Source: Phycisphaerae bacterium (lineage in GTDB: Bacteria > Planctomycetota > Phycisphaerae > UBA1845). Taken from it: a stretch of 64,000 bases of DNA. Shown here piece after piece: positions 1 to 64,000 of this stretch (positions within the stretch are counted from its first letter, which is position 1; each line of letters starts with the position of its first letter). Location: NCBI GenBank assembly GCA_963666835.2, contig CAXXGO010000005.1, forward strand, positions 244,222 to 308,221. Direction: 5' to 3'. The position numbers and the translations under genes were made by a program. The notes beneath the pieces are model-generated. The model ran no database searches. It had not been told where the DNA came from and was given only the letters and a program-made list of their open reading frames with translations.

Positions 1-1121
1 CCGCTGTTATCGCAGTCCGGCTCGCACTCGTCGGGGATCTCATTGCTGTTGCAGTCAGGGCTATACCCGTAGGCGACATCGCAGATGTCCTGCCGGCCGT
101 TGCTGTTGCAGTCGTCCTGCGGGTCACATTCGTCCGGCACGTTGTTGTCGTTGCAGTCGAAACTGGTTCCGCCGGCGATGTCTTCGAGGTCCCAAATGCC
201 GTTGTCGTTGCAGTCTTGGGGGTAGTTCACATATGCGGCCGCGGAGCCGACGCGCGAGCAGCCGTACTCGATCAACATGTAGCCGTCTTCACCCCACCAA
301 GGGCCCCAGGAATTACGCAAAATCCACACCCCTTCGGTTCCCTGCGTGTCATCCCACCCGACCAGTACGACCATATGGTTTGTCTCGTGGGCTTCGCACG
401 CGTTGAATACCCCGCCGCCGTAGGCCGAGAAAGGCCCGTTCACGTACACTCCAACGGTTACCGGACCGTGGTCCAGAATCGCTTGTTTGAGCTGGTTGGT
501 GCTCGGCATGTCGCCTTGCGAGGCGACGTACGCCCAGGACTCAATCCAATAAGGGCGCGAGTAGGGGCAATCGCACGCCGCGTGGTTGGCTTCGTAGGGA
601 AACTCCGTCTCCAGGACGGCGCCGTGGTCGCTACATTGATCGGGTGAGCCGTCACGCATAAGATATCCGAATGCCAGCGAGTGCCAGCCGCCGTCACAGT
701 CTCCGGCCGCCGTGCAACTGATCAGCCACTGCTCGGCCAGATCCTCGCTGACCCCCTCGTTACGCAATATTGCGCTCTCGACGGCCCCGATAGCGCCGAA
801 TGCCCAACAACTACCGCAGCCGCCCTGGTTGCGCACCGGAGTGCAGGCGTTGTAGTCACGCCAATCGAAAGCCTCGGGAAGATCTCGCTGCGGGGTACAG
901 GGGTCGGCAATGCCTTCGGATCGCCAATCCGCCGGCTCGACCGCGCCGCACAGCTCACTGATTGGCCGAGTCGCCGCTTCCGTGAGTTCAACGGAGAACG
1001 TCCATCCTTCGGCCTCGCCCTGAGCCCGAAGCGCGGCGATGTCTTCAGCGGAAAGCTGTCCGAGCGCCGACCCGCAGGCCAGGGTCAGCACGATTAGAGT
1101 GGTTACGGTGTTGAACTTCAT
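1..1121 (-). CDS. Secreted papain-family (C1A) cysteine protease with DCNxNG Cys/Asp repeats, 3' end beyond window
   Basis: Manual translation (absent from ORF track because truncated): signal peptide MKFNTVTTLIVLTLACG, FDWRD, catalytic QGGCGSCWAF, NHMVVLVGW, RNSWGPWWGEDGY, then DCNDNG repeats; AGGAGG RBS upstream. Confidence 0.93.
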   Translation of the reverse strand, partial: MKFNTVTTLIVLTLACGSALGQLSAEDIAALRAQGEAEGWTFSVELTEAATRPISELCGAVEPADWRSEGIADPCTPQRDLPEAFDWRDYNACTPVRNQGGCGSCWAFGAIGAVESAILRNEGVSEDLAEQWLISCTAAGDCDGGWHSLAFGYLMRDGSPDQCSDHGAVLETEFPYEANHAACDCPYSRPYWIESWAYVASQGDMPSTNQLKQAILDHGPVTVGVYVNGPFSAYGGGVFNACEAHETNHMVVLVGWDDTQGTEGVWILRNSWGPWWGEDGYMLIEYGCSRVGSAAAYVNYPQDCNDNGIWDLEDIAGGTSFDCNDNNVPDECDPQDDCNSNGRQDICDVAYGYSPDCNSNEIPDECEPDCDNS

Positions 1122-1284
1122 TTCCCTTCCTCCTGTCGGCCGCGAGCGACCTTGGAATTCCGCCGAGGCTGGCGCTACTTCCGATAGGCTGACTATGATA
1201 ACATCTCCTCGTGGGCTTCTCAACGGTCCGTTATCATGTTGGATTGCGCGTTCTGAGGGCCGGCAATAGGCCCGAGCCGGTTGA

Positions 1285-1812
1285 TTGGAGGTGGAAATGT
1301 CATCGTCACAGACTTCGACAACTCGTCGTCGCAAAAGTGTGTCCAGCTTTGCGGACTCTGTTCGTTACGCACACGAGGCGGGGCAGCCACGGAGTGTCTC
1401 GAGAATCCGGAACCGGTTTGCCTTCTTTGGTATCGCGTTGCTGCTCGTAGCTGTGGGAGGGCCGTGGGCGTATTTCTACTGGTTTACGTCCTGGTCCGTC
1501 TCTTCCTTCTTTGTATGCCTCGCTTGTACCGTCGTAGCGACGTGGGCTCTCCCTGCGGGAGTGAGGGTTTGCCAAGCGTATGTTGAGTCCAGGATGAGGA
1601 GAGACGTATCCGGCAAGGACAACGCCGCGTGTTTCGAGTGCGGCTACTGGCTTACCGAGCCGAGCGGGCGGTGTTCCGAGTGCGGTTGGCCGTACGAGAG
1701 CCTTGACGACGTCGTGGAGTTCTGGAAGCACTGGCAGCCGTGTTCTTACTTCGGAGGCAAAGGGAAACGCAAGAGCACCGTCGCTGCCAATTCGAACGAC
1801 TCGCCGTCGTAG
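1285..1812 (+). CDS. Membrane protein with two TM helices and C-terminal zinc ribbon
   Basis: Hydrophobic segments followed by CFECGY...CSECG. Confidence 0.7.
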   Translation: MEVEMSSSQTSTTRRRKSVSSFADSVRYAHEAGQPRSVSRIRNRFAFFGIALLLVAVGGPWAYFYWFTSWSVSSFFVCLACTVVATWALPAGVRVCQAYVESRMRRDVSGKDNAACFECGYWLTEPSGRCSECGWPYESLDDVVEFWKHWQPCSYFGGKGKRKSTVAANSNDSPS

Positions 1813-1958
1813 GAATCCGCTGAAGAACGCAGGATCTGCCGCAACTGTGTAGCGTCGCCCGTCGTGGGTGGTGATGGAGGCTGCCTATACTGCGCGACGG
1901 GCGGCGCTACATTATTTTAACAGACCCGGCCGGGTTGCCCGGGTCTTCTTGAGTAAGC

Positions 1959-2409
1959 AGGGTCCGCTGTGCGGACCAGTTCGCTTCGCCAGCCGAACGC
2001 TGTTGTTCAACCCGCTTCGGGGTTGGGACAGTAGGGAGCCCCGTGCCCCAGGGTGGCACTTCGCGGCTACGCCGCTTCGTTTACCCTGGGCTTTGCTGTT
2101 GGACGCCTTCGGCGTGCGTTCAATCTTGTAGGGCACGGTCGAGGTACGAGACCTGCCACCAAGACGCGCGTCGCGCAGAGGTCGCGGCAGGTCTCGTGCC
2201 TCGACCATGCCCTACGGGGGATGCCGGCTGGGTGGCCAACTTGTTGGCCGTGGGGCTCGGCATGCCGGGGGCATTGGGCGGGTCGCTCACGCTCCCCGTA
2301 CTGATTACGCTGCCCTACGATGGTTGCGACTCGCTCGTGACGGATGGCGCCGGCCAAGCGGTGACGCAAGAGAGGTCGCGGCAGGTCTCGTTCCTCGACC
2401 ATGCCCTAC
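1959..2409 (+). repeat. ~450-bp composite repeat, copy 1 (mosaic of palindromic elements)
   Basis: Near-identical to 4623-5074; ORF track shows matching spurious peptides in both copies. Confidence 0.92.
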
Positions 2410-2973
2410 AGACCTGCCACCAAGGCGCGCATCGCGCAAAGGTCGCGGCAGGTCTCGTACCTCGACCGTGTCGTAAGTGAAGCCCCTTGGGGCGACAGGT
2501 CCTATAGCCCCACGGCGTAAGCCTGGGGGATTGTGCGGTTGCTTCACGCCAAGCCCCCATGGGGGCGGCACAAGACATCGAGGTTTAGATCGGACACCGG
2601 TGATTCAACATCATAAGGGGAGCACGTTGGCGACCGCCGGGACGTCTTCGATCATCGAAGTGCCGCCCCTGGCGGGTTGGTCCCGCGAGACACGCTGGTG
2701 TCACATATTCGTGCGACTCGAGCCATTGCGGCCTTGATGGCAGGTCTCGTTCCTCGACCGTGCCCTACACCCGCTGCTCGAGAACGGTGCCACACCCGAG
2801 AGATTGGCCCGGATTGTTCAGCCGAGCGGATTAGAGTCCGTGAGTCAATGTGGCGCCAGGGCTTGTCCCTGGCGTGGAAGCGCGCTGGGTTTCCTGTAAC
2901 GCCACCCACGAGGGGTGGTGCTACGGGAGATGCCACCCTTCGCGGCAGGTCTCGTGCCTCGACCATGCCCTAC
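2128..2973. repeat. Cluster of GTAG-type REP-like elements (GTAGGGCA[C/T]GGTCGAGG[N]ACGAGACCTGCC)
   Basis: Copies at 2128(+), 2181-2215(-), 2376-2409(-), ~2442(-, degenerate), 2739-2768(-), 2941-2973(-); first two form an inverted pair. Confidence 0.88.
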
Positions 2974-3062
2974 GGCTGCAAGAAACGAGAGAGGGCGTAA
3001 GAGACCCAGGTCGCGGCATGCGCCCGGGGCTCCACGGCAACCGAAGAACAAACGGTTAAGAG

Positions 3063-4181
3063 CTAATGCGACTCCAACACCAAACGGAACCCGTAGCGTT
3101 TAGTCAAATAACTGGGACCCACGCCGTGTCGGAAGGCCGACCGGCATGCGTTCGCGGAATCATTCCAGCTCCCGCCGCGAAGAGCTCGAGTCTCTCCACT
3201 TGCTGGGCCGCGCGGGTTGACGTAGGGGGAAACCTCATAATACGAGGCGTCGTACCAGTCATTGCACCAGTCCCAGACGTTCCCCCCCATGTCGCGCAGC
3301 CCGTAGCCATTCGCCGGAAAGAAGTCCACCGGATTAGTGTAAGCATACGGTTCTATATCGAAGTCGGGGTGAAAGGTGCCGAGACCCGCACCGCTGTCGT
3401 CGTAGGGATAGCAATCCCCGCACGCCACGTAGTTCGCGTGACTATGGTTGATCAGGTCGCCCCACGGGAAACGCTGTTCTTCTTCGCCGCCTCGGGCAGC
3501 CTTTTCCCATTCCGCCTCGGTCGGCAGCCGGTAACCGCTGCCCAAACTGCACTCCCACGTCGACGAATCGTAAGCCAAGGGCTTCCCCTCCATCCCACTG
3601 CGCCAGTTCGCATACGCCGCGGCACCGTACCACGTCACCAATACCATGGGGTGATCCTCCCTACCGGAAACCACGCCGAACGTGCTGCCGTCCCAGGTAA
3701 TCTGAATGTACGGATGATCCACGGCCGCGGCGCAGCAATGGTAGCTGGTCCCACTGCCTCCCGTGTAGACCTTTTGACCAATGACAGCGATGAGATTGCC
3801 TTGGTCCTTGGCCCAATTCAAAGCGTAGGCATATTGTTGATTGGTCACCTCGCACCTGTCCATGTAGAAGGCGTCGACGTACACCGAATGAACTGGCAGC
3901 TCCTCAGGTCTTGCTTCCTCAAACATGCTACCCATCTCGAACTCCCCGGCAGGGATAAGAGCCATGCCGACCGGGGGAGCGTCATAGGCCAATTGGAACC
4001 GGGCAAAGTCGGCGAGATCGACATCTGCGTCGCCGTCCATTTGGAACAGGGCGCAGCCCGGACCCAGGTCTCCGCCCGGCCCGGTCATGCACTCCGGAAA
4101 CCCCGAAAACCGCAACTGGCCGAAAACGGAGCTGGCAAACAACAGGACCAACAACATCGAGATCATGGGGCCGTTGCGCAT
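3063..4181 (-). CDS. Secreted FGE/SUMF1-domain (C-type lectin fold) protein with N-terminal dockerin-like motif
   Basis: Signal peptide; DGDADVDLADFARFQ; IPAGEFEMGS, EVTN, RLPTEAEWEKAARGG, GLRDMGGNVWDW, RGGSW, GFRL. Confidence 0.92.
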   Translation of the reverse strand: MRNGPMISMLLVLLFASSVFGQLRFSGFPECMTGPGGDLGPGCALFQMDGDADVDLADFARFQLAYDAPPVGMALIPAGEFEMGSMFEEARPEELPVHSVYVDAFYMDRCEVTNQQYAYALNWAKDQGNLIAVIGQKVYTGGSGTSYHCCAAAVDHPYIQITWDGSTFGVVSGREDHPMVLVTWYGAAAYANWRSGMEGKPLAYDSSTWECSLGSGYRLPTEAEWEKAARGGEEEQRFPWGDLINHSHANYVACGDCYPYDDSGAGLGTFHPDFDIEPYAYTNPVDFFPANGYGLRDMGGNVWDWCNDWYDASYYEVSPYVNPRGPASGETRALRGGSWNDSANACRSAFRHGVGPSYLTKRYGFRLVLESH

Positions 4182-4622
4182 GAGATCTGCTCCTTACTCC
4201 GGATTCAGTACATGACGGTTCTGTGTCCAGGTCCCGGGTGAGTACGGCGACCAGAAAAACCCGCGAGCGGCATAGCCTGCGCGGCGTGTCTCTTGCGTTC
4301 ACAAGGGCGGATTCCAGGCATGCCGTGGTTCCCCGTATTCCACATCACTTATGTTACCGGAACGAACGTAGAAAGTCAAGGAATTCCATTGAGGACGCAT
4401 CGCGTAACTGGGGTCCGCTGTGCGGATCGACTCTTGTAGGGCAGCGTCGAGGAACGAGACCTGCCGCGCTTGTCGACCGTCGATCATTGGATCAGTACCA
4501 CGACCGTCAGGGAGTGGCCATCGTTCGGCGGCGCGTCGCAACGGATCGGCCAAGGGCGGGTCGCTCACGCTCGCCGTACTGATGGCCGCGGCTCATCGGC
4601 TCCTTTTTCAGGCTGAAAGTCG

Positions 4623-5172
4623 AGGGTCCGCTGTGCGGACCAGTTTACTTCGCCAGCAGAACGCTGTTGTTCAACCCGCTTCGGGGTTGGGACAGTAGGG
4701 AGCCCCGTGCCCCAGGGTGGCACTTCGCGGCTACGCCGCTTCGTTTACCCTGGGCTTTGCTGTTGGACGCCTTCGGCGTGCGTTCGATCTTGTAGGGCAC
4801 GGTCGAGGTACGAGACCTGCCACCAAGACGCGCGTCGCGCAGAGGTCGCGGCAGGTCTCGTGCCTCGACCATGCCCTACGGGGGATGCCGGCTGGGTGGC
4901 CAACTTGTTGGCCCGTGGAGCTCGGCGCGCCGGGGGCATTGGGCGGGTCGCTCACGCTCCCCGTACTGATTACGCTGCCCTACAATGGTTGCGACTCGCT
5001 CGTGACGGATGGCGCCGGCCAAGCGGTGGCGTAAGATAGGTCGCGGCAGGTCTCGTGCCTCGACCATGCCCTACGGGGGATGCCGGCTGGGTGGCCAACT
5101 TGTTGGCCCGTGGAGATCGGCACGCCGCAGGCATAGGGCGGGTCGCTTACGCTTGCCGTACTGATTACGCTG
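4623..5172 (+). repeat. ~450-bp composite repeat, copy 2 (4623-5074), plus partial third unit to ~5172
   Basis: Direct repeat of 1959-2409; REP copies at 4792, 4846-4879, 5040-5074; a further REP at 4436. Confidence 0.92.
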
Positions 5173-5205
5173 ACCTTCTTGTGGGGCAATCGGACAAGGC
5201 TGGTC

Positions 5206-8200
5206 TTACGGGAGCAATTCGCCCAGCCAGGGGTCAAGCTGTCCGGCGCCGTTGAGAAGGTCGATCTCGCGGAGAATGTCGGATGCGGTGGCCGTGCCGC
5301 TTCTGTTGAGGTCTGTCGACCAGAGGGGTAGATCCGTCGTACCGGTCACAGAATCGATGAGAGCTTGAAGGTCGCTCATGTCGGTGGTGCCGTCTCCGTC
5401 AACGTCTCCCGGCAGATAGCCGAGTGCAATCCGACTGCCGTTACAGGTGTACGAGATGGTTGTTCGCGTGCCTGGATCCAGGGGCCGTCTGAGCACCACC
5501 TCCACGTGTTCGTCATCCGCAACGGTAACCGAACGGATCTGCGGGGTAGGACCGGATCCGCCGGTCGCCGCGACGGAAAAATCCGCCGCGGTCAAGCCCG
5601 TGGCACCGCCGTCGAAGACCAGATTAACAATCTGCCATCCGCAGGACGCTCCCCCGGCAGGGTCGAACGGCTGGCGGGCGTCGATGGCGCCGGTGGGCGG
5701 GTCGCTGCCGACGATGATGCGGGCGTACGGGTCACATTCGTCAGGTACTCGATTCCCGTTACAGTCGTTGCTGGTGGCGCCGGTAATGTCCAACCAATCA
5801 GGCACGGTGTTGTAGTTGCAGTCGGCGAATGCGCTAGCCTCGTAAGCACCGAGGTCGGCGGTTCCGAACAGGACTCGCGATGCTCCGGCTAGATCGGTTT
5901 CGCCGTCCAGCGGCGAAAAAGCCGGATCGCCCGCATTGATGCACCGCGAGATTTCGGCTAGCCGGAAGTCACCATGGTCTGCGTCAGTAAAACCGGGGTC
6001 GATGGCCAGGTTTCCGGTTGTCTGTGAGAAAGCGCTGTGGATCAGACCGGCGCCGGCGGTACCTCGCTGGATGTCGCTGTACGTGATTGCCATCGCCGAG
6101 TTTGATCGCAAGTCGATCTCGGTGCCGGTGAGAGCGGTATTACTCCAGAGAATGCACATGCTGACTGCCGGCCGGCCGGCAGTGGCGTGAAGCGCGCCGC
6201 CGCAAAAAGACGCGGTGTTGCCGACGATCGTGCAATGACGAATAACCGGGTCGCTGTACGAGCTGGAGATTCCGCCTCCGGCAACACCCTGGTTACCGGT
6301 GATCAAACAGCCCACGATACGCGGACTGCTCCCGTTGCGGCAGGTGATTCCGGCGCTGTGGTTCCCCGTGATGATGCAATTGCGGATGGTCGGCCCGCTG
6401 TTGTCACATTCGATCCCCCGGCTGTTCGTGATCGTGAACCCGTAGATCTGCGATTCGAGCCCTTCTCCGTTCTGGAAAACGAACGCGGGTTGGCTACCGC
6501 CGCCGTCGATGATGCAGGCGGCCGGGCCGTTCGCGCTACGCACGGTCAAGTTCTTCCCTGCGAAGTCCAACGCGACGTTGCCGAACCTGGTATAGACTCC
6601 GTCGGCCACTTCAACGACGTCACCGGGCAGAGCGGCGTCGATGGCCTGCTGAATAGTCGTGAAGTCGGCGGGTACGTGCCGCACGGCCTGGCACTCGTCC
6701 GGCACGCCGTTGTCCTCGAGGTCGACGCTGGTAGCGCCGGCGATATCGCAACTGTCGGCTACGCCGTTTCCGTTGCAGTCCGATTCGCACTCGTCGGGCG
6801 TGCCATTGCCGGTGCAGTCGAGACTGGTGCCGGCCGCGATGTCGCATTTGTCGGGGACGCCGTTGTCGTTGCAGTCGGGTGCGATTCCGTCGGCGATTTC
6901 GCACTCATCGGCCAGGCCGTTACCGTCGCAATCCTCGCATTCATCGGGGATGCCGTTATCGTTGCAGTCCCGGCCGGCCGCGGCGGCAATATCGCAACTA
7001 TCGGCGATGCCGTTGTGATTGCAGTCCGGTTCGCACTCGTCTGGAACGCCATTGTGCGTGCAATCCTCACTAGCGCCGCCCTTGGCCACGTCGCAGTCGT
7101 CGGGGATGTTGTTTCCATTGCAGTCCGGGCTTTGGCCCAAGCTCAAGTCGCAATCGTCGCGAATCCCGTTCTTGTTGCAGTCCGGACCGCCGGTGCAGCC
7201 GGATGGAAGAACGCTGATCGTGAGTGGATGAAGCTGCAACGACCCGATCGGCTCGGAGTTGTCATCGAGCAAGACGGTCTGTCCGTCGCTGCAATCGAAC
7301 CCGACGACGAACGCCCCCGCGGCGCCCTGCGATACCTCGAGGATGAGCGTTCCGCCGTAGGACGGTGTTTCGGCCTCGACTACCGACTGATGGATACCGA
7401 TCGCGCTGTATTCGTAGTCTGGCCGGCCACGCAGGACCGTGGCGATGCTGGGTGAGTGGCGGAAGGGGTAGGCCGCTCTGTAGCGATCGATGTAAGCTCC
7501 GGCGGTCGCATGCGGAGTGGTAGACGGAGTCAATACGCCAATCGCCGCGCTTGTGAATCCGGCGGCATCTACGGTTGCACGGTAGGATCTCAATGCGTCG
7601 GGCGTCCAGCCTTCGAGGTGAATTTCGCAGTTAACCGTATCGCCGGGTTCGACGATAACGCGGTCGACCGGTCCTTGGGGCAGGGCGGTTGAGTTCACCG
7701 CAGCGGCTCGAAGGGAAATCGCCGCACCGCAGCCGGGTATGGGGAGCCCCGCGCAGCCGCCGTTTGCACACTCATCATCGGCCGTGCATCGGTTGTCGTC
7801 GTCGCACGAGCCCGATCGTAACGCGTATTGACAGACGCCGTTTTCGCAGGTGTTCACCGTACACGAGTTTCCGTCGGCGCAATCGGAGTCCGTCAGGCAT
7901 TCGACGCATTCATCAAGCTGTTCGTCACATCGCATCTCGATGCACGGGGCGGTCCCCTCTACGCACGTGCCGCCCGAGCAGGTCTCCTGCCCGTTGCAGA
8001 ACAGGCCGTCGTCGCAGTTTAGGTCGGCGCAGGGGTCGCATTCGTCGGGAACGCCGTCGCCGTTTAAGTCTGCGCTGGTTCCGGCGTTAACGTCGCACTC
8101 GTCGGCGAATCCGTTACCGTTGCAGTCTTCACATTCATCGGGAATCCAATTCCCGTTACAGTCTCCGCTGTTACCTTCAGTTATGTCGCATTCATCTGCG

Positions 8201-11200
8201 ATTCCGTTTGTGTTGCAGTCCTCGCATTCATCCGGCAGTCCGTTGGCGTTGCAGTCGTCGCTGATGCCAGGCCCCGGTGGACCGGGCGCATCGTCTGCAA
8301 CATCGCATTCATCTGCCCAGCCGTTTCCATTACAGTCCTCGCAGTCGTCTGCGATTCCATTATTGTTGCAGTCGTTGGCGGCGCCCGTGACAAGATCGCA
8401 TTCGTCGGGAATGCCGTTTTCGTTACAGTCCGACGATCCCCATCCGGCGACATCGCATTCGTCGGGGATCTCGTTGCTGTTGCAGTCGACGCTCACCCCG
8501 GAAACAACATCACATTCGTCCGGGATTAAGTTGACGTTGCAGTCGTAGCTGATTCCCGCGGTCAGGTCGCAAATGTCTGCAAAACCGTTGCCGTTGCAGT
8601 CTTCGCATTCATCCGGAACGCCGTTCTCGTCGCAATCCACGCTGATCCCCGCGGCCAGGTCGCATTCATCGGCAATACCGTTTTCGTTGCAGTCCGGTTC
8701 GCAATCGTCCGGGACACCGTTGTGGTTGCAGTCGGCGGCGAAGGCCAAATCACACGCATCAGGTACACCGTTTCCGTTGCAGTCCTTCGCCAAGCCGACC
8801 GCGATGTCGCAAGTGTCCGCGATTCCATTCTCATCGCAGTCCGTGCCGCGCGTGCAGCCGGGTATCGGTACGTGGATCGTGAGCGGTTCCAGTATGAAAT
8901 GGTCAACAAAACCTTCCGGGTCGAGATGCAATTGGGGCTTCCCATCACCGCCCGGCACAAGATCGACGGTGAAGTCGCCAAGGGCGTCATCCGACACATT
9001 CAATACTAGCGTGCCGCAATACACGGGATAGTCGGGCTCCAGGACTGAGGCGTACATGGGAACGGCACCATAGGTGTAATCCGGTGGCTCGGTCGAGACC
9101 GCGGTGATGGTGGCCATTCCGAAGAACGCGAAGTCCTCCCTTTGCTGGTTGATGAACGCGCCGCTGCTCGGGGTTGGGTCGGTCTGCGGAGCAAGCGACC
9201 CGCGCGGACCGCTATCGAAGCCGGCGGAATCGATCGACGCTTCGTACATGTCCAACTTCCGCTGTCCCCAGTTCCGCAGGTACAGCTCGGTGGTGACGGT
9301 ATCACCGGCACGGACTTCGATCTCTGAAGCCGGGCCGTCGGGCAAGGGGATGCCGTTTACCGCCGCGGCCATAAGAGAGAAGACCGGAGCGCAGTTTGCG
9401 ATTAACACATTCCGGCAGAGTCCGTGGTCACACTGATGATCTGTGCAAGGGTTACCATCCTCGCAGTCTTCCGGCGACCGACATTCGATACATCGGTTGG
9501 TGAGTTCATCGCAAACTCTCCCTGGACATGGATTCGTCCCGGCCAGGCAGAGGTTGTCGATACACTCTTCAACTCCGTTGCAGAACCAGCCGTCGTCGCA
9601 CTCAGCCTGACTGTCGCAGAACTCGCACACATCCACAACGCCATTGCCGTTGGTATCCTCGGCGGAGCCGTCTAGTATCTCGCAGGCGTCGGGAGACTCG
9701 TTTGAGTTACAGTCGGCAAAGAACGGGGACTCGCTCGCTCCGAGGTCTACGCGACAATGCTGCACCCGCGGTTCTCCGTCGAGGTCGGTGGCGGTGGCGG
9801 AGAAGAAGGCCGGGTCGCCGGCGTCGATGCAGGGGGAGTTGTCGGTCAGGTGGTAATCGCCGCCGGCGATGAAGGCGGGGTCGGCGTCGAGGTTGCCCGT
9901 GCCCACCCAGCCGCCTTCCACGTCACTGTACGAAACGGTCGGCTCTCCGAAGATCTGGTCCGGGCCGGTCTCGCCGAGGTTGCCCCATAGAATACTGCTG
10001 GTCACCGTCGGGATCGCGTCGTTGCAGTGCAACGCTCCGCCGCGGTAGCCGTCGGCGAGGTTGTCCACGATAGTGCAGTTGCGAATCAACGCGTTGCTCA
10101 GATAGCACGCGATTCCGCCGCCGAGGAACGACTGGTTACCCGAAATCACGCTGTCGGTGATGGCGGCCGGGCTGTTCTCGAAACAGTAGACCCCGCCGCC
10201 CGAGTTGGTCGTCTCGTTCCCGGTAATCGTACACCGGTCGATCGCCGGGCTGCTCCGCTCACAATAAATCCCACCGCCGCCGTATTCCACGAGAATCGTC
10301 GGCGCGATCGAGTTATCCTGCAACACGCAACGCCTTATCGTCGGATTGCTGTCCACGCAGTAGATCGCCCCGCCGCGATACGAGCCGAAGGTGCTGCCCA
10401 CTGCGGCCGTGCCGTTGCGGATCGTCAAACCGTCCAGGACCGCCGATCTGGTTTCATGACTGTGGAAGAAGAAACCCCGACCTGCGCCCTGTGGATCGAT
10501 GACCGTACCGGCCACGACTGCCGCGTTCGCCGGGTCGGTGCTCTGTAGGGTGATCAGCCGACCGCCGAAGTCCAGGTCCCGGTTATGGCGGCCTTGATAG
10601 ACGCCCTCGGCGACGATTACGCGATTACCCGAGATGGCCGCGTTGATCGCCGGTTGGATGGCGCAGAACGGGTCCTCGATTGTACCGGTCCCCGGACCTG
10701 AGCAGTTCGCATCAACATACAGTATGCGCTCGCGGTCCTCACAAACGTCGGGAACGCTGTTGTGGTTGAAGTCCTCGGTAAGACCCTCCGCAGTCTCGCA
10801 GGCATCCCACTCTCCGTTGTCGTTGCAGTCGGCGGATGTGTCCTGACAGATGTCGGGCACTCCGTCAGCGTTACAGTCTGCGACGGTCCCGGATTCAATA
10901 TCGCAGCTATCCGCAACGTTGTTCGAGTTGCAGTCCGGTTCGCAGTCGTCCGGGACGCCGTTGTAGTTGCAGTCGGCCACCAGAAGGTCGATTACGTCGC
11001 AGTCGTCGGGAATCCCGTTACCGTTGCAGTCCGGTTCGCAGGCGTCGACCAGATCATTACCGTTGCAGTCGCCGGCCAAACCAGACTCGATGTCGCAGCT
11101 ATCGGGGATGCCGTTGCCGTCGCAGTCGATCTCGCAAACGTCCAGCAGGCCGTTCCCGGAGCAATCCAGGTCCGGATTCGCGGTGATCTCGGCGTCGTCC

Positions 11201-13371
11201 GTCTGGCCGTTGCCATCGCAGTCCGTGGGAATCTGCGGCGACACGCATAACGAGAACGACTGCGGACCGGCCGGTACGCCATAGCCGAAGACCTCGACCA
11301 GCCACAGGCCTTCCGCCGGATCGTCCACGAGAACTTGCTCGATGTTGTTGAGATGGTCGGCTCGAACGCGCGTAGCCGGGGCGGCCGGGTCCGCCGGATC
11401 GAGTGTCCAGGGATAGTGGCGATTGCCCTGTGGATCAAAGACCCGAAGATCGAGGTCATTGACCAGAGCCCGGGTAACGTTCGGCGCTGCGGGGTAGTCG
11501 TCCCAGGCCAGGGTTATCTTCAGCTCGCCGTCGTCCGGGTCGACCTGCACCAGTAGGGGGTATCGTTCGCCCTGATCCAGTTGCCCTTCGCGGAACCGCT
11601 CCGTGCGCAGGAAGTCGATGCTGTCGCGGATACGCACCGAGCCGTATCCGTTTTGATAGTCCGGGCCGCGATTGCCCAGGTCGGCGGCGTTGTGGGTCAG
11701 GATCGCCTTGATCGTGGCGTTGCGGGGGTCGGCCGCAGCGGGCAGTAGGGTTCGGTAATCCTCCAGTAACAGTGCGATCAGGCCGGTCACCGTCGGGGCG
11801 GACATGGACGTACCGCAGGCGCTCATGTACCCGCCGCCGATTACACAGGAAGTTACGCCGAAGTCGTCTCCGATCTCGCAACCGGGGGCCGTTACGTCCG
11901 GCTTGATTCGCCCGTCGTCGGTCGGTCCCCAACTGGAGAAGATGGTGGTGAAGTCGTCGTTGGCGTTGACGGCCCCGACGGTGATGTGGTTTTTGGCGCA
12001 GGACGGCGGGGCGGTGGAGTGGTAGCCCTCCGGGGTGTGGACGCCTTCCGTTCGGCAGCGACTGCAGTTTCGTTCATTGCCGTTGGACCAGACCACGGTA
12101 AGTGGATTTCCCAACGTGCCGGTTACGATTGCGTCGATAAGCTGGGCGGTGATCCCGTAATCGCCGGTGATTGCGCAGTCGAACCCGTTCGTGCAGGTGT
12201 TGGTTCCGATCGAGTTGTTGGCCACGTCGACGCCGAAGTTCGCGATGGCGTCGCTATAGTCGTTCTCCAGGTCGCCCGGGTCGGCGTAGAGTGGCGGGTT
12301 TTCTTCGTGGTATTGCGTTTCGAAGCCGTAGCTTTCGATGATTACCCCCGGAGCCATGCCGCGATACACGCCGTTACTGGCTAAGCCGCTGCCGCCGATG
12401 GTCCCGGCCACATGTGTTGGGTGGGAGTCTTCATCGCTTCCGTCCCGAGCGGTCAGTCGCCCACCGAAGTCGGGATGGGTTCCGTCCGCGACGCCGCCGT
12501 CGTAGAGCAGTACGGTAACTCCCGTGCCGTCCAGTTCGTAGTCCGGGTGCGTCTGGACCGTTTCAGCTTGGGTGAGCCATCGGTTACTGTCGTTGGCCTC
12601 GCCGAAAGCGGGCAGCGGCGGCTCGATCCACTGCACCGCGTCCTCGTCGGCCAGTGGGGTTATTCGATCCGCGGGCAGTTCGATCACGAGCCCGTTGACG
12701 GCGCGTAAGTATGACCGAACCGTGGCACCATGCCGCTTGGCGATGTTCTCGCCGTCGGGGATAAGCGGGATGTCCTGGTGGAACAGCAGGTAGGCCGCGA
12801 CGGTAGGGGGAGTATCTTCGCGGTCGGACTCAGCGGTTGTTACTATCGCTCGCCGCGGGAGTTCTTTTCCGGTGAAACCCGGGTGGAGCTTCCAGGCTCG
12901 TTGAACGGCCTGCGCGTGCCGTAGCGGCACCGCCCGGGTCAGTGCCGCGAGGTCCACCCTGCCGGGCTCGACTACGGCGAAGAAGCTGTTGTCACCAAGC
13001 GGACTCAGCAGTTGCAGCCCCGCCAGGGAAACCGCGGCCCGATCCGCGGCAGTGAGCCCCCGATCGAACTGCACGACGACATGCCGCCGGCTTCCTTCGG
13101 AATCCGGCCCGACCAACAACTCCGCCGCCGCTTCCGCGCTCTTCTCTTCACCCGAACCGCCGGATTCGGCACTAATGGCGTAGCCGACTCTCTCCCCCGA
13201 ACCGCGCCAGCAAACCTGCCCACCCCACGCCGGCAAAGCGGCGAGGAACAACAGGAGGATCGATAGGCGGGTGGGAGTAGGCGTGTAAGACGGGCGATTC
13301 GAGCCGCGCGCGGCATTAGGCGTGGCAGTTGGCTCACACGTGGGCATTGCTTGCTCCACAGATTCCCGCAC
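5206..13371 (-). CDS. Giant secreted S8 (subtilisin-family) serine protease with Cys-rich Ca-binding-type repeats, two beta-helix modules, two cohesin-like modules and C-terminal dockerin-like domain
   Basis: Triad motifs LYDGG, HPTHVAGTI, GTSMSAP; SNGN; many DCNxNGxPDxC repeats; GGG/GGAI beta-helix repeats; GDVDGDG...DLNRSG at C terminus; start uncertain. Confidence 0.93.
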   Translation of the reverse strand: MRESVEQAMPTCEPTATPNAARGSNRPSYTPTPTRLSILLLFLAALPAWGGQVCWRGSGERVGYAISAESGGSGEEKSAEAAAELLVGPDSEGSRRHVVVQFDRGLTAADRAAVSLAGLQLLSPLGDNSFFAVVEPGRVDLAALTRAVPLRHAQAVQRAWKLHPGFTGKELPRRAIVTTAESDREDTPPTVAAYLLFHQDIPLIPDGENIAKRHGATVRSYLRAVNGLVIELPADRITPLADEDAVQWIEPPLPAFGEANDSNRWLTQAETVQTHPDYELDGTGVTVLLYDGGVADGTHPDFGGRLTARDGSDEDSHPTHVAGTIGGSGLASNGVYRGMAPGVIIESYGFETQYHEENPPLYADPGDLENDYSDAIANFGVDVANNSIGTNTCTNGFDCAITGDYGITAQLIDAIVTGTLGNPLTVVWSNGNERNCSRCRTEGVHTPEGYHSTAPPSCAKNHITVGAVNANDDFTTIFSSWGPTDDGRIKPDVTAPGCEIGDDFGVTSCVIGGGYMSACGTSMSAPTVTGLIALLLEDYRTLLPAAADPRNATIKAILTHNAADLGNRGPDYQNGYGSVRIRDSIDFLRTERFREGQLDQGERYPLLVQVDPDDGELKITLAWDDYPAAPNVTRALVNDLDLRVFDPQGNRHYPWTLDPADPAAPATRVRADHLNNIEQVLVDDPAEGLWLVEVFGYGVPAGPQSFSLCVSPQIPTDCDGNGQTDDAEITANPDLDCSGNGLLDVCEIDCDGNGIPDSCDIESGLAGDCNGNDLVDACEPDCNGNGIPDDCDVIDLLVADCNYNGVPDDCEPDCNSNNVADSCDIESGTVADCNADGVPDICQDTSADCNDNGEWDACETAEGLTEDFNHNSVPDVCEDRERILYVDANCSGPGTGTIEDPFCAIQPAINAAISGNRVIVAEGVYQGRHNRDLDFGGRLITLQSTDPANAAVVAGTVIDPQGAGRGFFFHSHETRSAVLDGLTIRNGTAAVGSTFGSYRGGAIYCVDSNPTIRRCVLQDNSIAPTILVEYGGGGIYCERSSPAIDRCTITGNETTNSGGGVYCFENSPAAITDSVISGNQSFLGGGIACYLSNALIRNCTIVDNLADGYRGGALHCNDAIPTVTSSILWGNLGETGPDQIFGEPTVSYSDVEGGWVGTGNLDADPAFIAGGDYHLTDNSPCIDAGDPAFFSATATDLDGEPRVQHCRVDLGASESPFFADCNSNESPDACEILDGSAEDTNGNGVVDVCEFCDSQAECDDGWFCNGVEECIDNLCLAGTNPCPGRVCDELTNRCIECRSPEDCEDGNPCTDHQCDHGLCRNVLIANCAPVFSLMAAAVNGIPLPDGPASEIEVRAGDTVTTELYLRNWGQRKLDMYEASIDSAGFDSGPRGSLAPQTDPTPSSGAFINQQREDFAFFGMATITAVSTEPPDYTYGAVPMYASVLEPDYPVYCGTLVLNVSDDALGDFTVDLVPGGDGKPQLHLDPEGFVDHFILEPLTIHVPIPGCTRGTDCDENGIADTCDIAVGLAKDCNGNGVPDACDLAFAADCNHNGVPDDCEPDCNENGIADECDLAAGISVDCDENGVPDECEDCNGNGFADICDLTAGISYDCNVNLIPDECDVVSGVSVDCNSNEIPDECDVAGWGSSDCNENGIPDECDLVTGAANDCNNNGIADDCEDCNGNGWADECDVADDAPGPPGPGISDDCNANGLPDECEDCNTNGIADECDITEGNSGDCNGNWIPDECEDCNGNGFADECDVNAGTSADLNGDGVPDECDPCADLNCDDGLFCNGQETCSGGTCVEGTAPCIEMRCDEQLDECVECLTDSDCADGNSCTVNTCENGVCQYALRSGSCDDDNRCTADDECANGGCAGLPIPGCGAAISLRAAAVNSTALPQGPVDRVIVEPGDTVNCEIHLEGWTPDALRSYRATVDAAGFTSAAIGVLTPSTTPHATAGAYIDRYRAAYPFRHSPSIATVLRGRPDYEYSAIGIHQSVVEAETPSYGGTLILEVSQGAAGAFVVGFDCSDGQTVLLDDNSEPIGSLQLHPLTISVLPSGCTGGPDCNKNGIRDDCDLSLGQSPDCNGNNIPDDCDVAKGGASEDCTHNGVPDECEPDCNHNGIADSCDIAAAAGRDCNDNGIPDECEDCDGNGLADECEIADGIAPDCNDNGVPDKCDIAAGTSLDCTGNGTPDECESDCNGNGVADSCDIAGATSVDLEDNGVPDECQAVRHVPADFTTIQQAIDAALPGDVVEVADGVYTRFGNVALDFAGKNLTVRSANGPAACIIDGGGSQPAFVFQNGEGLESQIYGFTITNSRGIECDNSGPTIRNCIITGNHSAGITCRNGSSPRIVGCLITGNQGVAGGGISSSYSDPVIRHCTIVGNTASFCGGALHATAGRPAVSMCILWSNTALTGTEIDLRSNSAMAITYSDIQRGTAGAGLIHSAFSQTTGNLAIDPGFTDADHGDFRLAEISRCINAGDPAFSPLDGETDLAGASRVLFGTADLGAYEASAFADCNYNTVPDWLDITGATSNDCNGNRVPDECDPYARIIVGSDPPTGAIDARQPFDPAGGASCGWQIVNLVFDGGATGLTAADFSVAATGGSGPTPQIRSVTVADDEHVEVVLRRPLDPGTRTTISYTCNGSRIALGYLPGDVDGDGTTDMSDLQALIDSVTGTTDLPLWSTDLNRSGTATASDILREIDLLNGAGQLDPWLGELLP

Positions 13372-13692
13372 CGTGCCGCGCGCTCGTGCGGCGGTGTTCC
13401 ATTTCAGTAACGGAATCAGCCGGCCTGCTACAAACGCGGCACCCCGCCGTTCGTTTCCGAATACGAACGACCAACCCGTTTATACCGGTATTCGGGCGAT
13501 GAATCAACGGAAAGGTCTCTCCAGGACGTTCCCTGTCACCGAAACCAACTGTACCGCCCCGAACTTGTGCAAATGGTATCGGGAGCCTAGAGTCTGCTCA
13601 GATGCCGGCCGCGGCGGTCCGGTTGCCGGCATGGGCGAGGCACGCCCGAGTGCTTTCTGAACACCGAACGGCCCCCCGGGTAGGATGGAGTT

Positions 13693-14841
13693 GTGACAAT
13701 GTCTGGTTCCCTCGTTGTGCTTATCGGTCTATTCGTGGCGCTGCCGGCGGATGGGGATTCCACGTGGACGCGCATCGGCTTGGACGAGGGCTTGGCGGCG
13801 CAAGTGCAGCCGTCCATCGATCGAGGTTTGAAGTATCTCTCCGCTACCCAGCAGGAGGACGGTGGTTGGGAGGCGTTCGGTCGGTCCCACCCGGCCATTA
13901 CGGCTCTGGTGGTAAAGGCTTTGGTACAGGACCCGGGCTATGGCCGCGATCATGCGACGGTCAGAAGAGGGCTGGCTTACATCCTACGTCACGTTCAGCC
14001 CGACGGTGGAATCTATGTTCCGGACGAGGGCAAGCGAAACTACCACACAAGTGTCGCGTTGATGGCGTTGTCAGCCACGAAGGACCCGGCACATGCGAAG
14101 ACGATTCGAGCGGCCCAGCGTTTCCTCAAGAATCTGCAGTGGGACGAGGGCGAAGGGCACGAGGCGACTAGTCCCTGGTACGGCGGACAGGGGTACGGCC
14201 GGCACAAGCGTCCGGATCTCTCCAATACGCAGTTGATGACCGAGGCGCTGAAACAAAGCGGTCTTCCCGCCGACGATCCGGTTTACCGGAAAGCCGCAGC
14301 GTTCGTCTCACGCTGTCAGATGTTGGGGCAGACCAACGATCAGAGTTTTGCCTCGGAGAGTGCTGACGGCGGGTTCGTATATACTCCGGCCAACGGTGGT
14401 GAGTCCAAGGCCGGGGTAGAGATGATCGACGGGAAGCCGAGGCTTCGAACGTATGGATCCATGACGTACGCCGGCTTCAAGAGCCTGCTGTACGCGAATG
14501 TCGACCGCCAGGACGTTCGAGTCCGCCGAGCCTTGGATTGGATTCAGCGACACTATACGCTAGACCACAATCCCAACATGCCCGACGCGCAGTCGAAGCA
14601 GGGACTGTATTACTACTACCACACCTTCGCCCGGGCGTTGTATGCGTGGGGTGATGAGACGATTAACGACGCCCAGGGCGTTCCGCGAGACTGGCGCAGG
14701 GACCTGTGCAGCAAACTCATCTCCTTGCAGCGTGAAGACGGAAGCTGGGTCAACTCGGAGGATCGGTGGTACGAGGGAAACCCGCATTTGGTGACGGCGT
14801 ACGCGATTCTGGCGATGCAGACTGCTATGTCGTTACCTTGA
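13693..14841 (+). CDS. Exported prenyltransferase/squalene-cyclase repeat (alpha-alpha barrel) protein
   Basis: QW-like repeats QQEDGGW, QPDGG, QREDGSW; YYYYHTFARAL; N-terminal hydrophobic signal. Confidence 0.85.
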   Translation: MTMSGSLVVLIGLFVALPADGDSTWTRIGLDEGLAAQVQPSIDRGLKYLSATQQEDGGWEAFGRSHPAITALVVKALVQDPGYGRDHATVRRGLAYILRHVQPDGGIYVPDEGKRNYHTSVALMALSATKDPAHAKTIRAAQRFLKNLQWDEGEGHEATSPWYGGQGYGRHKRPDLSNTQLMTEALKQSGLPADDPVYRKAAAFVSRCQMLGQTNDQSFASESADGGFVYTPANGGESKAGVEMIDGKPRLRTYGSMTYAGFKSLLYANVDRQDVRVRRALDWIQRHYTLDHNPNMPDAQSKQGLYYYYHTFARALYAWGDETINDAQGVPRDWRRDLCSKLISLQREDGSWVNSEDRWYEGNPHLVTAYAILAMQTAMSLP

Positions 14842-14878
14842 AGTCGAGGACGTGCCGGTAGTGTCCACCCGGTGACGC

Positions 14879-16153
14879 ATGGCAAGTTGGGAGGAGCGTG
14901 CATTGACGCATCCACCTATCGAAGATTGGCAGACTATTGAGCCGCGTCCGCCGGGACCGGCGGTTGCGGAGCCTCGCGCGCTATTGACTGAAGCGTTGTC
15001 AGCCGACGGGGTCTTGCGGTCATTCGTGGAAGCGGCGCGGCGTGAGAATCAACCGGTGCTGCTGGTGGTGAATGACGGACACCGTGCGACTCAGACTCAC
15101 GTAGCGCTTGAGGCGATCGCTGAGGTTCTTGGCTCACGACTTGTCCTACCGGGCTTCCGGGCGCTGGTGGCGGCGGGGACGCATCAGTTTCCGGAGCATG
15201 AGCGGCGCGAGTTCGAAGCGAGCACATTTGGGGGCTGTGGCTTGCGGATCGATGCCGTGTCCTGGAACGACTCCGACAGTGATCGAGACCGGGTGAAGGT
15301 AGGCTCCGTGCGGCTGCACAAGTGGCTGGCGGAAGCTCGGTTCGTATTGGCGATAGGCAGTGTTGAGCCTCATTACTTTGCGGGAGTAACGGGAGCCCAT
15401 AAGACGCTGACCGTCGGGTGCATGGCCCGGGGCGATATAGAGCGGAATCACGAAGGGGCGATGAGCTCAGCCTCTGAGAACCTCAGATTGAACGGTAACC
15501 CGGTGTACCACGGGGTTGTTGAGATTCTCGGCGCGGTGCAGGATGGTGGTCGTCGGGTCCTGGCGATTAACGAGGTCGTGGACAGTAGGAATCTGCTGGC
15601 GGCTGCGGTAGGCGATCCGGTGGAGACCGTCGAGCTTCTGCTCCCTACGGTGCGGAGCGTGTTTGCGCACCAACTTCCCGAGCCCGTGGATTTGTTACGG
15701 CTGCGTGTGCCATTGCCGCTCGGACGAAATCTGTATCAGGCGGATAAAGCGCTGAAGAACAACCACTTGGCGGTGCGCTACGGCGGGGGGATTCTCTTGG
15801 AGGCGGATTGTCCGGAGGGGATAGGTCCGGATGCCTTTTTGGGGTTGCTCCGCCGAGCGGCGGGCTACGCCGATGCTCTGAGGATCGTGGCAGACGAGGG
15901 GTATCGGCTGGGTGATCACAAAGCGGTCAAGCTTCTCTACCTGACGGATCCAAAGTGCCGTGGAGTCCATGTCGTTCTGGTGTCAGACACCGTCACTCCG
16001 TCGGCCGCGCGGGAAGCCGGAATGCGGGTCTTCGCCGACGCCTCGGTTGGTCTTGATTGGCTCACGGAAGTCGTGGCGGCATCCGGACCGTGCCGCCGTG
16101 GGGCGATCATTGAAGATGCCGGGGTTGTCTGCACGAGCGCGCCAGGGCAATAG
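14879..16153 (+). CDS. LarA-superfamily (nickel-pincer) racemase/epimerase
   Basis: VNDGHRAT, AAGTH, EPHYFAGVTGAHK, RNH, NLYQADKAL, GGGILLEADCPEGIG; start may be TTG at 14903. Confidence 0.82.
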   Translation: MASWEERALTHPPIEDWQTIEPRPPGPAVAEPRALLTEALSADGVLRSFVEAARRENQPVLLVVNDGHRATQTHVALEAIAEVLGSRLVLPGFRALVAAGTHQFPEHERREFEASTFGGCGLRIDAVSWNDSDSDRDRVKVGSVRLHKWLAEARFVLAIGSVEPHYFAGVTGAHKTLTVGCMARGDIERNHEGAMSSASENLRLNGNPVYHGVVEILGAVQDGGRRVLAINEVVDSRNLLAAAVGDPVETVELLLPTVRSVFAHQLPEPVDLLRLRVPLPLGRNLYQADKALKNNHLAVRYGGGILLEADCPEGIGPDAFLGLLRRAAGYADALRIVADEGYRLGDHKAVKLLYLTDPKCRGVHVVLVSDTVTPSAAREAGMRVFADASVGLDWLTEVVAASGPCRRGAIIEDAGVVCTSAPGQ

Positions 16154-16201
16154 ACGAAGTCCGAAACGCCACCGTCGAGGGGGATTCTCCTTGGGGGGTC
16201 G

Positions 16202-19200
16202 TCAGGCGCCACCTTCGGTATCGTCCGTGGGCCTGATATCGCGGGCAAGGCGGTCAATCGTCTCGAGATGTTCGGTTCGCCCGAGCAGAAGCCCCTGAGA
16301 TACCAGTTCCCGTAGACGTCCGGCTTCACGCGAGAGTTCCATGTGCCCACAGATTCCCCCGGTGCCGATCAGTTGGTGTAGGATCTCACGGACGGAGGTC
16401 TCATCGGATTCGCGCACGGCATTGCGTAGCTTCTGAATCCGATCACCAAGACCTCGCTCGAATTGTGCTATTGCGGCTGCCAGATCGAGGTCTCTGCGGC
16501 TGGGAGTGGCAGGTTCCGAGACTGCGGAGTTGCCGTAATCGTCCGTCGGTCGGTTGAGGTACTCGGAGGCGGCCTCCACCAACTTGACCAGGGAGATCGG
16601 TTTACGCCAACAGTCGTCAAAGCCGGCCCTGAGGATGCGGCCTTTGTCGTTTTCGGAGGTTGAGGCCGTCAGGGCGATGATCGGTCCATCGAAGCCGCTT
16701 CGACGAATTGCGTCCGCGGCAGCCAGGCCGTTCATCCGAGGCATTCGGATATCCAGAACGATCAGGTCGAAGGCCTGGCGGGCGGCGGCCTGAACCGCCT
16801 CCTCGCCATCCTCAACGGCGACGACATCCGCCCCTGCTTCGGCCAAGGCGAACAGCACAAGCTCGCGGGCGTCGCGGAAATCGTCGGCCAGCAGGACCCT
16901 CCCGGCGAGTTTGTGTTCGAACTGCGGGGGACTATCCGGGGCCGAGCCGGGAAGTGAATCAAAGGCCTCGCCGGGCGGCAGCCAGTCGACATCGTCCAGC
17001 GGACCCGTCGGGACAGTCAACGTGAATGTACTGCCTTTGTTCTCGACACTTTCCACCCTGAGGGAACCCGACAGTCGTTCGGTAATCCACTTGGTGAGCG
17101 GTAAGCCGAGTCCGACTCCGCGGGCGACAACGGAGTCGGAGGGATCCTGATCGATTTGCGCAAAAGTCTCGAAGATATGCTCGACGCCGGTGGGGGGGAT
17201 TCCGACACCGGTATCTTCAACGCCCACCGTCAGAGCAGGCTCCGGCGCCTCTCGATCGACGCTCACTCGTGCCCAGACATGCCCGGCCCGTGTGAACTTG
17301 AGGGCGTTACTGATCAGGTTGGTAATTGCCTGTTTCAGCCTGGTCGGATCGGTGTGGATGTGTGCGGGGATATCGGTGTCGTTGAAGATGCGGAAATCCA
17401 CGGCAGATCCGTGGTGGAGGTGGGCGGTAAGATTGTGTACATCAACGAGGATCCCGGGCAATGAGCATCGGATCGGCTTGACGTCGAGTTTACCGGCTTC
17501 CACCCTTGAGAGGTCTAACAGATCGTCAATGAGGCAAAGCAGATGTTGCCCGTTTCGCAAGATTCGCTCGCTGAGGTCCTGCTGCGTCGCATGGTCCGTG
17601 TCCGTTCTCTGGAACAACTCGGCGGCGCCGAGCATCGCCGTGATGGGGGTGCGGATTTCATGACTCATATTGGCGAGGAACTTGCTTTTCGCGAGATTGG
17701 CGGCCTCGGCAGCCTCTTTGGCATTACGTATCTCTTCGGCGGCGCGCTGCCGCTCGGTTATGTCCTGAACCGTGCCGACCTTGCCCGTCAACTTCCCGGT
17801 CTCGGACACCATGAGTGCCATCTTCATGTCCACCCAACGGACTGCGCCTCCTGGAGTCTGGACTCTGAACTCACCTGAATACACGCCGCCCTCTCGGGAG
17901 GATCGGAAGGTGTCTTCGATAACCGTTTCTCTGTCCTCGGCGTGAATACACTCATGCCACGCCCAGCCGAGCATGTTGTCCGGGGATGCTCCGGTAATCT
18001 CCTGCATTCGCTCGTTGACGTAGACCCACTGCCCGTCGGCGTCCGTAAGGAGAATCCCAATGGGGGCGGAAAAACAGAGGAGCCGAAAACGGGCTTCGCT
18101 TTCGCGCAGAGCCTGCTCCGCTTGTTTGCGACTGGTAATGTCGGCGTAAATACCGAGGATCCCGACTACCTGTCCATCGCGATCTCGAAGTGGGACCTTG
18201 CTGGTAAGGAGCGTGGCGTCCTTGCCGTCCGCCTGATGCTGCGGTTCCTCGATGTTCAACATCGGTTCGCCGCGGTCCATCACTTCGCGGTCGCAGTGGC
18301 GGAAGAACTCGGCCTCTTCCCGTTGCCAGGCCAGGTCGTAGTCCGTCTTGCCGATGATGTCCTCCGGAGATCTCAGTCCCGCGACCCGCGCAAGATTCTG
18401 GTTGCACCCCAAAAACACGGAATTGCGGTCTTTCCAGAACACGTAATGCGGCACGTTGGAGATCACGTTGCGGAGCAGTTCTTCTTGCTCTCTCAACTTC
18501 TCCTCGGCCCGCTCGCGTTCCGCGGCCTCGCTTTGCAGGCGTTCGTTCGCACTGGTGAGATCTGCGGTTCGCTCTCTGACGCGCTGTTCCAATTCCTCCT
18601 GAGCGGATTGCGCCGATTCCTGCGCCCGCTTGTGTTCCGTAATGTCGCGGGCCGTGCCGAGCACTGCAATCGGCTCGCCGAACTCGTTTCGGACCAGGGT
18701 GTTCCGCGTATGCGTAGGGAAAACCGTTCCGTCGGATCGCACGTGCCAGATCTCGCCGCTGAACTCGCCGGTTTCGCGAATGCACCGGTTGGCATCTTCC
18801 ACGCTGGGAAGTTGTTCCGGAGTATGGAAGATGGAGAGGTGTTTATACTGAATCTCTGCCAAAGCAAGTCCGTGCAACTTCGCGAAGGCGTTGTTGGCGA
18901 ACAGCAGGTTCCCGTTCAGATCTGCGACGGCGATGCACTCGCTGCTCTGTTCCACGGCGGTAGACAGCAGCCGCAGCTTCTCTTCCGTCCGCCGGCGCTG
19001 CAGGGCATTGGCGATGATCTCTCCGACGATTCGCAGAAGCGCGATTATCTCCTCCGACCAGGACTTGGCTTTGCGAACGGAATCGAATCCTACGAAGCCG
19101 ATCAATACCCCGGAGCAGACCATCGGCACGCAGACCAGAGATTCAATCTCCTCCGTTTCCCACTCCTTCCGTTCCGCGGACGCTTCCTGTGGAAGGTCGC

Positions 19201-19981
19201 TTACGCGCGGCACGTGAATGGTCTCCCTTCGCTTGATTCGCTCGGAGAACCAAGGCAGAGAGGCTGTGGGCAAGTCCTGTAACCGCGGCATAGCCGGTGG
19301 AATGTTCTTGGCACACCATTCGTGCGTGTTGCTCATTCGATTACCGTCGTCCGAGAAGAGAAACACGTAGCTGCGATCTACTCGGGCGGATTGGCCTAAG
19401 GCCTTAAGGGCATCGTTCACTCCTGCGTGTATCTCGTTTGATGGGAGATTGATGAACTTGGTGGAGATCCCGGAGACAACGTATTCGAACTCCATCCTCG
19501 CCCGCAGGGCGTGCTCGATCTGCTTTCGCTCCGTGATGTCGTACGCGATGGTCAAACTGGCAGGTTCACCTTCGAACTTAATCGGGCTGACTCGGCAGTC
19601 GATCCAGCAGGTTCCTCCGTCCTTACGCGCGATTCTGATTTCGAATTGGTCGGACAGGTCTTCCCCTCGTTGTCGAGCGGCATCTCGTTCGCGTACGTAA
19701 GGCTTGAACTCTCGGCAGGCGAGATCCACCAGGTCCAACCCTCGCAGCTCCTTCGGCGTGTAACCCGTGAGACTCTCGGCGGCCGCGCTGGCAAAGCAGA
19801 TTGTGCGCCCACGGTGGACGATTACCGAAGCGGACAGAGACTCGATGAGGTCGGCGGAGGCCATTCCCCGGCGGGTGTCGGTCCCTGCGGCGTTGCCGCG
19901 CCGCCGGCTCTCCGCCAACTCGGCGCGGAGGGATTCCAGCTCTTGGATCAACTGCGCTTTCGTTTTCCTCGAATCGTTCAT
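16202..19981 (-). CDS. Hybrid sensor histidine kinase (PAS, GAF, 3xPAS, HisKA, HATPase, REC, Hpt)
   Basis: FLANMSHEIRTP, NALKFT, DTGVGI, GVGLGL, LDIRMPRMNG, C-terminal HQLIG. Confidence 0.96.
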   Translation of the reverse strand: MNDSRKTKAQLIQELESLRAELAESRRRGNAAGTDTRRGMASADLIESLSASVIVHRGRTICFASAAAESLTGYTPKELRGLDLVDLACREFKPYVRERDAARQRGEDLSDQFEIRIARKDGGTCWIDCRVSPIKFEGEPASLTIAYDITERKQIEHALRARMEFEYVVSGISTKFINLPSNEIHAGVNDALKALGQSARVDRSYVFLFSDDGNRMSNTHEWCAKNIPPAMPRLQDLPTASLPWFSERIKRRETIHVPRVSDLPQEASAERKEWETEEIESLVCVPMVCSGVLIGFVGFDSVRKAKSWSEEIIALLRIVGEIIANALQRRRTEEKLRLLSTAVEQSSECIAVADLNGNLLFANNAFAKLHGLALAEIQYKHLSIFHTPEQLPSVEDANRCIRETGEFSGEIWHVRSDGTVFPTHTRNTLVRNEFGEPIAVLGTARDITEHKRAQESAQSAQEELEQRVRERTADLTSANERLQSEAAERERAEEKLREQEELLRNVISNVPHYVFWKDRNSVFLGCNQNLARVAGLRSPEDIIGKTDYDLAWQREEAEFFRHCDREVMDRGEPMLNIEEPQHQADGKDATLLTSKVPLRDRDGQVVGILGIYADITSRKQAEQALRESEARFRLLCFSAPIGILLTDADGQWVYVNERMQEITGASPDNMLGWAWHECIHAEDRETVIEDTFRSSREGGVYSGEFRVQTPGGAVRWVDMKMALMVSETGKLTGKVGTVQDITERQRAAEEIRNAKEAAEAANLAKSKFLANMSHEIRTPITAMLGAAELFQRTDTDHATQQDLSERILRNGQHLLCLIDDLLDLSRVEAGKLDVKPIRCSLPGILVDVHNLTAHLHHGSAVDFRIFNDTDIPAHIHTDPTRLKQAITNLISNALKFTRAGHVWARVSVDREAPEPALTVGVEDTGVGIPPTGVEHIFETFAQIDQDPSDSVVARGVGLGLPLTKWITERLSGSLRVESVENKGSTFTLTVPTGPLDDVDWLPPGEAFDSLPGSAPDSPPQFEHKLAGRVLLADDFRDARELVLFALAEAGADVVAVEDGEEAVQAAARQAFDLIVLDIRMPRMNGLAAADAIRRSGFDGPIIALTASTSENDKGRILRAGFDDCWRKPISLVKLVEAASEYLNRPTDDYGNSAVSEPATPSRRDLDLAAAIAQFERGLGDRIQKLRNAVRESDETSVREILHQLIGTGGICGHMELSREAGRLRELVSQGLLLGRTEHLETIDRLARDIRPTDDTEGGA

Positions 19982-20319
19982 CCGTCGCTCTCAACAAGAC
20001 GCCGCGGAATGTGGCGGACGATACCTCCCACCCCTGCTGGGGCGGGAGCATTGCTGCCGGACTCGACGACCTCCGTGAAGTCGGCGCGCCCAAGAGACGC
20101 AGTTTCCAGTTGGCGCGGTCGCCGAAGCCACGCGAGTTTAGCCAACACCGGCGGTAAGGACAAACTGGGCGTCCTCCCACTCATGCCTGGACGCCGGACA
20201 CGCGCTCACAGTAGAATCCTCGGATATTCAGGCGACGTGACCTTGTGCCGACCTTGGCGGCAAGATATGCGCGTGCGTCATCCGATTCGAGAATTCGGAA
20301 GAACCTGCGAGGTACGATT

Positions 20320-21375
20320 ATGCGTGTTGCACTGCCGGTTGATTTGCGTAGCGATACCGTCACTCGGCCGTCAGCCGAGATGCGCCGGGCGATCGCGGAG
20401 GCTGAAGTCGGGGACGATGTCCTCGGCGACGATCCAACGGTCATTCGACTTCAGGAGAAGGTGGCGTCGTTGCTGGGCAAGGAGGCGGCTCTGTTCATGC
20501 CTTCCGGGTCGATGGCCAACCAGACGGCGATTCGTGCCCAGACGCAGCCCGGAGATGAGATCATCGCTCACGCGGAAAGCCATGTCTACCATTACGAAGG
20601 GGGGGCACCGGCGGGGCTTTCCGGATGTTCGTTCCGCTTGTTGCAGGGGAATAGGGGGTTGTTTGACGCGGCAGCGGTAGCTGCGGCCGTTCGGCCTCCT
20701 GATTCGCATTTTCCATCCTCGGCTCTGGTTGTGGTGGAGAACACGCACAATCGCGGCGGCGGTACATGTTGGTCGGTTGAAGCGATTGCGGAGATCCGAA
20801 AAGTTGCGGATGCGTGCGGGTTGCGCGTGCATCTTGACGGCGCCAGGTTGTTGAACGCTTGTGCGGCCAGAGGTTACAGTCCGGAGGAGTACGCGCGATA
20901 CGCGGACACGGTATCAATGTGTTTTTCCAAGGGGTTGGGGGCCCCGGTGGGGTCCGCCGTGGCGGGAAGCAGCGAGATCATCCGCCGTATTCACCGTTTC
21001 AGAAAGATGTTTGGTGGGGGGATGCGGCAAGCCGGAATGATTGCGGCGGCGGCGATGTTCGCCCTGGAGCATAACGTGGACCGCCTGCCGGAAGATCATG
21101 AGAATGCCCGACGTTTGGCATCTGCACTCAGCGAGCTACCGGGTTTGAACGTCGCCCCCGAAACCGTCGAGACCAACATCGTCTACTTCACTGTCAGGGA
21201 ATCGGCCGGGTCGGCGCGGGATGTGTGCGAAGCTTTGCGGCGGGAGTACGAGGTTTGGATGCTGCCTGTTGCCCAGCAGCGAATCCGGGCGGTCACCCAT
21301 CTGGATGTCACCAGCGATGCAGTAGATTACGCCAGCGCGGCGTTTCGCCGGGTACTCAAGGCTCGGACGGTGTGA
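20320..21375 (+). CDS. ltaE: Low-specificity L-threonine aldolase
   Basis: [54 protein letters not shown]. Confidence 0.95.
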
Positions 21376-21574
21376 TCCTCAACGCGCAGCGCAGGCATTC
21401 AGCCTGCCCCAAGTTGGATGAGCTCCGCGGTCTTCGGGCGTACCTCTGTTCTTGAGCAGGGCAGGGACCGGACGCGGTGTGCTTGGCCCCGGACCTTTAC
21501 GAGTCGCAATACGCCGGCCCGGTCAGGCCAATCCACGCTTTTCGGGCGCAATCACTTCATGCAACACGGCCATA

Positions 21575-22690
21575 CTAAACACGCGCCGGCGCGGCGATTC
21601 CCACCAGAGCTTGTGCCACCTGATCTACCTGCTCGCTCGTAAGATACGGGCACATGGGCAAGGACAACAATTGATCGCAGTACTTCGTGGTGTACTCGAG
21701 AGTGCCCGACGTGATGCATCCCCGAGTGAACGCCAACTGCTGGTCGATCGGCACGGGATAGTGAATTCCGACTCCAATGCCCTGTTCGTGGAGCCGGTCA
21801 TAGACCGCGTCCCGCTCGGGGCACCGGACGACGTACTGGTGGAAGACGTGTTCTGCGCCCTGGCGGACTACCGGTAACGTCAGCCCCGTTGAGGCAAGCG
21901 CGCTGCCGTATCTGGCCGCGTGTTTCCGGCGGACATCATTCCATCTATCGAGATGCCGGAGTTTCACCCGCAGAACTGCAGCCTGGATGCTGTCCAGGCG
22001 ACTGTTGAAGCCGCGCATCGAATGATAGTGTTTGAATCGGGATCCATAGTTGCGGGCCGCCCGCAGCCAATCGGCCAGCTTCTTGTCGTTGGTGACGACG
22101 GCCCCGCCGTCCCCGAGCGCCCCGAGGTTCTTGCCGGGGAAGAAGCTGAAGCAGGCCGCCTCCCCGAGGCTGCCGCATCTCTTGCCTTTGTACCTTGCCC
22201 CATGAGCCTGGGCGGCGTCTTCTATCACGGTCAGATTGTGCTCGTCGGCAATAATGCGGATTGCGTCCATGTCGGCCGGCTGACCGTACAGGTGTACGGG
22301 GATGATCGCCTTGGTGCGAGATGTGATCGCGGACGACAGTCGCGTCGGGTTCAGAGTATACGTGTCGGGTTCGTGATCGACGAGCACCGGGATCGCCCCG
22401 GCGTGGTGGATCGCCAGCGCGGTTGCAATGAACGTGTTTCCCGCGGTAATGACTTCGTCCCCCCGCCCAATTCCTGAGCCCTTGAGGGCGAGAGTCAGGG
22501 CGTCCAATCCGCTGCCGACCCCGACGCAGTATTTGGCCTCGCAGAAAGCGGCGAACTCCTCCTCGAATGCGTCCAACTCGGCTCCGAGGACAAACGCGCT
22601 GGAGTCGATGACTGAGCTGATGGCATTGGTTATTTCATTACGTAGTTCGTCGTGTTGAGCTTTCAGATTCACGAGGGGGATTGTGGTCAT
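21575..22690 (-). CDS. DegT/DnrJ/EryC1/StrS sugar aminotransferase
   Basis: [43 protein letters not shown]. Confidence 0.96.
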
Positions 22691-22702
22691 TGGAGGGTCC
22701 TT

Positions 22703-23425
22703 TCATTTGCGCATGCCCAAACCGAGCAGAAACACCGGCCGCAGAATATTCCACCAGCCGATGATCGGCGTCATCTTCGTATATCCGAGGGAACGCGGGG
22801 GGTAGATCTTGCTGCAAGGGACCTCCCGGTGCGCGTAGCCCAGTTTCAGTACCTTCCAGAGCAGGTAGACCTCCAGCCCGTAGCTGTCGAGCCACGGCTG
22901 ATGCAGTCGGATTCGCTCATCGTCGAGCACATCCAACCGCAACGCGCGGAAGCCGTTGGTGCTCTCGGTGAGTTTCCTGCCGCAGAACCACCCCAACAAG
23001 CGCGCGTGCAGGCGCGTCGCCCACTTACGGTAGAGTGGCATGTCACCCCCGAACGCTCCGCCGGCGAGGTAGCGGGATCCGATCACCATAGCGCAGTGAT
23101 CGTCGCAGATCGGATCCAGCAGGCGGGGGATCTCGGAGGGGTCGTCCTTGTCGTTGCCGGCCAGGATGACCGCGATGTCGTATCCTTCCCGGCGGGCATA
23201 ATCCAACCCGGTGCGGATGGCGGCGCCCACGCCGCGCCGTCGTCCGTGAGGCCAGACCTCAGCCCCGCGTTCGCGGGCTACGGTTGCGGTGTTGTCGGTC
23301 GAGCCGTCGTCTATTACGAGCAGCGTGTCGATGATGGGGGAGTCCGCCCGGTCGACCACGCGGCCGATCTTCCCCTCCTCGTTATGGGCGGGGACTAAAG
23401 CGACGATACTCTTCCCTCTATACAT
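22703..23425 (-). CDS. Glycosyltransferase family 2 (DPM1-like)
   Basis: Start trimmed to MYRGK; VPAHNEE, IDDGSTD, GSRY, TNGFRA. Confidence 0.92.
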   Translation of the reverse strand: MYRGKSIVALVPAHNEEGKIGRVVDRADSPIIDTLLVIDDGSTDNTATVARERGAEVWPHGRRRGVGAAIRTGLDYARREGYDIAVILAGNDKDDPSEIPRLLDPICDDHCAMVIGSRYLAGGAFGGDMPLYRKWATRLHARLLGWFCGRKLTESTNGFRALRLDVLDDERIRLHQPWLDSYGLEVYLLWKVLKLGYAHREVPCSKIYPPRSLGYTKMTPIIGWWNILRPVFLLGLGMRK

Positions 23426-23451
23426 GGAGTGGTTTCTGAGCCGTCGGAGCG

Positions 23452-24594
23452 TCAGCCCCGGACGGCATTCACCTTTAGCTTGTCGCGCTCTGCAGTTGGT
23501 CTGCCCGGTCCGGCGTACGCTACATCTCCCGCGTTCATTGTGGCGAACCGTCGGTGGTCCGCGTCGATATCCACCGGGCACATCACGCCGTCTTGTTGCA
23601 TTGAGCGTGTGGCGGCCTCGAGTACGCGGGCGATATTCCAACCCTCCGTGACCGTCGATTCACAAGGAGCACCGTCAAGCACGCTGCTCAGGAACGCCTC
23701 AGCCTGATTGATCAAAGGCTCGGTTCGGCGAATGGTCGGAAGGTGGACGTCGGAGTTGCGGATTACGCAATGGAACTCGCCGAACGAATCGTAGTACGGA
23801 GGCTCTGCCAAACCCTTGTCATAGAGACGGAGCGTGTCCTCGGGGTCGACGTCGTCCCAGTGGGCCATCTTCCGCTCTCCGATGACGGTGAGGGTCCGCA
23901 TCTTCCGCGGGTTCATCCAACTGACATGGATGTGGCCCAAGGTTCCGTCGGGGTACTTGAGGGTGGCGAAGCAGACATCCTGGATCTTCTCTTGGGAGAT
24001 ACAACGTCCCAGGGCGGAGATCTCAACCGGAACCGCTCCGAGCAAGTAGTTGAAGATCGAGATGTCGTGCGTGCCCAGGTCGTACAGGGCGTTTACGTCT
24101 CCGCGGATCGGGCCCAGGTTGGTTCGCACGGCATCGAGATACTGAACCCGCCCCAGCTCGCCGGATACCACCATCTCGCGCAGGCGTCGGATGCCGTTGT
24201 TGAAAAGAAACACGTGCCCGACCATCAGGACACGCCCGGAGATACTCGCCAACGCGCCCAGTTCGCGGGCCTCGTCGCTACTGGAGCATATAGGTTTCTC
24301 CACCAGAACGTGCTTGCCGGCCCGCAACGCGTCGGCGGCAATGGCGGCGTGCGTGTTGGTCGGAGTGGCGATGACGACCGCATCTATCGCATCGTCGTCC
24401 AGCAGCTCTCGGTGGTCGGTGGTACGCCTGACCCCGGGAAACCGTTGCCGGATCCGGTCCAGGCGAGCACCGCTGCAATCTGCACAGGCCAGGACATCCG
24501 ATCGTTCCAACTCGCTGAACACGCGGATGTGGTTCGGGCCCCAGTGCCCACACCCGATAACCCCTATGGCTAGTCGATTCGCAGTCGTTTCCAT
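23452..24594 (-). CDS. Gfo/Idh/MocA oxidoreductase
   Basis: GVIGCGHWG, HVLVEKP, DLGTHD. Confidence 0.95.
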   Translation of the reverse strand: METTANRLAIGVIGCGHWGPNHIRVFSELERSDVLACADCSGARLDRIRQRFPGVRRTTDHRELLDDDAIDAVVIATPTNTHAAIAADALRAGKHVLVEKPICSSSDEARELGALASISGRVLMVGHVFLFNNGIRRLREMVVSGELGRVQYLDAVRTNLGPIRGDVNALYDLGTHDISIFNYLLGAVPVEISALGRCISQEKIQDVCFATLKYPDGTLGHIHVSWMNPRKMRTLTVIGERKMAHWDDVDPEDTLRLYDKGLAEPPYYDSFGEFHCVIRNSDVHLPTIRRTEPLINQAEAFLSSVLDGAPCESTVTEGWNIARVLEAATRSMQQDGVMCPVDIDADHRRFATMNAGDVAYAGPGRPTAERDKLKVNAVRG

Positions 24595-24766
24595 ACTCGC
24601 TTGTCTCCCGTACGGCGCAGCTAGCGCCTATCGCCGGTAATATCGGAACTGCGGAGGGGGTGATGAAGTTGCAGGCGTGAACGGTTTATCTCGGAACGGG
24701 GCGAAGGCCCGATAACTAATCGAGATGAGGCAGGCCGATCCTGCGGTGATTATGTGGATGGCGGCG

Positions 24767-26311
24767 TTACGACGGGGCGGGGACCACGGAAGAGAACGCT
24801 CCGTTGGCGGGGCCGTTGAGCAGTTCGAAGAACTTTCCGGTTGCCGCACACAGCTCGGCGATGTTCGCACCGACCAGGAACGTCAAATACGAGATCTCGT
24901 CTTCCTGACTCAAGATCGTCTCGCGGCGCTTGAGTAAATCGTCGATGTTCAGCCCTCCGGTCAGGTACGACTCCACGCCGGTTCGGAAGTCGTCCACGTA
25001 CCGCGGCAAGTTGCCGGCCAGTTGATCGCGGCTGGCGCCCAGGGTGTCGATACGCACCAGCGGTTCCAGGGTATCCACGAAGATCGCATTCTCTCGCGCC
25101 GCGATGGCTTGAGTGAACCGGCGGATATTGGCGTGAGCCTGTCTGGTCAGACTGCCCGTCACTCGATGATCGACCGCGCTGACATCCAATCCAGCCGAAA
25201 CCACCCAATCCGACACCCCCTCATTGCGCTCGCGACCTTCGAGATTCGACTCTCCGTTGATTAGAAGGGTAATGTCCCACGTGCCTCGTCGGGCCAAGTC
25301 GAGCTGTACTTCTGCGTTGCGGACGGCGTTGCGCAGGGTCGCGATTTCCGGGTCCGTAGCAATGCTGGCCTTTAGCACTTCCTCGTGAGTTAGTCCGGCG
25401 AATGGATTGAAAGACTCGTCGACAATTTCGGTCCGGCTGTGGAACGGTATGCCTATCGCCGATTTCAGTCGCTCAAGCTGAATATCGCGCCATCCGTAGG
25501 CGATACGGAGTTCGGCCGCGACTTTGGCAAGTTCCGCTTCGAGTCGGCGAGCATCTGCAGATACATCCCGTCCCTTGATCTCCGCCATCATCTTCTGCAG
25601 ATCCACCAGATCCCGTTGCCAACTCTCCTTATTATGAGCTTGGCGTTGGAGATTCGCCACATCATAGAATTTGAACATCGCGTTCTGGAGTTGCTGCCGG
25701 ATCCGCTGGATGTACGCCAGTTGCATATCGTCGAGTTCGTTTCTCCTGAAGATGTCCTCACTCGTACGTTCCAGCTTCTCCCGGGATTCCCAGAGCGGGT
25801 AACGCAGTTCTGCCGAGACGAACGGTTGGTTACCGATGTCGTCGTCCGTCTCGTTGGTGTCGTACCCCACGCCTACGTTCAAAGCGGTGGTGTCGAAGAA
25901 GCGTTTCTCAACTGACAGTTCCACTACATGCTCACGTTCCCGTGTAACAGTTTCGTCGGCCCGGTATTCGCCGAACTCGTTAGAGACGCGCAGCCGCGGA
26001 GTGAGTGAGTCGCGCGATACGTAGAAGAAGTCGTAGCGGGCTTCTTCCGACTTGAATCGCTGATAGCTCGCCTTGATGTCCGGTTGTAGGTTGAACGCCA
26101 GGACAATCAGCGACTGCGGCGATAGCTCGTACACCTCACCTTGGTCCTTGGTGGATAAACGCTCCGCGCGGGCCAGAACCGTTACCGATGCCGGGATCGG
26201 CAGCTTGATTCGGCTCTGCAGCCCGGCCGAGGGCATCGTGCTGTTGCAGGATACAAGAAACGACAAAACCAGAGCGATGCCCAAGCCTTTACCGAGACCA
26301 CGAACACACAT
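24767..26311 (-). CDS. TolC-like outer-membrane efflux lipoprotein
   Basis: Lipobox-like LVSC; two repeats of NxDI/DPEI helix, beta strands and coiled coils. Confidence 0.7.
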   Translation of the reverse strand: MCVRGLGKGLGIALVLSFLVSCNSTMPSAGLQSRIKLPIPASVTVLARAERLSTKDQGEVYELSPQSLIVLAFNLQPDIKASYQRFKSEEARYDFFYVSRDSLTPRLRVSNEFGEYRADETVTREREHVVELSVEKRFFDTTALNVGVGYDTNETDDDIGNQPFVSAELRYPLWESREKLERTSEDIFRRNELDDMQLAYIQRIRQQLQNAMFKFYDVANLQRQAHNKESWQRDLVDLQKMMAEIKGRDVSADARRLEAELAKVAAELRIAYGWRDIQLERLKSAIGIPFHSRTEIVDESFNPFAGLTHEEVLKASIATDPEIATLRNAVRNAEVQLDLARRGTWDITLLINGESNLEGRERNEGVSDWVVSAGLDVSAVDHRVTGSLTRQAHANIRRFTQAIAARENAIFVDTLEPLVRIDTLGASRDQLAGNLPRYVDDFRTGVESYLTGGLNIDDLLKRRETILSQEDEISYLTFLVGANIAELCAATGKFFELLNGPANGAFSSVVPAPS

Positions 26312-26451
26312 CTACGATCGGTCCTCCCTAGAAGGAGCTTCTGAAGAGCGGTAACCCCGGCCGTTTCCAACGCGCAAGCCGGTACAAAGGAATGTATTCG
26401 CAACTTGGCCGACGATCAACCGAGCGGGTTGCCTCTGCCGCGGGTTGGCGG

Positions 26452-27258
26452 CTAGCCGGATCGCTTCTCTACGACAACCAGGCACCGAAACGCGAGCAGA
26501 GGCGCGAGTGGTTTCAGCAACCGCTCGAATGACCGGATTGCCGGAGCGAGGGCGTGGGGCAATAGTCGGCGGCGTCCGAAGCCACCGCTGAGCGGGTACA
26601 GCAACAAGTCCAGTTGCTCTCGCCTGATGACCTTGAGGTTTTTCAGTCGTTCATGAAACGAGTTTATCTCCCGCCAGAACAGCAAGGTGGGAATGGCCGT
26701 GTTGGCGTCCCAGGGGTCCTTGCGTGTTTCCGTTTTCGCGGTTGGTCGGTTCGTGGTCGGCCGGGCCGACATGTCGATGTTCTCGTGGTGCATATATCGC
26801 CACGCCGGCCAGCTCATTGGGGAAACGTAGGGCTCGAGCATGACTATCCGGCCGCCCGGAGCCAGCGTGCGGTCGGCCTCTTCGAAGAACTGCATAGGAT
26901 CTTCGAGGTGGTGGAGCACATCGAGCATGATGATATTGGCGAGCTGCTCGTCGCCGAATGGCAGCCGGCATGCATCGGCGGCGACGTCCAACCAGGGGCA
27001 GGGAATGATGTCGCACGTGAAAACGCCGCGGCGCGGTTGTCTTGATCCTCCGTGCCCCGCGCCTACTTCGACATCGCAGCCCGCCACCGTGCTTCGCGCC
27101 GCTCGGATCATCGTCTGGTATCCCTCGTAGATCTCGCGTACGAGAGGGCGCTGCGCCCACAACTCCGCGCGCCGGTCAACCTCCGCGCGCGCCCGCTGGG
27201 TCTGGAGAGAGGCCTCTCCGATGAGCGGGCCATCCGTTATTGAGGCGGCGGTGGTCAT
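26452..27258 (-). CDS. Class I SAM-dependent methyltransferase
   Basis: EVGAGHG, DACRLPF, DVLHHL, LAPGGRIVMLEP. Confidence 0.92.
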   Translation of the reverse strand: MTTAASITDGPLIGEASLQTQRARAEVDRRAELWAQRPLVREIYEGYQTMIRAARSTVAGCDVEVGAGHGGSRQPRRGVFTCDIIPCPWLDVAADACRLPFGDEQLANIIMLDVLHHLEDPMQFFEEADRTLAPGGRIVMLEPYVSPMSWPAWRYMHHENIDMSARPTTNRPTAKTETRKDPWDANTAIPTLLFWREINSFHERLKNLKVIRREQLDLLLYPLSGGFGRRRLLPHALAPAIRSFERLLKPLAPLLAFRCLVVVEKRSG

Positions 27259-27760
27259 GGCTCGAACGTCACCTTCTGAAGGTCGCGAATCCTCCGATGA
27301 TCCGGGCGCACACCCATTATTATCGGTACTTGCCGTCGTCTGCTGGAACGGGACGGGCGGGGTTGAACCCGGTTCGGCGGTTTTTCGGGCAGTGCGGCAG
27401 CCCGTGCAAGGCAAGCGCGGCCCTTCATCCGCCGATAACCATGCCGGAGTGCCCTCGCGCGGTGCTCATGGGACGGGAATACTACGTTTTTTCGGACGGT
27501 GAACCATCAACAGTAGCCCTGCGATTCAGCTTGACCATATTCCGGTAGCTCCGATTCCGGACCAGCCTTGGACCTCGGTTAACTTCCGGGCACCGGCCCC
27601 CGGAGGGCGTTCCGACGGTAGCGGCGCGGCATGGCGTGATGCGGTAGCCCGCATATACGATGGGAGAGCCGAAGCGGACTACAAGCGGCGGAAACCCCGT
27701 TACTACTTACGACGCATCCAGAAGCGCCTGGCGGGAATAATCGAACCGCGAAGCCGGGTA

Positions 27761-29047
27761 TTGGAAATCGGCTGCGGCCGCGGAGACCTGTTGGCGTCGT
27801 TGGACCCGGTGAGCGGAATCGGTGTAGATCTCAGCCGGAACATGATCAACGAAGCCCGTCGGCGACACCGCGGGCAGCAGTTCATTTGCATGCCCGGCGA
27901 GGAAGTCTACCGCCTGAACGATAAGTTCGATTACGTCGTCGTTTCGCAGACGATGGACGAGATCTACGATCTCCAGGTGCTGTTCAACTCCATTCGCGCA
28001 GTCTGCCACGCGCGCACGCGTCTGGTGATTGTCCATCACAGCCGTATGTGGCAACCCGCCGTCAGGTTGATGGAGTGGCTCCACGTCAAAGGGCGGTCGC
28101 CCGAGCGGAATTGGCTGCCGGCGGACGAGATAATGCACCTGGCGAAGTTGTCGGGGTTCGAGACCGTGCGGATGTTCGGTATGACTCCGGCTCCGCTGCC
28201 CGTTCCGCCAATCTCCGGATTACTCAACCGGTTCGTCGGGAATCTGCCGGGAATGCACTTGCTCGGTCTGAACTATGTAATCGTGGCCCGATGCGTGGAG
28301 CCGGACGTTCTCGCCTCCGCCCGCCCGCGAAGCGTGTCTATCGTAGTCCCCGCGTGCAATGAGGCCGGGCACATCAGGCCCTTGCTTCGACGCGTTCCCA
28401 AAATGGCCGATCGGCAGGAGGTCATCTTCGTCGAAGGTGGCAGCCGGGATAACACGTGGTCGGAGATCCAGGCCGTGGTACGAGACTACACCGGCCCGTT
28501 TCAGCTCAAGTGCATGCAGCAGGACGGGCGCGGAAAGGGCGATGCCGTTCGTAAGGCGTTCGCCTCGGCCACGGGCGACTGCCTAATGATCCTCGACGCG
28601 GATATCAGCGTGCCCCCGGAAGAACTGGGCGCGTTCTACGATACGTTCTCGTCGGGCAAAGGGGAGTTCATCAATGGCTCGCGCATGGTCTACATGATGG
28701 ACCGCCGGGCCATGCGTTTCCTGAACCTGCTGGGCAACAAGACCTTTGGTTGGGTGTTTACCTATCTGCTCTCGCAGCGGTTCCGCGATACATTGTGCGG
28801 TACGAAAGTGCTCAGCCGCCGAGACTACGAACGCATCGCCGCGAACCGGGCGTACTTCGGAGACTTTGACCCGTTCGGTGACTTCGATCTGCTGTTCGGT
28901 GCCGCGCGATTGTCCCTGAAGATCACCGACGTGCCCGTACACTATAAGGCTCGCACCTACGGAGAGACGAACATCTCCCGGTTCTCGCACGGCTGGATGC
29001 TCTTGCGCATGTGCCTGTTGGCGGCTCGCAAGCTGAAGTTCATCTGA
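27761..29047 (+). CDS. Fused SAM methyltransferase-like / GT2 glycosyltransferase (true start upstream, frame open from 27503)
   Basis: LEIGCGRG; VPACNEAG, VEGGSRD, GKGDAVR, ILDAD, DTLCGTK, DPFGDFDLLFGA. Confidence 0.93.
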   Translation: MEIGCGRGDLLASLDPVSGIGVDLSRNMINEARRRHRGQQFICMPGEEVYRLNDKFDYVVVSQTMDEIYDLQVLFNSIRAVCHARTRLVIVHHSRMWQPAVRLMEWLHVKGRSPERNWLPADEIMHLAKLSGFETVRMFGMTPAPLPVPPISGLLNRFVGNLPGMHLLGLNYVIVARCVEPDVLASARPRSVSIVVPACNEAGHIRPLLRRVPKMADRQEVIFVEGGSRDNTWSEIQAVVRDYTGPFQLKCMQQDGRGKGDAVRKAFASATGDCLMILDADISVPPEELGAFYDTFSSGKGEFINGSRMVYMMDRRAMRFLNLLGNKTFGWVFTYLLSQRFRDTLCGTKVLSRRDYERIAANRAYFGDFDPFGDFDLLFGAARLSLKITDVPVHYKARTYGETNISRFSHGWMLLRMCLLAARKLKFI

Positions 29048-29283
29048 CACTCTTCTGTCACCGTGGACGAGACGACATCCTCGCGGAGGGCTTGCGGCCG
29101 GGGATCTGTCGCCAACGTGGAGCTACTCCGCTCCGCTCTCCTTCTGCTCTTGGAGAGACTTCTGATACGCCTTCCACCCGGGACACCAGCCGGTGTGCCA
29201 GCGCCATATACGGGCGATGATCGAACGCGGCTTGCGTTCGGAATAGGCTCTCATGGGGCAGGCTTCACAACCTCGCTTCTTCT

Positions 29284-31137
29284 TCATGGAAACGGCTCCG
29301 TCTGCATCTGCAAAACCTGGGTGATGCGGGCAACCGGGTACACGTTCAGGCGGTCATCCCAATAGGGCGAGCGGCTATAGAAGAAGTCCAGACGCGCTCG
29401 GGGGTTGGAAGCGAACTCCCGATCCGTGCCGACCTTGCTCTCGAACTCGCGACGAAGCTCCGGGTCGGACTCCAACATCGCCCGGGCCAGCTCCTCCAGG
29501 ACGTAGTGCTCGCCGTACTCCTTCCGCTCGAAGATCGTGTTGAAAAAGCCCCAGGAGACCAGCGAATCCGGTGCGGCCGGCTCGAACATCTGAATGGCCA
29601 GCTTGGCATCGGGTTGATCGAGCGGGAGCACCACCGACCCGGGCAAAAACGTCCGCTCTTCGATGATCGGCTCAGTTGCAAACCGAGGTTGATGACGGCC
29701 CTCGAAAGATCTCGCCGGGAACGTCACGTCTGTGAACCGGTAGGACTCGAACCGGGCGGTAACGGGTGTGACTAACCGCCGGCATCGCAGGCCGTGAGCC
29801 TTCGCCAGGGCGATTACTTCCGTCCACTGCGGGGGGATGATATAGGCCAAAGGCGGTGACACCGTTTGAGTGACCTCCGTGCCGAAGTACCAGGTGGTTT
29901 CGATGTCGATCGGCTCTGTGTTGTCGTAGATGATGCGGACATCGCCCGAAACTTCGCTCAGTTCCCGCCGGTAGGCGCATCCGTGAAAGGTGAGCGGGCG
30001 GGATTCGTCCGTATGACCGATGGCCAGGGGAAACTCCCGCTCGGGGTCGTAGGCGGTGCCGATCTTCGCGGCGTTTTCGTCGGCCGTGAGTACGGCTTGG
30101 CGAAGCGAACCGGCGTCGCGATTCAAGACCTCCAGAGTATGCAGCATTATGCTGTAGTGAGCGAACACCCTTGTGCGATACGGTTTGAGCATGTGCGTCT
30201 CGACCAGGATCGACGGGCGGTTTCGTACGGAGGCGTACCCGGTGGAATATCGCGGACCGAATCCGCCCGTGCGGATACCCTTTGACGGGTCCTTCGAATC
30301 GACAAGCCAGAAATACGGGATCGGAAGGTGCCCGTCAGCCTCCATGGCCCGGAATAGTTGAGGGTACAAATTGTCGGTTAACCACGCGGCCACCTCCGGC
30401 GCGGCCGCTTCGTGCGTATCGGCCGCGTACGCCACATCGTATTGCCAATCTCCGCCGTCGGTGGTGTGGTGGTCGAAGTGCAGGTCAGGGCGCCAAGCGT
30501 TCCACAGTCCAAGCCACGCCCGCATTTCGACGGCATCCGCTTTCACGTAGTCGCGGTTGAGGTTGTAGTTGCGCGACGTGGTTCGCCAACCCATGGCGTC
30601 GGGACCGTTCTGGTTGATCCGCGAATAGGGCGAGAACCGCTCGTGGCCGTCGGTACTCAGAATCGGGACAACGAGCAGTATAACATGGTCGAGCAGCTTG
30701 GCACGGGTCTTGGTTACGGCGAGGTCGCGTAGCAACATCAACGAAGCGTCCTTCCCGGCCGACTCGCCCGCGTGGATGCAGCATTGGGCGAAGACGACCA
30801 GCTTCTCTGCCGCCCGGGCCGCTTCCGGCGTAAACGCGCGGTCTTTGGACGCTATCACCAGAGGCAGCTCGCGTCCTTCCGGACTTGTTCCAAATGACTC
30901 GTAGCTTAGCCAATCGGACGCCGCGGCCAGCCGCCGGCAGAACGCGATCGTCTCGTCGTAACGGGGGGTCTGCCGAAACCCGGTTTGCTCAGCTTTGGTC
31001 AGCCACTCCGGTGGGGGGCCGGGAGACGGGTTGCGCAGTTGCCTCGTTGACGCGGTCTGCGCGAGAAGCGGCAGGGTGGTGGCCGCCAATGCCAGAAGTA
31101 GCGACGAAGCGATGAGTTCGCAGGTCCGGTTCGGCAT
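29284..31137 (-). CDS. Secreted M14 zinc carboxypeptidase
   Basis: IHAGE (HxxE), NLNRD, DHHTTDG, LVETH; signal peptide after MPNRT. Confidence 0.92.
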   Translation of the reverse strand: MPNRTCELIASSLLLALAATTLPLLAQTASTRQLRNPSPGPPPEWLTKAEQTGFRQTPRYDETIAFCRRLAAASDWLSYESFGTSPEGRELPLVIASKDRAFTPEAARAAEKLVVFAQCCIHAGESAGKDASLMLLRDLAVTKTRAKLLDHVILLVVPILSTDGHERFSPYSRINQNGPDAMGWRTTSRNYNLNRDYVKADAVEMRAWLGLWNAWRPDLHFDHHTTDGGDWQYDVAYAADTHEAAAPEVAAWLTDNLYPQLFRAMEADGHLPIPYFWLVDSKDPSKGIRTGGFGPRYSTGYASVRNRPSILVETHMLKPYRTRVFAHYSIMLHTLEVLNRDAGSLRQAVLTADENAAKIGTAYDPEREFPLAIGHTDESRPLTFHGCAYRRELSEVSGDVRIIYDNTEPIDIETTWYFGTEVTQTVSPPLAYIIPPQWTEVIALAKAHGLRCRRLVTPVTARFESYRFTDVTFPARSFEGRHQPRFATEPIIEERTFLPGSVVLPLDQPDAKLAIQMFEPAAPDSLVSWGFFNTIFERKEYGEHYVLEELARAMLESDPELRREFESKVGTDREFASNPRARLDFFYSRSPYWDDRLNVYPVARITQVLQMQTEPFP

Positions 31138-31189
31138 GTTCTTTCCCTTGTTAGGACTTATGCCCGTCCGGAATCCGTTGTTGTTCGCG

Positions 31190-31462
31190 TTACCCGAAGA
31201 GAAGTCTCGCAAGCGCTGCCAATATCCCCAGCGCCATGATGACCAACATGATCCAGGCAATCACCTTGACCACCGGGGACGGCGGCGGGCGATACGAGGC
31301 GCAGAACTGCTCGCCCAAAGCCTGACCACACGAGGGGCACGACTCGCTGAACTCGGTCAGCTTGCTCCCGCAGTGCGGGCACGCGAATTCGATTCCGGAG
31401 TACTCGTCATTGTTCTGTTCCACGGCGGCCTCGACTCTAGACGACACTCCGCTTTGGCACAA
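31190..31462 (-). CDS. Small zinc-ribbon membrane protein
   Basis: CPHCG...CPSCG then a C-terminal TM helix; start probably ~31423. Confidence 0.7.
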   Translation of the reverse strand: MCQSGVSSRVEAAVEQNNDEYSGIEFACPHCGSKLTEFSESCPSCGQALGEQFCASYRPPPSPVVKVIAWIMLVIMALGILAALARLLFG

Positions 31463-31739
31463 GTGCCCTGTAGCGCAGGCATCCTGCCTGCATTATGCCG
31501 CCCCGCGCAAAGAATGGAGAAGACGTTGGGCTGGTTCTGTACCCATCCCAGAAATCACCCTGATATCTTCTCCGAACTCGCAGGTTCCGCGTGCGGTGGG
31601 AGACGCTCGGTTTTCGCCGTAAGATCCGTCATGTTCGGGGGCGACTAACGGGTGTGCCGGTGTCGCTCCGGGCAATGTCGAGCCACGGGCCGGCACAAGA
31701 GGTTGACCCGGACGGCAGACTTCAGATGGAGACGTACTT

Positions 31740-32726
31740 ATGAGTGATCGATACCATGCCGCGGCCTGTCAGACGGATTTCCCGTGCCCGAGCAAGCGCG
31801 CGGATATCGCGGCGAACACCGCCAGAATGTGCGAGATGATCGAGCAGACGATCGTCGGCTATGAGCCGTTCTTCGACGTTCGACTCTTCGTCTTCCCGGA
31901 ATTTGCCCACGCCGCACCGGTTTACGAGACCGTCGAGGAACTACGCCGGCATCTGGCCGTGGAGATCCCGAACGAACACACCGATCGATATTCGAAGATG
32001 GCCGCCCAGTACGGTTGCTTTATTCAAACGGGGACCTTTCTCGAGGTCGACCCGAAGTATCCGGAGGTGGTCTTCAACACGACCGTTTTGATCGGACCGC
32101 AGGGCGTGCTGGCCGGCTATCGCAAGGTCAACCCGTGGATTCCGTGGGAGCTGCACGCCAGTCCGCACGATATCCCCGGCTATAACGAAGAACCGTTCCC
32201 CGTGGTCGAGACCGAGATAGGCCGGCTGGGCGTGGCCATCTGTTACGATTGGCTGATCCCGGAGACTATCCGGCAGATCGCGTTCAACGGCGCAGAGGTT
32301 ATCGCCCGAGTGTCCGCTTACATGGACCCATGGGGTGCGACTCCGCCCATGGACTGGTGGACTTTGTTCAACCGTGCCCGGGCCGTGGAGAATACGGTTT
32401 TCGTGGTGGCCGCAAACCAGGGGGCGAGCATGGAGCGGTACCCGCCGTTCAGTTGGCCGGGCGGGAGTATGGTCGTGGACTACGATGGCCGGATCCTGGC
32501 GCAGGCCGATCCGGGGCCCGGTGAGAAGATCGTCGTGGCCCCGATAGACCTCGCCGCCCTGCGAGACGCGCGACAGCGGAGGGTAGGGCACGACATGCGC
32601 TCCCACCTGCGCAGCGAGATCCACGGTTACCTGCAAACGCCCCACCTGCCCCCGGCCGCCGAAGCGGAGCATCCTCTGTCTGCGGACGGAATACGCCGGC
32701 GCATCGCGGAAGGGCGAACCCGATGA
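31740..32726 (+). CDS. Nitrilase / carbon-nitrogen hydrolase family protein
   Basis: Triad FPE, YRK, ICYD. Confidence 0.93.
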   Translation: MSDRYHAAACQTDFPCPSKRADIAANTARMCEMIEQTIVGYEPFFDVRLFVFPEFAHAAPVYETVEELRRHLAVEIPNEHTDRYSKMAAQYGCFIQTGTFLEVDPKYPEVVFNTTVLIGPQGVLAGYRKVNPWIPWELHASPHDIPGYNEEPFPVVETEIGRLGVAICYDWLIPETIRQIAFNGAEVIARVSAYMDPWGATPPMDWWTLFNRARAVENTVFVVAANQGASMERYPPFSWPGGSMVVDYDGRILAQADPGPGEKIVVAPIDLAALRDARQRRVGHDMRSHLRSEIHGYLQTPHLPPAAEAEHPLSADGIRRRIAEGRTR

Positions 32727-33073
32727 ACGCTGCGCTGGTGACCGGTCAAACAAGCGGATTCCGATCGAGGCGGCTGTGCCGCTGCTCGTGAGCCGGTGCA
32801 GATACGACGCACAGTGTGGTTTCCGAGTATGCCACTGCTCTCGAGCGGTGCAGGGACCGCACACAGTGTAGATTGGCCCCGGTCCTCTACGACCGACACA
32901 GCACCGGTGGCCCATATAATAAGGGGGGTTCCGATCGAGGCTTCGCCGACGGATCCAGCTCGTGAGCCGGTGTCGCCCACAGGCTCGTCGTGGCCGCCTG
33001 CAATCCGATCGCTTGCCTGGGACCTCGGGTTGCGTAGCGTGCCGGTTGCCGGTATAGATGTGCGAAATCGATA

Positions 33074-33147
33074 GGGCGATTAGCTCAGTTGGCTAGAGCG
33101 TTCGGATCACACCCGAGAGGTCACAGGTTCGAGTCCTGTATCGCCCA
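33074..33147 (+). tRNA. tRNA-Val (anticodon CAC), CCA not encoded
   Basis: Acceptor GGGCGAT/ATCGCCC, D arm GCTC/GAGC, anticodon loop ATCACAC, T arm ACAGG-TTCGAGT-CCTGT. Confidence 0.95.
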
Positions 33148-33402
33148 GTGACGTAAACCCCGCCGAATAAAGAACTTAGAAAAACCTTTAGGTCATCATT
33201 GACCTAAACACGCCGTTGTTGTAGCGTCCCAGGTACAGAATCTGACCCAAAATGGACGCTGCAGGATGGCTCCAATCCAAGATACCGGTCTAAGGAGCAC
33301 CGAGGTTCTGCGCTGAGAGTCAAGGTTCTGCGCCGGGCCGATAGCGCAGACAACACCCGCACACCTCCAGATAGTCCTTTTCCGGCGGTGTCCGGGTCTA
33401 CC

Positions 33403-33897
33403 TCAAACCATCTTCGAACCAGCCTCGATGCCAGCTCGGGGAGGGTTCGCAGGCCGCTCATATCGCGCCAACGGCCCCTCCGTCATCTCATGCCAGAACG
33501 CCGGGTTCGGTAGCGGGCACATCTGCCCCGCGTGCCGATTCCGGGCTCTCAAGTCCATCATCTCAAACACGCCCTGCCACCGGCGGCAGATGTGCCCGTG
33601 GCACCACAATTGCCCGTCGGACAGCTCCGCACAGAACCGGCACGCCCGGCAGGCCGCGGTCCGCGTCTCCGCGATCTCCGCCGCCACCTCCGGGCTCCGC
33701 ATCACGTCAACGGCCGTCCACTCCTCCTCCCGGATGATCTCCGCGAACGTGGCCGATATCGCGGGGCTCACGAGCCCACGACGCACGATCGACGGCACGT
33801 CGCTGCGGGGCTCCTCTGGTTGCTCGGTCACGGGCCCACGGGCCACCGGCAGACGCTTGGCCGCCTGCAGTCGCTCTCGCATGTTTAGCGTGGTCAT
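33403..33897 (-). CDS. Phage Cys-rich hypothetical protein (last late gene)
   Basis: Start MTTLN overlaps upstream stop; CRACRFC...C...C...C. Confidence 0.65.
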   Translation of the reverse strand: MTTLNMRERLQAAKRLPVARGPVTEQPEEPRSDVPSIVRRGLVSPAISATFAEIIREEEWTAVDVMRSPEVAAEIAETRTAACRACRFCAELSDGQLWCHGHICRRWQGVFEMMDLRARNRHAGQMCPLPNPAFWHEMTEGPLARYERPANPPRAGIEAGSKMV

Positions 33898-34055
33898 CCG
33901 AGCACCTTGTCCCATATCTGCCGGAGCTTGTCGTCTTGGTTCTCGCTGAGCTTCCGGTTCACATCCAGCCCGTCCAGAAAGTCCATCTCCCATCCGGTCA
34001 ACCCGGCCTCGCAATCCAACAGCTCCCCCAGCATGCTCACTTGGTCCTCAGTCAT
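33894..34055 (-). CDS. Small phage hypothetical protein (53 aa)
   Basis: Translationally coupled at both ends; LTGWEMDFL...LSENQ..KL.QIW. Confidence 0.7.
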   Translation of the reverse strand: MTEDQVSMLGELLDCEAGLTGWEMDFLDGLDVNRKLSENQDDKLRQIWDKVLG

Positions 34056-35743
34056 CAGTTCCACCCCCGGCAGCCGGCGTTCTCGATCTCGGTCAGCCCG
34101 AGCACCACCCGCCCCTCGCACCACTGCGGAAGCTCCAAGAACGACCCATCCGTTTGCAGCCCGCCGCAGTTGTCCGTCTCGCCGTGTATCACGGTCCCGT
34201 TGATCGTGTGGAGTGCTCCGCAGCACGTGGGGTTGCCTGGATAGTAGCGCGGTGAGTCATACCACCCGCTCGCGTCCGTCCCGCCCAGGTGGGCATGCCC
34301 TCGCGAGTACATCCGCGTCGTTGCCCGCCCGCACCACGTAATCTCCGCGTCGTCGTAGCCTCCGCCCGCGTGGCAGCGCTGCATCGGCACCCGCTCACCC
34401 TGCGGTCCGATCGCAATCAGCCGCTCATACGGATGTTGCTGCCCGGGGTGGTCCGGATCTTCAACCCGCAGGTCACACGGGTCATCCGTCCCGCCTGGGC
34501 GGCCCAAAAGCTGCAACGGCCAGTCCACGTCGAAGGCCGCCGCCATCAGACGCACGCGCAAGCGGACCGTGAAGAAGATGTCCGCAAACACCCGATACCG
34601 CGCCTGCCCGGTCGCCGACGTCTCCCACCACTGCTCGATGAGCATATAGAGCTGGATCGCGTGGCCGGCCAGAATCAGCTCCGCCGGCAGCTCTACCTTG
34701 CTCCGCCGCCCGCGCAGCGTGATAGGTATCACCTGTCCGGCGTAGTCATCACCGTACCGATCCGGATCGTCCGGGCCTTCCTTCGCAATCCCCATCACTG
34801 GGGGATACGCCATCGGATGATCCGGCACCGATCCGTCAAACTCCTCCGCGTGCGACCACGTGTGCTTGCCGGGGTAGTCATGCGGATAGTAGCTGGCGTA
34901 CACGTGTCCGGGGTTGTCGATCTTGTCGACCAGGTTGTACGTCTCGCACGTGTACGAACCGAGAATCGCATTAAGCAGAGTCACCTCCGCCGGGTTGCGA
35001 AACGGATAGTTCGCCGCCACTTCCGAATACGCCAGGTCCGCCGCAATCTCAATCCGGTCGACCGCCTCGACGCGGTCCGGGTAGGTCGATCCAATCACCG
35101 CCACGATCCCCGCTTCATCGGGCACCGGGTGTGAGAAGCAGAACTGGTTGACGTACTGGAAGCAGTGCGGGTCGCTCTTGGCCGCCAGATGCAGGTGCAC
35201 ATGTCGCGGCGTCCCGTCCAGGTTCAGCACGCACAGCTTGCCCCGGAGCTGGTCGCATCCTTGCCCGCCGTCCTCCGGTTGGCAGACGTACACGTGGTTG
35301 CAGTACATCCGCCATCCGTCCGGGCTCCCGGTGACAAACCACCGACACAGCCATCGCCCCGACGTCGGCCCGCACGGCTCGCACGTGCTGCATGGTATCA
35401 ATATGAGCGACACCGCTCGGGCGGGTACATACTGAAACGCCTTGGCGTTGGCCCAGACATCCCGGGCCCACCACGCCTCGGCCTGGCCCTGCATGTCGTT
35501 CGCCCCGTCCGCAAACTCCGCCCGAAAGCACGGTTGATACCGCGGGTCCCACACCACCTCCGCCGCCGCGTTGCCCCCGCACCGGCCAATGCTGTTACCG
35601 CTGCCCGGCACAATCGTGCACGGATACTCGGGATGTTGCCCGGCGGTCCCACAGTAGATGCAGTCCGGCTCCCCGCCACCGGAGAACGGGGCGTCGCAAT
35701 ACTGGCCAGGCAGGCCGATGGTTTTGCCACCGCACACCGTCAT
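34055..35743 (-). CDS. Cys-rich phage tail-region protein (562 aa)
   Basis: Start MTVCGG just after upstream stop; about 26 Cys. Confidence 0.75.
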   Translation of the reverse strand: MTVCGGKTIGLPGQYCDAPFSGGGEPDCIYCGTAGQHPEYPCTIVPGSGNSIGRCGGNAAAEVVWDPRYQPCFRAEFADGANDMQGQAEAWWARDVWANAKAFQYVPARAVSLILIPCSTCEPCGPTSGRWLCRWFVTGSPDGWRMYCNHVYVCQPEDGGQGCDQLRGKLCVLNLDGTPRHVHLHLAAKSDPHCFQYVNQFCFSHPVPDEAGIVAVIGSTYPDRVEAVDRIEIAADLAYSEVAANYPFRNPAEVTLLNAILGSYTCETYNLVDKIDNPGHVYASYYPHDYPGKHTWSHAEEFDGSVPDHPMAYPPVMGIAKEGPDDPDRYGDDYAGQVIPITLRGRRSKVELPAELILAGHAIQLYMLIEQWWETSATGQARYRVFADIFFTVRLRVRLMAAAFDVDWPLQLLGRPGGTDDPCDLRVEDPDHPGQQHPYERLIAIGPQGERVPMQRCHAGGGYDDAEITWCGRATTRMYSRGHAHLGGTDASGWYDSPRYYPGNPTCCGALHTINGTVIHGETDNCGGLQTDGSFLELPQWCEGRVVLGLTEIENAGCRGWN

Positions 35744-35747
35744 CGCG

Positions 35748-37697
35748 TCATCGCTCCGGACACGCCGTTTGCGACGTGGTTCGCAAGATCCACCCGCGCG
35801 ACTGTTGCACCGGCCGAAACTCAATCGCCCCGACCGCTCCCCGTCCCGCTCCGCCGGGTGACAGGCAGACGCCCGCCAGTGACTGCTTACCCACCTTGGG
35901 GCTCTGCAGGCATGCACCGACGGTTCCGGCCACCGGGTCAAACGCCCACGCCCCCTCCAGCGTGCGGAGCTGCGCCACGTCGTTAAGCACCGGCTCCGGG
36001 CTCTGCAGGCCGAACATCGTCGGGGCCATGCTCGGCGGCACCTCCTCAACGTACGTCAGCCACGCCCGGCAATAGGTCCAGATGTCGCCCCCGGGATACG
36101 CGGGCACCATGCTGATTGCCCGCAACTCCACCGACCCGTCTCCCGTCGCAGCCGCCGCCACGAACGCCCGCCACACGTCCCGTTCGAACACCAGATCCGT
36201 CCGCGAGACTTCGGTGGCGGGTTTGCCGGCGTCGTCGCCGAATACCACGGCCGCCCACTCGTTGTTGATAACCACCGTCACCACGGCCGCGGTCGGCGAG
36301 TAATCGCCCACCGCCTCGATGGTCAGCGTCACCTCGCCCGCCGTCACCGGGGGCGCAGCGCCTCCGGTGTCGGTTATCTGGCACTGCAGTTGCTTCACGG
36401 CCCCGGATGACGTCCGCCCGAAGGGATGTTGAATCAGCGATTCCCAGACGAAGGTCGGCGGGTCGCGGTCCGGTCGTTGTACCACCGGTACCAGCGACAC
36501 CCGCCGGATCAGTTGCAGGGCGTCGCCCGTGCGCGGCACGTCCGCGGGCATGCCCTGCGGTCCGGGCATCGACTCGACCCGCACCTCGTTGGCAATGTGG
36601 CACGCCGTGCACCACGCCCCCCGCAGGTTCAACCCATAGGGCCCCGGCCCGCCCGTGTGCCCGATCAAGAAGCTCTCGCTTTTCGCCGGGCAATGCGAAT
36701 CAGTCACGTCGGCCACGTGTCGCCACGGATAGAAGCTCAGCGCCGTCGGGTCCTCCGTCACCACGGGCGCCGATCCCGCCGCCACCTTGCCGTACTGGGC
36801 CTTGCCCGTGCGGCCGCCCACCGCGTAGGTCCACTTGCCCCCGAGTAAGGTCCCGATGTCGAACCGTCCGCCGCTGGGCCCGCGCTCCGCTCCGTCGTCC
36901 AGATAGGTATAGCCGCTGCTTCCGGACGCATAGTTGGCCGACGCCGTGCTCCGCGGCCGCGCCGCCGTGTTGCTCCACAGCCCGCCGTCGAGGCTGTCGG
37001 TTCCGTTGTCCGAACTCGTGCGATCCTGTCCCAACGCGGTGTACGGCCCCAACATTCCGAACCGCTCGCCCAGCTCGTCGGTCTCGCCGCAGTCGCCAAA
37101 CAGGGCATACTCCGGCACATACACCATCCCCGGCGACCCCGCCAGCCCCTCCTGCCCCGCGAACAGGAGCTGCACCGACGTTGTGGATCCGGTGGCCAGG
37201 AAGTCCTGGCTGCTCACGTCGAAGATTGTGCCCCCGTCGATCCGTACAATCGCCCGCCCTGTGGTGTCGTGGCGCGTGAAATACACCTCGATCGTGTGCC
37301 ACGTGTCGAGCAAAAACACGGCCGCCGAGCTGTCCGCCACCGTGCTTCCGGTCGCGTCGATCAGCCGCACTCCGCCGCCGCTCAGGATCTTGAGGGATAA
37401 GTGCGTCTTGCCCGGGTCCAACACATCGACGAGCCGGAAGAACTCCGGCCGCGGGGATGGCGACAAGTTGTTGAAGCGCACGATGCCCCACCCGATCCAG
37501 CCGCCCGTGCTGGTCGATCCCAGACTGCCCAGGTGCTTGAGGCTCGCGTGCGGGTCCGCCCCCGCATCGCTCAATCCGGCACAGAACGTATGCGTCGGTG
37601 GCGTAAGGGTGGTCACCACGTCGGCGTCGGTCAAGTTGGTGAGCTGCACCCCCTCGACCCCGCCGGACATAAACGCTTCGCAGTCAATCAGCCGCAT
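35748..37697 (-). CDS. Putative receptor-binding/minor tail protein with LamG/ConA-like N-terminal domain
   Basis: Start MRLID; beta-rich WHTIEVYF...IVRIDG pattern; position in tail module. Confidence 0.65.
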   Translation of the reverse strand: MRLIDCEAFMSGGVEGVQLTNLTDADVVTTLTPPTHTFCAGLSDAGADPHASLKHLGSLGSTSTGGWIGWGIVRFNNLSPSPRPEFFRLVDVLDPGKTHLSLKILSGGGVRLIDATGSTVADSSAAVFLLDTWHTIEVYFTRHDTTGRAIVRIDGGTIFDVSSQDFLATGSTTSVQLLFAGQEGLAGSPGMVYVPEYALFGDCGETDELGERFGMLGPYTALGQDRTSSDNGTDSLDGGLWSNTAARPRSTASANYASGSSGYTYLDDGAERGPSGGRFDIGTLLGGKWTYAVGGRTGKAQYGKVAAGSAPVVTEDPTALSFYPWRHVADVTDSHCPAKSESFLIGHTGGPGPYGLNLRGAWCTACHIANEVRVESMPGPQGMPADVPRTGDALQLIRRVSLVPVVQRPDRDPPTFVWESLIQHPFGRTSSGAVKQLQCQITDTGGAAPPVTAGEVTLTIEAVGDYSPTAAVVTVVINNEWAAVVFGDDAGKPATEVSRTDLVFERDVWRAFVAAAATGDGSVELRAISMVPAYPGGDIWTYCRAWLTYVEEVPPSMAPTMFGLQSPEPVLNDVAQLRTLEGAWAFDPVAGTVGACLQSPKVGKQSLAGVCLSPGGAGRGAVGAIEFRPVQQSRGWILRTTSQTACPER

Positions 37698-37702
37698 ATG
37701 GT

Positions 37703-38017
37703 CTAACTCGCCCCCGGGGCCGTCTCCCGGCTCGGGTCCGTGTCGGGTACCGCCGCCACCTTGAACGCCACCTCGACGGTCGGCCACGGTGCCTGGCCCG
37801 TGTCACGTAAGATGCAGGGGATAAAGTCGTTGCCCAGGTCCTCGTCCTCCAACTCGCCGATCAGCGGCACCAGCACCGCTCCGGGGTCGCCGCTGTCTTC
37901 GGTGTCGTCGAACATCTCGACCGTCCCGCCCGGCAGCGGCTGCACGGTCAGATGTCGGTCCCGTGGGCCCGCCATCGCTGCCAGGTCCTCGTCATAGCGA
38001 ATCAGTTGGGCCGTCAT
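37703..38017 (-). CDS. Phage tail-region hypothetical protein
   Basis: Start MTAQL; acidic 104 aa in operon. Confidence 0.6.
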   Translation of the reverse strand: MTAQLIRYDEDLAAMAGPRDRHLTVQPLPGGTVEMFDDTEDSGDPGAVLVPLIGELEDEDLGNDFIPCILRDTGQAPWPTVEVAFKVAAVPDTDPSRETAPGAS

Positions 38018-38952
38018 GGTCTGGCGTGGCCGGGTCCACCGCCCGGATAATGCACCAGCGCTCCCCGCCCGCCCCCGGCACTTCGGTGCGGATCTTCGCC
38101 GGCCTGCGCCGCCGGGGTCGGCTCTTTGATACGGTCCCATCGCTCGCGCTGGTTCGTCGCCATCATCCTCTCCTGATTCACCACCGGCCGCATCTGGTCG
38201 CTCGCACGAGCTGCACGCTCGGCCGCGTCCGGGGCCGTTGGCCTTGGCCAGTTACGGGCTCCGTGCGATACGTATTGAGTTCGCTCACGTCCACACGTTC
38301 CGATCGAGCCCGGACCCCGAACTCCCGCGTTGCAGTGCCTTCCGGCAACGCCGACTCCGGCGTGATGAAGGTGTAGTCGCGCTGTCCCCCCGACAAACGG
38401 TACCGGCGACCACATAGCCCGAGAAGATCATGGATCCAACGCCGACGCTCAACGACTCATCGCCCACCTGAAAGTCATACGGCCAGTCCCCCTGGCCGTA
38501 CGGGTCATAGCTCCAACTGATCCTTGAAGTAGCCCGCCTGCAATGGCTTCGGCCCGCACCTCGGCGGGGGGGTTGGGTAGCCGCGGGGTGATCAGGTGCG
38601 CCGGCCCCAGTCGAAGTCCACCCGGGTCGGCTCCGCTGGCCGCCGAGACATACCCGTTCCCGTCGGTCGTCATCACCGCATACTGCCACGCCGTGTTCGC
38701 TCCGTGGGCGTATGCCGTGCGGTTGCGGATCTCGGTTGCCCCGGCTCTTGGGCCAGCCCGCACACGTGCCACCGGCCCGGCACTGGATACAGGGCTCCGC
38801 CGCATCAGCACCGTCAAAGCCGCCGCCGTACCGGGAACCGCCGGCCCAGCGTCAGGCCGTACCCCAAGCTGCGCATGGTCGTGCCCTAAGTCCCCGATGA
38901 GGAAGGGGTCGCGGGTCTCGCGGCATTGTCTGGCCAGGGTTCCCTGTCCCAT
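38014..38952 (-). pseudogene. Tail-region gene (FN3/Ig-like) split across frames
   Basis: Protein-like segments in three frames: WQYAVMTTDGNG..LPNPPAEV, ISWSYDPYGQGDWPYDFQV, DYTFITP..FGVRARS. Confidence 0.6.
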
Positions 38953-39419
38953 TACGCCCTCGCCATCGTCTGCTCATCGCCGGTAACCCCGGCGTCGGTC
39001 AGGTCATACCACGCCGTGGTCCCGTCCGCCTTGAGCACTTGTATCTTCCCGGTGCTGATGTCGAGCACCGTCGAATTGGTCAACCGGCCCGCCGCCTCCC
39101 GCAGGTCCACGCCGATAAGCAGCGCGTTCTCACTCTTGGCTTCCCGGGTCGCGGCCGACTTGTACCGGGCGGTAATCACTCCGTCGTTGCGGTTGACCGT
39201 CGCCTGGCTCACCTCGGCGTAATACTCCCCGTAGCCGATCGCCGTCAGCGTCCCGATGCCGGTGGAGGTGTAGGCCGCCCCATCGATGGAGATCTCCGGC
39301 TGGCCGCCGGCCTCGCCGGTCTCGGGGGTGTACCCGTCGGTCACATCGACAAGGCTGAAGTACACCCGCCGCAGCAGGCCCACCGCCTCGTTCCGTCGTA
39401 CGTATGCCGCCCACGCCAT
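38952..39419 (-). CDS. Phage tail-region structural protein
   Basis: GGAG RBS, clean 155-aa ORF in operon. Confidence 0.75.
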   Translation of the reverse strand: MAWAAYVRRNEAVGLLRRVYFSLVDVTDGYTPETGEAGGQPEISIDGAAYTSTGIGTLTAIGYGEYYAEVSQATVNRNDGVITARYKSAATREAKSENALLIGVDLREAAGRLTNSTVLDISTGKIQVLKADGTTAWYDLTDAGVTGDEQTMARA

Positions 39420-39429
39420 GGTCGTCTCC

Positions 39430-41091
39430 TTACGCCGCCGTCTGCAGATTGATCAGTCCATTAATCGTAAGCACCAAGTCCTCCGCCCCGTTAGGCGCGA
39501 CGACCTGCACGGTAATCCAACTGCCCGCCGCCACCTCGTGGTCCACCGTGGTCGACGTATCGCTGTTGGTCCCGTCCGCAATCGCCACCCAGTCCGCCTG
39601 GTTCGCCCCGAAGATGCTGGCCCCGTCGTCCTTGACATCGATATACATGGCCCCGCCGCTCGGCCCGGTGTCGGCATACCCCGTCACGTTCTGGATCGTG
39701 AACGCGTACGGGCAGTACAAGTGCTGTTCGTAGACTTTGGCGGTCAGCGCTCCGGTCAATACGATGTCGCGGGTATACGGCACGCAACGATCGTCGGTAT
39801 CGCTGGTCACCAGGTCCCGGGCCGCCATCGGGCTCCGGGCGACCTCCACCCACTGCGTGCCGTTGTGCCGACACACCAGCGTGTGGCTGGTGCTGCTCAT
39901 CGCGAAGTCCAGCCCGTTAGCCAGCAGGAACTTGTTGGTGCCGGTCGCGTGCTTGACCACCACGGTCCGGGCTCCGTTGGCCGGTTTGATGATCAGCAAC
40001 GTTCCCGCCGTCGACGTCCCGGTCACGCTGTCCAGGTCATCGCTGGCCGCGCTCGCCTCCGTGTCGATCGCCATGTACGTGCTCCACGCCGCCAACACTC
40101 CGCCCGAGATCGTCGCGGGAATCGTGTACGTGAAGTTCAGGAACGCCAAGTCGTGGATCGAATTCACGTTCGCGTCCAGGGCGTCCGACAGTTGGGTGAG
40201 CACCAGATGGTTGCGGCACACCTCCTCCCAGTGAGTTGCGTCGCGTTGGTGCAGCAGGATGCAATACGGAATGTCGTTGATCCCACCCGGCGGGTCGCTC
40301 AGCCGGTAGTCCCCATCGTTCAGCACGATATTGCCGGTGCTCTTGATAGTCACATGCCCGCTGGCCGATCCGCCCACCATCTTGGGCCGCAGCAACAACC
40401 ACGGTCGGGTGTCGTCGCCGCTCACCGCGATGTCGGTCAGGTCGTCGTCCGCTCCGCCCTCACCCGCCACGTTGTGCACCCACCCCGTCGGCGTGATGGA
40501 TCCACTACTGACCGTCAAGTCGGTGGGGTCGCTGCTGGACAGATACGACACATCCAGCAGCCCGTTCTCGTTCAAGTCCACATCGCCCAACGCCGCCACA
40601 TTGAACCACTGATTGTCGGCGTCCGGGTCGAAGTTCTGGGTAAGGGCCGGCTCGATCGTCGTAATGGATCCGCTGCTCGTGGTTACCACCGCCAGCTTGA
40701 TATGGGCCGTGGCCGGCCAGCCCGTGGTCGACTCCTCGACCACCTCATCGGCGTCGACATACAGATAGCAGGTCGAGTCATCCGTGCACGCAAACTCTTC
40801 GTCCGCCATGCCGGTGTACTCGACCCCGCCCAGCGTGTACCGGGCCAGGGCCTTGACGATCACCGTCCGTCCCGCCCCGTGCGGAGTCTTACTGATCACA
40901 CTGCCGCCGTTGATCGCGGCCAGCGCCCAGTTGAGCTGGGCCGACTGTTGCGTCAGCCGGGTACTCAATGACGGGTCGTCCGCGTCGTCCGTGCCCTTGG
41001 CGATGTAATCGATTCCCGTGTTGCCGTCTAAGCCCGCAGTCCGCAGGGCGGCCGCCGTATCCGCACTTATCGAAGGAAGATCAATCGCCAT
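39430..41091 (-). CDS. Tail fibre-like protein with two tandem modules
   Basis: Internal start MAIDL with GGAG RBS; Thr/Ser/Gly-rich; duplicated I..G.I..T....DDL..I module. Confidence 0.7.
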   Translation of the reverse strand: MAIDLPSISADTAAALRTAGLDGNTGIDYIAKGTDDADDPSLSTRLTQQSAQLNWALAAINGGSVISKTPHGAGRTVIVKALARYTLGGVEYTGMADEEFACTDDSTCYLYVDADEVVEESTTGWPATAHIKLAVVTTSSGSITTIEPALTQNFDPDADNQWFNVAALGDVDLNENGLLDVSYLSSSDPTDLTVSSGSITPTGWVHNVAGEGGADDDLTDIAVSGDDTRPWLLLRPKMVGGSASGHVTIKSTGNIVLNDGDYRLSDPPGGINDIPYCILLHQRDATHWEEVCRNHLVLTQLSDALDANVNSIHDLAFLNFTYTIPATISGGVLAAWSTYMAIDTEASAASDDLDSVTGTSTAGTLLIIKPANGARTVVVKHATGTNKFLLANGLDFAMSSTSHTLVCRHNGTQWVEVARSPMAARDLVTSDTDDRCVPYTRDIVLTGALTAKVYEQHLYCPYAFTIQNVTGYADTGPSGGAMYIDVKDDGASIFGANQADWVAIADGTNSDTSTTVDHEVAAGSWITVQVVAPNGAEDLVLTINGLINLQTAA

Positions 41092-41099
41092 CACTGCCA

Positions 41100-41595
41100 C
41101 TCCGCTAAAAGCCACGCCGAAAACCACCTGGTCCGTGCCACTCTCATACTCCTGATACTCGAAGGTCTCCGCCGGCCGCGGGTCCTCGCCGCTCACCAGT
41201 TGGGTAACCTCGGCCAAAGCGGTGTACTGGCAGTTGCCCGCCCGGTCGTAGGCCTCGGCCGCAAACTTGTAGCTGCCGAACCCCTCCGCCACCGCCACGG
41301 TCACCTCGCAGAACTCCGTCCCCGCTCCGTATCCGCCCGGGTCCAACCCGTACGGCTGCTCGCCGTATCCGCCGCGTTGGCTGGTGGTCGGGCGGCACAC
41401 TCCGTACGCGGTCAACGCATACGGCTCCTCGCCGTACCCACCCGCTCCCCGATCGCTCGGCCACACCGGCGCCCGCCGCGTCAGCAGCGGGGCACTCTCG
41501 TCAACGGTGCCGCTGCCTTGGTCGGTATACAGTTGCAGGGTCGCCCCCGTCCGCCAAGACTCGGCAATCGGTACCCTCACCGCCACCCGAATCAT
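41100..41595 (-). CDS. Phage minor tail protein with GYGxxPYG motifs (read as fused to the downstream gene in this sequence)
   Basis: GYGEEPY / GYGEQPYG; one extra T in TTTT at ~41107 would create a TAG stop. Confidence 0.6.
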
Positions 41596-44036
41596 GCCCA
41601 GCCCTCCGGAGTGTGTCGGCGGTCCGTCACTATCAGCGTGGTCCGCGGCGCCCCGGCCGGGTTGGAGTACTTCACCGCGTCAATGTGTGGATACCGCTCC
41701 CAGCTCAGTCCCAAGCCGGAGCAACCCGTAAACACATCTCCCGGCCGATAGCGGCCGTCCAGGTAGAACAACTCCACCTGTCCGGCCCGCTTGGTCCCGG
41801 CGAGCTGCTTCGCTCGGCGGTCCGCCAGTTCGGCCAGCGGCCCGCGGCTGTTCGTGTTGTCGTAGTTCGGGTCCTCTTCCGTGCGCGTTGCCAGATAGCT
41901 GTTGCCTGCGATGAGCCCGCTCGAAATAGTCCGCCGCAGCCGCATCCCGAACCGCTCGTGTCCCAGATCCCGCACCTGCCACCGCTCCCGGACAGATCCC
42001 GGCACTCCCGCCGCGGTCCACAGCCGCTGGTCGAGCCGGATAGTGCAGGTCACCTGCACCCAGAAGTGCCCCTCGATGTAGTTGTGCAGCATCAGCCCGC
42101 GGCCGAGCCGGTTGCCGTACTGATGCTTCGGATCCTCTCTGAACCGCCGGGGCACTCAGCAGGTTGTCATCCACCAGGCGGATCGCCGCCCGGTCCGCCG
42201 AGATCTCGACTTGCCCCGCAAACTCCACCCACCCCGCGTCGTTCGGCTCCGGAATAGTCCGCGTGTAATCCCCGTTCGAATTGCGTCCGAAGTGCACTCG
42301 AACAATCGGCGAAGTGTCCGTGGTCGCGTCGCTCTTGCGGCTTATCGTCGGCCCGAACGGCCGCCGCGCCGGCACCATCTCCGCCGCCAGTCCCGGGCTG
42401 ATCCCGCCGCCGAGGGTCGGGTGCTCCCACCACAGCAGATAGTCCAGCGGGGCCGGCTGATACACCGCATACCGCACCGCATCCCACAGCCATCCCCAGA
42501 TCGTGTCCTCCCCCCGGGCCAAGGCCGGGGCATCGATCGTCCGCGGATCATCCGGGAAGATCCACAGCCGCCCCACGTCGGCCACTGCCGCATGGTTCGG
42601 ATGTTGCCCGTGGTACTGGCTCCGCGGCCGCCGCCCGCCCAGCGTCGTTTCGTACTCCGGGTTGAACCGCTCGGTCCAATACTCCCGGGCCTCCGCCCGC
42701 TCGGTCGCCGTCAGCGGAGCGTCCAGGTACTGATGCGGGGGCCACCCCGGCCGCAGCAGCAGGGACACCTCGATCTCCTGTTGACCCCCCAGATAGACCG
42801 CCGCGGTAATCTCGCGCGGGTCGCTGGTAATCGTGGCCGACACCGCCGCTATCTGCCGGGCCACTTGCTCGGGGCTGTCGTCGCCGAACTCCGCAAACGG
42901 CGCCGCCCGGGGCAAGTCATGCGCCGCCGGGTCGCCCATCCGCCGCTCGGTGGCCGGCAAGGCTGCCAATTGCACGGCATTGACTGGCGTCGCCCAGATC
43001 CGCAGGTAATGCTCCGGCATCACCGTGGTCTGGCTCCACTTCGTCTTCTGGGCGGGGGGCGTGCTGTTGGCCACCGTCCGCAGGGCGACCTCGTGGTGCA
43101 GGCCCGCTTGTTCGCACAATGTCGCGATCGCGTCGGCCAGTGACATCGACTGGCACGCCCCGTCCTCGATGTACTGGCTCAGCCTGGCCACCAGCGGGTC
43201 CTCGGCGTTGGCGTTGGGGGGCTCGTTGACCAGGTGCTCGGTATCCCGCAGAAACTCCAGCACACTTACCGGGCACGTCGTCAGCGCTCCCCACAGCAAG
43301 CACAGCGTGCGTAGGGCCTGCAGGTACGTCCACCGCTGGGCGTCCGGATGCCCGTCGGTTGTCCACAGATGCGCCTGGCACATGTAATCGTCCGGCATCA
43401 CCCACACGCACGGCTCCGGTTCCCGGTTGGCCAGTAGGCTCGGGTTGAAGGTCACCGGTAGGGCGGTACAGCACACGTGGTCCGGTTGGGTTTGGTCCCA
43501 CGCCCGCTCCGGGTGTCGCCGCAGGTACCGGCCGGTTATCTGCTGGTGCTCGCCGCATCGCAGGTATTCCTGCCCCGCGTCGAGCGCCGTCACCATTACC
43601 GTCTGCCGCATAGGGGCCCAGCGGATCGTGACCGGCTGGCAGAACCCTTCGAACAGAATCTCCTCTCCGTGCTTGCCGTACGCCGCCGTTATCCGCACCC
43701 GCGTTCCCGGCCCGAAGCGGTCGACGATGTCGGCGAAGTGCTCCTCGGCGATCCGGTCCCCGTCCAGGCCCGCCGCCTGCAAGGTCGCCGTGGTGTCGGC
43801 CCCGTCGATCGCCCGGGTGATGTCCGTCCAGTCGACAAGTCCGCTCGGCTGCCAGCCGCGGGCACCTCGGGCTTCCGCCGTCCGCAGGGTATAGAGCGTC
43901 GTCCGCGGGGGCACCCGGCCATAGTCCGTCGGCACCCCGTCGGCCTTATCCAGTCCGTACTTGCCGTCCAGGCGCCCGCCCGGCGTGGTTGGTGGGGGGC
44001 GTGTTCAAGGCGGTTTGGGATCGCTGTCGGGCTCAT
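41592..44036 (-). CDS. Large tail-tip/hub-like protein with apparent frameshifts near 43980 and 42150
   Basis: ORFs 41680-43935 and 41592-42155 join if one C is removed; ATG at 44036 is coupled to the upstream stop. Confidence 0.65.
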
Positions 44037-44037
44037 G

Positions 44038-44523
44038 TCACTTGATCGCCTTGAAGTTCAGAGTCAACTGCACGATCCGCGTAAACGTGGATCCGCTTAT
44101 CCGCCGCGTGCCGCCGATCGCGTACCGCTCCAAGATCGCCTCCTCGGCCAGGGCCCGCCCGAAGGAGTCCTTGAGTAGCCCCGGGGCCATCTTGCTGGTG
44201 TACACCGCCCCGCGTACCCCGGTCGCCGCATCCACCGCCTGCCCGGTGGTTATCTCGTTAAGGTGGGACACAATCTGCCCGAGGATCGTGTCGGTCGTTA
44301 CGCACAGCGAGCCTTCCCACGTAATCACCTGGCCCGCCCATCCCAGGTGGTCCACAAACAGCCGGGTCTGTTGCGGGGGCTTGTGCTCCGCCCGTCCGAC
44401 GGTCGGCGCACCCTCGCGTACCCGGCAGGTGAACCGAGCCGTCCCGGCCGTGTTACGGGCACTTCCCGGCTGGCCCACGTCCAGCTCGATCGCGTCGTTG
44501 GCGAAATAGGGTAGTGCCGCCAT
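44038..44523 (-). CDS. Putative distal tail protein
   Basis: Start MAALP directly after the tape-measure gene; assignment by position. Confidence 0.6.
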   Translation of the reverse strand: MAALPYFANDAIELDVGQPGSARNTAGTARFTCRVREGAPTVGRAEHKPPQQTRLFVDHLGWAGQVITWEGSLCVTTDTILGQIVSHLNEITTGQAVDAATGVRGAVYTSKMAPGLLKDSFGRALAEEAILERYAIGGTRRISGSTFTRIVQLTLNFKAIK

Positions 44524-44525
44524 CG

Positions 44526-45803
44526 TTACTCGTAATCCCGATTGAAACTCTCGCCGTTGGTCACCGCGTTCGGATCCGGCTGCTGGTGGAAGTGTTGACC
44601 GCCGACGATCGTGGGGGCGCCACCGCCATCGTTCACCAGCCCTTCCAGGGCGTTCAGCAGGCGGTCCATCTGGTTTATGTCCATCGGGCCCATCGCCACG
44701 GTTTCCTTCGTCCCGGCGAAGAACCCCGGGTCCTCTGTGGCCACGCGTTGCTTGTCGCTCCACGTCGGTACGAGCCCCATCGGGCTCTTGACGTATGCCG
44801 GTTCCTCGACTGCCTCGCGGAATCCTCGGTGCGACCCCCCGAACTTCTGGATCAACTCCGCCAGTTGTCCGGCGCGTTCGTCGTCGACGTCGGGTATCTG
44901 TTCGCGGACGAACCTCTCCAGTGCGTCCGTCCGACCGCCGGCCCCCAGACGCGACTGGTGGGACACGTCCTGCTCAAAGCGCCGCCGCTGTTCCTCTCGC
45001 CGTTTCCGGTCCTGGGCGACCCACTCCGCGTTTTGGCTCACCGCCTGCTGCACCATCGTCGCGCGAACGCCGCTCGGCATAGTGGCATCCAGGCCTTCGA
45101 CCTGGCCGGCCTCGCGGAGCATCGTGTAGCTGGCCTGGGTTTCGGCGTCGATGTCGGTTCCGGCCAGTTCTCCGCCCACCGTCGCCGCCAGCCCCGCGTC
45201 AATGCCGTAGCGCTTCGCGATCCGTCGCGACTGGGCCGTCCCTTTAGTAGTCTCATCGACTCCGATGGCATCGTGCAGCTTGCGGGCATTAGCCGCCGCC
45301 TGGTACCCCTTCTCCAGTTCGCGCACCGCTGCGATTTGCTCGTTGAGCACGTCGGTCTGCTTCTTCGCCGCCGCCTCCGCCGCCGCGTGACTTTCCTTGA
45401 GGGTCTGCACGGCGTTAACGATCGCGGTAATCCCGAGCACTACCGCTCCGCCCGCCGCCAGCAGTTTCAGGGTATTGCCATGTTCGCGTGCGAAGGCCGC
45501 CGCCTTCTTGTGTGACCCCGCCAGGTTGATGTTCTGCGTCGCCAGATCCCCGGCGACCTTCGAGCCCTTAACGAGCGTGTCGGCGAACGCCCCCAGCGCC
45601 GGGCTCACTCCGGCCAGCAGCGTGACCAGATCCTCCGTACTGGCGTTCAGCTTTCCGGTGGCTTCGGTCGCCGCTTCGGCACCTGCCGCCGTCCCGGCCT
45701 GGCCGGCGACCACCTTCTCTTCGGCCGCCGCGACCTTGCCGAACTTCTCCGCCGCCGCCTCGGCGCCGGTGACCTCAACCTGGGTTGTCAGCTTCCGTTC
45801 CAT
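44526..45803 (-). CDS. Short tape-measure-like protein (425 aa)
   Basis: N-terminal strand then Ala-rich helices, hydrophobic LLAAGGAVVLGITAIV segment; position. Confidence 0.72.
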   Translation of the reverse strand: MERKLTTQVEVTGAEAAAEKFGKVAAAEEKVVAGQAGTAAGAEAATEATGKLNASTEDLVTLLAGVSPALGAFADTLVKGSKVAGDLATQNINLAGSHKKAAAFAREHGNTLKLLAAGGAVVLGITAIVNAVQTLKESHAAAEAAAKKQTDVLNEQIAAVRELEKGYQAAANARKLHDAIGVDETTKGTAQSRRIAKRYGIDAGLAATVGGELAGTDIDAETQASYTMLREAGQVEGLDATMPSGVRATMVQQAVSQNAEWVAQDRKRREEQRRRFEQDVSHQSRLGAGGRTDALERFVREQIPDVDDERAGQLAELIQKFGGSHRGFREAVEEPAYVKSPMGLVPTWSDKQRVATEDPGFFAGTKETVAMGPMDINQMDRLLNALEGLVNDGGGAPTIVGGQHFHQQPDPNAVTNGESFNRDYE

Positions 45804-45806
45804 CGC

Positions 45807-46730
45807 CTACGCCTTATCCGCAAACGTCCACAGGGCCACCAGGTCGCCCGCGGTCAGCAGGCCGTACTGGACCGCTCCCTGCCGCCACCCGCACACTCCG
45901 TTGGTCTGGTGCTTGGTGTACCCGCTCTCCTCGTTCTGCGCTCCGCCCGTCCACAGCACGTTGTTGATCGTCAAGGTCTGCTCCGCCGCTCCGCCCATGC
46001 CCAGGGCATCCACCGTCAGCACTCCGCGTCCCGCATCCACCAAAGCCGCGTTGACATGGCTCGGCGCCACCTCCTTGGCATCCCCGTGCGTCGCGGTGAC
46101 CGTCGCCGCCTTGAAGGGCAAGCGCTCCACCGCCTCGACGGCCATGGCGTCGTCGCCGTACTCCTCGATGACGTCCGCGGTCACCGCCAGCTCGATCCCC
46201 GCCAGGTGGCTCAGCGTAATCGCCGGCGCCGCTCCATCCGGGTCGAACGAGAAGTTGTGGGCCCGGCGTACCCGCGCCGGATACACCACCGTCCCGCCGG
46301 TCGCTTCGGCGTCAGTCAGCCCCATCACGTCCGCCCACGTAATCACGCCCGAGGCAAACCGAATCCGCCCCTCCAAAGTCAACGTCGCGTCCCCGACCTT
46401 GGGGAACCCGATCCTTGCCCCGTTCCAGACGATGGCCCCCTTCGTGGCTCCGACCAGGTCGTACTTGGTGTACTTGCCCGTCCCCGCCTCGCGCACGTGG
46501 AACTGGGTATCCCCCGGCGTCGCCGCCAATATGGCCGCCGCCTTCTTCGGGTCGCTGCAAACACAGCTCACCCCGGCGCTGAGTCCGCTCCGCTCCACGT
46601 CTTCCTCGCCGAAGGCATCCGCCGCCGTGGCCCGGGCCACGTCCTTATAGCTCGGCGTAAAGTTCAGCGTCGCCAGCCCGCCGATCGACTGCCCGTTGGT
46701 TATGAGCCCGTGCGCCTGACACGTATACAT
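45807..46730 (-). CDS. Putative major tail tube protein (307 aa)
   Basis: Start MYTCQ with GAGG RBS; between tail terminator and tape measure; beta-rich. Confidence 0.65.
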   Translation of the reverse strand: MYTCQAHGLITNGQSIGGLATLNFTPSYKDVARATAADAFGEEDVERSGLSAGVSCVCSDPKKAAAILAATPGDTQFHVREAGTGKYTKYDLVGATKGAIVWNGARIGFPKVGDATLTLEGRIRFASGVITWADVMGLTDAEATGGTVVYPARVRRAHNFSFDPDGAAPAITLSHLAGIELAVTADVIEEYGDDAMAVEAVERLPFKAATVTATHGDAKEVAPSHVNAALVDAGRGVLTVDALGMGGAAEQTLTINNVLWTGGAQNEESGYTKHQTNGVCGWRQGAVQYGLLTAGDLVALWTFADKA

Positions 46731-46812
46731 CCTCGTTCTCCTTACCTGAGCCCGCCCCACCCGAGCCCGCCCTTTCAAGGGCGGCGGTGGGGGGTCTCCT
46801 TTGACCGTGCCC

Positions 46813-47337
46813 CTACGAAGGCACCGGCGACTCCTCCACCTCAATCGTCGTCTGCTGCACGCACCGCTTCCCGTCATTGATCGACAGTTGCGACCCGCGA
46901 AACACCAGCCGCTCCACGGCCGTCACCCCGTCCTGGATGATGGCCCCGGTCTGCGCGTTCGTCGGCTGCACATCGTGCAAGGCATAGCGCAGCAGATCCC
47001 GGATCCGGTTAGTCCCGATCGTCGTTCCATCCCCGCGCCGCGCCGTCATCGGCCTCTGGTTGCGAATCCCCACCACAATCAAAAACGTGGGCACTACCGC
47101 AATCTCGCCCTCGTTAAGCGGCTGCACCCGGTCCCCGTAATAGAGCACCCGGCACACCAGATCCCGATGGCCGGAGAACAGCTCCTCGGTGAACTTGTGC
47201 GGGTCTGTCGTCTCCGTCCCCGCAAACGGCAACACCTCGCTCGGCTCGAACACCAACTGTGCGTCCTCGCGGATCTCGCGAACCGCCTCCACGATCCAGT
47301 CCTCGACCCGGCTGGCATTTGATCCGTCGTGTGCCAT
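46813..47337 (-). CDS. Tail terminator/completion protein (Mu gp37-like)
   Basis: RVEDWIVEAV start, ARRGDG...G..RI.D pattern; position. Confidence 0.65.
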   Translation of the reverse strand: MAHDGSNASRVEDWIVEAVREIREDAQLVFEPSEVLPFAGTETTDPHKFTEELFSGHRDLVCRVLYYGDRVQPLNEGEIAVVPTFLIVVGIRNQRPMTARRGDGTTIGTNRIRDLLRYALHDVQPTNAQTGAIIQDGVTAVERLVFRGSQLSINDGKRCVQQTTIEVEESPVPS

Positions 47338-47945
47338 TACCCCGCCACCATCTCGTGATAGATGCTGTCGATCTCCTCCGCGTCCGCCTCACTGATCCCG
47401 ACAAACTCCAGCCCCTCCTGGTGTACTTCTCGGGCCAAGAAGAACAGCGGCCCGGTGCCATAACCGAGTTCGTTCTCCGGGTCGATCAACACTCCGCCGC
47501 CGCTCCTGCTGGGCAAACGCACCAGGATCTCGTGGTTGGGGTCCAGATCCCGCGGCCACAATGCGTCACGTTTCAGGGCGTCCACCAGCGGAACCGCCAG
47601 ACACTTCAGCGGCGGCTTGGGCCGGATCGTTCCTCCGAACTGCCGCTGGGCCGCGTACGGCACATTGGTGCCCACCTCGACGCTCCCGGCACTCAGCTCG
47701 AACATGCTATCCCCGCTCCCCGCCTGCCCGGCCGCTCCCACGTGCAGCGACGCCGTCAGCCGCCCGCTCCGTACTCCGCCCTCGCTCATCGCCAGCCCCC
47801 GCACCAGCCGATCCTGGGCGGCTCCCATCAGGTACACCCCCAGCGCCACCAGCACCGGCCGCAGATCCCGATGGGTGTCGGCCCGCGTCTCAAACGCGTC
47901 GACGTCCCCGGTAACCTGCCATCGAGTTGTCAGGGCCAATCCCAT
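47337..47945 (-). CDS. Phage virion morphogenesis protein (Mu gpG-like)
   Basis: SGRLTASL, VGTNVPYAAQRQFGGTI, FVGIS. Confidence 0.85.
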   Translation of the reverse strand: MGLALTTRWQVTGDVDAFETRADTHRDLRPVLVALGVYLMGAAQDRLVRGLAMSEGGVRSGRLTASLHVGAAGQAGSGDSMFELSAGSVEVGTNVPYAAQRQFGGTIRPKPPLKCLAVPLVDALKRDALWPRDLDPNHEILVRLPSRSGGGVLIDPENELGYGTGPLFFLAREVHQEGLEFVGISEADAEEIDSIYHEMVAG

Positions 47946-47950
47946 TGGGC

Positions 47951-48370
47951 CTAATCCATCAGTCTGCTGTCCGACCCTACGCTAATGAGCGGGTCGTCGG
48001 CCGTCGTCGCCGCCGGGGTCACGGCCGCGGGCAATACCACCTCTCCGCCGGCCGCCTTTTCCAGCCACGCGACCGCGTCCTCGTGCCGTTGCCGCACGTC
48101 CTTGTCCACCGGCGTCCGCCGAGCACACAACGTGTACTCCGCCAGGTCCAGGGTCAGCGCCTTGAGCACCACGCCCGCGTCCGCATGGGTGACCACATCC
48201 ACCGGCGTGGCATACCGCCGCCCCAGCCACCGATCGATCAAGGCCTCGGCGGCCGTCCGCGCTTCGGTCACCACCGCCGCATCGGGGGTCGTCCCCGTAT
48301 CGGTGGTTAGCTGGACGGCCGCCGTGGTCCCGACCCGCGCAATCAGCTCATCGTTGCTTGCGTAGCTCAT
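47951..48370 (-). CDS. Head-tail adaptor (Mu gp36 / DUF1320-like)
   Basis: MSYAS..EL, IDRWLGRRYATPV, DLAEYTL, DAVAWLEK. Confidence 0.88.
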   Translation of the reverse strand: MSYASNDELIARVGTTAAVQLTTDTGTTPDAAVVTEARTAAEALIDRWLGRRYATPVDVVTHADAGVVLKALTLDLAEYTLCARRTPVDKDVRQRHEDAVAWLEKAAGGEVVLPAAVTPAATTADDPLISVGSDSRLMD

Positions 48371-48614
48371 CGCGCCGGTTCTTCCGCAGCTTAGTAATCT
48401 CCGCCACCGCCGCGTCCATCACGCGCTCGGTCGGCACTTCCGCCGACAGGTCCAGCACCTCGCGCAGCCGGTCCTCTCCGGTCAGCGTCGGTGTGGGGCG
48501 GCTAAGCCCGTGCCCCTTCCCGGCCCCGACCATGGCCGGCGGCACAATCGGCGACGCCGGAGTCTCAGCCGCCTCCGGCGCCGACTCCGCGGCCTTACGA
48601 TCCTTCTTACTCAT
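48348..48614 (-). CDS. Small phage head-region protein
   Basis: AGGAG RBS; between capsid and gp36. Confidence 0.65.
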   Translation of the reverse strand: MSKKDRKAAESAPEAAETPASPIVPPAMVGAGKGHGLSRPTPTLTGEDRLREVLDLSAEVPTERVMDAAVAEITKLRKNRRDELRKQR

Positions 48615-48661
48615 CGCAGTCTCCTAAACGTCAGGTGCGTGGCATCTCAGCCGCCGCAGGT

Positions 48662-49606
48662 CTAGGCCAGGTCCACGCTGATCGCGTGCATCCACTGCCC
48701 GTACGTCATCCGGTAACGGGCCCGCACGCCGAACAGGTACTTCTCGCGCATGAACTCCTCTTCGCTGCCGGACTCGATCGCCCGCCACTCCAGCGGCTCG
48801 CGGTTCTGGCAGATGAACGGCCGCACGGCCGCGTCGGTCTTGAGCACGAAGAACTTGCTCAGGTCGGTCAGCTCCGGGAACGGCAACACCTTCACCGGTC
48901 CGCCGATCACCGGCTGCACGGTCGTGCTGTTGATCGTGGTCGCGTTGAGCGCGTCGACGTAGACCTGGGCCTGCACCGCCGGGCACGCTACCGCCAGCCC
49001 GGTCGGCCGGATCCGCAGCGGCTCCCCCTGATCGTCGACAAACGTCGCCAGGGCGCCGACCGCCTGGGAGAATGCCAGCCGTACCGTGGGGATGCTCGGG
49101 GCGTCCGGGGTGTCCGGCTCATCCGGCAGAACCGCGCTGATGTCCATCGTCAGCTTGTTGCTCTGGGCTCCCGAGGCGCCGCTCTCGTGGTCCGTGGCAA
49201 AGAATGTGTGACCGTCGTATGCGTTGTATCCGCTCGTGGCTCCGTTAGCCAGCAGCAAGCCCAGCAGATAGTCCTTGTGCGTCGCGGCCCGCTCGGCCAG
49301 CTCCTGCACGCGGATGCGAATCTGTCCGGTCTGATCGTCGCTGATCTCGTCCCGATCGACCTCCAGCGTGGCCTCGTACTTGAGGTTCTCGACCGAGTAA
49401 GATTCAGCCCGCAGCCCCTTGGCCAGTCGGCCGGTTCCCCACTCGCGCACCTGCGGCACCGACCCCAACCAGCGGTACGTCTCGCTGTCCTTATTGGATT
49501 CGATCGGCGTGGCCAACATCTCGTGGTAGGCCACTTCCGCTCGCAGTCGCTCAAAGAACGTAGCCTTGAGGCCCTCAACATTCAGCCCTAAATCCTTGAT
49601 GGGCAT
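48662..49606 (-). CDS. Major capsid protein (Mu gpT-like)
   Basis: ETYRWLG.VPQVREW.G.R, YEATLEVDRDEISDD, YDGHTFFATDH, KYLFGVRAR..YGQW. Confidence 0.95.
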   Translation of the reverse strand: MPIKDLGLNVEGLKATFFERLRAEVAYHEMLATPIESNKDSETYRWLGSVPQVREWGTGRLAKGLRAESYSVENLKYEATLEVDRDEISDDQTGQIRIRVQELAERAATHKDYLLGLLLANGATSGYNAYDGHTFFATDHESGASGAQSNKLTMDISAVLPDEPDTPDAPSIPTVRLAFSQAVGALATFVDDQGEPLRIRPTGLAVACPAVQAQVYVDALNATTINSTTVQPVIGGPVKVLPFPELTDLSKFFVLKTDAAVRPFICQNREPLEWRAIESGSEEEFMREKYLFGVRARYRMTYGQWMHAISVDLA

Positions 49607-49681
49607 GGTAGGTTCTCCTTCCGTGGAGTTTGTCGTTTCAGTTCGCTTAAGTCCTGCCTTCGGCGTCTTCGTCAGTTGCGC

Positions 49682-50089
49682 CTACGGCGTCTTGTTCAGG
49701 GTTTCCAGCCGCAGGAGGATGCTCCCGCTCGCCGGCACGTCCGCGCAATAGCCCACAAACGAGTTGTCCGTGGACGTGAACGTCAGCGTATCGTCCGCCG
49801 ACGCATATACCGGGTCGTCAATGTTGGTGATTGCCGCTCCGGATAGGGCGTGTTCGAAGTCGCCGATCGTAAACACCCGCAACGACTTGTCCCCGGCCGA
49901 TCCGCTGCTGTTGTCGCACTCTTCGTACGCGATCCCCAAGAAGGTATCGCCCGCCACCAGCGGCCGGGCATACCCGCCGCTGTGTCCGACCAACGCCCCC
50001 TTGTAGATGTGGGCGCTCGCCGCCGCCTTGTACGTCCGCAGTTCCTGGTCGACGTACCGATTCACTTCCCTGTTGGCTGTCAGTGCCAT
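49682..50089 (-). CDS. Head decoration/cement protein
   Basis: IYKGALVG, FLGIA, VYASADDTLT; between protease and capsid. Confidence 0.8.
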   Translation of the reverse strand: MALTANREVNRYVDQELRTYKAAASAHIYKGALVGHSGGYARPLVAGDTFLGIAYEECDNSSGSAGDKSLRVFTIGDFEHALSGAAITNIDDPVYASADDTLTFTSTDNSFVGYCADVPASGSILLRLETLNKTP

Positions 50090-50218
50090 AATCCTGTCCT
50101 TTCTTCCTGGGTGGCATGGGCTAACTTGTTAGCCCGTGTTCTACCCGCCGTGTGTCTCCCGTGTCCCACCCCCCCCTTACCCGAGCCCGGCCTTTCAAGG
50201 CCGGCGGCAGTGGGGGGT

Positions 50219-51397
50219 TCAAGCGACCCCCGCCAGCTCCTCCTCCTTCGCTACGTCCTGCCCCGCCTCCTGCAGCCGCAGGTTGACGAGCGCCGTCTTG
50301 TTGGTCAGCTTGCCCAGGCTCTCGTCCGCGTCGAAGTCGCGGGCCGCGTTGGCGATAATCTCCGCCCGTCCCGCCGGTTTGTTGAAGCCCGCTTCCGGGT
50401 TGACGACCCGCCCGGCCGGCGGCAGGGCCGCCACCCGCTGATCCAGGATCACCTGGGCGTCCTTCGGGTCGCGGTCATAGGCCCGGCAGATCACCGCATA
50501 GTCCTCCTTGCGGTCCTCCGTGTTCGGGTCGATCACCCCCTTGGCGATGTAGGGTTGCATGAAGTCCGCCCGTTCCTTGGCCACCATGCGTTCCTTCATC
50601 GCGGCCAGTTCCTTGGCCAACTGCTCGGACCCGCCCGCGGCCGTCTTGGTCGCGTTAATCGCCAGCGTCACCGCCTCGGCATCCGCGTCGCCGCTCAGCC
50701 CCAGGGCCGTGCGGGCCGACGCCGCCACCTTCTCCTCTTCGCCCTTGTCTGCGCCTCCGCCGTCACTGCCGCTGCCCTTGAGCTTGCGGACCGCCTCCAG
50801 AATCGCCCCGAACAGGGCCCCGTCGTCGTCACCGTCCTCCACCCCGAGCACTTCCGCGATCCGCGCCAGATACCTGGTCGGGTCCACTCCTGCCGGTTCG
50901 CCTGCCATTGCTTTGGTCTCCTTGTTGTTGTCCGTCGCGGCCAAGGCATCCATCCGTGGTATGGCCGGCCGGTTGGTTAGGGCCGCCGAGTGCAGCCGCA
51001 GAATCCGTTTAGTGCGCCGGTCGGCTATGACGACCGGCGACAAGTACTTGTACGCCCCGCTACGAATGGCGCTCCTGCCCGACTCCGTCCACTCCACGTC
51101 GCCCAGCATCCCCTCACCCGCCGCGTACCGGATCGCCTTGATCCAGCCCGCGGCCGGGGCTTGTCCGTTGGGCGCTGCATACTCGCCCCCCAGCGTCTGA
51201 TGTTCGAAGTCGATGGGCACGTCCACCCCGTGGTCCGCCATCGCCTTGGCTGCTGCTGCCACCGCGTCGGCATCGATCACCCATCTTCCCGCCAACGATT
51301 CCACGTTCCCATCCGGCGACAGTACCACCGTGCTGACCGCCTCCTCCGCCGCCGACTTATTCACCAGTACCCGCAGGTTCAGCGTCTCAGTCTGCAT
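50219..51397 (-). CDS. Prohead protease/scaffold (Mu gp32/I-like)
   Basis: PIDFEHQT, APAAGWI, VEWT, YKYLSPV, SAALTNRPA. Confidence 0.95.
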   Translation of the reverse strand: MQTETLNLRVLVNKSAAEEAVSTVVLSPDGNVESLAGRWVIDADAVAAAAKAMADHGVDVPIDFEHQTLGGEYAAPNGQAPAAGWIKAIRYAAGEGMLGDVEWTESGRSAIRSGAYKYLSPVVIADRRTKRILRLHSAALTNRPAIPRMDALAATDNNKETKAMAGEPAGVDPTRYLARIAEVLGVEDGDDDGALFGAILEAVRKLKGSGSDGGGADKGEEEKVAASARTALGLSGDADAEAVTLAINATKTAAGGSEQLAKELAAMKERMVAKERADFMQPYIAKGVIDPNTEDRKEDYAVICRAYDRDPKDAQVILDQRVAALPPAGRVVNPEAGFNKPAGRAEIIANAARDFDADESLGKLTNKTALVNLRLQEAGQDVAKEEELAGVA

Positions 51398-52532
51398 CCG
51401 TTATCTCCCGAGCCACTGCTTGCAGCTCCGCATCCAGCTTTCTCAGATCGTGCTTCGTCGCATCGAATCCGTCGCGATCAAATGCAAACGCGGGGTGGGG
51501 GCTTATTCGCACGTTCTGACCCCCACGCCCGCGCGTCCGCGTTACTCTTCCCCCCCGATACGTCCACACCGGCAGTCTCAACTTGGTTACCTGCCGCGCG
51601 GTTAACGCCCTGAAAAAGCACCGGCAGTTCCACTCCCAGGGCGGTGTAAAGACCACCCAGAACGGATCGTCCCAGGCAAACACCTTCCCGTGCAGGGCCG
51701 CGTGCGTGTCACGCACCGCATTGACTCCGCCCTTGCCGTTGCCCACCGTCAGGTACTGCCGATAGGCAAACACTCCGGCAATCGCCGGATCGTCCAGGAC
51801 GCGCTTGCGGGCGACGTTGTAGGCCCCTAAGACGTTCTGCCGATACGTCAGTCGCAGTCGGGCCAACGACGGCCGCGGTATCCCGGCACGGTCGAACAGG
51901 TCCAGCAGTTGCCGCCGCACATCGCGGTAGGGGGTCCCGTCCGCAATCGCCTTGTGGACCACATCCCGCGCCCGCTGCACGAGTTTCACCTTGTGCAACC
52001 CCGCGAGCCGAAACGCCCGCGCCCGATTCTCCGCACTCAAGTTGTTGAACTGGGCGTCTGGTAGCGGCGTCTTCTGCGCAAAGAATCTGGCCGCCTCCCG
52101 GTGGCTCTTGGGCTTAAAGTCCATTACCGACAACGCCACGAGCTTTGTGCGATCTCTTTCGCCGTCGGACCCAATCGCAATCACCTCACCGCCCCTCCCC
52201 GAGCCCGGCCTTTCAAGGCCGGCGGCAATCCCCGCGGCTCCCACCGTCGCCGCCCCGACTCCCGCCGCCATCGTGAGGCACTCCGCCAGGTTGGTGGCCA
52301 GGCTCGTGGCATCCATCTCGGTCACCAGACTCGCGTTCAGTTGCTTCAGCAGCCGCGCCCGGTCGCGCTTGTCGTTGCCGGTCTCGCGCGCGTCTTTGAT
52401 TACGGCCACCAGCGGCCCGCTCAGCTCGCGGCGATAGCTGCGTCCCACCTTGGCCAGCGCTCGCGCCGCCAGGTTAGTCCACACCTGCCGCCGGTTCCCG
52501 ATTAAGCCCGTCATGACGTCCCGCTGCCGCAT
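51387..52532 (-). CDS. Minor head protein (Mu gp30/F-like)
   Basis: RAFRLAG, VRDTHAALHGKVF..DDPFW...PPWEWNCRC. Confidence 0.92.
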   Translation of the reverse strand: MRQRDVMTGLIGNRRQVWTNLAARALAKVGRSYRRELSGPLVAVIKDARETGNDKRDRARLLKQLNASLVTEMDATSLATNLAECLTMAAGVGAATVGAAGIAAGLERPGSGRGGEVIAIGSDGERDRTKLVALSVMDFKPKSHREAARFFAQKTPLPDAQFNNLSAENRARAFRLAGLHKVKLVQRARDVVHKAIADGTPYRDVRRQLLDLFDRAGIPRPSLARLRLTYRQNVLGAYNVARKRVLDDPAIAGVFAYRQYLTVGNGKGGVNAVRDTHAALHGKVFAWDDPFWVVFTPPWEWNCRCFFRALTARQVTKLRLPVWTYRGGRVTRTRGRGGQNVRISPHPAFAFDRDGFDATKHDLRKLDAELQAVAREITDAD

Positions 52533-53821
52533 CAGACGTCACCCTCCATCGTGTCCGCAAACGGATCCGGCGCCGGCTCCAGAATCTCCTCGCCTTCCTG
52601 CGGCTCGGGTATGCCGAGCGTCGCGTACGCGTACGCTTTGGGTATGGCCACCCCGGCCGCTTGGGCCTTGGCGAACAGGTCCGCCGCCGCCGTTCGATCG
52701 ATTACCTCGGGCTTCACCCGCCGGAAGTGGGGCAGGGGCACATCGCGATAGAACCGGGCCCGGCACATCGGCTCGAATATCTGCTTGCGCACCGTGGCCG
52801 CCTCCGCCGCCAGGTCGTCGTCGCGCAGGTCCTCGCGGACTTCGTTCTGCACGCTCGCCGCCGCGTGGGTCCCCGTCCCTCCGGTGGTATCCGCCACCAG
52901 GTTCCCGCCCAGCCACAGCTTGGCCTTGGCCCGGTCACACGCCGCCATCAGGGCCTCGTACGGGGCGGTGCCACTGCGCTGGCTCGACTCGATCATCTCC
53001 ACGTTTACGGCTTGCGAGAACACCCCCCACGCTCGCGCCCCCAGGTGTTTCATCCAGAGGGCCAGCTCGCGTTTTTCCTCGGTGGTCGCGGTCGGTTGAT
53101 ATCGCGCGACCCGCACCGGCATCCCGAAGATCTCGACGTATTGCGACCAGTTCATTATCCCCATGTGCCCGACCAGATAGGGCAGCAGGGCGGCCCGGGC
53201 GATCGCCGGTCGCAGTGGTTGATACAGGTTCTTCGTCGGCGAGTGGACCACCCACTTCGGCCCGACGGCCGCGATCCCGAGCCGCTCTTCGGCGGTCATT
53301 ACCCGGATAACTCCCGGCTCGCGGGCATCCATCCGCAGCCGATCGACCGGCACCGGGTTAAGCTCGACTATCCGGCTGCCGTCCCACACCAACTCGACCA
53401 CCGCCAGGTTATCTCCGATCGCCCGGGCCAGGTGCTTGAGTCCCGGCCCGAACGTCTCGATCGTCGCCAGTTGCCCGCGTACGTATTCCGCCGCGTCATC
53501 GGCCAGGGCCTGATCGGCTCCCTCTTCCACTTCGCTCGCGCTGATCACCTCGAACTCAAGTCCGGTGAGCGCTCCCCGTCGTGTGTTGGACACCGAGAAC
53601 AGGGTCGCATCCTCTTCGACGTCGGCATAGAGCTGCAGCCCCATGGCCAGGTTCCCGGCGTCGGCCGCCTCGATCGTGCTGCGTATCTTTGTCACCGTGA
53701 GCGATCGGGTCAGGTATTCGGCCAGCCCATCCACCGTCAGATCCGGCACCACCAACCGCCCGGGGCTCGGCGGCCGCCACCACTGCCGCACCGTGTCGAC
53801 TATCCGCGACGTAAAACTCAC
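52532..53821 (-). CDS. Portal protein (Mu gp29 / DUF935-like)
   Basis: ADAGN, WSQYVEIFGMPVRVARY, KLWLGGNL, GTHAAASVQNEVREDL; GTGA overlap with terminase stop. Confidence 0.93.
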   Translation of the reverse strand: MSFTSRIVDTVRQWWRPPSPGRLVVPDLTVDGLAEYLTRSLTVTKIRSTIEAADAGNLAMGLQLYADVEEDATLFSVSNTRRGALTGLEFEVISASEVEEGADQALADDAAEYVRGQLATIETFGPGLKHLARAIGDNLAVVELVWDGSRIVELNPVPVDRLRMDAREPGVIRVMTAEERLGIAAVGPKWVVHSPTKNLYQPLRPAIARAALLPYLVGHMGIMNWSQYVEIFGMPVRVARYQPTATTEEKRELALWMKHLGARAWGVFSQAVNVEMIESSQRSGTAPYEALMAACDRAKAKLWLGGNLVADTTGGTGTHAAASVQNEVREDLRDDDLAAEAATVRKQIFEPMCRARFYRDVPLPHFRRVKPEVIDRTAAADLFAKAQAAGVAIPKAYAYATLGIPEPQEGEEILEPAPDPFADTMEGDV

Positions 53822-55155
53822 CACGCCCCCTCCGCAAAGCACAACTCGTCCCCGAACATCGCCTCCACCGGCCCCACGTTGTCCGCCGCCACGAAGACCG
53901 CCAGGGCCAGCGCCCAGAACCTATCCGCGTGCGAGCCTTCCTTGCGGGTCGCCCGCAGCCGCACGTGTCCGTCAATCGTGACGCTCTTCTCGACGCTGTG
54001 CAGGTCCTGCCGGATCAGCCGATCGACCGGTATGGTCAGCAGTTGCCCTTCCATCTTCACCCGCAGCTTGGCCCCCAGGGCCTCTTTCACGTTGGCCGAG
54101 AACGTGTGCGGCTCCACCCGATTGGCCCCGAAGGCGAAGACCAGGTCCTCCGCCAGTTGCATCCCCAGCCCGGAATTGTCGATCGCACACTTGCGCACCG
54201 CCCGGCATTTGAGCACTTTCGAAAGCGTTTCGAACTGCTCTCGAAACGGCTTCGCTTTCAGTTCGATCAGCCCCAGCGTGCGCAGTTGTTCGCCCACCGC
54301 CTCCAGGGCCCAGATCACCGTCAAGTCGTGGTGCCGGCCGATGTCGACCCCGACCAGCACGTCCCCCTTGTGCTCCGCCAGCTCCTTAAGATCGAGCGTC
54401 CGCGGGCACGCTTCGTCCTCGCAGGCCCGGATCATGTCGAGCGTGATAAACGCCGACGCCTCATCGACGAACTCGCAGAGAAACTCCTGGCGATAGAGCA
54501 GCTCATCGCCCATCGCCTCGCGCAGTTCCTCGACGTCAATGCCTGTCAGGCCCTGCTCTACCGCGTCGTTGATCGTCAGCGTGTTGTGGGCGAACTGGCT
54601 GTTGTCGGCCAGCTCATAGAACTTGTTCAACTTGCCGCGTGGGGTGGAGGCCACATCCAGCTCCCCGCCGCCGCGCATGACTGACGGGAACATCGCCCCC
54701 CAGATCTCCCGGTCGTACGCGTGCATCGCGAACTCATCGAGGAACACATCCCCGGTGAATCCCCGAGCCGTCTCCGGGTTCGCCGGCAGCCCGATGATCC
54801 GGATTCCTGCTTCCGGCAGATCAATCTCGTACTGATTGTACTTGGCTCCGTCGAACATCCCCGCCTCGCGCTCGGAGTACTTGAAGGCCAGATCCAGCCC
54901 CTGGCAGTGTTGTTTGGCTTTCATGATCACTTCGCGGCTCTGGCGTCCGCCGGCCGATAGGATCAACTGGTTGCGTTTGCGGGCGATGCCCCGCACGATC
55001 CGCCGAAAGGTCAGCCCGAAGCTCTTACCTGTCTGCCGCGACCAGCAATGCCACCCGAAACGTGCGTCACTCAACACCACCTCGCGCTGGTAGGGCAGCA
55101 GCACGTCGTTCAGGATCATGGTGAGCGGATCGACAACTCGCACAGGCTCAGCCAT
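53818..55155 (-). CDS. Terminase large subunit (Mu gp28-like)
   Basis: LLPYQ, SRQTGKS, LPANPETARG, FLDEFA, STPRG, QEFLCEF, GVDIGR, HADRFWALALA. Confidence 0.96.
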   Translation of the reverse strand: MAEPVRVVDPLTMILNDVLLPYQREVVLSDARFGWHCWSRQTGKSFGLTFRRIVRGIARKRNQLILSAGGRQSREVIMKAKQHCQGLDLAFKYSEREAGMFDGAKYNQYEIDLPEAGIRIIGLPANPETARGFTGDVFLDEFAMHAYDREIWGAMFPSVMRGGGELDVASTPRGKLNKFYELADNSQFAHNTLTINDAVEQGLTGIDVEELREAMGDELLYRQEFLCEFVDEASAFITLDMIRACEDEACPRTLDLKELAEHKGDVLVGVDIGRHHDLTVIWALEAVGEQLRTLGLIELKAKPFREQFETLSKVLKCRAVRKCAIDNSGLGMQLAEDLVFAFGANRVEPHTFSANVKEALGAKLRVKMEGQLLTIPVDRLIRQDLHSVEKSVTIDGHVRLRATRKEGSHADRFWALALAVFVAADNVGPVEAMFGDELCFAEGAW

Positions 55156-55633
55156 TGCCGTCCCCCTTCGTCGCGTTGTAGTGCTCCAACAGCTCCGTCA
55201 TCACCGCCCCCGGATCCAACGTCACCTTGGCCGCCTCCTCGCGTTCACGTTGGGCCTCCGCCTCTTCGTGCTTTGCCTTCAGTTCCAGCATCCGGCCCAC
55301 AAACCGATCAAACATCGCCGCAGTGCGCAGCAACTTCGTGTCGTCACTGAGGGCCTGCTCGATACACATCCGCAGCAGGTCCAGCACCTTCGGCCCCAGC
55401 TCCTCCGCCCCGCCCGCTAACATCTCCGCGAACCGCGTCAAAGGCGCCAGCATTACGCGGTTCTTGTACTTCTTCCCAAGCGCTTGCAGCGACCGCCGCT
55501 TGCTCTCGGGTATGCCCAGCGCCCGCATCACCGCGCTCGGCTGCCACCCCTCGTAGAACAGCTCGTTCGCGCGATCCCAGGTCTCTACCCCCAGCGGTTT
55601 TGCCCAACGCGGAATGTCTGCGGCCTTGGCCAT
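55148..55633 (-). CDS. Putative terminase small subunit (Mu gp27 position)
   Basis: N-terminal HTH-like segment, helical; immediately upstream of the large terminase. Confidence 0.6.
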   Translation of the reverse strand: MAKAADIPRWAKPLGVETWDRANELFYEGWQPSAVMRALGIPESKRRSLQALGKKYKNRVMLAPLTRFAEMLAGGAEELGPKVLDLLRMCIEQALSDDTKLLRTAAMFDRFVGRMLELKAKHEEAEAQREREEAAKVTLDPGAVMTELLEHYNATKGDGNG

Positions 55634-55636
55634 CGT

Positions 55637-55942
55637 TTACGGCTCCAACGCCGGATCCACGTTGATCCGGTTAGCGATCTCGTTACCGGTTGCGGTCAGC
55701 TTGTAGAGTCGCCGCGACCACTGCTGGAACCTCTTCTCGTTCGTCCACTCGACGTACCCCTTATCGATCAGGTACGTCAGATCGCACTTGACGCACTCTT
55801 CGTCGGGCAGTTGCAGATGCAGCAGGGCCATGCAGATCGATTCGAACCCGAACGGGCCGATGTGGTACATCGTTTTCAGGGCTCGCAGAATCTCGCGTCG
55901 CGCCTGCTTGATCATCGCCGCCTTGGCCTCTTCTGCATTCAT
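55637..55942 (-). CDS. Mu gp26-like winged-helix protein
   Basis: RREILRAL...DLTYLIDKGYV...KLTATG.E. Confidence 0.8.
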   Translation of the reverse strand: MNAEEAKAAMIKQARREILRALKTMYHIGPFGFESICMALLHLQLPDEECVKCDLTYLIDKGYVEWTNEKRFQQWSRRLYKLTATGNEIANRINVDPALEP

Positions 55943-56304
55943 TCCGGCGCCTCCGTTTTTCGCTCGATCGCGTTGGCCACCCGGTTCAGCGATCCGCTAA
56001 TCCCCAAGGTTGCGTCTAGCTTCCCGGCCATCTCCCGGACCAACTCGCGCGTGGTATCCAGGCTGTGTTGTTGCGACGTCACCACCCGCACCCAGTCCGC
56101 GTGCGACACCTTGCCTTGCTCCACGGCTCTCAGGCGCGCCTCTTGGTTTTCCATGTGCGTCTTGTGCCCATCCAGCCGCTGGCTGGTGGTCCGCTGATAG
56201 TCCCGAACATTCGCGGCCAGGGCTCGCAGATACAGTCCCACCAGCCCCAACGGCAGCCCCACAATCGCCACCAACAGCCCGTAATGCCCCAGCGTCAGTG
56301 TCAC
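55939..56304 (-). CDS. Mu gp25-like membrane-anchored coiled-coil protein
   Basis: N-terminal TM then coiled coil; position. Confidence 0.7.
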   Translation of the reverse strand: MTLTLGHYGLLVAIVGLPLGLVGLYLRALAANVRDYQRTTSQRLDGHKTHMENQEARLRAVEQGKVSHADWVRVVTSQQHSLDTTRELVREMAGKLDATLGISGSLNRVANAIERKTEAPE

Positions 56305-56561
56305 GCCCGCGTCTCCTCTCCCGGGTCCTCTCCGCCCGTAGCGCAGGCATCCAGCCCGCCTCCCCCCGCATCCGAGCCCGCCCTTTCAAGGGCGGCGGCG
56401 GCAGCAGTGGGGCTGGTCTGCCCCTTCGGTTTCACCCGCGCAATCACGACAATCCCGCGGCCGTCCGGGTCCTGCTCATCGGGGAAAATGTCGAGTTCCA
56501 GCCCGGGAAACTCGCTCCGCACCACGTGGGCCAGCTCCTTGCACAGCAGCATTTTCGTCAC
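56301..56561 (-). CDS. Small phage protein with repeat-derived C terminus
   Basis: Stop overlaps next start; last third is encoded by two palindromic elements. Confidence 0.5.
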   Translation of the reverse strand: MTKMLLCKELAHVVRSEFPGLELDIFPDEQDPDGRGIVVIARVKPKGQTSPTAAAAALERAGSDAGGGGLDACATGGEDPGEETRA

Positions 56562-56805
56562 GGGTCACCGCCATCATCCACGGCCCCACCTCCCGCACGC
56601 GTAGAGCCCGATCCATCGACCGCAGCAGCGCCAGCGCCACCCTTCTCCCCGCGCTGTCCGAGCCCGCCCTTTCAAGGGCGGCGGCAGCAGTCGGGGCGGG
56701 CTGTTCCACCCGGCCGATCCGGCACCCGCACCCCGTCTCTGCCGGGGCTCCCCCGCCCGCCCCCGGCCCCAGCGGCACCTGTTTTTCCAGCCGTTGGCCC
56801 GTCAT
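56476..56805 (-). CDS. Small phage ORF containing an in-frame palindromic element
   Basis: ATGA overlap at 56802-56805; 3' end uncertain. Confidence 0.4.
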   Translation of the reverse strand: MTGQRLEKQVPLGPGAGGGAPAETGCGCRIGRVEQPAPTAAAALERAGSDSAGRRVALALLRSMDRALRVREVGPWMMAVTRDENAAVQGAGPRGAERVSRAGTRHFPR

Positions 56806-57323
56806 CGATCCCACTCCCTCGGCAGGTCGAACAGCAGCCCCTGCCCGTTCTGCCGCTCCGCCACGGCCCGGTTCACCCGGGCCATCCGCACGAACCGAAA
56901 CACCGTCTTGGCGTTCTCGGCCGCCTTGAACTCCGCCCACTCCGCCGCGGACCGGGCCAGCCAGTACCCGTGCCCGTCCGAGCAGAACTTCAGGCCCATG
57001 TGGTCTCGCCCGAACCGGACCGCCTCGCGAATCCGTCGTCGGATCGACTCGTGCTTTCCGTCGAGCCCCAGTTCCCGGCCCAGCGTGATCCCCAACACCG
57101 GCTCGGCCACCTCGCGGATCCGCGGCTCGATCCACTCCGCCCGTTCGCGTCTGACCTCCTCAGTGGTCTTGCCCATCGCATCGCTCGCCCCGTCCCGCAC
57201 CACGTCCACGTGCACGGTGCGAATCTCGTGCAGCCATGCCGCCAGCGCGGCACAGCCCGGCAGTGCCAGCATACCGGCACATGCCCAAACCCCTAGAAAT
57301 ACCGCCCCTTGTCGGTGTGCCAT
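56802..57323 (-). CDS. Winged-helix-like phage protein; the N-terminal 49 aa may be a separate small lipoprotein
   Basis: RRIREAV...GLKFCSDGHGYWLA; LPGC lipobox-like motif upstream of internal MGKTT. Confidence 0.65.
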   Translation of the reverse strand: MAHRQGAVFLGVWACAGMLALPGCAALAAWLHEIRTVHVDVVRDGASDAMGKTTEEVRRERAEWIEPRIREVAEPVLGITLGRELGLDGKHESIRRRIREAVRFGRDHMGLKFCSDGHGYWLARSAAEWAEFKAAENAKTVFRFVRMARVNRAVAERQNGQGLLFDLPREWDR

Positions 57324-57359
57324 ACCATGTCACTCCTTGCGTTTGGTGGTTAATGGCAG

Positions 57360-57720
57360 CGTCGGCGGTGGGCGTCCTTGCCGCCCTCCTGGCACCGCCG
57401 CCGCCGCTGCTTCGTCGTCGTAGCGCAGGCCGGGTGGCCCATCGCTTTAGCGGTGGGGGGACTCGAATGCCCAACTTGTTGGCCCGTGTCCTGCCGCGCT
57501 TCAATTATGGAGAGAGCCCGCGGGCCGCGGGCCGGCGTTTGGGATGCCCGCGGACTCGTTGGAAGTTCTGCGGCGGCGCGGGTCCGGTCGCCCCGATCCC
57601 CGCGCCGCCTTCTCAAAGGAGTTTTTCTGTGCTTCCCCCCTTACCAAGGGGGGGCTCGGGGGGGTCTGCTCACCCGAGCCCGGCATATCCGAGCCGTCCC
57701 TTTCAAGGGGCGCGGCGGCA
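57360..57720. repeat. Dense cluster of palindromic elements from at least five families
   Basis: GTAGCGCAGGC (57420), GGGTGGCCCATCGCTTTAGCGGTGGG (57432), CCAACTTGTTGGCCCGTG (57471), CCCCCCTTACCAAGGGGGG (~57635), CCCTTTCAAGGG (~57698). Confidence 0.8.
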
Positions 57721-58106
57721 TCCCCGTTTCGCGGCGCGCAAACCAAGGGCCAGCGTAAGTGTTCGCACCCACGCCGACCCTGGCCGGAGGGGAAAGAAGC
57801 CGCTCGCGGTTCCGGTCGCGGCCGCCTTCCCGTTCGTATTGCCTGTACCTACAGTAACCACCATCCCTGGTGTTCTCCTTGTTGTCGCGTTCCGTCGCGC
57901 AACAAAAAAGGCCAAGAGCGCAGACTGCCCGTCATGCGGGCCACTCTGCGCTCCCGGCCTGTCAACTGTCGGTCGGGTTGCCCTGTTGGCTTGGCTTAAG
58001 CCTCAGGCTCTTTCAATGTGCGTGTCGCTTCGCGGCGGTCTCACTCACCGCTAAGTTTTTCGGTCGCTCGGCGGCAGTCTCACTCCCCGCCAAGCTGCGG
58101 CAGCCC

Positions 58107-58136
58107 CTTCTAGCCGCCCCCCCAAACCCCTGTCAA
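58107..58136 (-). promoter_or_regulatory. Candidate sigma70 promoter for late operon
   Basis: Minus strand TTGACA-N18-TAGAAG upstream of the late genes. Confidence 0.45.
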
Positions 58137-58227
58137 GAACAAAATCCAAACTTTCTCCCCCCGCTCCCCGAGCCCGCCCTTTCAAGGGCGGCGGCTTCCG
58201 TAGCACAGGCTTCCAGCCTGCCGAATG

Positions 58228-58770
58228 CTACGCCTCTTCTGCATCCTCGCCCTTGTCCCAATGCGGCGGATGGGTCTTCAGACTGGTGTCCTCCCATCTC
58301 TTGAACATCTTCGCGAGGTTGCGTTCGCTGACGAACAGGCTCGCCAGCAACATCCCAACTGCTGCCCCCGCAAGCGCGATGCACATGTAGATGGCCCAAC
58401 ACTCCTTCCTCAACCCGAACGTGAGTTGCGCCACCGCCGCCACCAAGCACAGCAGCACCGCCAGGTACAACAGCTTGCTCAGCCGCGCCAGCGTTCCATA
58501 GTGTGTCGCTTGCGGGTTTACCGCTCGCCGCCGTTGCATCCGCTTGATGTACGCCTCACTGTCGTACAACCCTTCCTTCATCGTCACCACGATAAAGGTC
58601 TTCAGCGACAGCAAGAACCCCGCCACCGTCAGAAACGCCACGAAGAACCCCATCCGCAGGTCCTCGCCGTACACCTCCCGAAGCTTGTCCTCTTCGATCA
58701 GGCTGGCCGCCCACCCCGCGCCTGCCCCGCAGGCCACGGTCACCAAGATAACGAGTCCCCACGCCTTCAT
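58228..58770 (-). CDS. Multi-pass membrane protein (cargo gene 2)
   Basis: About 4 TM segments; GFLLSLKTFIVV...LYDS..Y loop; ATGA overlap with upstream gene. Confidence 0.85.
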   Translation of the reverse strand: MKAWGLVILVTVACGAGAGWAASLIEEDKLREVYGEDLRMGFFVAFLTVAGFLLSLKTFIVVTMKEGLYDSEAYIKRMQRRRAVNPQATHYGTLARLSKLLYLAVLLCLVAAVAQLTFGLRKECWAIYMCIALAGAAVGMLLASLFVSERNLAKMFKRWEDTSLKTHPPHWDKGEDAEEA

Positions 58771-59604
58771 GACACCTGCAGGAGCGGATGGTCCTTGTAT
58801 TCCAGTATCGCCCGCATCAACCTGCTCTCTACGAACTTGTCTATCCTTACCGTTTCCACCATTTCATCATAGTCGAACCGCTCGAAAATTTCCTTATTAT
58901 CTCCAAGAACGTGCGTGGTTTCCAGATCGTCCGCGTCGATCCCCGTCACACTCACCCGTCTCGGCTTGTCCCGCTTATACAACCGCCTGACTGTCGTCCA
59001 TACTCGCGGGGTCTTCGCGCCCTTGCAGAACGTCCACTCCACCTTCTTGGAACGCAGGTCTCCCTCGGCGAAACCGTCATCGTCTGCATCGACCACCTCA
59101 ATGGTCTCTCGATACGCTTTCAGTCTAACGTAATGCGCTTCGAGCTGCTTCATCCCCATCTGCGTCTGCATCGGGTTGCACTTCGCGTACTTCCGCAGCT
59201 TCTCCTCTCGCTTTTCGCTCATCTCTTCCGCATACTCAGTGAATCGCGATTTCAACAGCCCGCCGAAATACCGCAGCCCCGTCCCACTTCCCTGGTACGC
59301 CCGTGAACACGAACGCACCGTTGTCATGTCGCACAAAGAAGTTGTTGGCCTCCGAGAGGCCCTCTGCCGTGACAACCTGCAGCGTCGCCGGCTCCCCTTC
59401 CTTCCTCTGCAACTGCAGCATGTTCTTCCTGTTCGTCGAAAAACAGTTGAGTCCCTTGGTAATGCCCTCCTCCACCTTCACGTGGATGAACCGCGATCCC
59501 TTCTCCATCGTGTCTTTGTTCCGCGTCTCCATCCACCTCCAGAACGCTTTCTGCTCCGCCCAATCGGGCAGCTCAAACCGGCCGGCCAACACCTTGATTT
59601 TCAT
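58767..59604 (-). CDS. Soluble ~278-aa cargo protein, apparent frameshift at ~59300
   Basis: ORFs 59236-59604 and 58767-59375 join as ...GAFVFTAYQGSG... if one G is removed. Confidence 0.72.
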
Positions 59605-59641
59605 GCGGGTCTCTCGCTTTCGGTTTCCGACTTGTCGTTAT

Positions 59642-59902
59642 CTACGACGCTGTTATTTTCTCTGTCTCAGCCCCCGACTCCCGGTCGCACCAAACCCCGC
59701 AAGGGGCTCCCCCCGCCCTCATCAACTCCGCCACCAGCCGCTCCGCGCCCGCCGGATCAAACGCTCCCGTCCGCTCCACGATCCTCCGCATCGCCCGCCG
59801 CAGCCGCTCCGTCTGGTTCACTGTCCGGCGTGCCGGCTCAATCGCCAATATCCGTGCCGACCGATCCCAATCGTCCCCGCAAGTGTACTCGTGCGTGACC
59901 AT
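59642..59902 (-). CDS. Small phage hypothetical protein
   Basis: GGAG RBS, co-oriented. Confidence 0.5.
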   Translation of the reverse strand: MVTHEYTCGDDWDRSARILAIEPARRTVNQTERLRRAMRRIVERTGAFDPAGAERLVAELMRAGGAPCGVWCDRESGAETEKITAS

Positions 59903-59916
59903 GCTCCGCCATTCAC

Positions 59917-60378
59917 CTAATTAGGTGAACGCTCCTCCAACTGTCTACTGATCCGCTCCAGCAGTCGCACCCCCTTCGCTTGGGTGGCCCACATCCCTGC
60001 CACGCCGCGCATCATTGCACCGCTCACGTAGAACATCCCCAACCCCATCAACCCGACAATGACCCACACTGCCTGCCCTGCTATTGCACCCAGGACCACA
60101 CCCCCCAGCATCCAAAGGACTCCCAGAGCCACGAGTTCCTTGTAGAGCCGCGACAGAAGGACGATCCCGCGTTCCATTGACCGCTCCAGATCTGCCATCC
60201 GTTCCCCTTCGCGTGCTCGCGCCGCGTGCCCCCTTGCCTCCGCGGCACTCATCCGCGGTACAGGCTCTTTCACACGGGTTTGTGTGGGCGTCGCCGCCGG
60301 CAGCTTCGCCCCGCACACCACGCACACCTTCGCCCCATCCACATTTGGCTCCCCGCATTCCTTGCATACAATCGCCAT
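59917..60378 (-). CDS. Zinc-ribbon membrane protein
   Basis: CKECG...CVVCG, two TM helices, GGAGG RBS. Confidence 0.8.
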   Translation of the reverse strand: MAIVCKECGEPNVDGAKVCVVCGAKLPAATPTQTRVKEPVPRMSAAEARGHAARAREGERMADLERSMERGIVLLSRLYKELVALGVLWMLGGVVLGAIAGQAVWVIVGLMGLGMFYVSGAMMRGVAGMWATQAKGVRLLERISRQLEERSPN

Positions 60379-60588
60379 CCCGACCTCCGCCCAAAATAGT
60401 CCGTTTTTTGTCTTGACTAACCCTAACAGATGCCGTACATTTCAAGTGATGGTGGTCGGTCACACCATGCCAGCCGCACGCTGGGCCGGGGAAGGCCAAG
60501 GAATCGCCAGTCAAGGATGACGGCCCCGGCCCGTCAAGAAACGCTCGCGTCCCGGACGTTCTGTCTGGACGCTTGGGGGGGAATCACC

Positions 60589-60798
60589 ATGGACCGAACG
60601 TCGCTTCCTCTGTCGTTCGAGCGTCATCGCGCCCTTCGCGATCTCGCCCGTGACGCGGCTGCTCTTCGTTTCGAGCATATTATGCGCCTTCGCGACGCTG
60701 CTGCCTTCTGGGCTTCTTTCCCTCTCGATGTGCCTGCGCAGCTGCCGTCACCTCCGCCGCCGCCCGGCGTCCCCGTTCCGTCTCGCACCAACTGTTGA
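60589..60798 (+). CDS. Small hypothetical protein (MDRTSLP...)
   Basis: G-rich RBS-like run upstream; helical sequence. Confidence 0.4.
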   Translation: MDRTSLPLSFERHRALRDLARDAAALRFEHIMRLRDAAAFWASFPLDVPAQLPSPPPPPGVPVPSRTNC

Positions 60799-61000
60799 CT
60801 TCCGCCCAACCCGCCTTCTTCTCGTAGACTGCCCCGAGAAGCGGCATTAGGGTCGCCACCTGCGATTTATCGAGCAACTGGAACGCGGCCAGCCCAGCCA
60901 TCGCCATCATCGTATTGGGGTATCCAACCCTCAAGACGTCCCATGCCTTCGCCACGTCCGGGGGCAGATTGATGTTGATCTGTTCGCTTGACTTCGCCAT
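60680..61000 (-). CDS. Candidate repressor, ribbon-helix-helix-like
   Basis: MAKSSEQININLPPDVAKAWD strand-helix pattern; divergent from early genes. Confidence 0.55.
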   Translation of the reverse strand: MAKSSEQININLPPDVAKAWDVLRVGYPNTMMAMAGLAAFQLLDKSQVATLMPLLGAVYEKKAGWAEVNSWCETERGRRAAAEVTAAAQAHREGKKPRRQQRREGA

Positions 61001-61071
61001 GCGTGAGAGTTTCCGAATATTCTTCCGGAAAACAACTTGCCTCCAACTCCTACGGCGTGTAGACTTCCTAC

Positions 61072-61254
61072 ATGGAAGCACCGAATGGCGAACAACTCGG
61101 CGTTTACGTCCACGTGCGGGAGAAAGCCCGCACGCGGCGATCCGGCAATATCACGCTCAATTGGCTGACTCAAGGCGAGGCGCTCGCTGCCCTCCGGGCC
61201 CGCGAACGAACGCGAGCAACGCCGGATCCAACGGCTGATCAATCCTGGGCGTAA
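61072..61254 (+). CDS. Small early phage protein
   Basis: First rightward ORF after the divergent junction. Confidence 0.45.
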   Translation: MEAPNGEQLGVYVHVREKARTRRSGNITLNWLTQGEALAALRARERTRATPDPTADQSWA

Positions 61255-61283
61255 GCCGCGAGCCAAGAAGCGAGGGGGCACTA

Positions 61284-61493
61284 ATGCGTAGTCGCTACGC
61301 CAACGCGCATCAACGCCGCAAGGGCGTAACCATCAAGGTCATCGATAACGAGTCGTCAGACTCCTTCGCTCCTCGCTCGTATTCGTTCACCGTTTCGGCC
61401 CCCCGGGGCTCGTTTGCTCGGGTGGTCGATGTCGTGGCCACCGCGGTGGCCGCCCACTGGTCCGGCACGGACCGGCCGGCCCGCCGCCCTTAG
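61284..61493 (+). CDS. Small early phage protein
   Basis: GAGG RBS. Confidence 0.55.
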   Translation: MRSRYANAHQRRKGVTIKVIDNESSDSFAPRSYSFTVSAPRGSFARVVDVVATAVAAHWSGTDRPARRP

Positions 61494-61752
61494 TGAGTCT
61501 CACGCCGCCGGGACCGGCCCGGCGGCTTTCAGCGTGTCGCCCGTCGTGGCGGCAGTGTGATAGCGGATTATTGCGATGTGTTTTGTTTCGATATTTGAGA
61601 ACCAAACCCGACGTAGGGCCGATGCCCTTTTCAGTCATCGCATAGCCGCCTTCACCTGCCGCCTCGCGGGCCACCCTTTGCCTTAAGCGTACCGCGTCGC
61701 TAGCCGGATGCTACCGACGTTCAGCCCGAAAAGTCGGCAGGGAGGCCGCCCC

Positions 61753-62280
61753 ATGGATTCTCGCATGAACGCCTGGCAGGACACTCTCTACGACCTGTGT
61801 TTCCAGCTTGACCTGGTCAATCCCAAGGCCATCGCTCACCGGCTGCATCGCGCCCGCAACTACCTCTCTGATGTATGCCGTCGCGACCGCGTCGACCCGA
61901 TCGCGATCTTCAACGAGATATTGAAGGACGCCGAGCCGCTGGCCGTCTCCGATCCTCGGCGTCACGCCCAGATCGGTACGGCTGTGTTCGGTTTGTTATG
62001 TTCCGGTACCCGCTGGTTTCCGGCCTACGTAGCTCCCGAGCCCGCCGCCTCCCCGACATCCTCGGCCGACTTCACCCGGCTCTGCGAGCACGCGGGCATC
62101 CTGTGTGAGGACCTCGGCGGGGTCGTCAAGAGTCTCGCCGCTATCGAGCGTGACGGTCAGTACAACGAGGCGGACGATGCCGAGATCAACGGGTTCCAGG
62201 TCAAGATGCAGCAACTAATCGCCCGCTTGCACGCCATCGGCGTAGACCTCCGCCGTCGCCGCCAGGAGTCCCCCTCATGA
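61753..62280 (+). CDS. Phage CII/YmfL-like regulatory protein
   Basis: GGAGG RBS; HTH-like KAIAHRLHRARNYLS; C-terminal helical hairpin with DGQYNEAD. Confidence 0.65.
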   Translation: MDSRMNAWQDTLYDLCFQLDLVNPKAIAHRLHRARNYLSDVCRRDRVDPIAIFNEILKDAEPLAVSDPRRHAQIGTAVFGLLCSGTRWFPAYVAPEPAASPTSSADFTRLCEHAGILCEDLGGVVKSLAAIERDGQYNEADDAEINGFQVKMQQLIARLHAIGVDLRRRRQESPS

Positions 62281-62657
62281 TCCCGATTCTCCCCGCCGTA
62301 GCGCAGGCTTCCAGCCTGCTTTTCGCCACCCACGTAGCGCAGGCATCCTGCCTGCCCAACTCCCCCCCTTACCTGAGCCCCCCCTTTCAAGGGGGGGATG
62401 CGGGGGTCTCTTCGATCTTGTTCTTCGCCGGCGTGCTGCTCGCGATCGGTTTCGGCATCTGCTACTTCTCCGCCGGCCTCCGCCAACGGACCCTCAGTTG
62501 TCATTGCGGCCGCGAGCAAACCCACAACGCGTTAACGCTCACCGACACAGACGCCGCCGAGATCACCGCGCGGCTCACGGCCCTCTGCCCCGTCTGCCGG
62601 GCTCAGGGCCGCGACATCGTTCCGACTAACCAAAGGGGGAGAAACCATGATTGCTGA
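62277..62657 (+). CDS. Membrane-anchored Zn-finger protein with repeat-derived N-terminal insert
   Basis: ATGA overlap; TM helix; CHC...CPVC. Confidence 0.65.
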   Translation: MIPILPAVAQASSLLFATHVAQASCLPNSPPYLSPPFQGGDAGVSSILFFAGVLLAIGFGICYFSAGLRQRTLSCHCGREQTHNALTLTDTDAAEITARLTALCPVCRAQGRDIVPTNQRGRNHDC

Positions 62658-62904
62658 TCATCAAGAGTGTCCGCATTGCGGTGGGGCGATCCCGCGCGAG
62701 CACTTCGCCCACGAAGACCAGCCCGGCACGGGCACCGCCATCACCTTGTTGTATTGCGCCCATTGTGGCTGGGGGGTTGAGACTCTCTGGCGGGTGACGG
62801 GCCAGAGTCACGCCGAGGACTTCTCGTTGGAGTTTCGGCGCGACCGCGACCCCGTCGCCCTCGGCCAGTTCCTGCAGAGGCTTCACGATCGCCGCGCCGC
62901 GTAA
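62647..62904 (+). CDS. Small Zn-finger protein
   Basis: CPHCG...CAHCG; GGAG RBS. Confidence 0.75.
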   Translation: MIADHQECPHCGGAIPREHFAHEDQPGTGTAITLLYCAHCGWGVETLWRVTGQSHAEDFSLEFRRDRDPVALGQFLQRLHDRRAA

Positions 62905-62915
62905 CGGATTGACTA

Positions 62916-64000
62916 ATGCCCCTGGCTCAGCCCCAACTTCGCGCGACTCACGCCCCGGCGGACTTCATCCCCATCGCCGAGGCCGCCGCGCTGTTGGACT
63001 GCTCGCTCCGCACACTGCAGCATCGGTGCAAGCACCAGCTCGCCGCTCGCGGCCGGGCCGAGCTACGCCCACCGCCCGACGGGGGCAAGCCGAGCTGGTG
63101 GATCCGCCGGGTGGCCGATCCCCGGCTCACCAAGACGCCCGACTCCGACACCCGGGAAACCCGCGCCCGCAAGGTCCTACTGGAGCACTACCCCGCCCAC
63201 CAGGTCGACCGCGCCTACCGCCGCGCCCACTGGCTCCGCCGCTGGCGTGACCTCTGCAACGGCACCGCCTCTCCCACCAAGCCGGGCAATGGGTGGCCCA
63301 TCGCTTCAGCGGTGGGGGACTCGAACCACCGTCTGCCATTACGCCCCACCGACCGCGACCTCGCCGCCCAAGTGGTGGCCGAAGCCAAACGCATCGAAGG
63401 GGAGTCCTTCAGAATCTCCCCGCGGTCCTTGCAGTCCTGGCACCGCACGTATAATGCCATCGATCCAACCACCGGCGCCATTCGCGGCGTCGGCGGTTTG
63501 GTGTCCAACTACCGCAGCTCGGGGCACGCCGTAGCTGCGGTTACTGGGACAGTCGGCGGCGCCGGTGGCGGGTGTCCTACCCCGACCTCCCGTAACCCGG
63601 CCGCCGTCGACTACTTCTACTCGCTGTATCACACTCAATCGAAACATTCGATCCGGGTCTGTCACGCCGCCACAACGCGTGAGGCCCGCTCCAACGGTTG
63701 GTCCTGGCCGACGCACTACAACGCCACGGTCAGATGGCTCCGCGAGTATGACAACCTCTCCATCACGTTTCTCGCCCGTGAAGGTCGCGACAAGTGGCAG
63801 CGGCGGTTCATGCCGTTTCTGGAGCAGGACTGGTCGCTGGTTCGTCCCGGCCAGTTCTACGTTGGCGACCACACCCAGTGTGATTTCTGGTGCCTGTACG
63901 GTGACAAGTTCATCCGGCCCTGGCTGACTGCGTGGCAGGACTGCGCCTCGCGTTGCATCGTCGGCTACCACCTCGGGCCCGCCCCGCATCAAGACAGCAT
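62916..64000 (+). CDS. MuA-like DDE transposase, 3' end beyond window
   Basis: Manual translation, open to window end: HTH IAEAAALLDCSLRTLQ, ISPRSLQSW, PGQFYVGDHTQCDFW, RPWLTAWQDCASRCIVGY. Confidence 0.92.
   Translation, partial: MPLAQPQLRATHAPADFIPIAEAAALLDCSLRTLQHRCKHQLAARGRAELRPPPDGGKPSWWIRRVADPRLTKTPDSDTRETRARKVLLEHYPAHQVDRAYRRAHWLRRWRDLCNGTASPTKPGNGWPIASAVGDSNHRLPLRPTDRDLAAQVVAEAKRIEGESFRISPRSLQSWHRTYNAIDPTTGAIRGVGGLVSNYRSSGHAVAAVTGTVGGAGGGCPTPTSRNPAAVDYFYSLYHTQSKHSIRVCHAATTREARSNGWSWPTHYNATVRWLREYDNLSITFLAREGRDKWQRRFMPFLEQDWSLVRPGQFYVGDHTQCDFWCLYGDKFIRPWLTAWQDCASRCIVGYHLGPAPHQDS

Follow-up and report, generated by a model that had tools for sequence, protein, structure and literature searches.

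Host-type repeats on one strand of a Mu-like Phycisphaerae prophage and its relatives, several of them in frame

A Mu-like prophage of a Phycisphaerae bacterium carries host repeats on only one of its strands, as its relatives nearly always do, often in frame within conserved genes; host enzymes likely insert them into phage DNA while it is, by prediction, single-stranded in replication. The prophage occupies the right-hand part of the stretch of DNA that we analysed (64,000 nt, hereafter the window), extending from an approximate left edge at 33300 to 64000, where the contig end truncates it; no strand is assigned to it. Its gene layout is divergent, with early genes on the + strand and late genes on the - strand. 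Its DDE transposase of MuA type and its head genes of Mu type (phrog_310, 113, 328, 371 and 220) identify it as a Mu-like transposable phage, and PHROG matches include portal, terminase, protease, major head and transposase.

Repeat families in the prophage and its host

The prophage elements are REP-type hairpins of three kinds, footed by GTAG, GTGG and CCGAG. Family A consists of a CCGAG foot (of the CnGA type), a 7-bp stem that covaries (pairing in 98.4% of cells and a covariation of 0.739, against 0 of 500 shuffles) and a TTCA loop, and its geometry of foot, stem and 4-nt loop matches that of class-3 TnpA-Y1 repeats. Families B and C are hairpins with GTAG and GTGG feet, respectively, and thus carry the GT[AG]G foot. 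Genome-wide we found 20 A-type hairpins, whereas three shuffles gave 0, 0 and 1. The 30.7-kb prophage holds 8 of these 20, the two A stems seen most often (6 copies) are confined to it, and among 301 genomes the A pattern is present in just one, its own. Families B and C number 168 and 96 copies genome-wide and are only mildly enriched in the prophage (B, 4 vs 0.84 expected, p 0.011; C, 2 vs 0.48 expected, p 0.085), the B copies at 62298 and 62334 having 10 and 13 exact genome matches. The first-pass annotation had placed one of its repeat families in host DNA at 31470 as well; this copy (31470..31491, +) is indeed host DNA and belongs to family B, with a second host copy at 21386. Host REP clusters are dispersed and mostly extragenic, 7 of 644 lying inside genes against 362 of 600 random positions, whereas the coding share of REP clusters in the phage is 3 of 10.

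There are ten clusters in the prophage, and all ten are on the + strand, foot first, regardless of gene direction. Beyond the coding ones, five are intergenic: a 5' part of A, a full A and a degenerate arm from host family E (46746..46820); family A following the protease gene (50171..50218); a 5' half of B fused to family C (57420..57467, the C copy at 57432); family D followed by a 5' part of A and a full A (57635..57715); and A plus B (58168..58221).

Genes carrying in-frame insertions

The five coding insertions, likewise on the + strand, are real and in frame, occupying a domain linker, a variable loop or positions near gene ends. All elements named in the first-pass annotation were recovered at their positions, with the repeat-derived peptides in the frames given there. 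In the gp30/Mu F head protein (51387..52532, -), a family A copy (52199..52225) lies in the linker of a fusion whose two parts are separate genes in most relatives: 36 of 44 matches are proteins of 218-262 residues covering only the part beyond the repeat peptide. Since the peptide sits in this linker and these 36 matches begin past it, clean junctions are not definable there, and a search of viral contigs for close relatives of gp30 returned none.

A stack of B (56338) and A (56372) lies in frame within the C-terminal extension of a small late gene (stack at 56338..56398), and a further A (56658..56684) within its N-terminal extension, likewise in frame, the conserved core being spared. These had been read as insertions in two small late ORFs; the insertions stand, but the ORFs are probably one gene (56301..56805, -, read from 56805 to 56301) whose homolog in relatives is a single gene, its start overlapping the upstream stop and its stop the downstream start. 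The frame change near 56552 is probably a one-base assembly error, and the T run at this position is one base shorter in one short-read contig.

The 62277 gene (62277..62657, +), a conserved small membrane/zinc-finger early gene whose start overlaps the upstream stop, carries a B, B, A stack (62298..62410; copies at 62298, 62334 and 62373) within an in-frame insertion of ~43 codons near its start; its homologs are ~43 codons shorter and start straight at the hydrophobic helix. In the MuA-like transposase (62916..64000, +, truncated by the contig end) family C (63291..63328) lies within an insertion of ~22 codons in a variable loop, which has 41 residues as against a mode of 19 in the 62 transposases compared. 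For these two genes, homologs that lack the repeat peptide, as the first-pass annotation anticipated, therefore do exist. It expected clean insertions in loops; the transposase insertion is in a variable loop, the gp30 peptide is in a linker and the remaining insertions are near gene ends. Between related phages, indels were too divergent to yield clean junctions. Selection on the phage genes, also proposed there, is borne out in related phages, where dN/dS of 0.05-0.43 in 12 of 14 gene pairs indicates purifying selection.

Coding insertion of palindromes is not in itself new, contrary to the initial suggestion of an undescribed system. In-frame intragenic REPs of the GTAG and CGTC kinds are already described, most frequently in Opitutus terrae, which belongs to the same PVC superphylum (Di Nocera 2013, PMC3733652), and in-frame REPs are also found inside tnpA-REP genes (PMC6006769).

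Strand polarity, skew and RecQ in related phages

The stronger signal, overlooked in the first-pass annotation, is the strict strand polarity, together with other repeat classes that behave alike clade-wide. Among 33 related phage loci, 21 lean to the transposase strand, 1 leans to the opposite strand and 11 to neither. In these loci GTAG hairpins (36:7 by strand) and class-3 REPs (19:0; the published class-3 repeat sequence occurs 19 times) take the polarity seen in the window prophage, compared with 13:17 for a control foot; a generic scan for CnGAG hairpins was non-polar (9:8). Heptamer and octamer arrays have the same polarity as these two hairpin classes. An AYY rule gave 38:22 with 14 ambiguous, because of near-palindromic heptamers. 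A unit-by-unit test took its place, and in it same-unit arrays agree across loci 48:7 and 48:5 (permutation p 0.003 and 0.009). Taken against the phage, orientation stays the same in many hosts. Array density exceeds that of other Mu-like elements 13- to 40-fold, and 33 of the 34 arrays within 154 conserved gene copies lie in intact frames. In the three hosts for which this was observed, phage arrays match the host's own repeat families. Genome G024 has a heptamer and an octamer common to phage and host (41:0 and 3:23 by strand on the phage contig, and genome-wide 194 and 143), and family B was not found in its phage or host; in G000, which is without PF05635, arrays of this sort are nearly absent from host and phage alike. 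We have not found a clade-level one-strand polarity across repeat classes in print.

The + strand of the window prophage is C-rich throughout (beyond 34 kb the skew lies between -0.08 and -0.29 per 2 kb), with the same skew at third codon positions in 17 of 17 genes. Skew alone does not explain the polarity, since three strongly skewed host regions hold none of families A-E and GTAG hairpins in sister elements of opposite skew are still 6:0 on the transposase strand. Repeat-rich phages are strongly strand-skewed, and a RecQ gene is present in 14 of 14 of them versus 0 of 11 in the other group, a split that may reflect a single evolutionary event; for the window prophage, with its truncated early operon, a phage-type RecQ was not located. 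A search of a phage collection with RecQ returned 48 records, none of the 25 listed being labelled transposable. In the early operon of related phages RecQ is followed by a gene for a 427-residue protein with no match in Pfam, PHROG or NCBIfam, and its atlas look-alikes (gp59_N, Phg_2220_C and DnaB_2, all scoring under 0.9) are leads only. MuA, MuB, GemA-like and Mu-type head genes are common to this group and to Mu and B3-type phages; unlike them, it has RecQ and the 427-residue gene in the early operon, a strong uniform skew and a heavy repeat load. These features point to a group of transposable phages that bears an additional helicase module.

Possible routes of entry and relation to known systems

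We favour, and give an even chance to, an explanation in which repeats are written by host Y1 transposases and cassettes like them into a single exposed strand of the phage DNA as it replicates, the tolerated ones being retained by selection. Host-encoded Y1 (HUH) transposases would insert REP-type hairpins into the phage strand whose single-stranded exposure is predicted for one-directional replication, with a putative role for RecQ. Insertions would likely be retained only in junctions, linkers, loops and termini, and heptamer and octamer arrays would enter through a host process running in parallel and linked to four-helix-bundle cassettes. Candidate enzymes are present in the host: 3 of 11 RAYT matches exceed the NF047646 cut-off, and a Y1 gene at C6:2.222 Mb (PF01797, 34.9 bits; cut-off 23) is flanked by four class-3-type hairpins in inverted orientation, their stems unlike that of family A. 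Heptamer arrays flank PF05635 genes in the host, as octamers do in G024 and G061. Of the initial proposal that host palindromes are written into phage genes with frames kept, the host-type insertions and intact frames held up; a phage-encoded writer was not found, 7 tblastn probes for Y1, four-helix-bundle and GxxExxY genes giving no match in 72 loci (741 kb, partial genomes). Two other candidates were rejected, a DUF559 gene as source of A and D (not found in G000, 92% complete) and GxxExxY (PF13366) as an origin for the octamers (it turned up in 1 of 5 genomes, and not in octamer-bearing G024 or G061).

Several points count against the host-Y1 explanation. No RAYT is flanked mainly by B or C, as a cognate one would be (the one with known families beside it has 16 E, 1 B and 1 C), and E, the commonest host family at 680 copies, is represented in the phage by one fragment. 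The heptamer and octamer arrays are not hairpins and therefore lie outside Y1 chemistry. The leading strand is usually G-rich, and if this applies here the REP strand is opposite to that predicted for IS608-type integration. Fragmented assemblies also drop host repeats and inflate the phage share. In favour of the explanation, Y1 enzymes require single-stranded DNA and the REP strand bearing the 5' GTAG (PMC3333891; PMC6006769).

It is possible, though somewhat unlikely, that uptake is instead family-agnostic, with the phage replication/recombination module of RecQ and the 427-residue gene capturing host single-stranded fragments or switching templates, and copying repeats from phage to phage. 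The polarity common to unrelated hairpins and tandem arrays, the distribution of RecQ, the restriction of the commonest A stems to the prophage and of the A pattern to one genome, and the incomplete 5' copies that stand ahead of full ones at 46746 and 57674 all favour such capture. On the other hand, as far as seen only repeat families are taken up and no arbitrary host DNA, stacks of co-oriented families occur in host DNA as well, and genome-wide truncation counts for B (27 vs 12 by chance for 5' halves, 16 vs 13 for 3' halves) are reversed for C. We think it unlikely that the clade's own RecQ-driven, strand-displacing route is a family-agnostic writer that takes up host REPs of three classes, heptamers and octamers, copies them between its genes and carries them to new hosts; were this true, phage proteins would evolve through repeat-derived loops.

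Passive build-up in long-resident, decaying prophages, with orientation set by the host replication fork, is decidedly unlikely: host B clusters on contig C5 are on + in 6 of 6 cases and a remnant at C3:731-732 kb with broken reading frames bears A and B, but polarity is constant relative to the phage in many hosts, Mu-type integration is expected in either orientation, host families occupy both strands and the genes are under purifying selection. Half of the clusters lie at gene junctions and the A stem covaries, as might be expected of phage control elements (terminators, RNA stabilisers or operators); this is very improbable given an orientation independent of transcription direction, unrelated repeats at the same sites in relatives, sequences identical to host families and no Rfam match in 44000-64000. 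We can hardly credit an assembly artefact or mis-called ORFs. Short-read contigs differ by single bases at 56552, 57727, 59300 and 61199, and a later start codon could leave N-terminal insertions untranslated; however, contigs from run X1 cross 52199, 56338-56398 and 56658 without differences, all four genes with insertions have homologs, and the pattern is repeated in independent assemblies. In a search of runs X1 and X2 for repeat-free alleles no joint cleanly removed an element, the listed joints having sides under 40 nt.

If host enzymes do insert repeats into predicted single-stranded phage DNA, these phages would be a natural test bed for repeat spread. Models still underlie the debate on how REPs and short tandem repeats come to occupy new sites in vivo (PMC3333891), and a compact replicon with several repeat classes, dense and one-stranded, records direction and supplies a candidate substrate that could be assayed directly. 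One strand rule also unites the hairpin REPs with the heptamer and octamer arrays, which are not palindromic. REPINs have been described as passed almost only vertically (10.1101/2021.07.10.451892), and this near-exclusive vertical inheritance of REP populations would need qualifying if phages ferry them.

Rickettsia RPEs are also in-frame palindromes in genes (cited in PMC3733652). As presented there, they have different sequences and reside in chromosomal genes, with no phage link or strand polarity described. In cyanobacteria, Elhai reportedly described tandem heptamers and small dispersed repeats in 2008, with 7-nt arrays and nested small repeats; here, by contrast, the arrays are polar, belong to Phycisphaerae phages and have host copies that flank PF05635 genes. 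IS200/IS605 elements (IS608, ISDra2) are similarly strand-specific, with replication-linked orientation (PMC6006769), whereas ours are non-autonomous units of 25-40 nt in several families, with polarity stated relative to the phage and not to the lagging template. Class-3 TnpA-Y1 repeats (Quentin 2018, PMC6006769) have the same foot, stem and 4-nt loop, Planctomycete hosts and a hairpin-flanked host gene, but family A has a perfect stem of different sequence, and the Y1 protein at C6:2.222 Mb has WT for the tabulated W[TA], but THVH and YVRDQ where NHVH and YVxxEQ are tabulated. Shared with GTAG REPs and REPINs with RAYT (PMC3733652, PMC3333891) are the GTAG/GTGG foot 5' of a short hairpin, the many host copies, the host RAYT genes and in-frame copies in tolerant protein parts; unlike them, the present repeats are phage-borne, on one strand and of higher coding share. 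The window phage copies are co-oriented singlets or mixed stacks and not the two inverted REPs of a REPIN or BIME. Inverted REP pairs are present in the related loci L078 and L108.

Repeat clusters in the prophage and their host families

The window covers the terminal part of contig C5 of the host genome (G000), which breaks off within the transposase gene. From approximately 33.3 kb it is a Mu-like prophage whose left edge adjoins tRNA-Val (33074-33147); the minus strand encodes the late genes and the plus strand the early ones. All elements named in the first-pass annotation are present. We found ten repeat clusters in the prophage, half of them within reading frames and the other half intergenic, and every one of them on the plus strand (10/10, p 0.002). 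Family A combines a CCGAG foot with a 7-bp stem that shows covariation and a TTCA loop; families B and C have a GTAG and a GTGG foot, respectively, followed by a hairpin. In all three families the plus strand is the foot-first strand, which the accessible text of PMC3333891 describes as the one TnpA-REP requires. G000 holds 20 copies of family A, 8 of them in the prophage versus 0.1 expected, and three shuffled genomes yielded 0, 0 and 1 copies. Families B (168 copies) and C (96 copies) are both host families, only mildly enriched in the prophage. In a codon-model test that is blind to terminal insertions, 3 of the 10 phage clusters lay well inside coding sequence, versus 7 of 644 host clusters (Fisher p 0.0003).

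G000 possesses three RAYT (REP-associated Y1) genes, and holds a Y1 gene flanked by hairpins with the geometry of class-3 repeats and of family A. In the available portion of Quentin et al. (PMC6006769), class-3 Y1 genes, mainly from Planctomycetes, are surrounded by CnGA-footed hairpins, and the G000 gene shares with these both the hairpin geometry and the flanked arrangement. Two RAYTs, at C1:1403 kb (L221) and C6:345 kb (L223), have additional repeat families on their flanks that an inspection by eye did not reveal in the prophage.

Following the tRNA, window positions 33208-33510 are about 80% like G000 C1:867.9 kb and C3:719.1 kb, and two further partial Mu-type head clusters lie at C6:199-206 kb and C6:1569-1575 kb. 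One-base differences from contigs of sequencing run X2 occur at 57727, 59300 and 61199, that at 59300 falling where overlapping ORFs 58767-59375 and 59236-59604 meet. At the other end of the window, positions 1-11200 contain long minus-strand genes made of many cysteine/aspartate-rich repeats of 36-57 nt, with family E arrays (680 copies genome-wide) and a 291-nt duplication at 2127-5176.

Insertions within genes

In two of the genes, homologs lack the inserted peptides. The family C-bearing loop of the transposase spans 41 residues, versus a mode of 19 among 62 sequences (24 were also aligned), and the early gene at 62277, whose start overlaps the stop of the upstream gene, has about 43 extra codons, where its homologs open directly with the hydrophobic helix. 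For the head protein gp30 (51387..52532, minus strand), 36 of 44 matches are shorter proteins covering just the part after the peptide, the 3 full-length matches carry other linkers, and in another host genome (G024) each part has a gene of its own, with heptamers where the two meet. The two small late ORFs, which do contain the insertions, match a single conserved gene in relatives, about 85 residues long, and are probably one gene. The downstream half matches a profile of 8 relatives (E 0.001; one frame, L070, was mispicked in the profile), while the likeness of the upstream half was judged by eye alone. One contig of run X2 is a base shorter in the T run at 56552, a position over which no X1 contig is listed; the reads come from one study, possibly from the source sample. 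All five coding sites are places where insertion costs little.

The observation of palindromes in phage genes is confirmed; its in-frame aspect is already known: the accessible text of Di Nocera et al. (PMC3733652) lists intragenic GTAG and CGTC REPs and argues that they sit in linkers or loops. What appears to be new here is strand-polar, multi-class repeat loading across a whole phage clade. In a literature search that covered subscription journals thinly, no listed paper dealt with phage genomes loaded with REPs or heptamers, or with transposable phages that have RecQ.

Repeat loading across the clade

We fetched 197 loci with a transposase alignment; named relatives of the transposase come mostly from Phycisphaerae or Planctomycetota assemblies. 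For the counts we kept the close relatives and the G024 contig, after discarding 9 near-duplicates and a second copy of L108 that the viral set contributed. Skew at third codon positions of the transposase then separated 33 C-rich loci from 38 others (L102 and L103 were put with the latter by hand), and 118 distant loci formed the control. The C-rich loci are full phages with the layout seen in the window; the others have the capsid gene, with terminase unmatched within the fetched DNA. Heptamer arrays numbered 2.32 per 10 kb in C-rich loci, 0.18 in others and 0.12 in the control, and octamer arrays 1.30, 0.09 and 0.03.

Arrays of one unit in different loci agree in orientation (48:7 and 48:5). 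GTAG hairpins favour the transposase strand over the opposite one by 36:7 and the published class-3 repeat by 19:0, versus 13:17 for a control foot and 9:8 for a generic CnGAG scan; kin loci are non-independent and some arrays inherited (L065, L078, L108), and counted by locus the polarity is 21:1. Different families occupy the same sites in related phages, and in G000, G024 and G061 phage and host have repeat families in common. In G024, a single 49-kb phage contig accounts for 41 of 194 heptamer matches, none of them on its opposite strand, and host PF05635 (four-helix-bundle) genes are flanked by the heptamers and octamers found in phage. Examples are L241 (C42:67.3 kb) and L244 (C54:92.5 kb), the arrays at L241 being inverted around the gene in a REPtron-like manner. 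Frames are intact for 33 of the 34 arrays that lie within 154 conserved gene copies of the clade, and dN/dS between related phages is 0.05-0.43 in 12 of 14 gene pairs; the remaining two, B-gene pairs close to saturation, give 0.79 and 1.0.

A sister Mu-like group (L035, L037, L042, L043, L048, L049, L052, L097-L101, L109) has the gpT capsid gene 1.5-6 kb upstream of the transposase, opposite skew, no RecQ and no terminase match in the fetched DNA; these are possibly transposable satellites.

Strand asymmetry and the source of the repeats

The prophage plus strand is C-rich throughout, including at third codon positions whichever way a gene runs, and we therefore infer replication rather than transcription as the source of the skew. 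Among loci with at least 7 kb downstream, a RecQ-family helicase was found in 14 of 14 C-rich loci versus 0 of 11 others. In C-rich loci it is mostly followed by a 427-residue gene, the pair (L070:15415-18014) being conserved in repeat-rich phages; by eye the first part of the 427-residue protein is MuA N-terminal-like, and its middle gives weak look-alikes of initiator type. A homolog of this protein's gene at G000 C3:731 kb has A and B within its coding region, with polarity as in the prophage. It lies beside pentapeptide-repeat and TIR-like genes with many frame breaks (C3:729-736 kb, L239), either a prophage remnant or the far end of the window's prophage. Three points run counter to a simple link: opposite-skew elements keep the same GTAG polarity (6:0), some skewed host regions are without repeats, and the RecQ split may reflect a single event. 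Strongly skewed G000 regions without families A-E are C1:660-700 kb, C1:895-930 kb, C6:2255-2300 kb and C4.

The explanation we consider best, which we judge to have an even chance of being right, is that host Y1 enzymes insert repeats into the exposed strand of replicating phage DNA and selection filters the outcome. What was observed is that the repeats are of host type, dense and polar to one strand, that frames stay intact, that the phages show skew and have RecQ, and that the host has cassette genes. The phage's replication mode would leave one strand exposed, host Y1 enzymes would insert repeats there, tandem arrays may enter by a parallel route, and a selective filter would act on the insertions. 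Family-agnostic capture by a module of the phage itself is a less likely alternative. A repeat-writer gene was not found in 72 loci.

Passive prophage decay is unlikely. A regulatory function of the repeats appears less probable still, and artefact is the most improbable reading.

In its available text, work by Bertels and Rainey (10.1101/2021.07.10.451892, PMC3116915) calls REPIN transmission almost wholly vertical. Some family A stems occur in phage only, as would be expected if they were copied inside the phage or acquired while it resided in an earlier host, and these stems are the sole hint of the ferrying between hosts that had been proposed.
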